Of a stretch of 64,000 nt of DNA, positions 1 through 64,000 are shown piece by piece. Numbering within the stretch: position 1 is the first letter of the stretch; each line of letters starts with the position of its first letter. Below the pieces are notes generated by a model. The model was not told the DNA's origin. It was given only the letters and a program-made list of their open reading frames with translations, and ran no database searches. Location of the stretch: contig CDROCS010000242.1 of the NCBI GenBank assembly GCA_977020255.1, forward strand, positions 558,001 to 622,000. The letters are read 5' to 3'. The DNA is from Obrimoposthia wandeli. Taxonomy: Eukaryota. Both the position numbers and the translations under genes were made by a program.

Positions 1-270
1 CATGTGGAGACCACACGAGGTGTGCAGTATATTCCAATTTTGGGAGCTTTAAAACGACTTATCGCACTCATGACTCCTCCACTGATAGATCTTGGAACAA
101 TTGTTAATTATAGCTCCAACGTAAACATGACCGGTGGTTAAACTGGAGATTGTGTGGACTGGAAGGATTTTGTTAATGACAACAATCTTCATGCCAATTT
201 TTGATATATCAGATCATCACTACATTCTACTGACATGGTCATGACGAATCCAGGTCTACCTCAAGGCTAA
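1..270 (-). mobile_element. Decayed LINE (L2/CR1/Jockey-type) RT C-terminal fragment
   Basis: The minus strand reads LPKLEY...VWSPH with a DLG-like motif upstream, broken by stops and frameshifts. Confidence 0.45.
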
Positions 271-950
271 GAAACGCATAGATGAAAGCTTCGACCAAAT
301 CAAATTGAACGTTACAATGACAATTCAGAATTTCAAGCAATTCATTGAAAAAGGTCTGACTTGAAACAGGTCAACTTATTTGCTCACATGTCTGTGAAAA
401 TTATCGCAAAGAGTACATGCACATGATTTACGATGACTTGAAAATTTTCTTGTAAATATTGAAAAATATTGAATTATTAATGTAATTGTGTAAACAATGC
501 AAGTGTTAACACTTAAACTTTGAAATATACAAAATTGAATAATAATTTAACATCTTTAAACTGTTCCTTGGAGAAAAACGCTTATTTTTGAGTCTTTGGA
601 TTTAATATTAATATTTTATAATAGTTTTCCATTATATAATTCACATATTAACACATAGTTTCCTTTTTTAATAATTAAGATTTCATAAAATTGATATATT
701 CATGATATGCACTTTTGTATATTTATACAAATTACATAAGCAATACTTATTTGCACCTTTTGTGATTGAATATAAAATAGGTTGACAAGAACTTCATTGC
801 ACAAAAGTTATAATAATCAATCTGAAACACTGACCAGATCACTAATGTCTATTCGCTATATTTGTGTAAGCAGTTCAAATCGGCTTGAAAGCTAGTAACT
901 GCAGTGTAGTCAAGCTTATCTTTGAAGTAACATTTGTCACTCATGCACAG

Positions 951-1055
951 GCGGTACTCGGATATCAAAGTCCAACTCCATCTACTCTCTGCTCACCGAC
1001 GACTTCGATTTGATTATCAATGAGACCTCCTATCCAGTTGCAAAGCCCATAACAG
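951..1055 (+). CDS. MCU: MCU exon (end of N-terminal domain), 105 bp, phase 1 to 1
   Basis: tcatgcacag|GC GGT ACT CGG ... ATA ACA G|gtttg. The peptide [29 protein letters not shown] resembles MCU GVRVAASTGIDLLLLDDFKLVINDLTYHV (recalled). Confidence 0.9.
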
Positions 1056-4000
1056 GTTTGTCAACCTTTCATGTATTCCGCCCTTGTCAGAAAACACAAA
1101 GCTCAATATTTCACTAGTTCTTTATTAATTAGTATAAAAATAAATACATTGTGTGGGAGTTGCTAATAAACCATATAGGGATATGAATAGTTTAAATCGA
1201 AGGAATATATGCCAATAGTGGTATCAAATTTAAATCGTATAGAGACTGGATTTTATTTTTTAGTTCAGAAAAAGTTTGATTTATTTTTTGCAAAATGTTT
1301 TAAAACACCTGGTCGTTAAATGAAAAGATAGCTTCTTATTTACTCAAAACCTTTTCAAGTCCCATCTATATATATATATTGTTTTTTATTTTAATTACTG
1401 TTTACATAACATTATCCATCTGCAATATTTAGGCACATAGCGTTACATAATCTTTGCGTGCTGTCGGTTTAAAACCATTGTATATTGTCTGCAAATGGAA
1501 AATAAATCAAAAGAACCCAAATTAGAGGTCACTATGAGACTGCTCTGTAATCAGAAATCAACCTGTTCCCTCAGCCATTATCTAGCTCAGTCAATACTCT
1601 CCTGAAGCACATTCCCTTTCGTCCATGTTCAATATATATATATATATTTATTTCTCTCATCTTTCACGCATCTCCACCCCCTCATTATCGAAAGTGAGAT
1701 GCAAATTCTTCCATCTTAACTCGATTTGCTAATATAATTAAATATTTGCCCTTAAATATAAATCAAATTTCAACTGCAAAAAACAGAGAATAAAAGGTTT
1801 CTGAAATCGATAAGATATTATTTTTCGTTTTTCTCCTCAAATATTGAATAACTTCAATGGGATATAATTTCAATGTCCTAGGTATTTTCTAGATGGATGA
1901 CTACTTGCAAGTTGATGTTGTATTGAGTTCTGTAATAAAAAGGAATATAATTTCGTGTAATCCCCACAATTTGAAAATTTGCAAAATTGTATTTTAATAA
2001 TATTGGTGCATTTTACTGGTCCGTCAGTTTGATTGGGATGTTATTGGAGGTTTTTTGTTAGTGCTGTGAAAGTGAATTACGTTCATTTTATTCCTGTTGA
2101 GGACTAAATCATCGCCAATTCAGAGAATTTTTAATTGAATGCGAAAGTGATTATGATGATCTTGTTTACTTTACTGGTGTGCGATGATTGGGCAAAGGAA
2201 AGATGCTGAAACGTTTTGACGATTTGAAAGTGGAGGTGAGAAATTCCATTATACAGGAGTGTAAACCTGTTGATGTCTTGGCTAATAATGATTTTATTGA
2301 TAGTATTGATAATATTGCTTTATTGGTCGACATTATGACACATTTAAACCAACTCTATGAACAGCTGTATAGAGAAATCAACTTTCTAATAAGGTGTTGG
2401 ACGATGTCATCGCTTTCAAAATGGAACTTCGTTTATTTCGCAAACAACTTTAAAATAAAAACTTATCTCACTTTTCGTGGCTTACAGAATGCAAGGATGT
2501 TCATACCGATATTCATGTTTTGGCTATTGATGAACTTCTTGAACAGTTTTATACACGATCTTGTGACTTTGGAAAACATTCTAACGACATTAGACTTTTA
2601 AGGGATCCCTTTTCTGTGATACTGATGATTTTTATTCAGATGTACAAATGGAAATAATTGAGATGCAATGTGACTGTAAATTAAGAAATACGTGTATGCT
2701 TTGTTTTACTGACATTCTCTCCTTTTATGAAAAATGGGCATCTAATTCAAAATATCTCAACATTGTTTCACATGCAAAAATAATGCCACATCTTTTTGAT
2801 AGAATTTATATATGCGAAACCCTTTTTTCCTAAATGGAATAAACCAAAAACAATAATTGCTCTGCTGTGACTGATGACAATTTAGAGACTGCACTTATAT
2901 TATCAACTACCAATATGCGTCTAAATTTACAAACTAAGTATTGAATAAGGAATGGCACACCAAAATACATTTATAATTTTTGTTTACTTTTTGTTGATTA
3001 AATGTTAAAGATGTGTATTTTTAGTTTGTTAAAACTCTTCTGACCCGTATAATTTTATAAAATTTAAAGGTGGTCTTTATTAAAAATGCTTTAAGACGAA
3101 TTCTGGGAATACGTAGTGAAAGAGAGAACAATCTATTCGTTCAAGCTCAAATTATGTTATGTTGATCTACAGTACAGTTAGCGCACACTCCCAGGGCAAC
3201 AACATAAACGTCTTAAGTCCGGTATGTGACAGACGGAACAGACAAACCACTTGTGATGCAACATGTAGAAGGATCTAACGATCTCATCGATGTCAACCAA
3301 GGAATCTTCCTGCTTCTACCTGCTGGAATGACTGAAGAGGAAATCGAGAAAGGGTTGTCTGTAGATACCGTTGTGGCTTTGGAATTGGAAGAATACAAAC
3401 TGGACAAGCTCATTAATGAATTTCTGAAGAAACCAAAATGGGTGAAGAAAGGGATTTAGAATATGATGACGAAGGTAACTGAGCCTCCAACTATAGCTGA
3501 AATATGACTTTTCCTCACTCGGGGAAAATTTTGAAAATCTTGAATTCCGCGACATGCAACTTTTTGACACTTTCAAGGAAAATATCAACGTCGACTTACG
3601 AAAGAAATTTTCACTGCTGCAAATTATTCTGATTTTTTTCATGTGATGATACTGTTATGAAGACTATTAATAAACAATGTCTTGGCTATTCGGTGACTTT
3701 CGTTCCGTTGGTTAATAAATCTAAATACACATTCTAATAATGGATTTGTAAAGTGTGATCCACTGTATTACCATAGCATGGCGAATTTTTATCATATACT
3801 AAATTTACTTCAGGGAATATGGCTCAAAACATTTTTTTAGATTATGGATTTTCACGAAATCCCTGATTACACACATTCTTTTCAACATTTACCGGTTTTA
3901 AATTTCTACTAAATCCGTGATTTTCAGTTGGAGAGATTATTTTATGAGCTGCACCGGATAAATAGAGAATCCATAGTAATGCTATTGCAAATCTAGTCCT

Positions 4001-7000
4001 CCAAACTCGACTATTTCATCTCAACCGGAAAATTCTGTGTGTAAATTTCCTTCGAAACGAGTGGTAGTTCTGATTGATTAGCATCAGAAAAAGTTAGCTT
4101 TCAATTTGACGATTCCATTGGTTTTTGACAGAAGTTTTCTCCATTACTAAGAGGAATATTGATCCGTTTATGTCCAACTTTTAATGCAATGAAACTTGTC
4201 TATGGTCTACTTTTTAAAATTAACAAAAATGTACAGCCACTTCCCAACTTTATATTGGAGTTTCACTTAATTAGTATTACTTAGTTTTTATGCAATTTTA
4301 GGGAGATTTTAGTTAGTTTTTAGATATTCTTGTCTTAATATTGATCTGTTTTTTGCATTATAATTAAAAGAAAAAACTTTAAAACTACTTTCCCGTGCCT
4401 TTCACGTTGTGGGTTTCAATTTGAGGTTCTTTTTGAATGGAGTCATCTTATGCTGACACACCTCTTAATGACGTGGGTTGCTCGGACAGGCATTTTTATC
4501 TTTTCAGTCGTTTGAGCTGGTGTATCATTTTAAATAATGTATTTCCAACTTTGTAATGTTTGTAGTTTATTACTAGGGAGGTTGGAGAAAGAGATTTGAA
4601 GTTGTTATTTTTCTAATTTTCGTCACACCGAACTTTTATGTTGTAACTGATAGTACGACTTGACAAAGAAAACTCGATGGTTCACAGGATATTGATTCGT
4701 TTTCAAAAATGGCGGTCAAAATCAAAATATACAATATTGTTTAAGTAAACTAATGAAAAATGTATTTACCGAAAAGGATACGAGGGTTTAGAAGCATATA
4801 GTTCATTTTGGGACATTGTATGGAAATTGTAATGCAAAATACGGACCATCTGATGATATACAGAAATGGAATTATGTTATTAAGGTGACACAGGTATTTT
4901 AAGTGCAGCGATTTGCTAGTGGTTTTCTCACGTCATGGCAAAGATTTGACTCGTCTCACATCTAATTTCTAACCATGCAATACTTCGTAATTTTGTTTCT
5001 GATAGCTTATAAAATAATCAAAACATTGACAATAACAAGATAGTCGGGTGCTTAGACTTTGAACAAAACATTCTAGTGATTGTACCAGCACTTTAATTAG
5101 ACTACTCATAAATCTAAAAAATATAAAATGCCTTACTAAAATAATAATATCCGGATTTCGGAAATATCCAAATAAAAGAGATTCCATAATTTCCTTTCCA
5201 GCAATTGAATACATTTGATGGTTTTCTGTTGGATTTAACAGTACTCAAAAAGAGGAAGTGTTTGTCATTAAATCTTATTTTAATATAAACTACTGCAACG
5301 TACCTGTGACAGGCAGCAGCAAAAAATACGGGTTTTAGCCCCCTTTCATTGACATTTTTCTTCCATTAAGTATTTAAATTTTATTATTAAAAAACAATGA
5401 ATTAAAAATGCTGTAAATTCCCAATATAAAAGATTGTTTGATGCGTTTAGCAAGAAGAGGAAAAAATGAATTTGTTGTCAAAATTAAAACTATATATTTT
5501 TGTTATTGTTTCTAATTATTTTTGAATTTCATTGTTTATTTTTTTAGAATTAAAAGTTAACGTTGTTCAGTTCTTTATGAATCACATTGCATTTTAATGT
5601 TTTAAGTCAATATTTATTTAAAAACCACATATTTAAATTTCTGTATAATGGCATTAGAGGATCCGTTTTGCAGTATAATTTCTGGGAATAAATTCATATT
5701 TCTATTTCCCCACAAACTGACTACAAGACTTGGTTTCTCACAAAAACTGACAACCTTTTTACACAGAACAAACTTCACTTCAAACTTGTGCTGAATCACA
5801 AAATGTCTGTCTGTATAAACGATATGCTCTGTAAAGTGTAACGACATCACAAAACGGGCCTTAATTGGCAAAAATTCAAATCAAATTTGAATTTTACTAA
5901 TTGCTGATTAAACAAACTGCTTAATAGGTAATTAATTATCAACATACCCACTCCATGATCGAACCCTATCATCAAACAAACAATTATGGATTTACAAAAA
6001 CAAATTCCCACAACATCAACATACCCAAAAAAAAATGCCCCAAAACCAAATCTCCATTTTACTTTGCTTCTGATTTCCTCAAACTACCTACTTAAATTCT
6101 ACATACTACCTTAATCCGCAGTTATCAAACTTAACTTACGAATTGCCCTAACTATCTCTTTACCATGACTTTTTATTCTTGCAACCCTAAACCTACCATC
6201 ACTACCTGGTATTAATTCGATTACCCTTCCTAACGGCGAAGTTCCTCTTTCTTTTTACTTGTTTAAAATTAAAACAACATTTATTTTAGAGGTATCACAC
6301 CATTGAGAAACTACTTATTTCATCCATCGATTCCATAAATGTTGGTTAAGCTCTTGAATTAACCTCCAACGACACCTGACTCCTCTTTTGCTTTTAAATA
6401 AGCTTTTTTGGGAAATCTTCACCTATAAACAAATGGTTTAGAGTTAACGCCTCAGGATGACCTTCATTTGTTCCTTTATAACTAATTGGTCTTGAATTAA
6501 CCATCTGTTCTACTTTTATCAAAACTGTGATAATTCTTCATCGGTCATCTCGGCATTGTTCAAGATCTTAAACATGGCTCGCTCCACTGACTTTACCATA
6601 ACTCCCAAAATGTGGCGCTCTAGGTCAATTAAATATCCATCTAATCCTGTTGACTGACATTTCCTTTTGCATCTTGAGTTCATCGACCTATACCTCTTCT
6701 AAATCATTCACCACTCCCACAAAATTCTTCCCATTATCTGATATAAATGTATCTAGTTGACCAATTCCACATATCAATCGTTTCAAAGCCTTTTTCAAAT
6801 GCGTCAGTGTCCGGGCCGTAGCTCAGTTTCAAACGAACGGCTCTCGTTTGTAAACAAGTAAATAAACAAACATATCACGTTTTCTCTTTTTACCTCGCTT
6901 GGTCAAATTGGTCCAATAAAATCTACCCCAACTCTCGCAAAAGCTCTTAGGGGTTCTTCGAAGCGAAAACTGGGTAATATTGCATTATTTGAGATATGGG

Positions 7001-10000
7001 ATTTGCTTTAAATTTGATACAGGACATGCTTTGCTTTTCTACTTTTCTGATCAGTGATCTCACTTTATATCATAAACTGGCGTTGTGTAATATTTAATAG
7101 ATCTTGAACAACTGCATAATATTTTTGTTTCTCATGTTCCTCCTTGATTAATATCCAAGTTATCCAACCTGTTCCTGACAAAATTATGGGATATCGCGAA
7201 TCAAAGTCTTAAAATCTGTGCGTGAACTAGTCTGGAATTGGATCACATAAGTTACGAATATATCAATATATATATCAACCTTTCGCTGTTATTAATCTAT
7301 ATGAACTTAATGCTTTATCTTTTATCTTAGTCTGTATACTCTTTCTATTAAGTAAGGCAAACAAGGTATATAAGAGGACACTTTTATTAATAACAGCCTT
7401 GATCGCAATTATCTTAAAACTACTATCTAGCTAAATTCTCAAAATCTCAATTAAAGGGACTTGCATAAGTATACGAATGCTTTCTATTACAAATTCGCTT
7501 TTCTTCCTCTTTATCAATATACTAACAATGTTATATAATTCTAAAACCCTTAATTCACATTCCAGCTGCATAGCCTTAATATTTACTACTCACCATCCCC
7601 ACACTGAGACATTGACAGTACCTCCTGTATTTTTAATATATATCTCATACTTTAAAAAAACTCTTCGCTGCCAACGGTTGGCTTTAGTTGAGGCATCCTA
7701 ACCTCTACAACTTCAACTACTACTATGTATCTAAGAAAAGCCTTAAAGTCCCTGTCATACATAAACTTCATGCATTTGCCATCAATATTTACACCAAAAA
7801 CTCCTTCATATTCCACACCATAAGATCATCACCCAAACAAGCATTCTTAGCCAAGGAACCTACTAATGGAGCTACACTCTTGCGAGCCTGGGATTGAATC
7901 ACATGTTCGTCTTGCTACATTCATCCCCAGTCTGTTTAAGTCAACTACATCAGCAGTTTCCTTTGCTGCCAGAGAGACCACAAGATCAGAATTATTAACT
8001 GTTTTTCCAAGTTCATGACTAAAAGCTGAAAGGTAGCCCATTTGATTACCAAGGGGTTGAGAACGCACGACAGGATCCCACTATCGAGATACCATGAACT
8101 GGGAAAAACTGTTAACAACTCTGATCTGGTGGTCTCTCTGTCGGCGAAGGAAACTGCTGGTGCAGCTGAAACCCATTCTTCTCCTCATGGTCCGTTTATA
8201 GTGGCCCCTAGTCACTTCGTACGCATTCACTTCATATATCATCGCCGAACGAGCTTCAGTACTAAATTTCATATTGTGTGGTATAACCACGCTTCTGTTA
8301 TTATCTGTTGGACATAAATTCAGATTTGTATTTTTCCTAAAACTGCCTACAACTTGGATTTTCAGAAAATTGATTTCAAAACTTGGTTTCTCACTAAAAC
8401 TGACAATATTCTTAAAAAAGAACTTCACTTCAAACTTGTGCTGAAACACCAAATGCGTGGCTATTATATACAAACAAAGTGCAACGACATCACAAAACGG
8501 GCCGTATTTGAGTGGTTTATAAATAAATATGGACTTAAAACATTAAAACGCAGTGTGATTCATAAAGAACTGAGCAACGGCGCTGATACGTTGCAGTAGT
8601 TTATTTTAAATTAAGATTCAATGACAAACACTTTCTCTTTTTGAGCTTTAACAGGCCAACGGAAAACCATCAAATATATGCAATTGCTGGAAAGAAAATG
8701 ACCTGCATTACCCATCATTACTCATTATCAAACACTTAGCATAAGTTTCATAGGAAATAAAATATGATTATCATTATCTTTCATGTGTGTATTGATAAAA
8801 TCGTTGGGAAAAATCATAAATCTCTAAAGCAGTATGCTACTGTAGCTAAATTTATTGGCGTTTCTAGGCAACTTATGCATTTGGATTTGCTCGATCGCAT
8901 ATGCAAATTATCAGCTTTTTTGATAAATGTCTGCTAAACTTTATAAATTCATGCAACAAATCGTTATTTTATTATGAAATAGAAGAAGAAATTACGTTAA
9001 GGCTGCTTTTTTTGATAAATGATTTACAGAAAAACTACCGAAACTGAAAATATTTCCCGACTGCTAGTGAATAATTTATCGAGTTAAAAAATAGGTACTC
9101 AGTATAATTAATTGTCCCCACTTGAATGTGCCCACCTCCATACGGTGACTGGCGTTAGTTGGTTTCCGGGGATATGGATCGTCGGGGGATGTAGTTATAA
9201 GTGAGTCAATGTTTTGCGTTTCATTTACATGGATACTTTCTTGAGTTACTTGCAATACTTCATTTATTTGTAGATATTGGAATGAAAAAAGTTAATGAAT
9301 ATGAAACTGACATTTTAACAATAATAAATAAAAAGTGCATTATATTTTTATGAGGTAGATATTATCCTTTGTAATAGGTTTTAAATAGTAATTTCTTCAG
9401 CTGCTTCTTGAATTTTTCAACATTGTTACAGTTCCTCTACACATAGATAAATTGTTTTAGAAATTCGGAGTATTGAAATATCCGCACGAAATTTATTTAA
9501 TTAGATAGATAAATCTGTATTTTAAGCTTATAAACCTAACAACTACACACAACTGTTACTCGAACACGTCATCTTCACATTATAATTATCAAATTATTAA
9601 TTATAAAAATAATAATTTTAATAAAATTTATTTTGTTTTTCGATTTTTATGTAAATTTAACAAATTTATGCTGATTAGAATATGAAAGATTTCTTCAGGC
9701 TCTTTTGGCGTAAATTCTTTGGTTTTAGCTTCAATTACATCTTTGTAGTCGACATCCTGAGTATCGAACAACAGTTTTTATTAAGTTCGTTACCATGAGA
9801 CTTGAACACCTGCATTGTCTATTTTTGTTAATCCAAAGTATAGTCTATGCTCAGTAATTTCTTCTATTGTACTTTTCACTTAAGCTTCAAATCCGGTGAT
9901 ATTTCTATTTGTGCAATGATAAATAATCTTCTTCTATACATCTCTCATGCTGCTTGTTGTAACTTCATTCCAAGGTTCATTGATGTTTTTTACTCAGTTA

Positions 10001-13000
10001 TTTTGCTACAGTTCGTCTAATAGTCTGTTTTATTCATTGATTTTTCTCCAAATGTTTTATCAATGGCTTGTTTGTGGGTATTATATAATGTGAAAACCAC
10101 TCCCTGATCCATAGGTTTATTAGTATTAACTTAGAAGATAAACTTAAGCCTAGGTTATAAAAAATGATGTTGACAGAAATCCAAGGAAAAGTGTTAGAAG
10201 ATTATCTGATGAATTAGCAATTCCAAGTACAAGTTTCCTTCGTGCTTTGAATTCACTTGGTAAGTCATCGAAATGTTTTACAAAATATCGTTTCAATTAT
10301 CCGAAATTCAACGTCTTGAAACATACAACAACAAAAACTGTTCGATTATCCAAACGATAATAGGATTTTCGAGAAGTTGTGACTTCAGCTATAAAATAGA
10401 TTTATTTTTCTAATCCTTGTTCAAGAAGACACTGTTTAAGTGCTAGAGAAAATGAAATTATCACGGTAAAGAAGGGTAATTTCTTAACGAAAGTTATGAT
10501 TTGTATGTTGTTGAATTGTAAGGACCTGATATTTGGACTTGATTCAAAGTGGGTCTCATGTTGACTCCACCCTTTACAGTGTTCCATTGAAACAATTAGA
10601 ACGTGTATCGAAACATTGTTACCCAGCACTTTAGTCTATCAAAACAATGTATAACTCCAGCATGATCATGGAAAAGTCCATATTTTCACACAAACCGTCA
10701 AACATGTGGATGGATTCGATGTAATTCCTCGTCCAGCGTATAGCTCCGATCTGGTGCTATCTGATTTCTGTCTTTTTAGTTCAATTGCATCACTCTTCGC
10801 TGGTAGAACGTTCAAAGTCGATAAAGATGCGTTGGTGGCATGTTGAGAGTATATTGTCTCCAAACCCTCCGAATGGTATCGTAAAGGTATAAGTTTGCTT
10901 GCAAAACATTGATCTCGATGTATAGAAGCAGAGGATTTTTATATTTCTAATTAAATCTTTTAAATTTCTTTGGTTTTCCAAAATAGTGCAAAATAGGGAT
11001 TTCTTATGGAACACTCTATTACATGGTCTCTACTTATTGTTGCTTTCTTTTAACCAATAACAGTATTTCTTTAAACCCTTCCACTTGTAGCTGCATTATT
11101 TATCTTGAAGATCTTTGTTTACATGGGATTCATATACATTTTTAAAATAAAGATTTAAAACAGTAAACTGCAATAAATCGAATAATTTTTTTTATTTTGT
11201 TAAAATTAATGAATTATGAAATTTTACTTCTTTTTGTAAAAATGAATTACGTAGTATTTTAAAGGCTTGATTATGACTTCAATTTGTTTGAAAACCGAAA
11301 ATACTGGTATTCCCAGTTTCGATATGCTTAGCAGGTTTGATAGTTTGGTAGCATTTGAATTGATTTCGATGTATGTGAATAGAACTCCATCAGGAACCTT
11401 TGATATACAGCTAAAATAGTCCTTGGGACGCTGATATAGTAATACATATGCCCAAGTAACAATGTATAATTTACTTATGGTAAATGTATGTCATAATTAT
11501 ACTTTATAGATGAAAATAATATAGCAGCTTCTTGATATATTAAATAAATCATTTTTGTAAAATTCTCAACGTCGTCTAAATTTTCTTTTTGATCTACAAC
11601 AGTCGAAAAATGGGGCTGAAATTTTAACAGTAGATACAAACCCTTCTTGATGAGTGGAAAAACTTTTCAAAGTTTATTGCAGGTGTGGATAAATTTTTGT
11701 AAACGGCAGTTATTTGTCCCGATTTGATCGGCCACACAACTTCTGATCTTCCATGCATATGGCACTTGTTATCCTAATGTATGAAAACTACTTCAGGTTC
11801 TGTGTATGTTACTAATCAGTAGTACAGAGACAGAGAAATCGTTTACTTGCATACGAGGTATCCACAACTGGCCTCTGAATGCAATGTCAACAGAACGATT
11901 GGGTGACTTAACACTAATTGCCATGCACGGAAATAGGATCCGACTCTCAAATACGGGCATATGCAAGAAACTTACGGATCTATATCATTGTCGAATGATG
12001 GCACTATAGTTAGATGGGAATTTATTGGAAGAAACTACAAAGCCAATACATCCATCTCCTAGAGCTACTATTTGACGTACTACTTTATCATTTATTGGCA
12101 CCGTGGTTAATCTGCGAAATTAAGCTGATGTTTGATATTATCGATGAGAAGGGGATTTCAATTTTCTTTCTTATTTTCCTCAATTTTGTCCAAGTTCAAA
12201 TATGGGAATGAAAACACCAAGAGAAAATTATCGTCCTTCTAGTGGGATTTTAGCGTTTGGCAATTTCGGTTTTCTTGTAGCATTGCTATTTAATTGGGTT
12301 TTCTCTTTGATTCATATCTCGCACGCATACACACGCACAAGCAGGTTTATTTTCTAAAATATCCCAATCCTATTAATGGAAATTGTCAAATAGTGGCATG
12401 TCTATTATTTAATTAGTTACACTATTGCATTCCCGACAAAATAATCAGTTAACAACCAGAATTATGGCTTGCTTGAAAAAAATGACTTAGAAAAGAATTT
12501 ATTTAAAACTTTATAAATAAAAAAATTGCAAAATTGAAAATTACAGAATCTTATAATATTGACATTTAAAAAATAAACTTTATAAGAGCTTTTTAGAGAA
12601 AGTTTAATTTTCAAAATATTTTATTTTGCTTTAAAGTAAATTGAATTACCCAAAAATGTATCAGAACGAATAAATACTTCATGGGATTTCTAATTGTTAT
12701 ATTAATTTGATTTCTAAAAATATATTAGTACTGGTTATTGATAGAAAAATCTAAATTTACTCTTTTGTCTGTAATGGGTAAAATAATCTGGTATCTGGAT
12801 CAAGCGACATATGCATCATGTTCTGATAAATGTAGTTTTTACAAACTTATATAATTGATGTTTGTGTATTCCTTTCACAATGTTGTCATCATGTTCCCAT
12901 TCATCTTCGGGTTTTTTCCTCTTCAAAATTATCATCATAAAAAATATCCAATCTAAAAGTATTGGTAGGAACAGGAAATTTGTCATCTGTTTCATACGGT

Positions 13001-16000
13001 TTTGGTCTGATTGTCGACATACTCAATATTCTTAGCTGTTTTCGTGTAATTTTCAATCTTTGTCAAACAGAAATAACAGTCTGTAGGATGGTATTTCTGC
13101 TTTTTCTAGGCCATAGAAGTACAAAACGACAATTTTAACAAATTAGAACGAAAATTAATTTTCATCTTTCTCCATAATTTTGACAGTGGAAAATAACGAG
13201 TACAATTTTGTTTGTCTATTGACACTTTATCCACATATTACAATATATTTTCAAAAAAAAATACGCTCATGCAGTGTTATTAAAATTTCATTGTAAAATT
13301 TATGAAAGTACTATTAGTGGAAAATATTTGTCAATGAGAATAATAAATCCTCAGATAAATTGAGTTTCTATGACAAATCTACAATTACGTTTGCAGTTTC
13401 AAATCGATATTTCAGCATTGTAAGCATCAATATTTGTAGCTCAGGCATTTATTAAAGAGACTCAGTTGTAGGCTTAGTTGTGTATTCTGCTCTGTAAGTT
13501 GTGCATGGTGACATTTCAAGGTCAGACCAGTTTTCGAAGTGAGAGGTTTGCACCGAGTAGGTCATTTTTCTCACGTCCATCACCAATCAGTAGCCAACTC
13601 ACATGGTACTGCTTGTCTCTCGCTAGTGTATTCACTTTTAATTGAAGTTGATTTATTCATTATTCTAAAGTCGTATACTGAACATCTTTTATCATTATTT
13701 TATTGTTCTAACTGAATATCAACAGAATATTTAATATTTAATATATTTTTATATTTGCAGTTGAAAAATAAATTTCCTGTCACATAAATTGTATAAAAAT
13801 AATTTGATCTACTAAATACAACACTGACTGATTTTTGATTTAAAATTTTTATTTGTATTTGAATGCTCTCGTTTTCAATAAATTGTGTATTTATATAATC
13901 ATTTTAAGGATTATAAAAATATAATCCTAATAAATCAAAACATCGTGAGATTTTAATCAAATAATTATTGATAAAAAATATATTCATAATACTAATATCG
14001 CTTTTGTCATGTAAGCTACATTCTGATAAATTCTGATAAATATATAACTTGAGCACAAAGACCCACCAGGGTACTCTCTGCTCTTCTGTCCAAGTTCTGG
14101 GAACAACACTGTATAGTACTTTTACTAGATGATATATTTGCTCTTTGGGTGATATTAATTACTTTTTTTATTAAAATTAGATATTAAGAAAGTATGACAA
14201 TTAATTAGATAATAAATTTACTGAATATTAAACATATATTTAAATTTGACTAAAGAACTATGTCTTATCAAATCTAGACGAAATGTAATACACTAAAACA
14301 ATCTACTCTTCACCAAGATGGGACTCATCAAATTATAAGTAAAATGATTTTTCAAGAAGACATAGTTGAATAGTCGCGTTATGAGTAGTCATTTTGACTT
14401 GTCGTGGCCACCTCGTTACCCGGATCTCAACCCAATGGACTTTTTCTTTTGGATTACTTGATCACTTTGATAAATAAAAAAGGTACTTGTTTTATTGAGT
14501 ATTAAATTTAAGGGGTGTGATTGGTCATTTCTTAACTATGTATTCATTAGCATTGTCACATTGCAACTGTAAATCCATGACAAATAAGCTAAATGGGGAC
14601 AACTATGTAGAGTAACTGTACACCTATGTTAAATACAATAGTTAGTTGTTTCAGCTGTGTATTGCCTGACTAGTGCTCACGGCTTTCCTCCCGAACAATG
14701 TGTGTACATATTGTGTCAACAAAGCCTTTTTCCACTGTGAGTAAACATACCTCTATGTGAATGTTGCTAATTACTGTCGATTCGTGATGCTATTCTATCT
14801 ACACTTTGGCAGTGATTCAGTAATACTGTAGAATGGCTTCTAGGACATCGCAACATTTTAAATTGAGTTAACTCGCCCTTACCTTAGTATCTCTTAAAAC
14901 TGACAATAATTATCATCAACAAGGTACGTATTCGAACTTTAACGTTCTGATTTCGATTTTAAAATGGTGATAACATAAGAAAATGTTGAGACAAAATATA
15001 TCCTAAAAGAAGTCCAGTTATTGTCAAAATTGTTATTACTCACTGAGATATTAGCTCAAGATTACATTTTCAAAATTCACTCTTCAATATGGCATCTAAA
15101 CATTTGCTTGACTCTAAATAATTCTTAACAAAACTGCAATATTAGTATTTCAACTACGAAAAGGAGATAGTATACTATTCAGTAAGCCAATATACATAAA
15201 AGATATGATAATATTTAAAATCCAAAAAAATCATATTCAGAAATGATATGTCGCAAAAGCTCATTTAAAAATAATAAAACCGAATTTTGAATATTTTTGT
15301 CTAAAATTTTATGATAATACATCATGTATCCAGATTTAACGAAATAAATACTCATTTTTAAGAAATACTGCAAAGAGTTCCTGAACCATATAATAAAAAT
15401 TGAAGGAGTTCATGTGTGAAAGTTTGATGTACATTTGAGTAATGTACCTTAGATTCTGGCGCTTTATAAGTATATATAATCTTATAATTTATAATGTCAG
15501 TCACTTATTCCAAAGCTCTGTGATTCGATGTCAGCACTTGAACATCTTGCCTAATATAAGGCCATGTTTAAATTTTAATTTAATATGATCTCGAAATTAA
15601 TTTTATCCATTGCTCACTTAAGGATAATCAAGAGAGTTTTTAGTAATTAAATATATGCATACTCATATAGCCAGGACATTTCCATGCTGCTGGAATCTAT
15701 CGTATAGAACCGCTTCAGTAACACCAGAATGCAGAACGCCCAACGGAAAGAGTGGCACAAGTCACGAAATTCATCAATTCTTATTTATCACAACATAAAT
15801 CAATGTATACCCACGTATACCTAAACAACACGATATATGGCAATTATATAGCCAAACACCCAAATATCAAGCACTTCAAAGTGCACACAGTACTCATCTA
15901 GCCTCTAATTGAACCTGTTGAATGGCCAACTACGTGATTGAGCAATTTTTATGAATCACGTAATGAAATGTACTTCAAGTACATTTCGTTAATTAGATAA

Positions 16001-19000
16001 TTCGACCATAATTCGAGTTTCAATTGTTCAACATTTGTATTACTTATACAATTTTCAAAAATAAGTTTGATATCCAATCTTTTAATCTGTTTTTATAATA
16101 GTCAAATGTCAATTGTAACACTATGATTACTTTTAAATATAATTTTATATCCGGATACGTTGAAGGATATTTTAGCCGAAACAATAAATGTATGAACATT
16201 TGATATTAATCTTTTCACTTTTTTTTAAAAATATTTATCTGAAAAGAAAATATATTACTACTGAGATAACTACATTGCTAACACATGCGATTATTACATC
16301 AAGACTTGATTTTCAAAATTCTTTGCTGGTTAATATTTCAACTTATCAATTAAATCGCTCATAGAAAAATACTAGTACAAGTGAACATATAATGAAGTTT
16401 TATTGGCTATACCAGAATTGAATTCAAGGTTCTACTTATTATCGAAAAATGTTTTTTCTAAAAAAACACGAATATTTATACGGTCTTCTCGAGATTTGTG
16501 CAGTGATCATCTATATGCATTTTAGGAGCAGCGATGATAACTTTAGATTGGTTAAAATACATTTAAAAAACAAACACAGTAATAGAAGATTTGAAATTTA
16601 TGCTCCGAATCTTTACAACAATCAACGGATAAAACTAAAACAATGTTGAAAAATTCAAGAGCAGCTGAAGACTTTACTATTCAGAAAATATTATGAAGAA
16701 TAATGGAAAACTGGAAGCACTTAATAGCTTTATTATATATTAGTGCTTAGCTTTAACTGACTGTGCTTAAATTTCGGAAGGGTTTGATTCAGTCCACGAA
16801 AAGATGTTAGATGTATTTGATTACAAATCGGAATCAACTCTACTGTTGACAATATCAGGGGTGAAAATTTGAGCCAGGAACCACTATTGGTATCGAGAAG
16901 AGTGTATTATCTAATTATTTTGGCAATTAACTCTTCTTGACGATCGATTTATGTGAGAGATACTTCGGCTTTATGGCCAAATTAATTTGCAAATTTATGA
17001 TTTGTTGATTGGGATGAATCAAATTTGTACGTTTATTGCCTTTTTGTTTTTGAACTTATATTTATACTTTTATATATATTTGGTAACATTCATATTTTTA
17101 TTAATTTTCTGTAACATACGGCAATTGTAAGTGAAAAAATGAACATAAGATAAAATTAATTATATAGGGTAATTTCATGTTATGTATGTTGGTGAAGGGT
17201 GATGATGCAGCTTAGCCAACCCAGTTTTTGAATCAAAACCGATCTGTTAAGCAGCAGTGTTTTACCCCCAATTTTTACTCAGTTCTGCACAGTTTTAGAA
17301 TCTGCGAATGGAAATCAAAATGGTTACCAAGTGAATATAAAAGCAAAGTTATAGCCATGTTGTCGCCTGCTCTGTTTGCTTTATTATTTATGAACCTTGG
17401 GAAACCTTTTCTCACACAATTGTTATGAATAAGATGAATGTTAAATAGAACATCGGAAAATATCAGGAATTGATGAGTTTGGAGTTTCGATTCTAGCTCA
17501 ATTTTTACAAATGTTAGCTACTGTTATGTCTAGTTATTAGTTAATCATACATTTTTTACTTTTCTTTTGCTACGGGAGTTCCTTCAGTTTTATTAGATAC
17601 TCTGATTTGACATATCTGAACGCTGGACTTTTCTTATGGTATTTTCATTATTCCGATGGGTTCCTTGTTTTGGGGAGGGTGCGTCATTTAATATCGATAA
17701 AAAAAACATTTTTACGAACAATCAAATACATCAAGCATCCAATCTCAGTTGTGTCAATTTAAAAGTTTGTATCATATTTCAAAAGAGCGAGAAAATACTA
17801 TTTAGTATTTCAATTTGTTAGAACCTATTGGTGCAAACAGATATTTGAACTGCTTTTTTTCTAAAACTATTCAGGACAGTATTCATGTGAGCTATAAATA
17901 TTCAGAAACTTTTGAAATTGAAACAGAAAAAAATGAAAAAATACAGACCTCGGGTTATATGAAAAGATGGCTGTTCTAGACAAAATTTTCAAATAATCAT
18001 CTGCCAAAGTCAATGAAAATATTCGGGAAAAGAAAACTTTTAAGTAATAAAATGAAACAAATGACTTTGAACGATTTTTTGTCTCAGTAGGTGTATATTT
18101 TAGAGAATATTTGAGTTTAATTTATTTGGGTTTTACATTTGTTATACATAATAAATATACATTTTCGTATGTGAGGCTTTGTGTATAAGAACAAACAATC
18201 CTTCATTAAGCATTCAAAAGAATTGTCTCAAACTTTTACAAATATTTAATAGTATCGCATAATTTTTGTGTGACGATTTACTTAATTGTGTCAAAAGGAA
18301 TTTTACAAGTGTGTCTCAATTAAGCGAATTTCACTGAAAGACTGATATACGTTATATAGAAACAAAATTTTGTCCTAGGTTATCCAGCCAAGGGGTAACT
18401 TAAGAAAGTTACAAAAATATTTAAATATTTATAAAAAATTCAATAGTCTTATTTTCTTCCAAACAGTAGGAAAATATAACTAAACTGGAAAAATGAATGG
18501 AAGTATTAAAAGATGAATCGTTGTTATTTATAATGACGACCTAAATTTGTTATTACTATGTTGATTATTTGATTTTATTTCATTATACAAAGAAAGGTAT
18601 TTTGAAATCAATCTTATTATAAAGTACTTATGTAGACCTTCTCTGGTTATGAAGGAACATACGGTAAAATAGAAACAATCATTGATTTGTTAAGTACAGT
18701 TGTCAATATTCAGCATTTTGTATCTTTGCAGAGTCAACGGAGATGCAAGAGAGTGTACAGCGGCTTGCAGATGTACGCAATATCATTTCCCAGCTCAGCA
18801 TTACCGTTCGCACTGACGAGTTCAACCTCCAGAAGGAGCGAACCCTCAAGAAGAAGGAGGAGGAACTTCTGGTGGAGCTGCAGCCGCTGGAGAACGTTAG
18901 TATTGATGATTTGGTCGCATTGTAGACTAGCTGAAGAGTATTGGAATTTGTGTCACCCTGTGTTTTTCAATTTGTCTGATGTGTTCTTAATTTGCAATTA

Positions 19001-22000
19001 TCTCATAATTGTCTTTCCTACAGATAGCTGTCGTAGTTTTTGTAACTGAAAGAAGAACCACCAGATTTAGTGTACACAATAGAAACTTATGCCACCTTTC
19101 CTGAGTGTGTTCTTGAATATCTAACATAAAATAAAAACTGATAATCAGTGCGTCCCATAAATGTGCATAATTAAATCAGTAAACTAATGCAAATTCAATG
19201 TTGTATTTAACAAAGCAACAATATAATCGGTACTTATTATATGTATTAATAGTTTTTAATAGCCCCATTAAGTCTTGAACTATAATTGCCCATTTAATTA
19301 ATAATCTACCTTATTTCCATGTAAATTATAGTTTTGAAATGTTCTAACAAATTAATTTGATTCTCGTACAGTTTGTTTCAAGTAATCCTTAAAGAAAAAA
19401 ATCATATGGATGAGGTCAGGGGAGCAATCTTGAGGGGCAACTAAACGTTAAAAGTACAATCCATTACTCGATTTGCAGTACCTTCCGCCAATAAAATGTT
19501 TGATGAGTCATAAATTTTAACAAAAGATTTCGGTCACTTATTCAGTTTTCGTCAAATAGTGGTGGGAAAGTTAGATTTTAGGAGGAGAAGTGATCCATCC
19601 ACTAGTATGGCTCCGCTGAAGTTGTAGACGAGTTTCCATTATTAATGATCATTAGAAGAGTTGTATTTACATACAGATTGACTGAGAGAGATAAACTGAA
19701 ATATTTCAAATATTCCAGACTTCATTTTCATTATTAAGTACCATTCATGTGGTATTTATTTGCTCTATGTTGACAATTAAAGACTATCTAGATGAATAAT
19801 ATATTCCTGTTCCATTGAAACGGTTTGCATGCTAATTTCTTTTATATTAATACAATTAGATTTTATCATTAAAAACAATATATAGTGTATATATAAACTT
19901 TTTTGAAACCGAGTTAATTTATTGAATTTTGACTGAGAAAAAAACTTTACTGGTTGTTTGTTAAAATATCACTTTGATACAATTAAAAATATTACATTTT
20001 GCATTTTTATTACGCTCAGTCAATTTAAAATTTTTGAAAAAATATATTTTATTTTAGAACATGACTATAAACATTTTAAAAATCATTTGCTCTTACCGTT
20101 TTTCTCCGCGTTTAAGCTCACAGAAATCCGAAATTTGGACATTTTGCAGAGAAAAGGGCTGATACGTGGGTCTATAAAAGAATTGATTTTGTTTATCTAA
20201 AACCCATTATATCATTCATCAGTTTTCATTCATTGACCCACTCAAGTTGCACAGTGACAGAGCATCGTCATTCAGGTTAGGCTTCTCCTCTTTGTTTTCA
20301 TCGTCCATATTGTCTATTTGATTGAGAAAATAAGTGTACATGCTTGAAAACATGTGATTTTATCTTCTAAATCGTCTGGTAATTTTTGAGCGATCTGCCT
20401 ACTTTTCTAAAGTGCCAAACTCTCGCGTTTGATGAAACGAGTAAATCAAGTATTACTGACCATGAAATGCTTAAAACCATCCGAAACATTTATCGGTACA
20501 TGTTTTTGTTTTGAGGCTGTTATTATTTTCTAGAAAAAATATAATTGAGTGAAACTTTTCTTTTACAATTGAACCAAGTTTTTTCCTTCTGAAACTTTCT
20601 AGATTAGGTGTTTTTTGAATGGTTGAAGCTTTAACCTTTAAAATATATATGTTGACATTTTGGATGTTTTGTTTGAAAATGAGGTTTTTGGAGCTATCTC
20701 GCGGTATATGAATTCACCGGGATCTGCAAATATTCTAAATAATCTGCAAATCAAAAATTATTTATAATGCAGTATCATGATAATATTAAGAAAACCGAAA
20801 CCATTTGCTTCTGCATATTGCGCTTCACTGTTGCTATTTATAGACAAATTCATCACAGTATGTCGTGATAATATTTTCAACAGATCCTTGTAGACAGAAC
20901 GAGGAAACAGATTGCGTGGGTCTACATGTATATATAGCAGTCGACTCCGTGTGAAAAAATATTCATAATAATCTATTTTACGTGGAATCTGAAAGTGCAT
21001 CTACTGGATGTACTGACATAAATAATGAATTTTACTGTATAGTTGATTCAAACATGTGTCAATCTTGGATATTATAAAACTAATTGAGTATCACCTTTAG
21101 TTACAAAAATAAAATGAAATTCAACACTTGTTGTGTATGTGTGTGTGCTAATTCTAAATTATTACATAGATGTTTGAATCTTTTTGATTTTTATTGTTTT
21201 ATGTTCTTCAGAGTATTTAAAAATTCACTAATTTTAATCTCTTGGGATTATTATCAGTGTAAAGATTTCCCAAATTAAATAGGAATTCACATTAAAAAAT
21301 TTTGCCTAAAAAATGCAAATTCTTGCGATAACTCCCAGCTTGTAAACATAACAGAAACTGTGTTTAAGAGATACTTCAAACGGCGACTGAACAAATGCCC
21401 ATGTGGACAAATTCCAAGTGAACAAAAGCCTAACTGAACAAAAGCCCAAGTGAACATAAAACAAGTGAACAAAATCCCAACTGAACAAAAGCCTAACTGA
21501 ACAAAATCCCAACTGAACAAAAGCCTAACTGAACAAAAGCCCAAGTGTACAAATTTTAAGTAAACAAAATACCAAGTGAACAAAAGCCAATGGGGGACAG
21601 AATCCCAAGTGAACAAAAGCCTAACTGAACAAAAGCCCAAGTGTACAAATCCTAAGTAAACAAATTACCAAGTGAGCAAAATCCCAAGTGGACAAAATCC
21701 CAAGTGAACAAAAGCCAATGGGGACAGAATCCCAACTGAACAAAATCCCAACTGAACAAAAGCCTAACTGAACAAAAACCCAAGTTTACAAATCCTAAGT
21801 AAACAAAATACCAAGTGAACAAAAGAAAATGTGGACAAAATTCCAAGTGAGCAAAATACCAAGTGGACAAAATCCCAATTGAACAAAAGCCAATGGGGAC
21901 AAAATCCCAAGTGAACAAAAGCCAATGGGGACAAAATCCCAAGTGAACAAAAGCCAATATGTGCAAATAGAAAATGGAAATGGAAAATGTTCTCCTTAGG

Positions 22001-25000
22001 ATTCGTCAATTGTGGATTTTCTAGTTCAACCGCTCAAATCTGCGATTTTGTAGCTTTAGTAAATAAAATATTTATTTGGAAAGTTTTTTCAAAGAATTTT
22101 AGCTGAATTGCTGACCAAAATATCATGTATGTGTAAGGAGCAATTCAGTCAACTCTGACAACCTAGTGGTAACAGAAATCAATTGCAAGTTATAGCTCAG
22201 TGCATTCGAGATCCGACTAGATATATAACGTGTCAGACAGGAAAGCAGTCAAACAGTGCTAAATGAAACCGATCATTTGTTATTGAATATTGCAGTGCCA
22301 TATGTCCCAGGGCTCGGGATTGGCCCACTAATGAAATCTGAGCTGGCAATGTCAAAAGAACATCTGCCAGTTGGTATTGCAGACCGCCGTGTTTTGTCTA
22401 GTTGCAGCCGACCTTCTTGTTAGAAGTGTAATTTAATTGATATATCGGGACTATTGGATACATTAACAATACCCGATTTGTGTACAAACTCCATCTTTAA
22501 TCAACTGTATGTGGTATATTGATTAAATCGTTAAATAAAGACATTTCTGAAGATCTATTTATTTTTAGTTTGTTCTGAAACATTTTTACATTTTAAGTCG
22601 TTATATTTCTATGAAATATCAGAAAATCAAAATATCAGATTGACGAGTGAGCATATCAATGCAGATTTCAAAGGCCGGGAATGTAACATGCAATTTACCG
22701 TGCTTTGTGTTGTGTTTACGGGTGTGATGGTTGGCCATTTGAGTACCAATTTTAAATGGGTGCGATGTGTGACGTTCTTCATTGAAGTTGCACGATTTAA
22801 GTGGTGATCCATTTTGGTAAGGATAACTGACGAGATGTGTTCTGTTTCTATGTGTATGTTTGGGCTATATAACGGCCAGACAAGATGATAAATCACCAGT
22901 TAGTATAGTTTTGGTTTATGTGATCAGAAACAAATAAATGGTAATGAAAGGTTTCTGTTTGAGCAACTACGACCATTTCTTTCCGATTATAATTACCAAA
23001 TAGTTGTGTGCAATTTCAAGACTTCGTGAAGAAAATTAAGACATTGAACTATCACTTATTATGTTTCCATACAGATTTTATCGAGTAAAACTGTTTATTT
23101 ACATCTTCGACTGTTTTTTTAATTTATGCATATAAAAAAATGTTTTAAATTGGCTTTTCACGTATTTTTAAATTATCAGCGCATTTTTCAACACTTTGAA
23201 TTGTTATATCTAGTAAATGTTGACGGAATGGATAATTATGGTAACAATGAACTAAGGTGAAGCGGAGGTCCATTGTCGATAAAAGGTCAAGGCTGAGTCG
23301 GAACCTCTTATGAAATTATTATCCATCGTATTCCATCGTATGAAGGTATATTTGGATGCCAACCAAAAGTGAAACTGTAATATAAATATATCTGTAAGAA
23401 GTGATTTAATCATAATCGTAATTGACCTATCATTTTAATTGACTTTCACTTGTAACGTAGCAGTTTTCAGCAGTGGTCTATTAAAATATATTTTTAGCAT
23501 TCATAAAATCGGTAATAAGGCTGTATTTGTCTCCATAATTACAGCAGCGTGGGGACATTGCTGGCCGTGCTGCAGCCCACACTCGGCGAGTGACCTGGCT
23601 CGGTTTGGGCGCTATGGGCCTTCAATTTGGGCTGCTGGCACGGCTCACCTGGTGGGAGTACAGTTGGGACATCATGGAGCCGGTGACTTACTTCGTGGGC
23701 TACGGCACAGCCATCGCCATGTACGCATACTACGTCGTCACACGCCAGGTCAGTTGCTAAGATGTAGATTTTTATTGAAATTTTGTTTGGGTCATTATGT
23801 CTATATAGTAATTTTCTTGTGGGTTTCTTTGAATAATTTTCCTATGTAGCTAAGATCACTGTGGGTTGGTTGCTGTGGTCCTTTATGTTTTTTTATTTAG
23901 ATGTGTATCTTTTGCTATGCATACGAAGCATGATCCTAAAATATTTTTGCTGCAGGTTGCTATTGAGATTTAATGTTTCATGTCAAGAAAACATGAGGCT
24001 AAATATTTGCATCTAGACCACATGAACAATTCTCAGATTACTCGATTGAGGTCTGTCTCAAAATTTACTTTTTGAATCCCTAGTCGATTGTGAAAATGTA
24101 AAAATCACTATTCATAAACAAAACCTGTTTTTCAAATCTGTGTTTTACTCAAAATGGGAATTCTTTAGCAAATATTATAAAATCACATATTTATACTGTG
24201 TCCAGAGTACTTAAAATTTTCCGCTGTCACTTAAGACCCTGAAAGTTTGTTACTATTTCGATTTTCATTTCTTCAAAACGGAAATTTTTTATTTTCAAAA
24301 GATTGAAATTTAATATTCCTTTTTATATAACTATGAAATTAAAATAGTAACATTTTCATATTATACTGTTTATTGCTACCGGAAATTTCGCGTACGAGTG
24401 GACCCATAGATTTCAAAAATAAACCACATCTTTTTCGATTTAGACACTGGCATTTTCTTCTTGAATCGGCCATGACACTAGTATTAAATTCACCTTTTCG
24501 CTTAATTTTTCATCGAGCTTGCTTTGTTTGTTCAAAGAATCCATTTATTACTGAAAAATGAAATTTTTGCTTCAATAATTACTGAAAGCCTCCAGACCAT
24601 TTCAGCATGTCCCAATTTAACCGTTTTAATTTTTGAAATTTTGTGAACTTCGGTTAACACATAAATTTTCGATACACTGATTTTTTGTTGATTTTAAATT
24701 TCTTGAGGAGATACATCTGGTAGTAATTCTGATTTCATCTAACGAACTTACTTATCATTACAGATCGCTAACGTGAATATTTGGCGTTTGTTTCTGGTTG
24801 GCTACAGATATATTCTTTTCATTTGCACTTTTCATTTTATTGCCTTTTGGGGATCTATTTATACGTAACGCAATAGTCATTTGTCGACCTTGACTTTTGG
24901 ATTTGGATCAGTTTTTCATTTGTTTCTTCCATTTGGAAAAAATATTATATCCAGAATAGTTTACGATTAATAAAGTCATAATTATTTACTTTTACGCATC

Positions 25001-28000
25001 TAAATTATTTTTAATTCGCATAAAACTGTTTAAATATAATAAAAATAAAAAAACGTTTAGAATAATGTAGTGAAATATTCCTTGTTTGTATATGTATTGT
25101 TGTTTTAATATTAATATATTTAGTTGCGTAATTCAAACTCTTGTACTATCTTCTTAATTTTACAACACTGGCGTCGCGAGCAGGATGGAAGAAAAATTGG
25201 AAATCATTTTAAACAGGTTGATCTATAAAGAAACAATCAAATCTCCAAAGCTTTTTGAAGGAGACAATGTGGAAGAATTCATAAGATCAGTGGAGAAGTA
25301 CCTCGAACAAATACAGAATGAGAATTTTTTAAAATGATGGAGTTGTTGGACGAAAAAGTTCAATGTTATGTATATTCGCAACCAGATTATACGAAAAATA
25401 AAAAGGATTTCACATGAAAAAAAATATGCCTTCTAAAATTATATGGAAAGAATCAATCGAATATCTCATATTGGCTTAGATTGTTTTCAATAAAGCAAAA
25501 AGATGGTCAGTCCACAAAAGAGTTCTTAAAATAGGTACGTATTCAATGTTATAAAGAACTGCCAAATATGACATCGGAAGAACGAGAACCAAAAGCGTTA
25601 GAGGTTTTCATATGCGGTTTGCTAAGTGAAAAATGTCAGAAGGCATTAAAGATGCTGCAAGCGAAGACACTCGAAGAAGCGTACGAGTTGGTAAAAAAAG
25701 AAATAGAGAGCTCTGAAGACCAAACGTCAATAGTTTATAGAATGACAGAACTGGATGATGTGAAAGAATTGAAAGCATAAATCGCAGAGTTGAAGAATCA
25801 AGTATACACTCTCACGGTTAGTATTAATAGTTTAATTAAAAATAGTATTAAGAAAGATGCTTATTATAATTCAAGTAATAAAATTAAAAGTAATAAACAT
25901 CTACTTTTAAATGTTGGAACTGTAATAGTGAAAAACACTCATTGAGAAAGTGTACGAAACCGTTATATTGTAATAGTTGTAAAAGAAATGGTCATATTGG
26001 GAAGTTTTGTAGAAAGACCCATGGTATAGATGCTATGGAAATGGAAAATTCTATAATGAGTGACTCTGACCTAGAAAAATGTAGTTCCAATTGGAGTGAA
26101 CAAAGTGTTTATACAGTGAAAACTCTTAATAAAATGAATAATAATGTTAAAAAAATTATAAAAGTAGTAAAAATGAACCTGCATCTACTACAAAAATTAA
26201 AAATGAAGAAAATAAACCAATGTGTTTCGGTAGAATTAATGGGCGTAGAGAAAAACTTCTTTTTGACACAGGCGCAGAAATAAATGCAGTTAGCAAAAAA
26301 TAGTCGATAAAATTAAAGTGAGCAATCGATCAGAAATTAAATTAAGAAAGTCGAATAAAAAGATAAAATGTGCTGATGGGTTCGGTAGACCTATAAAATC
26401 AGAAGTGGAATTGCTTGTTGATGTGGGTGCAAGACAAAAAAGTGTAAATTTATCATAGTAAATGATCTAAACACCTGTATCATACTGGGAATAAGAGCTC
26501 TGAAAGGATTACACATTAATTTTGCTTTAAAATGGAATTTATAGTGGATCTACTTCTGTACCATTTGTTTCTAGAATCAATGCAGTAACAGTGTTTCAGT
26601 CTAAAAATGTAAACTGTTAGGGTGCTGTTTAGAGAGAAACGGAGAAATTCGATTAACGATAGATTTTAGAAGATTAAATAATAAAACAAAGGTATCTACT
26701 TTTCCTATACCAGAATCTCAACAGTAGTTTGATGCACTTCGCGGTTCCAAATATTTTAGCGCCAATGATCTTGCTGCAGGATATTATAACATTCCTTTTT
26801 CTAGAGATGATTTTGAGAAAACAACTTTCAGCACTAGAAAGGGCATTGGGAATTTGTAAGAATGCCCATGGGTCTTGAAGCGGCTCCAGCAACGTTTCAA
26901 AGAGCGATTAAGTTAATTCTCAATGAAGAAGATTGGAAAGAATGCCTTATTTATCTTGATGACATTCTGGTGTTTGGAAAAACAGAAGAAGAGCATTTGG
27001 AAAGACTTAAGAATGTTTTGGGTAAGATAAGAAAAGCAGGTTTAAAACTTTGCCCAGAATTTTTTTATTTTTTTTATTTTTTCTCTAGATCTACCTGATA
27101 ATAAGCTTGTCCAATATCTAATATCGTAAATATTTTAGCATCACCTAGACAATCGAACAAGAGTTGTGCATTCGGTATGGTAAATATAAACTTCTTGGTT
27201 ACAGCATTCAATTGTCTGTAGTCAACACACATTCGAATTGTATTGTCTGGCTTCTTCACAATGACGAGTTCCAAGGACTTTCACAACGCCTTATTACATT
27301 TACTTTTAGTAAATTTTCAATCATTTCATCAACTTGGTTTTCTAAATGCATCGGTTGTCGTCTAGGATTTTGACACATAGGATCGGCAATAGTCTCAATC
27401 TTATGAGAGACAGTTTTGGTATATCCAAGATCAAATTTAGAACACATAAATCTTTTCCCAAATTCCTCAATATAATGTCCTAGAATTGAGTCTATATCGC
27501 ATTTTAAAGAATTACATATTTTATCTGTTCTTTCTTTTGAGGAAAACATTTTCATCATGCAAGACGAGTTCAAATTACATTCTTCCTGCAGCTTTATCCA
27601 AAGGTTTTCCTTGTATCGATTCCACCAACAAATTCTGGTTTAATTTCTTCTACAACGATTATTTCCAAAACATTTTCCTTTCCATTCCATAACACTTTAG
27701 TATTATACCTACCTAAGAGCTGTTGATGATTATTCGAAAAAACTCTACTCAGATATAAATTACTCTGTCTCATTTTGTGACATCGTACTTTCTTCCAACA
27801 ATCCTTACTCATTACAGTAACTGATGCTCCGGAGTCCCACAGCATTTCCCCATCTACATCATTAATCTTCATTATACTCCATTCACGACCATCATTCTTC
27901 ATATACATCTTTTCATTTCGATTTGGTTCTATATGCTCGATCCTACCGACAAAATGTGAGCAATAGGATCGCTCACGTTTCCCCGATTATCATCATGTCT

Positions 28001-31000
28001 ACATTATAACAATATTCTAAATCTTGATTATTTCCTTTCACTTCTTCTGTTATACAAAGTACTCTTGAAGTTTGATGTGGGTTCTTTAAAATATAGCAGC
28101 TGTTGAAATTGTGTTTGAGAGGATATTGATTTCGGAAAGGACCTTTTTCACCACAACAAAAACATGCTCCTGGCTGAAGTTCTTCACTTTTTCAGGAAGT
28201 CCCTTAGCTAAGTTATATTTTCTTTTAGCTATTTGTTTTAAGGAAAACCTTGGCTTTGGTCTCCTATTATTTTGATTTTGGGCGTCTCTATTTATTTATC
28301 TTTTTTATTAATTAACATAATTTCTTTGTTCCTGATGTACTGATACTGGTTTCTTCGTATTGTTTGCGAAATGACGGTTGTCAGGACGGTTGAATTATCT
28401 TTTAACTGTATTCGCATACGTATTATGAATTTGTGCAATCACAGTATTCTTTTTCTCGATTTCGCTGTTCACCTTTGCCAACGCCTCTATTTCTTCTTTT
28501 GGCATCTTTGGTTTTAATAAAAGGTGCTCCTTTAGTTTTTCACTTCTTACTCTATCTTTAATGAAAGCGTCAGTCAGCTCACCTTTGCTAACATTATTTT
28601 CCATCATAGCCTCAACGAGTGTTTTAATTCTAATGCTGAACGCTGAGAAACGCTCGCCTTCAACTTGCTTCACTTTTGCAAGTTCGCAAACTTTGTCAAC
28701 TATGGATTTCCTTTCTAGGAAATTTTCTTCAAACCATTTTTTGACTTCGATATTTGAATTTAACCTTTCACTGGTATCTTTCCATAATAATCCAGCTTAT
28801 TCGGTCAACAGCAACTCAAATGCATCCTAATATTACTCTGATTTGCGTCAACCCATTCTCCTATATCCTTTAACCATTGTTCACCTTCATTTGAACTCAT
28901 TCCATCGTATCTTCTTATGTTATACTGGAACATCATTCTTTGTTCTTTAGGCATAGTCTCGAGGATATTCTTCTTTGATTGACTTCTCGTCACTATATTT
29001 ATTTCGGCGTGGTCGCCAGTTATGTTTTCTATCGTAGACATAATTCAAGATTTCGATTTCACAACACAATTTAAATTATGTTCATTAAATATCAGTTCTT
29101 AAACAAATTAATGAAAGTATGATAATTCCAGTTTCTGATTACATAACTGTATATATATTGTTTTAATGTTAATATATTTAAATGCGTAATTACAAACTCT
29201 ATCTTTTTAATTTTACAACAAATTATGTTACAATTTAATTATAATCAAATTCTGGTAAAAATTAAAAAACAATGAATATAAATGAAAATCACATAAAATT
29301 ATTCTATATTAGATTTTGATTTTAATTTAACGAAAATGAAGATAAGAAATTTTCAACCACAAAATGAAATAACAAAAATACAATCGTTTATAATAAAATA
29401 TTTTACGCCACTTTTTACACAGAAATTAAAGAACAATTTTGGATTTTTTTAAAAGGGAAATTTAACTTTCGATGTTATGATTTTCGGTGTAATAATACTC
29501 CTCCAGTGTTTCCCACAGTGTGGTCTCGTCTATCAGCAGTAATGTGGGGAAATGAAGTGAAGATTTAGTGCGATGTAATCACCATTACTGGCTATCACTA
29601 TTTCTGTGGCAAATTTATAGGTGGTAGTGACTGTCATTTATCTAGTTGTGAAATAATGATGAAATATGCTGATTTAGTGGTATTTTCTATGCTCTCTTAA
29701 CTCGTTATTTATTTTCATTACACGCCATTTCTAATCTGGAAATGAGACGGACAATTTTCACAATAACAACCTCAATAGATTTTACATATTTGAGAGTTTT
29801 ATGTTTTTAATTTCCAGTACTTTTAAAATTAAACTATTTTTTAATAGATTTTACATATTTGAGAGTTTTATGTTTTTAATTTCCAGTACTTTTAAAATTA
29901 AACTATTTTTTAATATTTTTGAGGATGGATGTGTTTATTAATAAATTTGTCCAACATTACACTGCATGACATAATTTTTGTTGATTTAATAGGACAATTT
30001 ATTTCTAGATCGGAATTTTACAATGATTTCAAATACGCTAAGCCAAATTTTCGAACACGTCTACATTTTTATAAAAATTAAAATTCCGATTTTTAAATGA
30101 TTAGTCATATATAGTAGTGTACCTTTTCAACCAACAGATCAAGATTTGAGAGCAACATACAATAGGTTTCTTCTTCCCGCGAAGGGGTGTCCTCATTGAC
30201 TATTCTTGGATCGTATTTGCTGTTTAAATTTATGTACACGCTTATCATTTCTCTATATTCAGTTTTCTAACAGCTCTGATAATGCGCTAATTCTGCGAAG
30301 GAAATGAAATGGTTTATGGAGCATAAAGGTTACTTCGTATGAAAACCAGACTTCCAAAATTTTGTGTATTCATGCAGGAAGAACGTCTGCTTTTTGTAAT
30401 CTTTTCTCCTTAACAAATTCTGTAAGTTGATTGCAACTGATTATTCGTTAAAATGTAAGAGACTGCTTCAGAATTTCGTAAACGATCACTTATTATATTT
30501 GCAACTGCTGCAACGTCTGTCTCTGGAGAACCTTACGGTGTGACAGCAAATCCAGAACAACCATTCGTGTATGAGGAATCAAACTTTTATCTGAACTTGT
30601 TAGTGTCTTTATATCTTGCTTTCATTCTCGATACTATCCGATTATATTTGTGGAAAAAATCTACAGAATTTCCTGCTATTTAACTAAATCCCTAGTTGAT
30701 CTGTCTTTAACTAAATAATAACTTGATACTTAAATTCGCTTAACTAAAACGTAATGGCAGTAAGATTGATAGAATATTAAAATAAAGCTTACTTGTATAA
30801 GATACTGTGTTGAAAAAATTAAACTCTAAAAATATCTTAACGTCTAATATCCCTGTCGTTTTCTTAATCATACATATTCAAGAAGAATAAATTCATTAAG
30901 CAACCAGAGACCCCATTGCTATCTTTGATTCACTTAATAATTGATTACCATAATATGGTGTAAACATTTAAAAGGTTGTCTCTAAATTCTAGTTGTATTC

Positions 31001-32683
31001 AAAATTGCACATAAAGAATTTCGTATCTAACTGTCTAGATCGGTCATTCCTAGATGCCTAGTCTCGCAAGTATTGCACTGCTGAATTATGTCGGGACATG
31101 GATAATAGAAAGTGTGGATGAGTTTCCCGGGTTAATTGGCTGCAGCTAATGAGTTTGGCGTTCTCAGAATAGTGAAAAATCGAGGTAGTATCAAATTGTG
31201 AATTATTTCCCCGACTGTATGTTCATGGGCAAATTAGGAATACCGGTGCATCTTGATTTAGGAGAGATTATTACAATAATCACTTTTATAAAACCTCTTT
31301 CTTCTAGATTCTATTTTTTCTGATTAACAAATTACATTCTCTATTTATCCTATTATAAGATGGGACTTACTTGCCTATAAAAGGTGTGTCTTAAACGTGT
31401 ATTCGAATTTATTCATTTCATCATCTTCTGGAATATCATTTAACTATTCGGGTCTAAATCCTGAATCAGTACTGTAAACTGCATTTTTACTAATAAAAAC
31501 TAATCAATGAAGTGAGGATATAGTTATAAAATTTACTCACAAAGATTATTTTGTTTTAATTTTCAAATATACCTATATCCTCGGCCTTGATAAAAAGTCC
31601 AAATCTGATTAACCTATATATGCTTTTCACGTAGTCAAAAAAATATGTCCATGGAACCGTTATAAATTTGAATCCAGCTTCATATTCCGTTAGGTCGTCA
31701 GTTGCAAAGAATATTCGATGAGATTTCGTGTTTATTTCGGGGAAAATAACAATCATCATCTGTTGTCATTCCAGTAATTACGTTTACTCGGCCACCACGT
31801 TTTAAGTCTTAACCATGATTTAAATAGTGTGAGTATTTTATTGTACTTTTCTTTTTGCTAAAACTTTATAGAAAGCATCTAAACGACACTTTACAATAAT
31901 TTTTAATACTCATCTTTTTCCAAACTAAGAAAGTAGAGAGCTTTCAAAAGTTGCTTGACAAAATTTATGAAGTTCGTATTTTTCCATTTTACACATTTAA
32001 ATTTTTGATTGACAGATTCAATTGTTTGTCATGTTATGAAAGAAATATTTTCGAATGCCAGTCACTCATTATTTAAGAATTTGATGCCACTATTTTAATT
32101 TTTAAAAATTACAAAGTTCAAAATTTGTAACGCTCAAATTGATTAAATAGGCGAGCATATCTAACTTCATCTTTAAGAAATGCTCATTTCTGTAAAATCT
32201 CATTGACTGAAGTGTTGTTTTTATCTGTCAAAAATATTTAACAAAATGTCATAAATTATTAAATCAGTCATATTTCGACATTTCATATTAAATGTGTATT
32301 GCTGTTATTTTATCATCGGTTATTAATTTTTTTCTGTATTAAACGATTAAAACATTTTTCATAATTAAACTACTGACAATAATAAATAGGCTGATTTTAA
32401 TAAATTATTTACTTGCACAATTACCTTCCTTTACAAATACTTAACGATTCAGGAATACTGCTTCCCGCAAGTATTCGATCGTCAGTATCTGAAACGGTTT
32501 TACAGCATATCAGAGAAGAACCAATTCGATGTGGAGCGGTACAATGACCTGCGTGAGCAATTGGCTACAGTTCAGAGCGACCAGCGCCGTTTGCGGGACC
32601 CGTTGCTACTGAATCTCCCTCTGCAGCAGCTGCCAACAGACCGCGATGAATTGGAACACGAGGTTCACACACGCCACCACTAG
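951..32683 (+). CDS. MCU: Mitochondrial calcium uniporter, 3' four exons: join(951..1055,18732..18895,23545..23748,32453..32683); 5' exons lie upstream of the window
   Basis: All four exons have AG/GT boundaries with matching phases (1,1,0,0). They splice into an open frame [25 protein letters not shown]...[14 protein letters not shown]...[24 protein letters not shown]...[16 protein letters not shown]...[15 protein letters not shown]...HTRHH*. WDIMEP is the MCU selectivity-filter motif. Exons are GC-rich against very AT-rich introns. Confidence 0.96.
1860..2960 (+). mobile_element. Decayed hAT transposase (Charlie/GTF2IRD2-like)
   Basis: [26 protein letters not shown]...GKMLKRF...[11 protein letters not shown] pattern (ORF 2188-2601), with hATC-like remnants to about 2940. 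Confidence 0.65.
5185..5870. mobile_element. hAT-like remnant copy A, internally inverted relative to copy B
   Basis: 5690-5860 matches 8290-8500 directly; 5185-5290 and 5565-5635 match 8610-8700 and 8508-8577 in reverse complement. Confidence 0.45.
6100..7850 (-). mobile_element. Decayed BEL/Pao LTR retrotransposon pol (integrase plus DUF5641-like C-terminus)
   Basis: Minus-strand motifs [21 protein letters not shown] (about 6910-6980), [11 protein letters not shown] (about 6715-6745), [20 protein letters not shown] and [19 protein letters not shown]; many stops. Confidence 0.75.
8280..8710 (+). mobile_element. hAT-like remnant copy B
   Basis: ORF 8354-8599 ends with KRSVIHKEL, a degenerate hAT HCxxHxExL motif; homologous to 5185-5870. 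Confidence 0.45.
9700..10640 (-). mobile_element. Decayed pogo/Tigger (DDE_1) transposase
   Basis: Minus strand (P)MDQGVV...[12 protein letters not shown] pattern near 9930-10110. Confidence 0.45.
10650..11022 (+). mobile_element. mariner transposase C-terminal remnant with probable right end
   Basis: LQHDHGKVH...[18 protein letters not shown]...[16 protein letters not shown] is a degenerate HDNARPH / YSPDLAPSDF / W.KCI mariner series. Confidence 0.75.
11600..12130 (+). mobile_element. hAT transposase C-terminal dimerisation-domain remnant
   Basis: ORF 11806-12009: [38 protein letters not shown]. Confidence 0.6.
12860..13200 (-). mobile_element. Unclassified DNA transposon remnant (H-x2-DCYFC zinc-binding motif)
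   Basis: The minus strand reads [16 protein letters not shown]...FPVP; the superfamily cannot be assigned by eye. Confidence 0.35.
14300..14470 (+). mobile_element. Tc1/Tc3-like transposase remnant
   Basis: HQDGT...[17 protein letters not shown], matching WPPRSPDLNPLDFFLW. Confidence 0.55.
18732..18895 (+). CDS. MCU: MCU exon (coiled coil), 164 bp, phase 1 to 0
   Basis: ctttgcag|AG TCA ACG ... GAG AAC|gttagt; peptide [44 protein letters not shown]. Confidence 0.92.
21387..21958. repeat. 16-bp minisatellite, about 36 units, with higher-order blocks
   Basis: Units such as GTGAACAAAAGCCCAA, CTGAACAAAAGCCTAA and CTGAACAAAATCCCAA; the block with TACAAAT..TAAGTAAACAAA.TACCAAG recurs three times. 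Confidence 0.9.
23545..23748 (+). CDS. MCU: MCU exon (TM1-DIME-TM2), 204 bp, phase 0 to 0
   Basis: ttacag|CAG CGT GGG ... CGC CAG|gtcagt; contains [20 protein letters not shown]. Confidence 0.97.
25066..25167 (+). repeat. 5' LTR of Gypsy element A
   Basis: TGTAGTG...TTTTACAACA directly followed by a PBS; similar to 29117-29220. Confidence 0.7.
25169..25186 (+). promoter_or_regulatory. Primer-binding site, tRNA-Ser-like
   Basis: TGGCGTCGCGAGCAGGAT is close to the complement of a metazoan tRNA-Ser(CGA) 3' end (recalled as TGGCGTCACGAACAGGAT). Confidence 0.65.
25186..27060 (+). mobile_element. Gypsy element A, decayed gag-protease-RT, truncated after the RT core
   Basis: Zinc knuckle [14 protein letters not shown]; RT motifs [35 protein letters not shown]. 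Confidence 0.85.
27075..29041 (-). mobile_element. Gypsy element B, decayed gag-protease-RT N-terminus in opposite orientation
   Basis: Protease [11 protein letters not shown]; RT motifs [25 protein letters not shown]; gag ORFs at 28395-29041. Confidence 0.85.
29117..29220 (+). repeat. Diverged 3' LTR of Gypsy A
   Basis: Shares TTGTTTTAAT.TTAATATATTTA..TGCGTAATT and the TAATTTTACAACA end with 25066-25167. Confidence 0.6.
29774..29911. repeat. 69-bp tandem duplication
   Basis: AATAGATTTTACATATTTGAGAG...AACTATTTTTT occurs at 29774 and 29843. Confidence 0.9.
31372..31997. repeat. Interspersed repeat copy 1 (about 626 bp), unclassified
   Basis: Near-identical direct copy at 34664-35293; the two copies give near-identical 67-aa ORFs in the track. 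Confidence 0.9.
32453..32683 (+). CDS. MCU: MCU terminal coding exon, ends at TAG
   Basis: gattcag|GAA TAC TGC TTC; peptide [13 protein letters not shown]...FDVERYNDL...RRLRDPL is typical of the MCU C-terminal coiled coil. Confidence 0.94.
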   Translation, partial: EYCFPQVFDRQYLKRFYSISEKNQFDVERYNDLREQLATVQSDQRRLRDPLLLNLPLQQLPTDRDELEHEVHTRHH

Positions 32684-34663
32684 ATACTACGCGGCTCTTT
32701 GAATACTGCTACTACTACTCGGGTTAGACATTTTCAATTGTGTGGCGAGCATGCTGATTTGCTAAAATCTCAGCTAAATTTTGTTTTTGATTGGTCAAAT
32801 TTTTGGCTAATGAGATTCATTCTTCCTCTGAATGTGTCTTGATTCGTCAATTCTGAACATTTATCCAAATCATTCTATCTTTGAAAGTGTTTTATTGGAT
32901 GCTTTGTGACTGGAAATTGTGGTTTGTGTGTCTGTTTATTTTGTGATATTTTGACTTTCAATTTAAGTGCGTCATTTCAATTGTAACGTATTTATTTGAT
33001 TGATAGATAATAGTGAAACCGTTTTTATTGATTATCTGTGGCCTTTTAGCAATTCATTTTCTTCCAAGCTTTAAAAAATTTACCCAATTTGAATGATTTA
33101 ATCTATTACTTACGTTGGAATTGACGCCTGTTTATTTTTCCTTTCTTTGATTCAGTTAGACAAAAAATTATTTGAATGTGAAACTTGGAATTTAAACTTT
33201 CATTTTGGGATTTCCTTTCTCACATTTTCCCACTATTAAGTCTGAAAGAAATGTGATGAAATATCCTGTTAAAGCTTAATCCCTGAGAATTTACTTTTTC
33301 ATTCTTTTGTTATTATATTAGTCAATGGTTAATCAGTGAAAGATAAAATTCAAGTATTTATTTAAATTTTTGTTTAAAAATAAAATTAGTTTGAAATGAT
33401 TCATTCATGTCTGATATTTATCGCCACAAAATGGTCATAGTACTTTTGATTTGCCTCATTTAGCTTATTTTCTATTATTTTATTCTATCATTTTCTTTTC
33501 CAGCTTACACTACATTCGGGCTTTTTGTCAATATTTTCACATACATACACACACACACTAACGTGACTTAATTTACAATGTTTATTATAAAAATTCTTAT
33601 TACTGTGATTTACAAACCAAATTTTTCGAAAAACTCTAAATAAAAAATATCCTGAATTGCTAGAAGAAACGAAATTTCCTGTTCATCAAAGTCTAATTAA
33701 ATAGCTGGCACTTTCTTCAAAGGCTTGTTTGTGATATTTGAGCTTGTTTTACTGTCTCAACCAAACGGAAAAGAATCTCCCACTTAGGAACAAATATGCT
33801 GTTTATCTTTTTAATACTATAATTACCATCTTCTTATTATTACTATAACTTTATTTCTTCAAGAACTAAAATGTGACTTTTGTAGTATTGTACTAATAAA
33901 TTTCTCGATAGATCTATGTTTGTTTTATTTTGGCACAGCATCAAAAATAAAGGTTATGTCCCGATAACACTATAGCACATAAAGTATTCATGAAAGTCAA
34001 TACCGAATTTTTAATAATTCGAATATTCTGACTTTAAATCTGAGTTTCATAAGTCTATCCACCATTTATTCGAATTATTCGGTCTCTAAATTCAGCATTA
34101 AGGGTTGTTCTTCTGCCCAATGTCAGTTTATTGTGTGAGTCATAAATAAAGATTATAGAAGTCACACTGAGTAATCAACAAATTTTTATTTAACAAAATA
34201 TGTAAACCGATTGTGTAGTTTAATTGTGAACCTGTATCTGCCTCTATGACACATTCCATTTGCTATTGCAAACTCCTCCATTAAAAAACGAGAACATTCC
34301 TGAATTATTCGCCTTAGAATCCTCCAATGTGATTTGCCTATGAGTGTGAAAAAACACGCGCCTTCAATGTTCCCAGGGCCAGTAATCCAATGGTTGTATA
34401 GGGAACCTTTCTAACCATAGATAAACAGGACGATGTGATCCTCTGAAAATACATCCCTCAGTTAATTGCGCACATGTGAACTTGTAAATGAACAAGAGTT
34501 GGGAACATCTGCAAATAGCTATCTACCGTAACAGGTAAATAAAAGAAGAATGTTGTAAATGCAAACCAAAATTCAACTTTATGTGAATGCAGAATTTTAT
34601 TCAACACATGAGCTAGATTTAATTAATTAATTAATTATTTAATATTAATTTTTACTTGGAAAC

Positions 34664-35293
34664 TGCCTATAAAAGGTCTGTCTTAAAGTGTATTCGAATT
34701 TATTCATTTCATCATCTTCTGGAATATCATTTAACTATTCGGGACTAAATCCTGAATCAGTACTGTAAACTGCATTTTTACTAATAAAAACTAATCAATG
34801 AAGTGAGGATATAGTTATAAAATTTACTCACAAAGATTATTTTGTTTTAATTTTCAAATATACCTATATCCTCGGCCTTGATAAAAAGTCCAAATCTGAT
34901 TAACCTATATATGCTTTTCACGTAGTCAAAATAATATGTCCATGGAACCGTTATAAATTTGAATCCAGCTTCATATTCTGTTAGATCGTCAGTTTCCAAG
35001 AATATTCGATAAGATTTCGTGTTTATTTCGGGGAAAATAACAATCATCATATGTTGTCATTGCAGTAATTACGTTTACTCGGCAACCACGTTTTAAGTCT
35101 TAACCATGATTTAAAGTGAATAGTGTGAGTATTTTATTGTACTTTTCTTTTTGCTAAAACTTTATAGAAAGCATCTAAACGACACTTTACAATAATTTTT
35201 AATACTCATCTTTTTCCAAACTAAGAAAGTAGAGAGCTTTCAAAAGTTGCTTGACAAAATTTATGAAGTTCGTATTTTTCCATTTTACACATT
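34664..35293. repeat. Interspersed repeat copy 2 (about 630 bp), unclassified
   Basis: TGCCTATAAAAGG...TTTTACACATT, a direct copy of 31372-31997. Confidence 0.9.
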
Positions 35294-35989
35294 GAGCCCT
35301 TTCTAATTTACACACTATGAACATAGCCATTATTTGGAATTAATCATTTGCAAACACAACGGTCAATTCAAAGAGCAAACAGAATTTTACAATGTTGTGG
35401 GTGGAATTCAGAAAATAAATTAAATAAAAATTGTTCCAACCCGTCATTCCTTTGGTAATTTCAATTTAGAAAACATATTGTATTCAGAATTTGGTCAGTT
35501 TTCGTAAATTATGAAGTATTCAATTACAGGTCTTGAACTTTTGTTACATCTTACATGAGCATATATGACAGGATAAGAAAACATATGGTCAGTACATGTG
35601 CGGAACACAGGTATATTAAACATTTATATTGAACAGTCACCTTTCACATGTATTTAAAATTCATCTCAAACGTCAAGTAGAGAGTAATTAATTATCATTT
35701 CACAACAAAAGCACACTCTTTTCTGAATAGCTATTTGTTAATTGCAATATCAATTTGTATATAAGATAAGAAAACTATATTCATAGTAAACACACGCAGG
35801 GAATATAATTCACTATAGCAATACATCGTAGTGGTGGTTTCTCAGGTTGTGACTGCATTTTCTGATTATTTCCAGAGTATTGGAAAAGTAAATATTATAT
35901 TTTCTGGTATTTCAATTTCTTCCAAAAAGAATTGATCAGAAATTTTAAATGAGTAATTTATTTTCATAATACATACATCCACTTTTCAA

Positions 35990-38900
35990 TCCTCTCCAAC
36001 TTGTCGGCTGTCAGAGCATCTACTCAATCAGGTATTCTATCCACAGTTTCTGAAACTCCACGTAACCTAAAGCAATTCCACTGGGCACAGATATGTTCTA
36101 TGACTTTACTTGAGATTTGTATTTTAATATTCTTTCTTTCTGCAGCTGAATATTTGTAAGCCTGGAAAAGTTGATTGTTTTCGGTATTCCAGAACCCAAG
36201 GGTTCCTACTCTAATTACATAGAGTTCTACCATTTTGTCACTATTATCTTTCCGCGTAGTCTCGACTAGATTCTATATTTGTCCATTGCTTTGCTGTAAC
36301 TATTATTTTGACTCATATTACTGTCATTACTCATATTACTCAAGGGAACTTTAATTTCCGCATAGTGAATGTAGGTTCTATCTTTTACCGTAATATCTAA
36401 TCTTGCTCGCTGAATATTGTCACTGTCATCCATTACCGTAGTAGTTTCTTCCATGTCAATAGTATCTCCGTCCTTTAGGGCAAGTTTAAGTAATGCATAT
36501 ACTTCTCGAACTACCATATCGTGCCTCTGTACTTTTCAGTGATGCATTTTGTAGCATCCTACTATAGCATGGGATACAGTCTCGGGTGATGGTATGTTGT
36601 TTATTTTACACCCATATCGGCAACAGTTAACTTCATGTTTACTAAATAGTGCTTTAACATCCAAGTGTCCTATTCGGGTTTTGTGTATAAACTTTAAAAA
36701 CTATATATAAAAACTATGTATAAACTATATATTAAAAAATAAGAAATTTATGAGTGAGTTTACCCTTTAGGATAAATCTGTTAATGTCCGTATCAGATGT
36801 AGCATTTCCATAAATCACCAATCCCAGTTTATCATTAATTTTTACATGCTCAGTCCTAGCAATTGCAATCTGGTTGTGGAGATTTGCACTGATTCCTTTG
36901 TTATCGATGCTTGTGAGTACGGTACTAACATTACCCTTCTTAATGCAAATTATTACTTCATCATTTTCACCATCTGTAGCTCCTCTAGAGATTATAATTT
37001 CGAGATTCAATTCATTCTTGATTTTCTTATGAGCCTCAGTATACCTTGCCCACTCATTTCTTTCCGTTGCTTGATTAACATTTTCATTTACGGCTTGGGC
37101 CAGCCAACTCTAAAAGTATCTGCATTCCGGGATTCGTTTACTTACTAAGGAGATTAGTTCAAGTTTAAAGGCTTGTTATAATCCTATATGGTTTGCATTC
37201 GTCATTTTGAAGACTTGGATTATGGTTTTATATATTAAACTCATCCGTGATACTTGGTATACCGAATCCCCCGTGATATTTGTGACCATGCAAGGTTCCA
37301 AGAGGGGTATTTTTAGGCAGTCCTGCAATTTTTCAGAGTTGTTTCCTCACTTGCGATCATAAGCGTATTTTGTAACACTTTTTGTATCTATCATTGGTGA
37401 ATCTGTCGTAGGATATGTTGTTTTGCCTGAAACTGAATACAAACTTGGAGTGTACAAAGATTTTGTACGCCGAGATTTTCTGATGAGGATACAGCCTATT
37501 GTTCATGATCTTAATAGTCATGTCAAGATTTCCCTCAATAGATCCTCGCATTTGTGTTTTGTTTCTACATTCCTGTTCATATCAAGGTACCCGCAGGCAA
37601 TATCTGTAGTTACTGCAAGTATAGGATCTCTGTAGAGTAATATCTCATTGATTTCTTTCTTTACATCTCTATTAGTGCTGACTCTGAAGGAAATTCTGAG
37701 TATTCCACATTTGCTAGGTCTGAATCTTAATTGGATCCTGGCTGCAGTATCTCCTGCAGTATCCATCATTGTCTTCAGTACAGATTTATCCTCAGCGAGT
37801 AAGACAAGATCATCTGCATATGCTAGGGTAGCAAATTGTATAGAACCAAGTTTGAACCCAGCGTTGGGTACTTTGTTCACTCCCTCAATGACGAGATTAA
37901 TACAGATATTAAATATAATCATATACAATGGACAACCTAGGTGTATACCCTTCTATATTTTTTATATCTTAATCTTAGTTTCTCCACATTGTATGTCGGT
38001 TTTGTTCTCCTCGTATATACTGTGTACAAGTTTACACATCTTCTCCGAAATGTTAACTTTCAGCATCATTCCCACGATGAAGTCTATGGTGACTTACCCA
38101 AAGGCATCAGCGATAACCAGGAACGCAACAGGACCGGATCTTTTGTTTTTGTGACACTCATTGGTGACGAGATTGAGTACTGCATTGGGCTCAAAACAGC
38201 CCTCAAACTTGTCAATGCTCTTTTGAGATGGCTGTAGAACTTTTTCTTTCCATGACCAGTTTCGTAGATCAGAAGCAATTACAGTTGACAGTACTTTATA
38301 AAGGCAACTCATACCCGCAATTGGTCTCCATGCAGAAATGTCGCTATAAGAATATTTTCTGACTTTCGGAATAAATTTGGTCCAGCAGGTTCTCCATGCA
38401 GTAGGCATGGTACTGGCTTCCAGTATCTTGTTAAACAATGACGTTATCTCATTGCAATTTCGGTCTTGTTTCCTGGTGACGGAGTATGTTATCCCATCTG
38501 GCTCTGGGGCACTGGCAGAGGCTTTCCTGAGAGGGAAACTTACCATCTTTGCAGTAACGATATTGCCCTTAAAGGAATTTCCTCCTCTCTGAAAAAAGGT
38601 CGTCATGTAATGTACTCTAATCCGTCGTTATATGTTCTTACATCTTAGTCTCAAAGAAACCAAGTATGTTTTTCTTGTCCGGCGTACTATGAATATCAAT
38701 GTTTTCAATCTTAATCTGATTGATTGCTTCTTTGGGATTTACACGATATAATTTGACAAGATCATGGCCTTTGACTGCACCTGCATTTCGGTGTTTCTAA
38801 TGTTTGTCTTTAGCATTCTCATGCTTTAATGCAAACTGTTTCTCCACAAATTTACATTCGATGCAGTTAATCTCAATCAAGATATCGCGCAGTATGTAAA
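35990..38900 (-). mobile_element. Decayed non-LTR retrotransposon of the restriction-like-endonuclease group (R2/R4/NeSL-type)
   Basis: RT motifs APEPDGI, WRPIA, CLYKV, LGCPL, AYADDLVLL (about 37810); CCHC finger CRYGC...ETVSHAIVGC followed by RHD; RLE segment RLDITV...AEIKVP; frameshifts. Confidence 0.85.
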
Positions 38901-39329
38901 TTCTTTTAAATCCATTTAGCCTGTTGTTGAATATTTGTGATCATAAGTACATACGTTCATTGATGAGAATGTTCTTTAGGGTTGCAGGGAAAGCTGGAAT
39001 GACTCAGAATATCTTCAAGTACGACTAGATCGTAAAATATGTGTTGTGATCAAGAACATAAAAGAAATTAAAATAAAAAAATATTTAAAACCTTAAATAT
39101 ATGAAAAATCTAAAAAGATTTATTAATATTAAAGTTAATTTACCTTTCTTGTTACTGTATTATTGAAAAAGCTGTTACTTAAACTAACCATCTGGGAGTA
39201 CTCAAGATTCAACTACACTCACGTTTGCAATTTGATAATCCATTGCAGCAAAACAAATTAACAAATTGGCTGCGATTCGATCTATTGCTGACTTATGTAC
39301 TTAGTCTCTTTCTGGTATCTATTGACCAG

Positions 39330-39640
39330 GTTCTAATTTTAATTGTCGATGAAATGTTAATGGATTTTCATGGATGAGTTACATTTTGCCTGTACATATC
39401 TTCAAATCCAGTAAATCCAGTATCAAAGTATATTGACTAGGTGACAAAGATAGCATGCCTCTTAGATATGTGGTGTTTATTGGGGACAGTACTTTGAATG
39501 TATAAATTTATTCCCAATAACTATCATACTCTCTAACATTAGTTATGTATTTCTGTATCATATCTTGATTAGATACTTAGCAATACTGAAGATAATAAGT
39601 TATACTTTGACTAGAAGATTATTATTAAGGTATTTCAACG
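39330..39640 (+). mobile_element. piggyBac transposase remnant, copy A
   Basis: Homologous to 40590-40820 (SNPVNP.SKYID, a degenerate KP.KYGIK). Confidence 0.55.
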
Positions 39641-40479
39641 AACAATGATATTAAAATTGTTATATTAAATTAGATATATTTATAGTACTCGTCAAGGACA
39701 TTTTAGGGGCCATAAAAATTATAATTAATTGAAAATGTATAAAACCACCAAAAATTAACATTATTTAACTCTGTATTGAAAATGGCGGAGTTAATTAACC
39801 TCAGGTGACTTCTAACTATATTACAAATAAAGATAATACATCATCCAAAATATGTTTGTCAACGATTGGATGAAACGAAATAGGAAAAGGGAAAACAGAA
39901 ATCCTCACTCATGAAAATAGAAAAAAGGGGAAAATGACTATCAATAGGTAGCAAATCGGAAGTCGACTGAATTGCCGAGTTGGAAGAAGACTACAATACC
40001 AAATAAAAGAAAGTTTGAATACCGATAATCTACCTGAAATACAAGTTAACAGTTGGTAATTTGAACTTGATGAGGTGCGTTAGTTGAAAAAATACATGAT
40101 TCAAAATAAATCTCAAGTATACTCTTTTCATAATGTATTTGACTTGTAACAGTTCCATCTTTTATTTCTGATATATTTTTTTGCCTTTTGTAAAATAACA
40201 TAAACCTACCAGTAGTAAGAGGACACAATCCCACCTCCATATATTTCATATTGCTGGTTTGAACTGTCATTGTATTTTTGTTTAACAAATTGTTCTTTGT
40301 ACATTTGATAAACTGATAAACTAAATATATATTATTTGGATTTAATAAAATTTTGATCTATAGAAGAAGACAAAGCGTTGACAAACTTCGAAAACGTAAT
40401 TTTGTAATATCATTGAATTTACAAATGATAGACTAAATGGGCTTGCTGCTGCAAAATGTTAAATTGAATAATTTTCAAA

Positions 40480-41750
40480 TATTTGAGATTGTTCCGGATA
40501 AGCCTTCCATATCAGTCCTAAATCTTTTACGACTTCATGTACGGAAAGTTTCCATTAAAAAAAAGTGTCACAAATCTGGTCCCAACAGTGCAAGCCTTCT
40601 AAACCCAGTAAATACGGTATCAAAGTATATTGGCTAGGGGACAAAGATAGGAGCATGCCTCTTAGAAGTGGGGTTTACATTAAGGATAGTTCTTTGAATG
40701 TAGAAATTCGTTGAAAGGCTAATAATTCTCCAGTATTACTTATGTATATTTCTCTTTCATATCTTAATAAGAAACGTAACAACAATGGAAATAATAAGTT
40801 ACACTTTGACTAGAACATTATCACAATGATAAAGTACATGGGTTGTAACACTGTGTAACAATAAGCGGAAGTGCCCAAACACACAAAGTGTTATTTGTAG
40901 TATAAAACTTGACACAAGGCGTTACTAGAATGTACCCGATCTAAGAGAAAAACCGTCAACTAGTACTTTTTATCGAATATGCATGCTATGTAGATGATAA
41001 ACTAGATACTGTAGAATTTCACAATAAAACCTAATGGGATGTGAATATTTAAGCTAAACTTGTACGTAATTACATCTCAAAATGTAAATCGAGACTGACT
41101 TTGCTTTGTTATTTTTATGTTTGTTGATGCGGCGTTACAAACCAAGCTTCAAACTACCTGTTGAAATTATGAAAAATCTAGATGATCACTACACATTCAA
41201 AAAAACATTCCCATATAAACTTTGCCAACTTCTAATGACATTGAGGCAGAGGCAACACAATATTTGAACAGCTCTTCTAAGAGACAATAGAAGATGCAGC
41301 CTGTGGCTGTATTCTGTTTCCTTTCCTATAATTTTAAAACAAAAAATCAAAAACGTTGCATTTTTTGTGAGAAATGTTAATAGAAAATCTCGAACAAGAT
41401 GACCAAACAGCCAAATATTTATTTGTTTGCAAAATCATATCACAAACCTTAATTGTGAATGATTTTGTGGTTTCAATTTTTAAATAAAACGTTTACTATT
41501 TTTTAGTGTGTTTATAAGGTAATTAAAACATTTTGTGGATGAGGTACATACGCATCCCAAAGGTACATAACAAATAACTAAAGGTAAGGTCATTCAGCAG
41601 TTAATTTGACTGACAAAGCTTAAAGAGGAAGCTCAGCCACTACTTTGTAATCCGGATTAAACGTCACAAAATATGAACTTAAAACGGCTTCTGGTATGGT
41701 TATAACCTAAATAGATAAATTATGTATTGGCTATTTGACTAAAAAACTTT
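40480..41750 (+). mobile_element. piggyBac transposase remnant, copy B
   Basis: PSKPSKYGIKVYWLGD at about 40595-40645; degenerate C-terminal V.LTDK...KW segment near 41600-41740. Confidence 0.65.
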
Positions 41751-43230
41751 ACAATTAACACTTCAATGCTTTCCTTATCATATGGGACTCATTCCCATGA
41801 CATTTATCACAAACTATCAAATTGTATTTCATTTTATGCTTATGACCTCCATAATAATCCTTGAATGATGTAACAGGTTAATACAAAATCAGGATGTTTA
41901 ATGAAATTAATGTATCAAATTATAAATCGAATGAAAATAAGTATTTTGCTTCTATGAAAATTCTCTTAACATGCACATTTACATTTGAAATATTTATAAA
42001 ATTCTTTTCAATATAAAATAAAACTATAAATTTTGTTTGTTCACTTTACTTTTGAGCAAAATATCCAAATCTCTATTATTATCCCACTTTTCAATGGAAG
42101 TCCGTGTTTAGCTATGAAAGTCAATAAAGACAATCAGCATATAAAGTGTTATAAATAAATTATTAAATTGTTTTAATAGAATTAAGAATAATAATAACAT
42201 TTTAAATCTTAAATATTCATGTCAATAAATGTTGACCTTCGTTGCTATGTTTGTAGTCAAAGAAATAAATTAAGATTCTTACATTTACTGTTTACTATAA
42301 AAATAAATATAAAAAAGTATTAATTCTTAACTGACATTCAGGTCCTTTAAGAAACCGATGCATTTTCAAATGATCAATAATCTTATATTTTTGATCAAAT
42401 TAATTAATTTTTCTTTGAGAATTAGTTTTTAAAATGTATACATAATATATTAGAAGACATTTTTGTTTACGTCCCCTACTTGTAAATAAATAGTAGTTAA
42501 TCAGTTTATTATTTTTGAGGTGTCTTACGACGCAATATGCAGTTATATTTATACATATTTTTAGTCATCTATAGGCACAATTCTAACAATAACTATTAAA
42601 ACGTTACTTTTTTTAAATTATATTGTTATTATTAATTTAATTTCAATTTGTTAGCTAAATATATTGAGGATTTTACGAACTCAAAAATCCACAATCAGTT
42701 TATATAGTATTATCAAAGAAATAAAATAAATTATTAAATGTAAATCAACGAGGAAATAATTTTGTTACTATTATCGGTCAATTCGTTTAGTTTTTCCATT
42801 ATTCATATTTTATTTGAGATGAGAGTGTTACTATTATTAACCCCTTTGAGTTGGGCAAATATTGCATATTTGTCTTTAGTGTCTTTCTAAACATATTATA
42901 TATATATATGAATTTCTAATTTGAAAAACACAAATATTATTTTGGTTTGGAACTTTTGAAAATTATTTTTATGATTTTATAATCATATGAATAAATCATT
43001 AAATCTTTTGATATATTTTTAAATGAATTTCGTAAGTTTATCTAATATTTCCATCGTTTCCTCTGAAGCTATTGAAATTCAAACTGAAAATCAAGATGGT
43101 GAAAGTGAAGTAATTCTCTGTTTTAGCTGTTGTTGTCAAACCCTGATTTCAGCTTTCAAAACGCAAATCGGAATTATCCGTTCTTTTGATGATAGATGAT
43201 CTGAAGGAAATTAATGGCAAATTAAAAAAT

Positions 43231-43625
43231 AGATATCTTTCTTGGAAGAATGGGATCGAAATTTACGTGATAAGGAAATGAAACTGTTGAAATTTTCGCA
43301 GACATTAGACGCTTATGTTGAAGAAGAAGTACAGAGAAAGGTGGAAACTGTCGTGAAGGTTGTGAATATTTTAGTGAATATTTTGTTCACAGATCATGTT
43401 TAGAATCAAACAAAAATGAAAAGGAAGTATTTGTCTTTGATGGCAGAGAATGAACGAATGCGACAGTCGATTGCCAGCCTCAGTCAGTACTCAGGGTCGT
43501 TGCGGTCGACTGTGAACAGTCTTCGGGCTGAAAGGGACACTTGGAAAGGTGGAGACCGGCGAATACGTCATACAGCAAACAAAGCACTACAGACAGAGTT
43601 TTTGATGACTCAGTGTCATTTGTAG
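43231..43625 (+). other. Possible two-exon coiled-coil coding fragment of unknown origin
   Basis: SFLEEWDRNLRDKEMKLLKF...EEEVQRKVETVVK|gt (43359) ... ttag|NQTKMKRKYLSLMAENERMRQSIASL; a putative 45-nt intron joins the frames; a stop lies just upstream. Confidence 0.3.
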
Positions 43626-44168
43626 ATTGTGCTGATTTACGTTTCTTTTTCTTATTAAATTTGTAATTTGAAAATTGATTTATTCCATGGATTTTTTTTC
43701 CATTCATATTCACATTCAAAATGACAAATTTAACAATAAAATTATCATCTGCCTCAGTACATCAGATATATATTAAACCATATCAGGGTTATCTAACTGT
43801 TAGAAAAAAATTATTCTGCAAATGAAATAGCGTTCATTTCTACTACGAAAATTTTTATTTGTTTTTTCTGATTTTAACGTTTAAATTTTGCCATATCAAT
43901 TAAAAATCGACTAAAAAATATATTTGTCATTGTTGTGGGTTATAGCCAGAAAACAATATAGTCTACATTTAAATACAATAGTCTGAAAGTCAAGGCTTGA
44001 ATATTTTCCTAAGTCCATATTATCATGAGTTAACTAAGAACAATATTTGTCATTCAAAATTTTCAAAATATATACAATTAAACTCCGATAATGCGTACAA
44101 CGCCTTTTGCCTTCAAATTTTAATATTACCATAAATTTCCATAATAAATACACGCATTGAACGTTGTA

Positions 44169-45709
44169 CACCTAATCCAACTCAACGGTGATAATAGTCA
44201 TCGTTTTGAATTTCCTATAATAAAGTAATGCAATTTTAGGTCAAATAAATAATACTTACTATAGGAATCACACACTAACTTCAAAATGAACCGTGATAAG
44301 TAAAATCAACGGTGATATAAACATAGAAACACACATACACATACAGACAAGGTACTGTATGTGATTTCATGTATTTCTTATACTATAGAAATTAATTTCA
44401 TTTCAATCGTGATAAGTAAAATGAACCGTGATGCTATTTTGCAAAAAGTTAATGTTCCGGGGACCTCAAATAACGTTGAATTGTAAGTTAATAACTTTTA
44501 TTTTAGTCTATTAATGTTTTAGGATAGATGTATCCTCCGACAGTGAAAATAATACAATACCTTTCAGAGAAAATTTTTCTTTTAATTCTGAAGAAACCAT
44601 GCCATGTAAGGAAAATAGGATTCAAATGTAAGTTATTGATGTTTTAAGTTAATTAATGTTTTAATCAGGGTTCCTCTGTCTGATAAAGCGCACCTAATAA
44701 GAGCCTATGAAGCTGGTGAAGATTATGTTATGCTCGGTAAAATGCTAAGAATAAAGCCCAACACCGTAAGAAACATTATTTACCGATACCGAAAAACCGG
44801 CAAATATACTCAAGGTCCAAAAGGTGGTTCTTTTCTTAAAATTACCGATACAGCTGGAGAAGACTTGATGAGAGAAATAGATCAAAATCCGTTCCTAACC
44901 CTCAATCACATGGCGCAAATTCTGGGCTCCTTCAATAAGGGCTCCTTCAATAAAGAAAAATATATTGCTTTTCTTCAGGAGGTTTGTGAGAAGCTCGAGC
45001 CTCATTTGAAGCACTATTTAATTCACGATAATGCTTCAATCCACAGAGGTATAACTCTACCAAATGAAAACAAGAAGATCGTTAATCTTCCTCCATATAG
45101 TCCCTTCCTCAATCCAATTGAATCAGTGTTTTCAAAGCTGAAATCACACATAAGAAGGCAGATGAATAGTTCTGGACTGCAAGAGACAACATCAGGAAGA
45201 ATTGAAGCGATGCAGACAGTCATAAGTGAAGAAATAGGAAAAGAAGAGTATGCCAACCTCAAGAATTATTACAAGCACATTCAAGATTTTTTTATATGAA
45301 GCCTAGATAAAGAGGATATTTTAGGAGATTGATGTTTTATTTACAAATAAATTAATAAATAATAAATGACTTACATTTTCTTTTTTACTTTCCATTACAT
45401 TCCATTGCGATGTTTTTGTTTCATAACGTGATCATACAGATCACAATTAATCACAAACAAAAACTATATCATTATAAATAAATATAATTATGAGATTATA
45501 TATGATTTCGCTTCATAATGTGATCATAAAGATCACAATTAATCATGTACGAAACCATACATAGCTACAAATACAGTATACAAAAACTGTAATACTACAA
45601 AAGTGTACAAAAACTACACTAGATTTTCTATTTAGTATTGATTTTATGATGCAAATATTGGATGCATCATAATTCACCTGACTCATATCACCGTTCAGTT
45701 GATCAGGTG
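44169..45709 (+). mobile_element. Tc1/IS630-like DNA transposon, 1541 bp, imperfect ~25-bp TIRs, TA target duplication
   Basis: TA|CACCTAATCCAACTCAACGGTGATA ... TATCACCGTTCAGTTGATCAGGTG|TA. Confidence 0.85.
44421..45299 (+). CDS. Spliced, internally deleted Tc1-like transposase: join(44421..44482,44523..44627,44669..45299), 265 aa
   Basis: Two GTAAGT...AG introns (40 and 41 nt) give an open frame MNRDAILQKV...; HTH KPNTVRNIIYRYRKTG; C-terminal LIHDNASIH and LPPYSPFLNPIESVFSKLK; the first catalytic Asp region is absent. Confidence 0.75.
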
Positions 45710-45899
45710 TAATAGGCGTACACCAACAATGCATACATCAACTCGATCGAATGGGAAATTATTTAATATTAATTACAATGGTTAGTGTGACAAGCCTCCT
45801 TAAAAATTGAAATGGTTAATCGCTTTATCAATCGATATTTTAAAGTATGAGATTTAGGTTTATATTTTTTAAACTCTTTCGTGCAATGCATTAAAATTG

Positions 45900-46790
45900 A
45901 ACAAAACAAAATGAGTTTTAAAGAAAAGTTAGTGAATGTACGAGATATTCAAAGTGGGAAAAAGCAGACTTCTGTCTTTGAGGAATTCTAATTTCCCAGA
46001 TCAACAGTGTTTATCATTATAAAGAGAGATGTTGAAAAACTTATTGAGGCTCACAACAGTGGAGAGAAAAAGTGAATTAAGCTTTCTACATACTCTAAAT
46101 GGTACTCAGTTATTAGAGCTCGAAATATAATAATTACGAGACAAGTACTGCCTGAAAAGGTTAAATTCTTAGACTTCAAGTATATGACTGAAAATTTAAC
46201 CGGATTTTGCAACTTTATAATCAGTATGAGATTTATTGATCGATTTAAAATTCGATGGGATATAAGTGAAATAAGGATTTGTGGTAAGACCAGTGACGTT
46301 GATATATCTACTGTGCAGCATTGGAACGATGGAATCCTGAATAATATATTGTCTAATTACTCATATTTGAAAATTTTTAATACCGACAAAAATGCTCTCT
46401 ACTGGAAACAACCTCTATCTAAAGGTCTTCTACGAAAAGAAGATACAATTAACGGTGTGAAGCAATCTAAGGATTGCATATCTTTATTTTTGGCTGCTAG
46501 CATTGTAGGAAAAATCTTTGAAATCCTTGATGGTATGTTGAATTTTTATCCGCCAAATATTTCAGTGTCGTAATTTATAATATTTTTAGTAAAACACCAA
46601 AGCCCAGATACATTTTTAAATTGAAGTTAATTCCTGTGAATTATTTTTTTAAGAAAAAAGCCTGGATGACGAATATGATTTTTAGCGATTGCATGGAGAA
46701 GATAAATTGCACATTTTAAGCATCAAATAGACACATTGGTCTTGTCGATAATTGTTCACCTCATAACACTCGTTTGAAATTTTCTAATAA
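45900..46790 (+). mobile_element. Decayed pogo/Tigger transposase
   Basis: IFNTDKNALYWK...G.KQSKDCISLFLAASIVG; KAWMTNMIF; VDNCSPH. Confidence 0.7.
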
Positions 46791-48051
46791 TAATGATAAA
46801 TATAAAGAAGAGCTGCAAAATAAGAGTGGTCCAGAAAACAGAACATGGCGGGTAAGAAAAGGTCGAAGGAGACAGTAAAATTCAAAAAATAAGAAGAAGT
46901 CAGCAAAATTATAAATAAATCAGGCAGGCAGTGGAAATACAGCTGCAGAATATAAATTATTGATTTTGTCTACGAGTTCTTCCGACAATCTCATATCAGT
47001 GTCAACTATTGACAGCTCATTATAATCAGTGGCAGAACATAAAGGATTGATTCTGCCACGAATTTGCCAGACAATCTCACCGGATAGACCTAGGAGTAAC
47101 CAGCTATTTAAAGCTATTTTTTCAAATTAATCACACAGTTTAAAGGGGTCATTCAGTAAGAATATTTTCAATAACAAGGATCTATGAGAATTGAAATAAT
47201 TCCCGAATCGAAAAAATGCAGTTGATAACAACCAGTGGATAGAGAGCGACCTCAAGCATAACGAGTAATAAAGGTCATTAAGTCGAACTTTATCGACTCA
47301 AACCGTCGTGCAGGACAGATTAAAAGTCGTTCAAAATCAAGCAATCTCAAGAAAACAATATTCTTCTGACTGACATAGTACGACATCGGATCTCAATCTT
47401 GTCAACGAATAATTCCTATGAACACAAGAATAATCTATGCACGTATCCTAGGAGATTTAGTTCTTCATAATTGCTAATATTAAATCACCATTGTGATTTT
47501 GATAATCATTAGCTTTGCATAATTCATAAGATTTAAGGAAACGTTTACTTTGAACTTATTATTAATTAAGTTGTCTTAATCAGTAAAGTTGTAAGAAGAG
47601 TTATACCAAAATTGAGTAATTTAATTGTATTGATTGTGATCAGTAAGTTGTAAGTATTGTAACAGATTCGAGTAATTTAAGTCGATGGACTGTTATCAGT
47701 AAAGTCTAAGAAGCCTATAAGAGTTGTCATAACAAAAATTTGATAATTTGAATTGTTCGTTAACCCAAGCTATATAAATTGAAGTTAGGATCACACAAGT
47801 AATAAGTTTAGTGTCGTTTCAGTTAGAATTTGTGATAAAAGTTTCGAATAAATTATTTAAAGAAAATCTTTTTGCTCTAATCTAGTTATTGTAGATGAAA
47901 TGGAAATAAATCGTGACAATATAGTCAAATCATTAGGGTCATTACCACCATTTAACCCACATAATTTGCTAAACAACGTATAGAAACAGTGGTCAAAACA
48001 AAAATATCTGTCAAAAGGCCGAGACATACTCTATTAGACGAAGACCTGTAC

Positions 48052-49941
48052 TGTTATTAGGAAGGTTGGAATCGAACTAGAATCGTTCAGTCTCTAATTT
48101 CCATTCCCAGGCCTAGCCAAACTATTTTTAAAATACAAACTAACTTCGGCCTAACCGGCTATTTTTCAGACTAAATCACACTACAATGGTTTTAGGGTTA
48201 TATTCAGATAAACTGTACACAGCACACTTACATACCATAAAACACCTTCAGACTAGAAAAACCTTCAGACTATATAAACTAGGTTGGCCAAGATTTCCCA
48301 TAAAACCTAGCTCTGTTGGGTAATTAATTAATTAATTTAAAGTCAATTTAAATTGACATTTTATAGTTATCTAAAATGCCCACAATTAGGGAGGTTTTTC
48401 AAATTCAGCCTCCGACGGGGTGGTCCCGTTTCGCCCTGTCGGGCTCGTCAGGAAGGCGGCATATAGATAAAAATAGATTTATGGCAGAATTTTCCGCCCA
48501 GTCTCCCAGCCTAGCAGCAGATCTTCGCTACCGGGATTCTGCGGATCGGGTTTTTCATCTGTCCAAATGCGATGGGTTTGGCATTTGGTTCTCCGGATCT
48601 CCCAATGGATCCCAACTTCCTCCCTCATCATCCAGAAACGACAACATCATCCACCTCTTCACCGACTACAGATCTCCCTGGCTGCTGTGACTGTGTGTGC
48701 GGGATTGGACAGCAATCCGACAATCTGCCAATGTGTCTAACCGGCCACCCGACCATTCGCCATCACCGTCGTCATTCATCATGATTTTCCTGGCTGCCGG
48801 GATTCAATGTCCAGTCGGCAACAGTCAGCGGATAGGATAGTCAAACTGTGACTTTCAAACGCTGTAACTGTGACAGTGTGTGTTTTGTCGTCCCATCACG
48901 TGCATTTTCTCTCCTATAGCTTATCTATTGCCAATCCTGGCCTGATTTGTCAACGGCGTCTGTTCCTGCTTGACATTCTCCCATATTTAACTGCAGTGGC
49001 GGTGGTTGACTTCGCACAAAAAAGAAGCTGATTTTATTTAACACAAAACAAAATATAACAGAAACTACTGATTTGAAACTGCTTACGTCTATTTTATTTG
49101 AATCTCAAGATCAATCTATTATATAACAATTCAATTGGGATTTTTGTCAAAATAAAATATAACAGAAACTACTGATTTGAAACTGCTTACGTCTATTTTA
49201 TTTGAATCTCAAGATCAAGCCATTATATAACAATTCAATTGGGATTTTGTCAAAATAAAATATAACAGAAACTACTGATTTGAAACTGCTTACGTCTATT
49301 TTATTTGAATCTCAAGATCAATCTATTATATAACAATTCAATTGGGATTTTTGTCAAAATAAAATATAACAGAAACTACTGATTTGAAACTGCTTACGTC
49401 TATTTTATTTGAATCTCAAGATCAATCTATTATATAACAATTCAATTGGGATTTTTGTCAAAATAAAATATAACAGAAACTACTGATTTGAAACTGCTTA
49501 CGTCTATTTTATTTGAATCTCAAGATCAATCTATTATATAACAATTCAATTTGGATTTTTGTCAAAATAAAATATAACAGAAACTACTGATTTGAAACTG
49601 CTTACGTCTATTTTATTTGAATCTCAAGATCAATCTATTATATAACAATTCAATTGGGATTTTTGTCAAAATAAAATATAACAGAAACTACTGATTTGAA
49701 ACTGCTTACGTCTATTTTATTTGAATCTCAAGATCAATCTATTATATAACAATTCAATTGGGATTTTTGTCAAAATAAAATATAACAGAAACTACTGATT
49801 TGAAACTGCTTACGTCTATTTTATTTGAATCTCAAGATCAATCTATTATATAACAATTCAATTGGGATTTTGTCAAAATAAAATATAACAGAAACTACTT
49901 ACGTCTATTTATTTGAAAATCCAGCTCAATCATTTATAACA
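48052..49941 (+). repeat. Putative 5' LTR of the gag-env element (3' end better supported than 5' start)
   Basis: Ends ATAACA followed by 1 nt and TGGTGAGCTCGAC; the TGTTATTAG start is a guess; no second LTR in the window to confirm. Confidence 0.4.
49047..49915. repeat. Tandem array of about 8.4 copies of a 103-104 bp unit
   Basis: Unit starts at 49047, 49151, 49254, 49358, 49462, 49566, 49670, 49774 and 49877; nearly identical copies. Confidence 0.95.
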
Positions 49942-49942
49942 T

Positions 49943-49955
49943 TGGTGAGCTCGAC
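49943..49955 (+). promoter_or_regulatory. Putative primer-binding site
   Basis: TGGTGAGCTCGAC right after a CA LTR-like end; resembles a tRNA-Trp PBS (TGGTGACCCCGAC) with 2 mismatches. Confidence 0.45.
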
Positions 49956-51848
49956 TAAGAGCACAGAATCAAGGAAAAATTTAAAGGTCATATTTTGTTC
50001 TTTTATTTTATTTGCGATAATTTATTTGATAAATTTGTATATAAACCTAAAATTTTTTTTTGTGATTTGCTTATATTTATATATACCTAAAAGATTTTTT
50101 TTTGTGATTTGCTTATATTTATCATAATTATATTTAAGTTAGGAGTTTACATAACTCCAGATTGACATCTATTTATTGTAGCTTTTGATTGATATATTAC
50201 GTTTACATTACGATTTTTTTTTTTTGTTGCGCATTTGAACATTTACATATAAACTTTATAAAACTGAGTAGTTGTCATATATACAGTTGATTTAAGATTT
50301 TATTTGCTTTGGTTTTGTGGATATCATTTGTGTTTATTGGAGGATTGGAGATTTCGTTTACATTTTTAACTATCGTTTATTTATATATTGAATATTTTTT
50401 ATTCTTACTTAACAATTATATTTATCATTTTAAAAAAAATAAAAATTTCCACTATAGTTGAGGTGTTTGCCTCGTAAGTTTAAAATACTAAATAGTTAGG
50501 AATTTAACTTAAAAATTATATAAACTATTATTATTTTGAATATAATAGTTATATTTATCTTAATTTTGTGAGAGCCATTTGTAGTTTTGAGGGATTAAAA
50601 ATTTCTTTGCATTTTTAACTATAGTCTACTTATATATTGAATATTTTTATTTACTTAACGATTATATTTGTCATTTTTAAAATTCATATAGTTGAGGTAT
50701 TTGCAGCTGTGCACACAAGCCTCGTAAGATTAAAAACATAATTTTGTTTCCTGAAACATAGTCGGGTCCTGTTCTCTAATTTTCTTATATAATTTGAGTT
50801 GTGTTGATCATTTTAATCAAAAAAGTTATAGAAAAAATAATTTATTGGTTTTTGGAGTTCTGTTCACATAAAGGCTAAACACTGGCCGTTGTCGGATAGA
50901 GTAATCAACAAACAAAGCACAACTCAAATACAATAAATTTTGAGAAAATTTTAAAATTTTCCTTTGAACTGGTTTACCAGTAGAAAATTCGTTTTTTGAG
51001 AACTATAAATTGGAGTGGATTTATCTATTAGAGGCGTAAAAGTAAAATAAAAAACTAAAAAGATAATAAAAGTTAAAATAATCATATAAATATATTTTTG
51101 TATAAAAATAAAATTGATCAAAAAAATTAAAATTTTGTCGCAAATTGTCTTGTTTCCCAAGTTACGTCGAGTGCTATCATATAAAGACTATATACTGGTT
51201 GACGGTGGTAGTGCTCAAAGTGATAAGGGACAGAGATTGTTGAGATAAATTTTTGAGTCTTGTTATTGTACTAAAAAATTAAAAAACAAAATAAAATAAA
51301 AAACTTCGGAAAGATAAATTTTCTCCAGAGATTTTCAGAGAGCGTGTTTTTAATATTGATAAGAGAGTTTGATTTTTGAGATTGACTAAATAACTTTTAC
51401 GAATTCCACCGAAATATTTTTAGTTTCAGTACGCAGTACGCATTTTTCATTTGTGCAATATTTGATTTTGAAACTTTAAATAAATTATTAATAACACAAA
51501 CCCAAAGATCTATCACAAAAACAGACACACAAAATAAGTAAACAAAAACGTAGCGCTAGCCTTCACTGGAGAAGAATTCAAACAAGATTAGTTAGGACAG
51601 ACTCCAGTGAAAAAACAATTCAAAGACCCAAATCACAAATCAATTTTACAACAAATAACGATTTACTTACACAGACTTCCCCACTCTCAGAACATCTGGA
51701 CCTAACATTAACCTCAGATACAGAGAGTTTACCTTCACCTCAAACATCTGACTCGGATAGTTCGTCAGAGATAACGGAAGCAGTAGCCGTACCAGAACCA
51801 CCTATTGTACAAATAAACAACGAACAAATAATCGATCAACCTCAAATA

Positions 51849-54711
51849 ATGGCTGAACATAAATTAAATGTTCCTTTAGACGCTTTCAATGGCGATAAAT
51901 CTTCACTACCCGAATTTTTAAATAGATTTGATTCATTTGCTCAGGCATTGGAATGGACTAATGTAGAGAAACTTAGGGTTTTTCCGGCGTATTTAAAAGG
52001 TACACAATTTATAGAGGATTAAATAACGAACAGAAAGACACATGGGACCATTTAGTTCAGAATTTTCAAAATATGATTTTAGGAGCACAGTCTGAACAAA
52101 ATTACCTTAACCAATTTAGGCAACGTGAACAACATTTTGGAGAACCCACAAATATTTTTGCAGTTGAATTACGAAGATTAGCATTAAAATCATTTCCCGG
52201 AATTGAGGAAGTCTTAAGAGAACGTTTGCTCCTACATCAATTTCTATATGGGCTAAACAGTAAAATAAAAAATCACCCAGCACTACTAGAAGTAGAAAAT
52301 TTTCAGCAAGCTGTAAATAAGGCTCAACTTGTAGAAACAAGATTAAATATGTTACAACAATCTGAAGTTTCAGCATTAACCTTTGAAAAAATACAAAGAC
52401 CTACAACACCACCAAATTTCAATCAAACTCAAAACTATAACCCAAATACACAATCTAATTACCAAAGCCAATATACACCACCGACAAATAACTTTTATAG
52501 AAATCAAACAAACAGAAACTATACAGACTCACAAATTACACAAAGACCTTTCCAAAAAGTACAAATTGTGGACTGCAAAATCACACAATAGAGAATTGTT
52601 ATAAAATAACCAACAACAAATTTTGTAGATTTTGTAAAAAAGACAATCATACTATTGAAACTTGCCGAAAACTGTTATACAGACAAAGTAATAATATACG
52701 ACCACAAAATAATAACTTTAACAATCCTAATAATAATTTCAAAAATACAAATAGTAATTTTAGAAGCCCATATAATAACTTCAGTAATCAAAATAATCAA
52801 GCTAAATATTTTAATACTAATACAAAATTTTGTAAAATTTGTAATATGAAAAATCATAATACTGATGAATGTAGCAAACTAAATACAATGATGAACCAAT
52901 TTGGTAACACAATAATAAAACAACAACAACCACAACCACAGAGTCAAAAAACAGTACAGTTTAACAATCAAAATCAACAATATGCTTACAGAAACCCAAT
53001 ACATACTATTGAAAACACTGATATAACTCAGGAAACAGAAGAAGTTGCATTGATGAGATTAAGGCAACAAGAAATAGATAATCGCTACAAAGAAACACAT
53101 CAGCAATACCAAAACAATGAACAAAACACAAATAGTACCAACTCTCAATCCGAATTCGGAGAAATATTTAGAAACGGTTGTCTAACATTAGAAAAAAGAA
53201 CACAAATAAGTAAAAAAATAAATCAAACCACTCAAACACAAGATAAAAAATCGAAAAATAAAAATAAACAAAAATCACCAAAAAATAGTAAAAATTCAAA
53301 TCTTAAAAATACACATAATTTTAACAAAATCATCCAGAATTTATGGAAAATAATTCAAATAATATTTATGATATGTATAATTACAAATATAATAAAACCT
53401 ATAAATGCTCTTGAAGCATATGATTGTTCAAAATATAGTATTCAAAATAAATATTCACTAATGGATTTACAACAATGCGCCGACGCAGATCCAAATGAAG
53501 TAAAAGTTAAAACCACCAAGTTATTTCATGTATACCAGGAAACAGATTACATAAATACAGAAGTTTTCGAATGTAGAGTACATATGGAGACATTCATAAC
53601 ATATTGCGGACAACACAGCCATAATTCAATTGTTAAACCAGCATTAGGAAAAACACCAATAATTGTTGACGCGTTAAATTGTAAAGATGCTTTTGCAACA
53701 GGCGAACTGAGAATAGATAGAGAAATAAAGGTAAAAGCAATAAAAAACAAAATAATACAACAAATGATTACGGTGGTAGGAACTATCAAATCTGACGGAG
53801 AATGCACAACAGGGTCATATGTCGTAATGGGAGTTAAACAAAGTGGTTTAGTAGTTATAAAAAACTTTGAGGTAGAACTAAGAACATTTAAAACAACATT
53901 TGATCCATCTACAAATACCATGGTGACTATGCCATTCTGTGCAGCAAATATCGGATATTGTAACACAGGATCTTCAATTTTATACTATAAGGTAAAAACA
54001 GACCAATGTAAATTAATACTACTAAAATCAGAAAATTTCCAAATAATTCAAGGTCAAAGATTCAAAGTTGATCCAGAGCTAGATCAACGAATTCCAAAAA
54101 ATATACTTAAAAAATATAGAACTAGAAAAATACAAAAAACATCAACTCCAACTATTTTAATGTCAACAGAACAAGGTTCTGGAATGCGATTTATTAAAAA
54201 GAAAGAGGAATCCCGATGTGACACTCTATTTATACAACTAATTATAAAGGAATATATCTAAGTAAAGAAAAAATTTATAATACAAAAACTACACAAACAA
54301 AATTTGATATAAAAAATTACGATTATTTCAATAATAAATTAGATTATTTTTATCACAAAGGGTTGATGACAATAGAAGCTATCTATAGAGAAACAATAAT
54401 GAATGACTGTAAATTAAATCAAGAAATTTTGAAAACAAAACTAGCAATTATTGCTACAAATCCAGAATTAATAACACCATTATTACCGTTACCAGATGGT
54501 ACTTTCGGAAGAGTAATTGGAGAGGTACTATATACGTATCAATGCCAAAAAGTAATAGTTAATATAAGAAATCACAATAAATGTACCAAAGAATTGCCAA
54601 TTTCATACAAAAATCATTCATTATTTGTAGAACCAATCACCAGAATAATACTTTTTAACACATTCAGCATAAAAGAAATAAACTGTTCAAACATAATGGC
54701 ACCTCATTATA
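51849..54711 (+). pseudogene. Gag-Env polyprotein ORF of an LTR element (capsid, 3 CCHC knuckles, signal peptide, chuvirus-like class III glycoprotein); three -1 frameshifts; 3' truncated by the Polinton
   Basis: Gag LDAFNGDKSSLPEFLNRFDSFAQALEW and FAVELRRLALKSFP...LLHQFLYGL; knuckles (C)TNCGLQNHTIENC, CRFCKKDNHTIETC, CKICNMKNHNTDEC; then IIQIIFMICIITNIIKPINA-LEAYDC...ECRVHMETFITYCGQHSHNSIV...CKDAF; frames rejoin by single-base insertions at about 52008, 52558 and 54237. Confidence 0.8.
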
Positions 54712-54718
54712 AGTAGGT

Positions 54719-54932
54719 GGAAGGATGGAGTCTAAGCCACTTTACCCCCCCCTAAAGGGTGTCACACCATAAAAGGTGTCTTGCCACACCATAAGGGTAT
54801 ATGTTGCCTCACCTCTGGTGAGGCAACATATACCCTTATGGTGTGGCAAGACACCTTTTATGGTGTGACACCCTTATGGTGTGACACCCTTTAGGGGGTG
54901 GGGGGGTAAAGTGGCTTAGACTCCATCCTTCC
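54719..54932. repeat. Long inverted repeat (hairpin), 95-nt arm, TCT loop at 54814-54816
   Basis: The left arm 54719-54813 pairs with 54817-54932 apart from a 16-nt duplication and about 5 extra nt in the G-run. Confidence 0.95.
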
Positions 54933-54962
54933 TTGATTTACTACTATGGTCGTCCATAGTTT

Positions 54963-55400
54963 AAAGGGTCAAGTTGCTTAGTCTCCACCCTTCTTTTTGA
55001 GATATACCACTATGAAAGGGTCAAGTGGCTTAGTCTCCACCCTTCTTTTTGAGATATACCACTATGAAAGAGTCAAGTGGCTTAGTCTCCACCCTTCTTT
55101 TTGAGATATACTACTATGAAAGGGTCAAGTGGCTTAGTCTCCACCCATCTTTTAGTGATCTAGTCTCCACCCATCTTTTAGTGATCTAGTCTCCACCCTT
55201 CTTTTAGTGATCTAGTCTCCACCCATCTTTTTGTGGTCTAGTCTCCACTCTTATTTTTGGTTAACCACTAATTCAAAGGATCAAGTGGCTTAGTCTCCAC
55301 CCATCTTTTTGTGATCTAGTCTCCACCCTTCTTTTTGGCTAACTACTAATTCAAAGGATCAAGTGGCTTAGTCTCCACCCTTCTTTTTTGTGATCTAGTT
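54963..55400. repeat. Subterminal direct-repeat array, core TAGTCTCCAC(C/T)C, 11 copies
   Basis: Cores at 54979, 55031, 55083, 55135, 55161, 55187, 55213, 55239, 55291, 55317 and 55369. Confidence 0.95.
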
Positions 55401-55401
55401 C

Positions 55402-55565
55402 ATAATGAAAATTTATGATAAAGTTCACTCTTAACAATTAAGAAATGTGGTTTTTAACACACACATACACTATTTTATGTGAAATTTATGATAAAGTTCA
55501 CTCTTATCAATTAAGAAATGCGTTTTTTTTTTTAACACACACATACACTATTTTATGTGAAATTT
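55402..55565. repeat. About 80-bp tandem duplication in the Polinton subterminal region
   Basis: AAATTTATGATAAAGTTCACTCTTA...AACACACACATACACTATTTTATGTGAAATTT occurs twice. Confidence 0.85.
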
Positions 55566-55668
55566 AAACTAAAGTTTTTCCTAGGCTTTCACATTTATAG
55601 AATTATAGTAAAATTTATTTAAATAACATAAATTATATATTAAAATAAAATATCCTTAATAAATATAT

Positions 55669-56120
55669 TTATATACAATTTACATAATCAATACATAGAG
55701 AAAAACATTTCAAATAAGCACAATGTTTTCCGTGTTTTCTAAACGGACATCGAATATTTTTGGCATTTTCTTTAAATTTTTGAAACTTTTATTATAATTC
55801 ACAATTCTCAAATTTGGAAACATTCGTTTCACTAAATTAATTTTCTTTCCATCAATAGAATCCATAACATAGAATATTGTTTCAACATCATCAATATGAA
55901 TATCAGAGCTTTCACCTTCAAACCAGGATAACTGATGATGATGATTTATCAAATATAGATTTTTTCTTTTAACTGTAAATGATAAACTACTCCATGGTAT
56001 TTGATTTTTAAACACGTAATGAAATGGACAAGTCATATCATTCACATACATTATACATAATTCCTTTGGAATATATTCTCCATTATTATCAATAAAACAT
56101 TCTAAATCAATAAAAGCCAT
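55669..56120 (-). CDS. Polinton DEDD/DnaQ-like exonuclease-fold protein with Cys/His-rich tail (one -1 frameshift at about 55760)
   Basis: N-terminal FIDLECF...YIPKEL; the shifted frame gives IRCPFRKHGKHCAYLKC*. Confidence 0.6.
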
Positions 56121-56174
56121 TTGAAAATAAAATAAAATGAAATACTAAAATGATATATTTGTTTATACTTAAAA

Positions 56175-56555
56175 TTATTTGTGTTGAAGTTTCAACCATA
56201 AAAGACTCAGAGGTCCGCAGTTTTTAGTTAATGGATTCTGACATTTAACTCGATTATAGTAGACTGAAATGTTTTCTTTTTCAAGTGTAGACACCAACTT
56301 TGCAGGATAATAGAATCCAAAAGGATCAAACACTCGAATCTCGAATCTGTCAACGAATATTGCTATCCAATGCTCGCCTGGTAGATTTGAAGTATGAGTA
56401 TTGATAATGTAACCTCCGGGTTTTAATGATGGAATTTTATCCAATGAATATACTCCATTAAATTTGTTATTCAATAATATTTTTCCGGATTTATGAATTT
56501 CTAAAGTACTAATTTTAATAAAGAATATAATATAAAATAAGCTTACTTCATACAA
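56175..56555 (-). CDS. Adenain-like cysteine protease
   Basis: GVYSLDKIP...INT...PGEHWIA...FDPFG...CQNPLTKNCG (catalytic H, D, Q, C); the true start is probably near ISTLEI. Confidence 0.9.
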   Translation of the reverse strand: MYEVSLFYIIFFIKISTLEIHKSGKILLNNKFNGVYSLDKIPSLKPGGYIINTHTSNLPGEHWIAIFVDRFEIRVFDPFGFYYPAKLVSTLEKENISVYYNRVKCQNPLTKNCGPLSLLWLKLQHK

Positions 56556-57767
56556 TCACAGTTTTATTTTTCGTAATCTGAATTTCGGAATCAAATATTC
56601 CGTAAATCAAAACACTTGTTGGTACGGTCAAAGGAGAATTAAATCTAATTTCAAGTCTTAAATTACCAGTTTTAGGCACTTGAGTAGTGTTTATATCAAA
56701 ATCTGGTGCTAATAGAAAAGTGAAAATCGAACTTCCTGATTTAAAATCAGAAAATCTGATACCATTATTCAAGTTTTTATCTAAAATATTCATATTTCGA
56801 ATAATTGACTGCATATATGCTAATGAAAAATTGTTATTATCTAGATTATAAGTTTCTCGATAATCTGTATTTCTAGCTAATGATATTGTTGAAACATTAA
56901 ATGTATCGAACGTAGAAGATTTAACTTTGTATTCCTTACCACCCTGAGGTGTATCTTTGAAAGCAATCAAAATGAACTTGGGTAAACGATAGTCTCCGAA
57001 TATTTGATCTTTATTAAGTTCCAAAGAACCTGAGGAATTGAATATGTTACTAACTGAGTTTTTCTAATTGGGTAAACTGCATTCTGACTTTGCAAACCTA
57101 ACTGATGTCCAATCATTACTGAAGAATCAACTTTTACTCTTCTAACATACAATCTAGCATCTAGAATTTGAATAATTGGTTTTGAAGTTTCTGAATAGAG
57201 CGAAAAATTATGCTGATTTCTCATAAATCTCAAATGAACATTAATCCCTGGAATCAAATATTTTGGTTGTTCAAAGAAATCTAATCTAATTGAATTACAT
57301 AATGAAAATATTTTAGATTCACTAATCCATTGTTTACGATTTTCTGCTTCATCATCATACCCACTACATTCAAGGTTAGTATACTTGGTATCACTACTAA
57401 AATTCAAAAGAGTATCGAATATAGCCTTATGAGTATACGTTCCATTTCCTCCTTCAACCTTTACATTATTAAGTGTTAGAATAACATCTCTAAACAAAGT
57501 TTGAAACATGTAATTCTCTGGAGTTACATCACTATCTTTCATTAAATCAGTACCATCTTCATTTACAACTTTTAATTTAATATTTAACAAAGTATCATTC
57601 AAATCCAGATAATCTTCTTCAGATGCATGAATATTAAATTCTATGTCATTTAAATTTTTTCCAGTAATTGAATTGATTGGAAATATTTCTTCAAAACATG
57701 AATTTTCAATCACTACTTGAGGTAGTGGTCTATCGAAAATACACAATTCAGATTTTATACTAGTCAT
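56548..57767 (-). CDS. Polinton double-jelly-roll major capsid protein (frameshift near 57030)
   Basis: KSELCIFDRPLPQVVIE, IEFNI...YLDLNDTLL, VRRVKV, then RLPKFILIAF...FTFLLAPD...GNLRLEIRF...VLIYG; ORFs 56967-57767 and 56548-57024 rejoin at IPQ(G)SLELNKD. Confidence 0.88.
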
Positions 57768-58163
57768 TTTGGAAAATAGTACCTTTAAGACGTTTGTTTA
57801 TACTATTTAAATTATTTCTTTTACGTTTAAGACCCTTTCCATTTTGTTCAACACAATTTGCGACTTTATTTAAACTATCAACAGCATTATTTTTTAATTT
57901 TGGAATCAAAGTTTTGACTTCTTTGATTGTATTTTCTTTGAGAGATGAAATTATGTTTTTTGGATTTGTTAACGCAGTTCCTACCGTTTCACCAATTACA
58001 TTGGCAGCACTTGTAGCTGCTGATAAACCAACTTTTTTAACAATGGAATTGCTAATCTAGAAATAGTTTGATACCAACCAGATCCATATTGTTTACCAAT
58101 GAAATAGGGAAGTTCACCGCCCTGTTGACTTTTGCTATAAAATTTTATAATTGATGTATTCAT
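57760..58163 (-). CDS. Small Polinton virion core-type protein (not in the ORF track; -1 frameshift at about 58035)
   Basis: MNTSIIKFYSKSQQGGELPYFIGKQYGSGWYQTISRLAIPLLKK-VGLSAATSAANVIG...GKGLKRKRNN...; basic C-terminus; its TAG overlaps the MCP start. Confidence 0.7.
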
Positions 58164-58204
58164 TTTATATATATATATTTATATTTTAAATATATTTATA
58201 TTGT

Positions 58205-59218
58205 TTATACTTTACGTAAATGAAGAGTTAAACTAGTTTTTGCTCCATATGAAAATGGAATTAAATTACCAGAATCATCACGTATATTTACCTCGATTCT
58301 ATTAATACTTGAATCTCTCATTTTCAAGTACATTGGATTATCAATTTTAACATTTACTACATCTCCATATCGATATTTTAATGATTTTAACCAAATAGAC
58401 TTTAACAGTGGAACATAATCAGATCCTACTAAGACAGAATCTGTTAAACTAGTATAAATATACATTTGATTATATGAGCTAGAAAGTGTTGGTTTTTGAA
58501 AACCTTTAATTCGTTTCTCAAAGAAAACATTATTAAAACCTAATAAAGATGCAAGTTTTTCGTCAAATAAAACTGATTTTACATTTTTCTTTAATAAAAT
58601 ATCAAATAATCCGTCTGAATCTATATTACAGCTTTTAAAAATTTCATTACATTTACTGGCTATAATATTACATAATGAAGTACTATCTTGTATCAAATAA
58701 TTTTGATTAAATTTTATTTCGTATTCATATTCAGCTAAATAATAAATTGTAATTCTCATTTTAGCATGAATATTTTTATTTTTGTCAACAATTTCATCAC
58801 TTGTTATAACATGACTAGAAATTTTTTGTATTTCATTAAAACCTATAATTTTTGATTCTTCTAAAGTTTCGAATTTTAACAACATTCGATGAATACTGTT
58901 AATTGTACTTATTTCTAATTTTTGATTCTTTGTAATTTTGAAATTGAAAACAGTATTTAAATTATTAAAAATTAATCCATTTAAAATTGCAAAAGATACA
59001 TCGAAAGTTTTCATTTCTATCTTTTCCGTTTTATAAAGTATTTTTGAATTAGTTTGTATTGTTAAAGGAGTAAAATTAAATACAAATTCAGTCAAGGCAA
59101 CCTCCCATTCACCATCTAAATTTAGAGAGTTTTCCCAATCTACAGTAAATTGATTGGCTGTATTGTAAGGTTGAGTACTTGGACAACTATTACTAGGTAA
59201 AATAATATATTTTGACAT
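58205..59218 (-). CDS. Minor capsid (penton) protein, 337 aa, intact
   Basis: IILPSNSC...NTANQFTV...LDGEWEVALTE N-terminus; MYIYTSL...PLLK...PMY...IEVNIRDDSGNLIPF C-terminus. Confidence 0.85.
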   Translation of the reverse strand: MSKYIILPSNSCPSTQPYNTANQFTVDWENSLNLDGEWEVALTEFVFNFTPLTIQTNSKILYKTEKIEMKTFDVSFAILNGLIFNNLNTVFNFKITKNQKLEISTINSIHRMLLKFETLEESKIIGFNEIQKISSHVITSDEIVDKNKNIHAKMRITIYYLAEYEYEIKFNQNYLIQDSTSLCNIIASKCNEIFKSCNIDSDGLFDILLKKNVKSVLFDEKLASLLGFNNVFFEKRIKGFQKPTLSSSYNQMYIYTSLTDSVLVGSDYVPLLKSIWLKSLKYRYGDVVNVKIDNPMYLKMRDSSINRIEVNIRDDSGNLIPFSYGAKTSLTLHLRKV

Positions 59219-60242
59219 TATTCAATTTGAGAAGCAAATATCCAAGAAGGTTCAGAGTATCCGTGCCACTTTACGTAATATTGTTTATTCTTACCACGAC
59301 CTTTAGTTTCTAAAATTTCTTGTATTCGATATAGTTTAGGTTTATCAATTAATTGTAACTCTTGTTTATAAAATTTTCCTTTGATGATGACGTTATCAAT
59401 ATCTTTTAAAATATACATTATTGGATTTTGTTTATAATTAATATCATGAATTTGAAAAACCTCATCACTCCAATTTTGATTAAAATTTTTAATAAATGGA
59501 CTTGTACTTATTTTTGATATTCGAACATAATCATCAATTTTATATTTAGATTTAAGTTTCTTTTCTTTTAGATTTTGTTACAACAAAATATCAAATTCAT
59601 TTTTATTATTTACATCTACAGGTTTTAAACCATCTAAACCTCTATGTTTAGAATTATTATAAGCATAAATAATTTTTGGTAATACATTCACCCATTTCTT
59701 ATTACCTTGTTTAGTAAAATATTTCTTTAACCGTTCTCTTAACGTTCTATTAAATCTTTCAACTACTGCAGCTTTATATTGAGAATATACTGAATAATGA
59801 TTGATATTTTCAGTTTTAAATAATTTCTTAACATGTGAATTAAAAAATTCTTTACCTTCATCGGTTTGGATATTTACTGGTACATCATCAACAATTAAAG
59901 ATTCTATTGCATGTAATAAATCAATACCTGATTTTGTTTTAACTCCAACTGCCCTTGCAAAACGACTAAATACATCAATACAAGTTAAAATATACTTGAA
60001 TCCATTATTTACTGAAGAATAAGGAATCATTTCCATTAAATCCATCTGCCATAACGAATTAATACCATTAGTTTTATATGATCTAGTAGGGAATTTACGT
60101 CTTAAAGGTTTATTCAGACTATATGATAATTCATTTCTTAACCATTTTTGTGTGTTTGTTTTTGATTGTTTGACTCTTTTGTCAATTTTTCTAACCCTGT
60201 ATAACCGTCTGGATCTTCTGGATTGTTCCAAATCTTTTCCAT
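59218..60242 (-). CDS. Retroviral-type integrase with C-terminal chromodomain (frameshift at about 60178, in-frame TAA at 59578-59580)
   Basis: Probable true start MEKIWNNPEDPDGYTGLEKL; WQMDL, IDVFSRF, QTDEGKEF, VERFNRTL; chromodomain YRIQEIL...YYVKWHGY. Confidence 0.92.
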
Positions 60243-60389
60243 TGCAGCATGAAGAATTAAAATTTATAAATAAGTTAGACAACTTTGTATTGTTTATCCC
60301 CATTATTATAAAAGTTAAATATATTTTAATCTGTTTATATGTTTGTATAAAACGAATGAATGTAATTATTTTCGTTATTAAGACAACTA

Positions 60390-60799
60390 TCCCCATCTTG
60401 AAGATATAACACTAGCTATTACTGATGCTATAGCGGGCAGTAGGGCTAATATGAATCCACCATTTTGATTATAAATAATGTTTCTTTTATTAATTTTACC
60501 ACGTGAATTTGCTAAATTTATTAATGAATTTTTATATTTTAAAATATTATCATCAGGTTTAATTTTACCATAAATTATTTATTTAAAATTTTTATTAAAT
60601 CATCAACTACATAAATTGGAAATGATTTCAACATTTTCATTTTATTCGTTTTTGGTACGTCAATTAAGGTTTTAAAATAAGGTAAACTTTTTGAAAATTC
60701 AATATTATTACGATCATATAATACAGTATTTATTAATTTTTTAACTTCATCTTTATCTGTCCTTTTACTATGTTTAAGAATACTCTTTTTAAAATTCAT
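60390..60799 (-). CDS. Small basic protein ending in a GG-hydrophobic helix (adenovirus pX-like); -1 frameshift at about 60577
   Basis: ...VDDLIKILNK-IIYGKIKP...LANSRGKINKRNIIYNQNGGFILALLPAIASVIASY; the 3' end is uncertain. Confidence 0.6.
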
Positions 60800-60800
60800 T

Positions 60801-61447
60801 TTATTTTAAAACTTTATTATTATTTATTTGTTTATAGACTGTAATACCATTACGGTTAAATATATCAGTAACAATTCTTAAATCATCAGGACATGATTGA
60901 GTAAAATTTAAAAATAAATAACCATGTGGTAAAGATGTAGCATCATGAAACGCATCAATTAAATAACTATTGTTATGAGGAAATGCTTGACGAGCAATAA
61001 AATCTATCACTGTTTGATCTCTAGGATTTTTGAATAAAATCAAATAATGTACATTAAGATTACGAGTACGATGATTTCCTCCTTGATGAAATAAATTTTG
61101 GGTTATAAAATTACAGTAACTTCTCTATGTCTTGCAATTTTTGTAAATAAATCATTAAAATCAGATTCTTTGTTAGCCTCTTGATATAAGTCATCAATAA
61201 CAATTACATCACCTTTTACAAGTCTTGTCGTCCAATTTTCATCAAAACCGTTAATAATCTTAATGTTTTTTATTTTATTAAATTCTTGGTTTGTTAAACC
61301 AGCTTCTCCATCACCACCTTGATGCCAATATATTTTATTAAATTTATTTTTAAACATTTTTGAATTTAATAATTTACAAACAAATAAAGTTTTTCCGCTA
61401 CCACTTGGTCCTACTACTTAAAAAGTCGAATTGTTTGTTAATAACAT
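60801..61447 (-). CDS. FtsK/A32-like DNA packaging ATPase (TAA at 61418-61420, frameshift at about 61105)
   Basis: Walker A VVGPSGSGKT; Walker B VIVIDD; RH...TQNLF...RTRNLNVHYLILFKNPRD. Confidence 0.92.
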
Positions 61448-61535
61448 TATATATAAATATTAATATAAAATAAATATATCAGAATAAGTACATGTTTATA
61501 ACAATAACAACATTTTATTAAATATTTATTAAACA

Positions 61536-61856
61536 TCAAAATATTCGGTCGCTGTATGAATCGGTCCAGATGAGACTTCTTCCATCTTCTTGAATATCCG
61601 AAATCTTTGTTTCACCATAATTAATTAGAAATTGTTTCGTATTTATATAATTTTTTTTAATGTATGTCATGATATCGTTAACTTGATCTTGAAAATCTAA
61701 ATTTCTAAGACCTAAAATTACGACCTTTCCAGATGTGAAAATATTTACACACAATGGATTGAAAATATTTAATCTTAAGCCTGGGAAAACCTCAGGGTCA
61801 AATGAACATGCGTTAATAAGTTTAATGTTTTGTACAATAAATTGACTTGTAAACAT
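61536..61856 (-). CDS. TATA-binding-protein-like single-repeat protein carried by the Polinton
   Basis: SFDPEVFPGLRL...VNIFTSGKVVILG matches the TBP repeat consensus SYEPELFPGLIY...LLIFVSGKVVLTG. Confidence 0.75.
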   Translation of the reverse strand: MFTSQFIVQNIKLINACSFDPEVFPGLRLNIFNPLCVNIFTSGKVVILGLRNLDFQDQVNDIMTYIKKNYINTKQFLINYGETKISDIQEDGRSLIWTDSYSDRIF

Positions 61857-62805
61857 AATTTATTTTTGATATATTTTCAATTTAATATGTTGTAAGTTAT
61901 TACTTTAATATAATTTACAACAAAAACTTCAAGTAGTTTACTTATTAAACATAAGTTTAATGTTTTGTACAATAAATTGACTTGTAAACATAATATATTT
62001 ATGCATATATTAACTTTAATATGTTGTAACTTATTACTTTAATATAATTTTCAACAAAAACTTCAAGTAGTTTACTTATTAATCATAAGTTTAATGTTTT
62101 GTACAATAAATTGACTTGTAAACATAATTTATTTTTGATATATTTTCAATTTAATATGTTGTAAGTTATTACTTTAATATAATTTACAACAAAACTTCAA
62201 GTAGTTTACTTATTAAACATAAGTTTAATGTTTTGTACAATAAATTGACTTGTAAACATAATTTATTTTGATATATTTTCAATTTAATATGTTGTAAGTT
62301 ATTACTTTAATATAATTTACAACAAAAACTTCAAGTAATTTACTTGTAAACTACAATATTTATTTGTTGTTGTATATATTCAGTTTAAAATGTTGTAAGT
62401 TATTACTTTAATATAATTTTCAACAAAAACTTCAAGTAGTTTACTTATTAATCATAATATTAATGATTGATCAATAAATTGACTTGTAAACATAATATAT
62501 TTATACATATATTCACTTTAAAATGTTGTAAGTTATTACTTTCATATAATTTTCAACAAAAAAAAAACTTCAAGTAGTTTACTTATTAAACATAAGTTTA
62601 ATGTTTTGTACAATAAATTGACTTGTAAACATAATTTATTTTGGTATATTTTCAATTTAATATGTTGTAAGTTATTACTTTAATATAATTTACAACAAAA
62701 ACTTCAAGTAATTTACTTGTAAACTACAATATTTATTTGTTGTTGTATATATATATATTCAGTTTAAAATGTTGTAAGTTAATACTTTAATATAATTTAC
62801 AAATA
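61816..62805. repeat. Tandem array of about 134-bp units (about 8, some shortened)
   Basis: The ATGTTTACAAGTCAATTT motif on the minus strand has its ATG at 61856, 61991, 62125, 62259, 62493 and 62632. Confidence 0.92.
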
Positions 62806-62989
62806 TCGTAACAACCAAGTTAACTTACCAGATAACTGTGTAGTTAAGGTAATTTATCATTTAGTCTGAAACAATGAATACCAAATCGCCTACAATGCAT
62901 GTATAATTTTAATTGTCAACTACAGTAAACTATAATTACTCTTTGTGTACAGTAATAATTTCCAATATATTAAAGTAAACATTTACAAA

Positions 62990-63235
62990 ATATAATCTGT
63001 TTACAAGTCAATTTATCATACAAATCCTTAAATTATGATTAATAAGTAAACTACTTGAAGTTTGTTGTTGTAAATATATTATGTTTACAAGTCAATTTAT
63101 CGTACAAATCATTAATATTATGATTATTAAGTAAACTATTTGAAGTTTTGGTTGTAAATTATATTAAAGTAATAACTTACAACATATTAAAGTGAATATA
63201 TGCAAAATTATATTATGTTTACAAGTCAATTTTCG
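62990..63235. repeat. Inverted copies of the 134-bp unit
   Basis: The plus strand carries TTTACAAGTCAATTT, GTAAACTA.TTGAAG and AAAGTAATAACTTACAACATATTAAA, the reverse complement of the 61816-62805 units. Confidence 0.88.
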
Positions 63236-63526
63236 AATGTCTAGTAAACAAATTTAAATAACTCGAAAAAACATTTACTATTCGAAATAATAAACTTAAT
63301 AGTACTTTATATTTGAAATTTATGTTATATGCAGTGGGCGGGGTACAGCAACTAACTTTATAATTAAAATATTTTATAGTTTAAGGTTAAAATCACTTGA
63401 TAAAAACCACAATAATGTGATAAAGAATATTATTTAACATATAAAATGAATTTTTGAAGAAATAAATTGAATATTCATATTATATTAAACGGACAATGGC
63501 AAAAATATCAAGTAATTTAAAAAAAA

Positions 63527-64000
63527 ATCAAACTATCGACACTCTTATTTTTTAAAATTACATTCACTTGCTAAACCCACTTACTTGTATTGAAAATTCA
63601 AACTATCAATCACTTGCTCGTCATACTTGCATTCAATCTAACTATAATTTATTCAACAAAAACTCTATTTTAATTTACTTATAGTCTAAATTACACTTGC
63701 ATTCAATCAAACTATCGACACTCTTATTTTTAAAATTACATTCACTTGCTAAACCCACTTACTTGTATTGAAAATTCAAACTATCAATCACTTGCTCGTC
63801 ATACTTGCATTCAATCTAACTATAATTTATTCAACAAAAACTCTATTTTAATTTACTTATAGTCTAAATTACACTTGCATTCAATCAAACTATCGACACT
63901 CTTATTTTTAAAATTACATTCACTTGCTAAACCCACTTACTTGTATTGAAAATTCAAACTATCAATCACTTGCTCGTCATACTTGCATTCAATCTAACTA
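63527..64000. repeat. Tandem array of 178-179 bp units, at least 2.6 copies, continuing past the window end
   Basis: AACTATCGACACTCTTATT at 63531, 63710 and 63888. Confidence 0.95.

Follow-up and report, generated by a model that had tools for sequence, protein, structure and literature searches.

Results

Structure of the locus

The window, i.e. the whole stretch of DNA analysed, comprised 64,000 nt from Obrimoposthia wandeli (GCA_977020255.1, contig CDROCS010000242.1, 558,001-622,000, forward strand). This stretch was covered by four contig sets of one sample, which have no bearing on expression or splicing. It carries the 5' LTR, gag and the first part of env of an LTR element whose env is broken at 54712 by a 10.8 kb Maverick/Polinton-like element (Table 1). 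The interrupted element starts again at 65513, 1.5 kb beyond the window, where the remainder of env is followed by protease, RT, RNase H, integrase and the 3' LTR.

Table 1. Features of the retroelement copy and of the element nested in it. Coordinates above 64000 continue the window numbering along the same contig.
Feature	Position	Strand	Remarks
5' LTR	48314-49941	+	TG...ACA
Type I hammerhead ribozyme motif in LTR	48408-48457	-	Predicted; antisense to the element
104-bp tandem repeat in 5' LTR	49044-49899		8.2 copies
PBS against host tRNA-Trp(CCA)	49943-49955	+	13 nt, one G-U wobble
Gag	51849-52872	+	First ATG after PBS at 51849; capsid, then CCHC knuckles
Gln/Asn-rich, basic linker and signal-peptide-like segment	52873-53409	+	Segment at 53329-53409, by hydropathy
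N-terminal two thirds of predicted class III Env ectodomain	53410-54711	+	Frameshift near 54219
Maverick/Polinton-like insertion	54712-64000, continuing past the window end to 65506	-	10.8 kb in total
Adenain-like protease of insertion	56178-56555		PF00770, weak, E 0.003
rve integrase of insertion	59581-60411		Pfam
Capsid-like ORFs of insertion			Labelled by reading only, without Pfam match
Rest of Env, protease, RT	65513-67713		Outside window (L132, L133)
RNase H, integrase	67671-69882		Frameshifted; outside window (L132, L133)
Post-integrase FN3-like membrane module	to 70976		Outside window (L132, L133)
ORF region of about 103 aa	71098-71537		Outside window (L132, L133)
DEDDh exonuclease ORF	71777-73000		Outside window (L132, L133)
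3' LTR	73223-74228		Outside window (L132, L133)

The primer binding site that an earlier, sequence-only reading had placed at 49943 behind the LTR was borne out. Genes for host tRNA-Trp(CCA) were located with ARAGORN on C5734 (L144), and the program reported no tRNA on L130, L131 and L137-L143; two of these loci, L130 and L131, correspond to PBSs in related elements. The two LTRs of the copy, whose comparison had been suggested, were 99.4% identical over 963 nt, and LTR pairs at 94-99.6% identity were present in 14 of 20 extended copies. The 4-bp target duplication at 48310-48313 is repeated behind the 3' LTR; such a duplication also flanked 8 of the 9 other copies with both ends located, 4 of 13 being unresolved. 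The 30 nt upstream of the 3' LTR were purine-rich in the last few bases only. Pol follows the order PR-RT-RH-IN, as in Ty3/Gypsy (Metaviridae), and RT was 49-66% identical to relatives in pairwise comparison. By sequence, the family is classed as Ty3/Gypsy with a complete pol and not as a Pao/Anakin derivative.

The insertion has the traits of Mavericks/Polintons: terminal inverted repeats with AGTAG as first bases, a 6-bp target duplication (54706-54711 and 65507-65512), an rve integrase and an adenain protease. It is probably a deleted copy, since its 10.8 kb leave no ORF of at least 180 aa for a protein-primed DNA polymerase B. A hairpin at 54719-54932, considered as the retroelement's own end, was ruled out as it sits within the left terminal repeat of the insertion. 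The Env match to PF24664 ended at profile position 436 in the window and picked up at position 435 past the insertion, behind which the same copy yielded RVT_1 (E 1e-40) and PF00929 (E 1e-10). The copy thus appeared pol-less because the insertion in env moved pol past the window edge. The sequence-only reading was right that protease, RT, RNase H and integrase are absent between PBS and env. Its pol-less element nevertheless has pol behind env, in this copy and in the family; the supposed gag-env fusion without pol is produced by the window edge together with the nested insertion.

The window copy itself is dead. It is spread over four frames (51495-52019, 51977-52588, 52501-54258 and 54222-54713) with frameshifts near 52000, 52558 and 54219, and a single frame spans only the last two knuckles, the linker, the signal and the first part of env. 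The unbroken frame from capsid to glycoprotein claimed for this copy does not exist here, but it does in the family. Likewise, two CCHC knuckles are intact (52624 and 52831) and the first one is broken, whereas all three are present in 34 of 40 copies. The remaining landmarks were seen as described, namely a Gln/Asn/Thr/Lys-rich linker, a hydrophobic segment immediately preceding LEAYDC, and the AYDC...YCG.HSH glycoprotein, with YCGQHSH at 53602. The capsid-like character attributed to Gag agrees with a weak PF03732 match (E 0.0016) in copy L042.

An autonomous-type family with env between gag and pol

Collecting further copies, as had been proposed, gave 40 matches, all scored at 96-100% identity across gag-env, with gag, env and pol following each other in one frame. 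Gag start and env start lie 1547-1578 nt apart in the 28 of 40 copies with both motifs found. The element measures about 15 kb and its ORF about 2,780 aa. A wider search returned 103 matches; openness of the whole ORF was assessed in 20 extended copies, none of which retained it as one open frame. Long natural open frames run from gag to RNase H in L042 (1898 aa) and from the linker to integrase in L058 (1833 aa within its stretch). Over shorter intervals, the frame was open from knuckle to env in 31/40 copies, from the env transmembrane (TM) segment to protease in 23/40, and from integrase to the post-integrase ectodomain in 5/20. We rejected programmed frameshifting or readthrough at the gag, env and pol junctions, as no frameshift site was common to more than 2 of the 40 copies and the one stop that is common is internal to env. 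A word-based homolog search gave no match at similar length and a single one, P0001, at longer length.

Selection among copies, another check proposed at the outset, was computed on variants common to at least two copies. pN/pS was 0.11 for the env ectodomain (25 N, 58 S), 0.04 for capsid and 0.03 for both protease and RT: env and pol are under purifying selection. A stop in env, ahead of the TM segment, recurs in 11 of 38 copies. Its highest r2 with any of 217 informative sites was 0.21. A clonal sub-lineage with truncated env was rejected, since the stop recurs without haplotype linkage, a pattern more in keeping with a mutation hotspot than with a sub-lineage that spreads.

These data bear on the idea that the element is a non-autonomous, pol-less gag-env element borrowing pol in trans. 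Within the window, env does end and no pol is visible, and the copies with the recurrent stop could make only Gag and a soluble piece of Env. Yet this stop is tied to no haplotype, pol is under purifying selection, and in the family env is continued in frame by protease, RT, RNase H and integrase, which in the window copy lie past the insertion. No copy with env running straight into a 3' LTR was seen among the 39 others, of which one, L037, showed no long ORF past env in the stretch retrieved. For the window copy the 3' continuation refutes this explanation, and overall we regard it as highly improbable.

Env glycoprotein and membrane segments

The two pieces of Env matched Pfam PF24664 (Monjiviricetes_fusion) with E 1.4e-29 and 1e-25. 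A sequence search against solved structures gave no match at E 10. The structure model of Env (pLDDT 89.5) had herpes gB as best PDB matches (E 2e-13) and chuvirus G as best viral matches (E 1.7e-40), and cysteines were conserved across 81 aligned sequences. Profile and model support a chuvirus-like, herpes-gB-like class III fusogen fold, in agreement with the original assignment.

By hydropathy, which was used to call all signal and TM segments, the gB-type ectodomain lies between a signal and a TM segment. A signal-like segment also precedes env in the relatives P0001, P0003, P0014 and P0016. The internal signal peptide formerly proposed as the split point of the polyprotein is likely on this hydropathy profile, the cleavage itself being predicted. 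The Env TM segment is followed by another hydrophobic stretch (residues 1224-1242 of L042); if this crosses the membrane, the four-pass topology proposed below fails.

Post-integrase module, exonuclease and hammerhead

A second module with predicted signal peptide, FN3-like region and TM segment follows integrase in frame and was found in 20/20 extended copies, one of them partial. It occurs as two types, 53% identical, with an ectodomain dN/dS of 0.30. The hydropathy pattern signal-TM-(Pol)-signal-TM is shared by the family and P0001, P0003, P0151 and P0014, the first signal of P0151 being read by eye below threshold. An L-x-P-x-T-x-Y motif follows integrase in P0001, P0003 and P0151 and is absent from P0014; phmmer found no significant sequence similarity between the module and those of four relatives. 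The FN3 identity of the module is not firm. In the ESM Atlas, 10/10 best family matches were FN3 (0.92 for type A, 0.88 for type B), with 148-157 shared features, below the 170 typical of true family matches. Pfam fn3 gave E 0.13 for type A and no match for type B, and AlphaFold reached pLDDT 34 for the ectodomain with 9 rows of the two types. Within type B copies, the FN3-like region had few common variants (2 N, 1 S) and no clear constraint.

Downstream of pol lies an ORF for a DEDDh-type exonuclease (Pfam RNase_T; DEDDh motif by eye), of at least three types with a dN/dS of 0.10 for the DEDDh domain (exo1 vs exo3). Post-integrase and exonuclease types occur in varied combinations. The spacer between protease and RT had no Pfam match.

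The antisense LTR hammerhead is a predicted ribozyme. Its core (CUGANGA / GAAA / NUH with three helices) is present, and Rfam RF00163 scored 28.2 bits (E 6e-4), under the gathering score of 34. The core was found in the LTR of 19/20 extended copies; 97.6% of the cells of the alignment were paired and 6 of 15 pairs had changed on both sides. Similar hammerheads were found in neighbouring elements.

These neighbouring motifs could mean that the hammerhead, like the exonuclease ORF and the post-integrase module, is a passenger, i.e. captured host or other-element DNA without a role in the cycle. So could the exchangeability of the modules (two post-integrase and at least three exonuclease types in mixed combinations) and the copies without most of the exonuclease (2/20) or without the small ORF (5/20). 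On the other hand, the dN/dS values between types (0.30 and 0.10) speak against mere passengers, as does the hammerhead, whose core persists and whose pairing is maintained by compensatory changes among LTR types that otherwise differ. We consider a passenger role unlikely.

Discussion

The window most probably holds a split, dead copy of a roughly 15 kb autonomous-type Ty3/Gypsy family with a single Gag-signal-Env-PR-RT-RH-IN-second membrane protein frame, likely yielding enveloped particles from a membrane-threaded polyprotein. In this model, the chain would cross the ER membrane four times, with cleavage by host signal peptidase behind every signal segment. The expected products are a membrane-anchored Gag, a type I FN3-like protein and an Env-Pol protein whose Pol part stays cytosolic behind the Env tail, from which the element's protease could then release RT and integrase. 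Synthesis of Gag, Env and Pol would be about 1:1:1, without frameshift or splice. Budding may take place into the secretory pathway, and class III fusion may give the particles entry to other cells. The FN3-like protein would most likely be an attachment or surface-modulating partner, and exonuclease and antisense hammerhead would most likely act on RNA, limiting host silencing.

Replication might instead be intracellular only; the main reason for keeping Env and the post-integrase module would then be membrane anchoring or the frame shared with pol. A single ORF keeps env open regardless of fusion ability, pN/pS is higher in env than in RT, and the family is known here from sequence. In-frame status alone, however, would not demand such a low env pN/pS, a complete class III fold or the conserved cysteines, and the post-integrase topology is conserved in distant relatives. 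A purely intracellular cycle seems quite unlikely to us.

The enveloped-particle model can be extended to a two-glycoprotein endogenous virus lineage. The four-pass polyprotein would then give membrane-anchored Gag, a class III fusogen with Pol attached to its tail, and an exchangeable FN3-type attachment protein that determines cell tropism, while DEDDh exonuclease and antisense LTR hammerhead would form a built-in defence against host small-RNA silencing. This scheme is tentative and, taken as a whole, rather unlikely. It resembles the split of binding and fusion in herpesviruses, which we have not found described for any retroelement. The post-integrase membrane protein, also present in distant relatives, could be a receptor-binding partner of gB-like retroelement fusogens.

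The giant Burro/GYPSM1 gypsy elements of planarians were reportedly described by Arkhipova and Yushenova in 2019, and the nematode elements of Sacco et al. are said to have one continuous gag-env-pro-pol ORF.

The gag-env fusion, which the sequence-only reading did not know as described, has precedents: going by the accessible parts of both papers, the gag-env-pol order with env in frame is already known (PMC6431247, PMC13524379). Chary and Hayashi (eLife 2026, PMC13524379) report gB-type GAG-ENV-POL Ty3/gypsy 'ancient errantiviruses' in flatworms, nematodes and bryozoans. Among them, Smed_errantivirus_1-6 of Schmidtea mediterranea share with our family the gene order, a gB-type Chuviridae-like env and many similar copies; by eye, the C1a-type env has eight cysteines and several motifs in common with our Env. 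No PBS is given for the Smed elements in the accessible text, whereas our family uses tRNA-Trp. That text does not mention exonuclease, DEDD, fibronectin, polyprotein or in-frame, nor do seven supplements, as accessible, mention fibronectin, FN3, exonuclease or hammerhead.

In Burro/GYPSM1, env lies in frame between gag and pol, called the first such case in the accessible text (PMC6431247). Burro resembles our family in its single gag-env-pol polyprotein, three CCHC knuckles, tandem repeats, an env matching mononegavirus fusion glycoproteins and a PR-RT spacer, dUTPase-like in Burro and without Pfam match here. It differs in its size (>30 kb) and its 4,873-aa ORF with BIR, BCL2, MATH and ankyrin domains, none of which had a Pfam match in the ORF of our family. 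The Burro section is silent on an LTR hammerhead, an exonuclease and a membrane protein behind integrase. In a different host phylum, nematode endogenous retroviruses (Sacco et al. 2022, J Gen Virol), as cited in PMC13524379, have a flipped env-pol order, as here, with a captured RNA-virus glycoprotein. Mosquito Anakin (Dezordi et al. 2020, as cited there) carries a chuviral glycoprotein of the same class as our Env but is BEL/Pao.

A match for the post-integrase module, exonuclease and antisense LTR hammerhead together was not found in the literature; Sacco 2022, Grohme 2018, their supplements or Repbase may hold some of them. Literature on hammerheads with LTR, gypsy or planarian, on fibronectin type III with gypsy polyprotein, or on Burro likewise gave no matching description. 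Hammerheads in retroelement terminal repeats, as here, are known from retrozymes and Penelope/Terminon: the accessible text of PMC7761336 lists retrozymes of plants (non-autonomous LTR elements, type III) and of metazoans (non-LTR) as well as PLE/Terminon motifs, and gives no antisense type I motif for LTRs of coding Ty3/Gypsy elements. Rotifer Vesta/Juno (Rodriguez et al. 2017, PMC5408684, as far as accessible) also have a DEDD-family exonuclease, ORF3, downstream of pol; theirs is DEDDy and replaces env, whereas the one here is DEDDh-type and additional to env. To these systems, our young, very abundant gag-env-pol family adds another predicted membrane protein encoded in frame, an exonuclease gene and, in the LTR of a coding Ty3/Gypsy element, a conserved hammerhead motif in antisense orientation, and its anatomy predicts the polyprotein processing left open in the accessible parts of PMC6431247 and PMC13524379.

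Results

The element in the window is one copy of a Ty3/Gypsy gag-env-pol family, interrupted by an insertion, and the main claim of the sequence-only reading, which had described it as a pol-less and non-autonomous Gag-Env element, is wrong: protease, RT, RNase H and integrase are present in this copy behind the insertion. The span of the insertion was read from stretches of the same contig adjoining the window. It encodes an rve integrase and a weak match to adenain, which together with the terminal repeats and the 6-bp duplication we take to be the signature of a Maverick/Polinton; no polymerase ORF is left in its 10.8 kb. The match to Monjiviricetes_fusion (Pfam PF24664) ends in the window at profile position 436 of 653; a 200-bp hairpin and ORFs on the minus strand start at this point. 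Directly behind the insertion the retroelement picks up, with PF24664 continuing from profile position 435. The remainder of this domain, an aspartic protease and RT lie in a single 750-aa frame, followed by RNase H, integrase, more ORFs and then the 3' LTR. The Maverick-like element also contains capsid-like ORFs besides its integrase and adenain-like protease, and its left terminal repeat contains the 200-bp hairpin, whose arms are perfect, as well as tandem repeats of 26/52/78 bp.

Minus the insertion, the window copy measures about 15.1 kb and is bordered on both sides by a 4-bp duplication. Its LTRs share 99.4% identity over 963 nt, and their main difference is the copy number of a 104-bp repeat. 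The PBS is complementary to the host tRNA-Trp(CCA), for which a tandem array of about 35 gene units with a 207-bp period was observed elsewhere in the genome. No canonical polypurine tract was found upstream of the 3' LTR.

Coordinates of the features (positions above 64000 continue the window numbering)
Feature	Position	Remarks
5' LTR, window copy	48314-49941	
3' LTR, window copy	73223-74228	
Gag-env frame 1	51495-52019	
Gag-env frame 2	51977-52588	
Gag-env frame 3	52501-54258	matches PF24664
Gag-env frame 4	54222-54713	matches PF24664
Post-integrase module		second signal-like segment, ectodomain, Thr/Lys-rich stalk, TM segment, tail
Maverick-like insertion	54712-65506	10.8 kb; terminal inverted repeats starting AGTAG; 6-bp target duplication
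Maverick-like element by locus	window 54712-64000 and L132:1-1506	L132 lies just past the window
DEDD-like ORF in Maverick-like element	55713-56144	small; by eye
Other decayed elements in the window	25900-28800, 37500-38600, 44640-46570	by eye; CCHC and protease-like remnants, non-LTR RT fragment, Tc1/mariner-like fragment
tRNA-Trp(CCA) array (L144)	G000:C5734:143176-151119	
341-aa ORF, L079 (contig C1801)	~4550-5572	
Hammerhead, L082	4208-4262	
Hammerhead, L098	2631-2684	
Hammerhead, L077	5269-5322	

The claim that gag runs into env in one frame stood in part for the window copy. Translation of 51400-54760 gave four overlapping frames, with frameshifts near 52000, 52558 and 54219, but the third of them joins two CCHC knuckles, the Gln/Asn-rich linker, a hydrophobic segment and the LEAYDC and YCGQHSH motifs uninterrupted. 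At the level of the family the claim was borne out: no frameshift site was common to more than 2 of 40 copies, and the family therefore has one ORF without a programmed shift. The 1.35 Gb genome, where match counts are lower bounds, holds at least 40 copies of gag-env (40/40 scored matches at 96-100%) and at least 103 of one type of the module that follows integrase (103/103 at 93-100%). The copy set comprised the 39 other gag-env matches at 10 kb each, 20 of them extended to 21 kb. Each copy carries a few breaks, and the whole ORF was open in none of the 20 extended copies. Copy L042 has a natural frame of 1898 aa without interruption between gag and RNase H, and L058 one that reaches from the linker into integrase; the Pfam domain order in the family is Gag, Env, PR, RT, RH, IN.

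Comparison among copies, suggested in the sequence-only reading, gave evidence of selection. For variants found in two or more copies, most of which have passed through replication, pN/pS was 0.04 in capsid, 0.11 in the env ectodomain, 0.03 in protease and 0.03 in RT; private variants in these regions gave 0.38-0.52. Eleven of 38 copies share a premature stop in env at codon 1133 (L042 numbering); they represent different haplotypes, and none of these was linked to the stop. Since the site sits, by eye, in an imperfect inverted repeat, it is probably a mutation hotspot; assembly bias is a possible explanation of the same recurrence.

The proposed chuvirus-like class III fold was supported by modelling. 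Modelled on an 81-row alignment, the natural ectodomain of L042 (pLDDT 89.5) shows a long central helix. Its best Foldseek match in the PDB was herpesvirus gB (E 2e-13, TM ~0.4), and the top ranks among viral models went to chuvirus and chu-like glycoproteins (TM up to 0.79; Tacheng tick virus 4, E 1.7e-40). HMMER found 1,259 relatives at E 0.001. The best are long polyproteins with 27-45% env identity, in which env lies upstream of protease and, when they are long enough, also of RT. One relative of the same architecture, P0001 (HBK71150.1; 2,627-aa gag-env-pol polyprotein), is filed in a Flavobacteriaceae metagenome bin, probably through eukaryotic contamination. In others (P0002, P0003, P0004, P0151), env and pol are surrounded by multiple aspartic-protease domains in tandem, as many as seven Pfam stretches in P0151 (4,844 aa), and ankyrin and C2H2 motifs are also present.

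The ORF extends about 450 aa past the integrase domain into a module whose ectodomain has several N-glycosylation sequons and which was present in 20/20 extended copies (one partial). Two types exist, 53% identical, with an ectodomain dN/dS of 0.30. A signal-then-TM pattern after integrase also occurs in P0001, P0003, P0151 and P0014, and all but P0014 have an FN3-like motif; sequence similarity of these four modules to those of the family was not significant. FN3 is suggested by ESM Atlas (0.92 and 0.88 for the two types), but Pfam support was weak and folding of the ectodomain uninformative, so that the FN3 identity is a lead.

A separate ORF with a DEDDh exonuclease domain (PF00929) is largely present in 18/20 extended copies, in at least three types, and a 103-aa ORF in 15/20. 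The different combinations of module types on a single backbone imply recombination. LTR pairs (14/20) are 94-99.6% identical, and the 5' LTRs of copies L021-L058 fall into at least two different-looking types, with several tandem-repeat units, on a near-identical gag-env-pol backbone. At another locus, downstream of the point where the exonuclease ORF is truncated in copy L040, lies a 341-aa ORF in which BIR-like and RING-like motifs were recognised by eye; it is possibly an IAP-like gene from another inserted element.

Near the 5' end of the LTR, 19 of the 20 extended copies carry an antisense type I hammerhead motif, a candidate ribozyme with predicted cleavage. In a set of 17 distinct motifs of our choice, five of which came from related or neighbouring elements, pairing held in 97.6% of cells, and both sides had changed in 6/15 pairs; slid controls were 29-56% paired, and none of 500 shuffles matched the covariation score, a test inflated by relatedness among the motifs. 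Similar hammerheads in related or neighbouring elements (L130, L131, L082, L098, L077) indicate that the feature reaches other families in the genome. L130 and L131 have a 24-nt PBS matching tRNA-Trp.

Discussion

What the data show is gene order, the single frame, selection and fold class. The mechanism proposed here draws on hydropathy and on the established signal-peptidase processing of viral polyproteins. The first signal would direct Env into the ER lumen; with the Env TM segment the chain would re-enter the cytosol, and Pol would fold there. The second signal would bring the FN3-like domain into the lumen, to be anchored by the final TM segment. Anchored Gag, Env-Pol and a second membrane protein would thus be equimolar, and the element protease would later release RT and integrase from Env-Pol. 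We consider this architecture and processing model likely; it holds only if the further hydrophobic segment that follows the Env TM does not cross the membrane, which makes that segment a weak point. That the FN3-like protein serves attachment, and that the exonuclease and the hammerhead defend against silencing, seems rather doubtful.

Neither an FN3-like membrane protein encoded after integrase nor a coding Ty3/Gypsy element with an antisense hammerhead in its LTR turned up in the literature searched, a comparison that did not extend to Sacco 2022 and Grohme 2018. The gene order gag-env-pol itself is already known. In planarian Burro elements, env sits between gag and pol in the same frame (Genome Biol Evol 2019, PMC6431247), and Chary and Hayashi (2026, PMC13524379) report gB-type env in GAG-ENV-POL elements of flatworms, nematodes and bryozoans. 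Six of these elements are from Schmidtea mediterranea, and their env sequences resemble, by eye only, those of the present family, which makes a planarian the probable host. Rotifer LTR elements are known to carry DEDD exonuclease ORFs (PMC5408684), and retrozymes and Penelope-like elements to carry hammerheads (PMC7761336). The family is a variant of the gB-type gag-env-pol elements, whose three accessory features, the membrane module, the exonuclease and the hammerhead, merit follow-up.

Follow-up and report, generated by a model that had tools for sequence, protein, structure and literature searches.

The window, a 64,000-nucleotide stretch of an Obrimoposthia wandeli contig, contains the left end of a defective Polinton that interrupts the env gene of an LTR-type element, and a long hairpin lies at this end. 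The features on both sides of the junction are listed below in window coordinates.

52501..54716, plus strand: host site, an LTR-type element's env-like gene (Monjiviricetes fusion; Pfam PF24664), split over two frames and truncated at the Polinton end
54712..54718, plus strand: probable left terminus, AGTAGGT, placed from the sequence, where the env ORF breaks off mid-domain at an (AGT)2-like motif
54719..54813, plus strand: outer (left) hairpin arm, 95 nt, with one repeat-unit core, a C8 run and three GGTG micro-repeat units
54814..54816, plus strand: loop, TCT, flanked by CACC and GGTG
54817..54932, plus strand: inner (right) hairpin arm, 116 nt, with an extra 16-nt unit and G5-T-G7 against C8
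54940..54945, minus strand: internal end-like motif, AGTAGT, able to pair with the terminal five bases
54943..54960, no strand: small hairpin with a 7-bp stem, separating the large hairpin from the repeat array (predicted fold)
54963..55399, minus strand: array of 52-, 26- and 78-bp units, oriented like the right arm
55409..55576, no strand: AT-rich 73/78-bp repeats, probably the inner part of the terminal inverted repeat (TIR), laid out as in the related locus L049
55710..61859, minus strand: Polinton genes, namely a 143-aa ORF, adenain-like protease, major capsid protein, penton-like ORF, chromo-domain ORF, rve integrase, A32-like ATPase and TBP-like ORF

The left end reads AGTAGG, five of the six letters of the (AGT)2 end motif that PMC8097293 reports for vertebrate Mavericks. 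The env-like gene matches PF24664 with E-values of 1e-29 and 1e-25, and the match stops at profile position 436 of 653. The six bases ahead of AGTAGGT would form one half of a target-site duplication (TSD); neither its partner nor a second TIR was found within the 64-kb window. In sequencing run X2, a loose end at 54706 leads into env copies that continue differently. The LTR-type element (48376-54716) has gag-like frames directly before the Monjiviricetes-type fusion glycoprotein, with no pol seen between them. It is preceded by a GC-rich stretch and eight copies of a 104-bp repeat (49044-49899), and the element is multi-copy in the sequencing runs.

The Polinton gene nearest to the hairpin end is the conserved 143-aa ORF. 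The integrase ORF matched rve (PF00665) at E 2.6e-10, with 40.9 bits against a cut-off of 32.6, as expected of a Polinton. A model of the N-terminal frame of the major capsid protein (pLDDT 79.8) has a jelly-roll fold and matches vaccinia D13, PBCV-1 and iridovirus capsids at E ~1e-7, in keeping with a Polinton capsid. The protease (Peptidase_C5, E 0.0034) and ATPase (Pox_A32, E 0.0009) matches are both below cut-off and were counted as Polinton genes; the intact ATPase of the related locus L011 passes Pox_A32. The penton-like ORF was assigned by position only. Capsid and ATPase are each split over two frames here and are single ORFs in relatives, which marks this copy as defective. On the right, a 134-bp array cuts the element off at ~61815, and no polymerase gene was found within the 64-kb window (best E 1.0). 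Neither a Rep/HUH nickase nor a resolvase was found among 14 Polinton-side and 4 env-side ORFs. The TBP-like gene (PF00352, E 5e-7), conserved across the Polinton clade at ~148 aa in relatives (L002, L003, L011, L019, L026 and L049), retains only its last part, at 61536-61859. The sequence that cuts it (61816-63232) begins as an AT-rich 134-bp array and closes with a block of this repeat in inverted orientation (62948-63232), a foldback-like arrangement; a 178-bp array occupies the window from 63526 onward.

The first-pass annotation had described a near-perfect hairpin of ~214 bp with a TCT loop, beginning seven bases inside the AGTAG terminus, whose arms differ solely by a 16-nt duplication and about 5 nt at a G-run. 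Each of these points was borne out. AGTAG stands at 54712 and the arm runs from 54719. When the 95 nt of 54719-54813 were aligned globally with the reverse-complemented 116 nt of 54817-54932, there were no substitutions and two gaps, of 16 and 5 nt. Internally the arm is built as an array of micro-repeats containing GGTG, an additional unit of which (54858-54891, 2.1 copies) accounts for the 16-nt asymmetry. The perfect inner stem is 59 bp (54755-54875) and the outer stem 33 bp, while the second-longest perfect palindrome anywhere in the 64-kb window has arms of just 11 bp. The predicted DNA fold of 54700-54945 reached −121.8 kcal/mol against −33.1 ± 3.5 for shuffles (z −25.4), and none of 200 shuffles folded equally well. 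The hairpin has 51% GC, compared with 26% in the Polinton genes. The complement of the terminal AGTAG is present at 54941-54945, and with it the fold-back could extend to 234 nt. This 5-bp pairing, across a 2x8 internal loop, lies 1.7 kcal/mol above the minimum and has a predicted probability of 0.17-0.25; in the minimum-energy fold the terminal bases are unpaired. An Rfam search of the hairpin region gave only generic miRNA-hairpin matches, none of the six at the gathering score (best 52.9 of 84 bits), and the Pol III B-box pattern is absent from 54700-55420.

The arm is related to the repeats that follow it. The array at 54963..55399 contains 11 cores besides the right-arm core, all of them in the orientation of that arm. 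Six AGT(A/G)GT motifs occur on the minus strand, the first at 54945 and the other five within the array. The outer 29 nt of the left arm match the right arm, which is the first internal unit, at 29/29 positions and the six full internal units compared at 23-25/29, so that the outer end of each arm is indeed a variant of the adjacent repeat core, as originally noted. Given the 29/29 identity and the internal AGTAGT, it seems that the first internal unit was copied by fold-back, up to an end-like motif, to give this end. The hairpin very likely lies inside the TIR, and in the explanation favoured below it is the outermost part of the TIR of this Polinton family. Derivation of the arm from a TIR unit speaks against an independent MITE, a reading that was rejected.

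Contigs of four sequencing runs (X1, X2, X3 and X5, out of five found; all k-mer contigs) were aligned to the window. X2, X3 and X5 come from one sample, which may be the assembly's own source. Relative to the mean of 11 Polinton-gene bins, depth, which in k-mer contigs is no copy number by the tool's own caveat, was 1.04, 0.87 and 0.84x at the two hairpin bins (X2, X3 and X5), 0.25-0.27 at ten env bins and 1.65 at the repeat array. The modest array excess suggests that contigs were placed once, in which case ~1x per arm would correspond to two arms per end. At 54938, 366,429 of 368,265 X2 depth carries a different letter from the window, hence sequence just inside the hairpin exists in many copies, from which the present one differs by private changes; at least ~7 sites differing from the bulk of contigs are listed in 2.2 kb. 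A joint from 54741 to 56757 was present in all three organism runs (depth 45, 15 and 7), and another from 54815 to 55492 in two of the three (63, 22 and 0). In these joints the arm keeps its outer orientation and continues into inner sequence, as in other, deleted copies; their shorter sides are 21-27 letters long. Joints from 54854-54891 to 54812-54816 (depth 66-173, direction not given) are most simply copies with other micro-repeat orders, or read errors. None of the contig pieces listed spans the hairpin, and none of the 24 loose-end rows listed, with 2112 further rows, falls at 54712. TCT and AGA loop isomers are indistinguishable in k-mer contigs, both orientations yielding identical words. 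In X1, a marine metagenome with a small share, depth was zero at both hairpin bins, and env and the repeat array were thinly covered.

From the near-gene depth and the two joints, sister copies seem to carry the hairpin; it probably characterises the terminal repeat of the whole family and is not an artefact. The concern raised at the outset, that the palindrome might be missing from reads, is thereby eased by the depth of 0.84-1.04x and the joints, albeit in contigs of one sample. At 54893, 33 X2 contigs diverge from the right arm; their loose letters are mixed (agreement 0.74) and contain a short palindrome, pointing to a sister subfamily or, alternatively, to errors of the reads in the G-run.

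Searching with the capsid piece gave 120 homologues (best 51-63%), and 50 related loci were taken, 48 metagenome and two genome contigs. Polinton gene order is conserved among them. A polymerase-like ORF of 1100-1300 aa is present in six of the 50, most loci being too short to tell. Where at least 1 kb is available past the last structural gene (n = 8), the ORF lies there in five loci, at the far end in one (L049) and is found in neither place in two. Family-B polymerase motifs are visible in it, and 27-70% of the members of its nearest Atlas clusters have DNA_pol_B_2; searches of Pfam (0 of 3 at E<=1), PHROGs and PDB sequences did not name it. Close relatives thus appear, by sequence, to encode a pPolB-type polymerase. 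In the major capsid protein tree (34 of 51 rows; 17 omitted as too short), the window protein falls within a starred 21-row group that includes five polymerase-bearing loci, without a closer starred set. Neither the window nor the related loci examined contained a Rep/HUH or helicase-primase gene. The polymerase ORFs of L003, L009, L011 and L049 each contain a short endonuclease-VII-like stretch (Pfam E ~1e-4, below cut-off), which would bear on hairpin or cruciform ends if it had resolvase activity.

L049 is the only one of the 50 loci that reaches a probable end, itself inferred from the ACTACT motif. Its layout is like that of the window, with the last gene, TIR start, AT-rich repeats, GC-richer repeats and ACTACT in order, and the TIR start is a diverged match to the opposite L049 end. 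This locus has the same terminal gene as the window and a polymerase at its far end; therefore a terminal gene with no adjacent polymerase does not imply a polymerase-free family. Shuffles folded as well as the terminal 234 nt of L049 (z 0.0). Across the clade, then, the hairpin is not universal (0 of 1 related end seen), nor is it generally needed. No nucleotide match to the hairpin occurred among the 48 related loci tested (best E 0.038, outside the hairpin), and the 26-nt arm pattern had no match in viral_contigs, where MCP searches found no relative. Self-palindromes of at least 50 nt among the related loci occur only in L011, which has two, internal and AT-rich. They are adjacent imperfect palindromes between genes (794-957 and 222-719; 90 and 74 nt), beside an ORF that resembles a ubiquitin-conjugating enzyme. 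The Polinton contigs L049 and L050 sit in bacterial MAGs (Lysobacterales and Planktothrix), probably as eukaryotic contamination. L005 begins, upstream of the Polinton genes (1-1260), with a membrane-enzyme fragment that looks bacterial and an ORF resembling a dual-specificity phosphatase.

In parvovirus ITRs and poxvirus telomeres, a hairpin forms the end and primes synthesis, and a Rep nickase or resolvase acts on it. The present hairpin resembles these terminal hairpins of 100-250 nt with asymmetries, but it begins 7 nt in from an integrated end, and no nickase or resolvase gene was seen. Closer in setting are the endogenous virophages (subtypes 1, 2, 5 and 6) and PLV subtype 4 of Halocafeteria seosinensis, for which bioRxiv 10.64898/2026.07.28.741278 describes palindromes inside TIRs beside the TSD and offers hairpin priming, or alternatively accidental annealing, as explanation. 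In both cases the palindrome is part of the TIR and adjoins the site where an element with an rve integrase has inserted. However, the subtype 5 palindrome is 52 nt there against 214-234 nt here, and those elements are protist virophages and PLVs with mostly non-pPolB replicases, whereas ours is a Polinton from a pPolB-bearing clade. The first-pass view that terminal hairpins are undescribed for such elements is therefore limited by the case of virophages and PLVs; for animal-type Polintons our literature search, with the founding Polinton papers and supplements outside its scope, found no long terminal hairpin. The accessible parts of PMC11296320, PMC6431247, PMC5182062, PMC11161782, PMC12747079 and 10.64898/2026.10.13.758929 likewise mention none. 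Compared with the Polinton/Maverick TIRs of PMC8097293, the element shares the (AGT)2-type end (five of six letters) and the capsid, protease, integrase and ATPase genes, and its TIR of ~1 kb is within the 46-1447 bp range; unlike there, the second TIR, TSD and pPolB were not found in this window, and the terms 'hairpin' and 'palindrom' are absent from that main text. Streptomyces telomeres are likewise protein-primed; their first ~180 nt contain palindromes, and fold-back templates repair of the 3' end, as shown in PMC5449611. They differ in having several short palindromes and Tap/Tpg proteins, in being bacterial and in end-patching only. This likeness is a functional analogy, with no homology claimed. 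The literature also indicates a hairpin-forming deletion derivative of the kalilo plasmid (from a reference title), and TIRs made of repeated units are known in PgVV.

We propose, with confidence about evenly divided, that this is a fold-back-derived end of a protein-primed element, and that end repair and homogenisation of the arms use the hairpin as their template. The 3' end of a single-stranded excision or strand-displacement intermediate would fold back at a GGTG/CACC micro-repeat and be extended along itself for ~110-130 nt, copying an internal repeat unit with its end-like ACTACT. The copied ACTACT would then be a new usable end that later spread with the family. Replication would still begin by terminal-protein priming at AGTAG, and the single-stranded end could fold into the hairpin, one arm being re-copied from the other. 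Such re-copying would repair eroded ends and keep the arms identical while the number of repeat units slips. A fold-back origin is favoured because the arms are identical save for repeat-number changes and because the fold-back ends next to the internal AGTAGT. To our knowledge, the start of Polinton replication after excision has never been shown, and the protein-priming model rests on homology; protein priming is the likeliest start here since close relatives encode a pPolB-type polymerase. Co-occurrence of pPolB and DDE integrase has been reported.

The hairpin might be functionless, a single fold-back inverted duplication in a founder copy that was amplified along with it. The L049 end without a hairpin fits such a passenger, and zero mismatches in 95 bp would be expected of a young family anyway (at least ~7 sites in 2.2 kb differ from the bulk of contigs). 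Long perfect palindromes are unstable in double-stranded DNA, yet depth suggests retention in most copies, and comparable terminal palindromes recur in other lineages; we consider this reading unlikely. Somewhat less probable still is a self-priming origin, in which the excised 3' end pairs with the internal AGTAG and rolling-hairpin-like synthesis yields flip/flop loops. Terminal CTACT can pair with 54941-54945, no polymerase gene lies beside this end though five of eight loci have one there, and hairpin priming has been proposed for virophages and PLVs. Pairing probability is just 0.17-0.25, however, the end bears a protein-priming-type motif, no Rep/HUH or helicase-primase gene was seen in the window or the loci examined, L049 with the same terminal gene has a polymerase at its far end, and the preprint links palindromes to non-pPolB elements. 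Of the initial proposal of a cruciform or self-priming origin, or a flip/flop-type end, within the TIR, the location is thus very likely, self-priming is disfavoured by the weakly paired 3' end and the pPolB-type polymerase of relatives, and a cruciform or flip/flop loops are conjectural.

A read fold-back chimera, or a duplication in this copy alone, could explain the zero depth of the independent-study run X1 on both hairpin bins and the rare joints near the apex (depth 66-173). It is very unlikely, since the flanks differ and cohere (end motif and cut env gene on one side, repeat array on the other), the arms differ in repeat number, and depth and the two deletion joints point to other copies. 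About as unlikely is a tiny, fully palindromic, Polinton-ended element (AGTAG...ACTACT) at, or leaving, the end of the large one. End motifs do bound 54712-54945 in both directions, but depth is not above gene depth, the adjoining inner stretch (54938) is equally deep and in sister copies connects to the repeat array, and 54712-54945 has neither a surrounding TSD nor a second copy in the window. A bolder combination, which we regard as improbable, is a hybrid-ended Polinton lineage with a protein-priming-type motif and 230-nt fold-back priming on internal end-like repeats, by which the element could replicate or rebuild its ends, producing flip/flop loops even with no polymerase of its own; fully palindromic Polinton satellites would arise from this reaction too.

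The 2026 observation in virophages and PLVs is extended by this long terminal hairpin, found in a multi-copy family of a pPolB-bearing clade. It would show how ordinary TIRs could turn into hairpin telomeres and snap-back satellites, and loop orientation at many ends of one genome could separate hairpin from protein priming by sequence alone.

Other repeats occur elsewhere in the window. A direct repeat of 631 bp with 97% identity is spaced by 3.3 kb (31372-31997 and 34664-35293), and a 16-bp unit forms an array of ~36 copies at 21388-21955. Degenerate inverted repeats (5189-5628 with 8512-8699) are separated by ~3 kb, and a self-palindrome of 230 nt (71%) lies at 7941-8169.

Follow-up and report, generated by a model that had tools for sequence, protein, structure and literature searches.

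The window analysed here is a stretch of 64,000 nucleotides from Obrimoposthia wandeli. It harbours a 10.8-kb Polinton copy that runs from position 54712 to G000:C242:623506, beyond the end of the window, with AGTAG...CTACT ends and a 6-bp target-site duplication (TSD). The near flank (54706-55600) comprises the TSD at 54706-54711 and the terminal inverted repeat (TIR) starting with AGTAG at 54712, whose inner edge is approximate. On the minus strand, an A32-like packaging ATPase gene (60801-61447, frameshifted here; Pox_A32 E 3e-6 for the family-B copy) is followed by a basic core-like open reading frame (ORF) starting at 60799, an rve integrase gene broken by frameshifts (59218-60396; Pfam rve E 2.6e-10), two large ORFs, a C5-type protease gene (downstream of position 56688; Peptidase_C5 over the cut-off in the relative L075) and a small last ORF (55710-56120), nuclease-like by eye and without a Pfam match. 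The two large ORFs are called putative minor capsid (58205-59218, no profile match) and putative major capsid (56548-57767, split here) genes from gene order and size only; a jelly-roll capsid check on both gave no Pfam or PDB match, and hhalign to an Alpha-type capsid gave 0.3%. Intact copies are ~12 kb long and carry PolB on the opposite strand. These elements thus have TIRs with AG-rich ends, 6-bp TSDs, a protein-primed PolB, an rve integrase, an A32 ATPase and a C5 protease, like the adintoviruses, Mavericks and Polintons described in the consulted parts of PMC8502044 and PMC8097293; for PolB, PF03175 matches lie beside their TATA-binding protein (TBP) loci, e.g. on C1914 and C232.

Other elements surround this copy. 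The Polinton interrupts a Gag-like ORF and a broken envelope-like gene (52073-54716, plus strand; Pfam Monjiviricetes_fusion, E 9e-30 and 6e-23), with an LTR-element-like pol beyond its far end (L021), and a Tc1/mariner-type DDE transposase fragment (Pfam DDE_3) is present at 44730-45299 on the plus strand. Elsewhere in the genome, nested or adjoining Polintons of different families are common (G000:C2441, C1363, C2184, C6587, C796), and the N-terminal part of one PolB (L024:7638-9995, minus strand) has an endonuclease VII-like domain (E 5e-6). Within the Polinton, a small conserved ORF of 57-81 residues (~60130-60303 in the window, minus strand) overlaps the start of the integrase gene in another frame. 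It starts with MG, contains a Cys-Cys motif and is found in families A, B, C and E and in L071 and L072. Judging from its motifs, we take it to resemble a myristoylated/palmitoylated membrane protein.

An intronless ORF of 106 residues (61536-61856, minus strand) lies ~90 nt upstream of the ATPase gene and is co-oriented with it. The preliminary description had taken it for a single-repeat TBP gene captured by a Polinton. Its homology to TBP was borne out by a PF00352 search (E 5.4e-7, 29.8 bits against a cut-off of 22.9), and the motifs FDPEVFPGL and IFTSGKVVILG, the orientation and the location inside a Polinton are all as described. As had also been proposed, the eight core genes given for Polintons in the consulted parts of PMC8502044 and PMC8097293 do not include TBP.

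The 'half-saddle', however, is an artefact. A 134-bp tandem repeat begins at 61816, inside the ORF, and the 98.9% match between the window copy and the intact copy L010 ends exactly at 61815; the repeat end seen at 61816 recurs at many unrelated loci of the genome. Residues 1-14 (61816-61856, minus strand) are therefore repeat DNA and a chance product of its insertion. Residues 15-106 correspond to residues 91-182 of a 182-residue protein, so what remains here is the 3' half of a TBP gene of the Polinton (61536-61815, minus strand), coding for the TFIIB stirrup, strands S2' to S5', helix H2' and the tail. It amounts to less than one whole lobe with a repeat-derived start. The segment before the EPE motif had been described as a shortened strand and helix; it is indeed shortened, by deletion of strand S1' and helix H1' of lobe 2.

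The dispersed repeat element at the deletion junction (61816-63232) is made of 134-bp units, with inverted inner copies at 62948-63232 and one sharp end common to dozens of loci. From the junction to the far inverted repeat, whose end is at G000:C242:623506, there are a 178-bp tandem array (63526-64000 in the window) and ~60 bp of the PolB end; the copy lacks the rest of PolB and the first 90 TBP codons. The same junction was found at four places only in the genome, in copies 99.3-99.4% identical to that of the window and flanked by four different 6-bp TSDs. As each has its own TSD, the deleted form has integrated at least four times, and we infer that such copies are mobilised in trans. This non-autonomous Polinton, with no PolB, half a TBP gene and two internal repeat arrays, also occurs on C242 near 988000-999000, on C2594 and on C2556.

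Most sister copies carry both lobes of the gene. We scored 150 of 24,724 candidates in a search of this genome with TBP, and ~127 of the 150 listed are in open frames of at least 190 residues (hand count). The full ORF of 182 or 184 residues is present at 29 of the 31 family-A loci examined, and at least four further Polinton families of this genome carry a TBP gene. In families C, D and E, the gene has a GT..AG-type intron of 36-40 nt at one position in lobe 1 (10 loci, some of them decayed). The loci are L043, L046, L049, L051, L054, L055, L057 and L060, as well as L041 and L042, and splicing is predicted. The intron points to transcription by Pol II, as far as can be read from sequence. In four sequencing runs from one sample, coverage was flat across the intron and no spliced joint was among those listed; these runs look like DNA. 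Vertebrate Mavericks are reported to be intronless in the consulted parts of PMC8502044 and PMC8097293, unlike the three families here.

Beyond this genome, we found 17 close homologues and 53 clusters at E<=1e-30. On metagenomic contigs L071, L072 and L074-L078, the TBP gene adjoins Polinton ATPase, integrase or protease genes, but its position varies, as it lies after the last late gene in L074-L078. A scan of viral contigs with the TBP alignment returned six weak loci resembling cellular or giant-virus TBPs, and one with capsid and ATPase queries returned no match.

The gene is under purifying selection in both lobes, which argues against a random fragment. Between families, pS is 0.56-0.92, near saturation, against a pN of 0.15-0.44, in both lobes, and omega is 0.07-0.33 in the 10 between-family comparisons with a computable dS; within families, there are almost no differences between copies from which to derive dN/dS. 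In a 43-row tree, whose labels 'euk', 'arc', 'short' and 'long' were assigned by reading the sequences, the Polinton TBP family forms one side of a branch with 100/97 support, apart from host and other cellular TBPs, and the short forms are set apart by a 97/86 branch. A clade uniting the family with host TBP was rejected (p-AU 0.032). Judging from these sequences, the Polinton TBP is not a recent capture from this host. The host set itself comprises two paralogues back to back, ~1.2 kb apart (L031/L032, G000:C238), an intronless divergent TBP at two loci (L034/L035; C60, C1092) and a further divergent paralogue (L033/L036; C968).

The intact product is predicted to be a full two-lobed TBP saddle in one chain. 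The AlphaFold2 model of the 182-residue protein, built on a 17-row alignment, has high confidence over residues 1-150 (pLDDT mostly 95+ over 1-140) and shows ten strands, with five strands and no helix in lobe 1 (residues 1-61) and a complete lobe 2. VIA-align superimposed residues 1-150 on the whole Sulfolobus TBP (Z 13.3, rmsd 2.8, 145 residues aligned; Z 6.9 for the next, unrelated fold), all 44 of the 44 matches listed by Foldseek in the PDB at E<=0.001 are TBP structures, and hhalign against cellular TBPs gave 99.4%, spanning both lobes. The homodimer that had been envisaged is thus not needed. PF00352 scores one lobe of the intact protein over the curated cut-off (44.3 bits), and both lobes in the longer relatives P0115, P0120 and P0128.

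The N-lobe helices H1 and H2 are deleted or shortened, according to length accounting and the predicted model, so that helices are not present on both lobes. The H2 stretch is 21 residues long here, with a median of 23 in 142 family rows versus 34 in 16 cellular rows. P0115, P0120, P0128 and their kin keep H1 and a short H2, together with the R/M/N signature of the family on the DNA face (pLDDT 93.5 for P0120). The loss of N-lobe helices is graded, since these more distant relatives retain them in part. Taken as modelled, the intact family is a whole, stripped-down TATA-binding protein.

We mapped functional residues onto a 147-row family alignment in yeast numbering, using the contact list in Table 1 of PMC12529657. 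Three of the four intercalating phenylalanines are kept (F116 in 124/125 sequences, F190 in 141/143 and F207 in 139/141). The F99 column holds Pro in 114/118; N-lobe columns near F99 may be off by one residue, and Phe is absent either way. N69, P191 and V213 are also conserved. By contrast, positions that contact DNA carry near-invariant replacements that make this face polar, namely V122 to R (124/126), T124 to M (143/143), N159 to S or T (143/145), V161 to T or S (143/144) and L205 to N (141/142), and mostly V71N and I194R. According to the same Table 1, V122, V161 and L205 are also polar in KSHV ORF24, and T124 is changed.

The surfaces for partner proteins have fared differently. The acidic TFIIB stirrup positions, as defined in the consulted part of PMC7221094, are kept (E or D at E186 in 137/143 sequences, E188 in 139/143). 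That source describes viral TBPs as generally diverged at the TFIIB site, unlike the Polinton family. It also assigns the binding of TFIIA, TAF1, Brf1/2 and Mot1 to the basic patch of H2 in the N-lobe, the helix that is reduced here. The ~12-kb element encodes neither TFIIB nor RNA polymerase; a search for TFIIB domains gave only 12 matches among 29 genome candidates, versus hundreds of element copies, and the ORF maps leave no room for such a gene. In the host genome, the TFIIB gene is divided into exons.

A TATA-like box, TATAAACA, became apparent in the gene cluster when the sequence upstream of each gene was inspected. TATAAAC is the top of all 7-mers (50 occurrences versus 11.1 expected), with nine in the window copy. 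In the sense orientation, it occurs 9, 8, 8, 11, 3, 7 and 4 times in families A, B, C and E and contigs L071, L072 and L075, respectively, where 1.5, 1.0, 1.1, 1.2, 0.6, 0.6 and 0.8 are expected, and 0-1 times in the antisense. TATAAA[AT] is not enriched, and the box is fixed on C at position 7. NATAAAC[AG] is found within 110 nt of 31 of the 35 downstream starts, at 29 to 107 nt from the ATG and mostly at 29-53 nt, the other four having none in that interval. No such box precedes any of the 15 TBP starts. Nine of these are preceded instead by a canonical-type TATA, located 33-40 nt before the ATG in eight cases, while six have none by the pattern used. One PolB-side ORF, in family E, also has a box.

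In the window, all the boxes are on the minus strand. TATAAACA precedes the ATPase gene (61493-61500; 53 nt before the ATG in an intact copy). It recurs in the 3' end of that gene, at a distance of 37 nt from the basic core-like ORF downstream (60829-60836), as well as 36 nt before the small MG...CC ORF, which has its own box, and the integrase start (60332-60339). A variant, AATAAACA, lies in the 3' end of the integrase gene, 71 nt before the putative minor capsid gene (59282-59289); in A, C, E and L071, the box at this position is separated from the integrase stop by 68 nt. Further copies of TATAAACA are found before a pX-like ORF (58202-58209), 35 nt before the putative major capsid gene (57795-57802), inside that gene upstream of the C5 protease (56688-56695) and ahead of the gene that closes the cluster, at a distance of 47 nt (56160-56167). 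In-frame boxes use rare codons at homologous places and are conserved where a synonymous change would have been free. Upstream of the putative capsid gene, the reading T.ATA.AAC is common to A, B, C, E and L075, although AAC makes up 12-16% of Asn codons in A, B, C and E.

Alpha-type Polintons of the same genome, found with PF21738 and PF08398, served as a control group (a PF03175 search returned the TBP families again). At the 10 loci examined, no TBP match was found inside Alpha-type genes; three matches nearby are part of adjacent elements of the TBP type, in which the box is again present. Two Alpha-type Polintons bounded by TIRs have 0 and 0 sense boxes versus 2.2 and 1.9 expected, a comparison in which TBP and box are confounded with lineage, as these are close copies of one lineage.

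From these sequence patterns, we consider it likely that the intact Polinton TBP is a late-promoter factor. The prediction is that it binds TATAAACA ahead of the genes for packaging and the putative virion proteins, bringing in TFIIB and Pol II of the host. An action on the AT-rich promoters of the element itself, as the preliminary description proposed, is thus probable. Its other proposal, a decoy for host partners, is weakened because the surface for TFIIA, TAF1, Brf and Mot1, N-lobe helix H2, is the missing part.

A broader form of the decoy idea is the alternative that survives best, although we regard it as improbable. It holds that TATAAACA serves as a weak TATA box for host TBP or a host paralogue and that the full-length Polinton protein has another function, for instance to titrate TFIIB of the host or to occupy promoters of host genes. 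C:G at position 7 of the TATA box is poorly tolerated by cellular TBP. Structure 1qn3, which is among our PDB matches, is by its title a cellular TBP crystallised on the C(-25) adenovirus box, whose sequence is presumably TATAAACG. Host TBP can therefore bind the box sequence, which keeps this alternative alive, and the conserved TFIIB stirrup and the several TBP paralogues of the host are also in its favour. Patikoglou's work of 1999 is said to have found that cellular TBP binds the C(-25) variant only via a Hoogsteen pair that makes room for the intercalating Phe, and the loss of F99 fits that account. However, near-invariant new residues on the DNA face would be superfluous in a pure decoy, the box is fixed on C at position 7 with no enrichment of TATAAA[AT], and the TBP gene itself avoids the box, which is absent from the two TBP-less Polintons.

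It is distinctly less probable that ATAAACA is a site for a host forkhead protein or another activator unrelated to the TBP gene. The forkhead motif is RYAAAYA, and the 7-mer fits this core. Yet ATAAACA occurs 54 times in sense and 4 in antisense, versus 6 and 2 for GTAAACA and 18 and 30 for ATAAATA; moreover, T precedes 50 of the 73 sites, and there is one site per gene with promoter-like spacing.

Slightly less credible again is a role of Polinton TBP on element DNA in replication or packaging rather than transcription. TBP-fold lobes do occur in non-transcription proteins (PMC7221094, in the part consulted), and the TBP gene often adjoins that of the ATPase, but its position varies, the boxes precede genes and conservation is equally high at the TFIIB stirrup and on the DNA face. 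We think it very improbable that the box is the polyadenylation signal of the preceding gene. Head-to-tail packing does bring sites before a start close to the previous stop, and TATAAA resembles AATAAA; however, of 15 gene ends with no boxed gene after them, 13 lack the box, and 11 of these 13 have AATAAA or ATTAAA. In addition, some conserved sites are located within coding frames, at depths of 68, 111 and 144 nt, and cleavage there would cut the frame. The least believable reading, a natural single-repeat TBP acting as a homodimer, could appeal to Pfam scoring only lobe 2 in the full protein, to many ~103-residue database rows starting at MGCK and to a short form common to four copies, but the sister copies have already refuted it: what looks like a short form is a repeat fusion lacking one strand and one helix of its sole lobe, selection also acts on the N-lobe, and the MGCK rows correspond to the second exon of intron-bearing families, looking single-lobed because the intron splits lobe 1.

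If the Polinton TBP is indeed a late-promoter factor, host TBP/TFIID would transcribe its gene early, from an ordinary TATA box. The viral TBP would then bind TATAAACA with its C-lobe on the 5' TATA half, so that the remodelled N-lobe (F99 lost, V71N, V122R, T124M) would meet the C:G pair at position 7. This orientation of lobes on bases we take for the most part from known TBP-DNA structures; that the C-lobe sits at the 5' end of TATA is also given in the passage of PMC12529657 on P191 and the first T. Relative to host TBP, the viral TBP would be expected to prefer TATAAACA, with C at position 7, over TATAAAAG. As the element encodes neither a TFIIB nor a polymerase, the E-P-E stirrup of the protein would dock the TFIIB of the host, and without helix H2 the protein would escape Mot1/BTAF1, TAF1, TFIIA and Brf. 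The packaging and virion genes would thus be switched on by the viral TBP with host TFIIB and Pol II. Because such a factor would work in trans, deleted copies, which have all the boxes but no PolB or whole TBP, could be expressed and moved by intact ones. We would give about an even chance to the more general proposal that, across a large branch of Polintons, the switch from early to late transcription is run by the elements themselves with a single minimal protein, a saddle of ~145 residues that may be re-tuned to C at position 7, using host TFIIB and Pol II and invisible to Mot1, TAF1, TFIIA and Brf.

How does this protein compare with known TBPs? It shares with the cellular TBPs of eukaryotes and archaea (PF00352) a ten-stranded two-lobed saddle, F116, F190, F207, P191 and the acidic stirrup; it differs from them by its core of ~145 residues with H1 and H2 of the N-lobe deleted or shortened, the loss of F99, conserved new residues at six to seven DNA-face positions and its separate clade. 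In beta- and gammaherpesviruses, a viral TBP redirects host Pol II to a TATA variant of late genes, according to the consulted part of PMC12529657. The resemblance to these proteins (KSHV ORF24, HCMV UL87, EBV BcRF1), which have a polar DNA face partly at matching positions and a TATA-variant box before late genes, is one of mode of action only. As described in the same part, ORF24 is a multidomain protein of 752 residues with five partner activators, all four phenylalanines and no TFIIB acids, whereas the Polinton protein is a bare saddle (family cores of 144-184 residues) that keeps the TFIIB acids and lacks the additional Pol II-binding and C-terminal DNA-binding domains of ORF24 and UL87. 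The boxes also differ, TATTWAA in herpesviruses versus TATAAACA here. By fold matches and the consulted parts of PMC7221094 and PMC10132985, the TBPs of Nucleocytoviricota and mirusviruses are likewise divergent, with an N-lobe regulatory surface that is not conserved. However, most of those viruses encode a TFIIB and a polymerase themselves, and the TFIIB site of their TBPs has diverged, whereas the Polinton element has neither gene.

Viral TBPs acting at late promoters are thus already known from herpesviruses (ORF24) and giant viruses. What is added here is the truncation, the deleted copies, probably mobilised in trans, the intron in the TBP gene, a map of its residues and the controls for poly(A) signals, forkhead sites and TBP-less elements. 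For Polinton TBP, our literature search, which covered open-access text and part of the supplements, turned up nothing beyond the label 'TBP', given in a figure legend of PMC8502044 for elements of non-animal data sets and repeated in bioRxiv 10.1101/697771. One supplement of PMC8502044 contains no match to TBP or TATA, and the word 'promoter' is absent from its main text. The search returned no account of how Polintons transcribe their virion genes.

Animal-type Polintons could be transposons, or else viruses whose cycle is regulated, a question of long standing. A dedicated TBP and a promoter with one box per gene would make a concrete, testable late-gene switch, and capsid expression might best be sought in cells that express the Polinton TBP gene. 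Both truncation, as in the window, and the lobe-1 intron are possible sources of single-repeat annotations in this family. The family may also represent a natural deletion test of TBP, in which, to judge from conservation, the regulatory N-lobe helices would be dispensable and the TFIIB stirrup would not, with specificity apparently moved by a few residues. If the proposed switch is true, endogenous Polintons would have an orthogonal TBP-promoter pair and a programmed viral cycle, together with a trans-acting factor that lets deleted copies spread.
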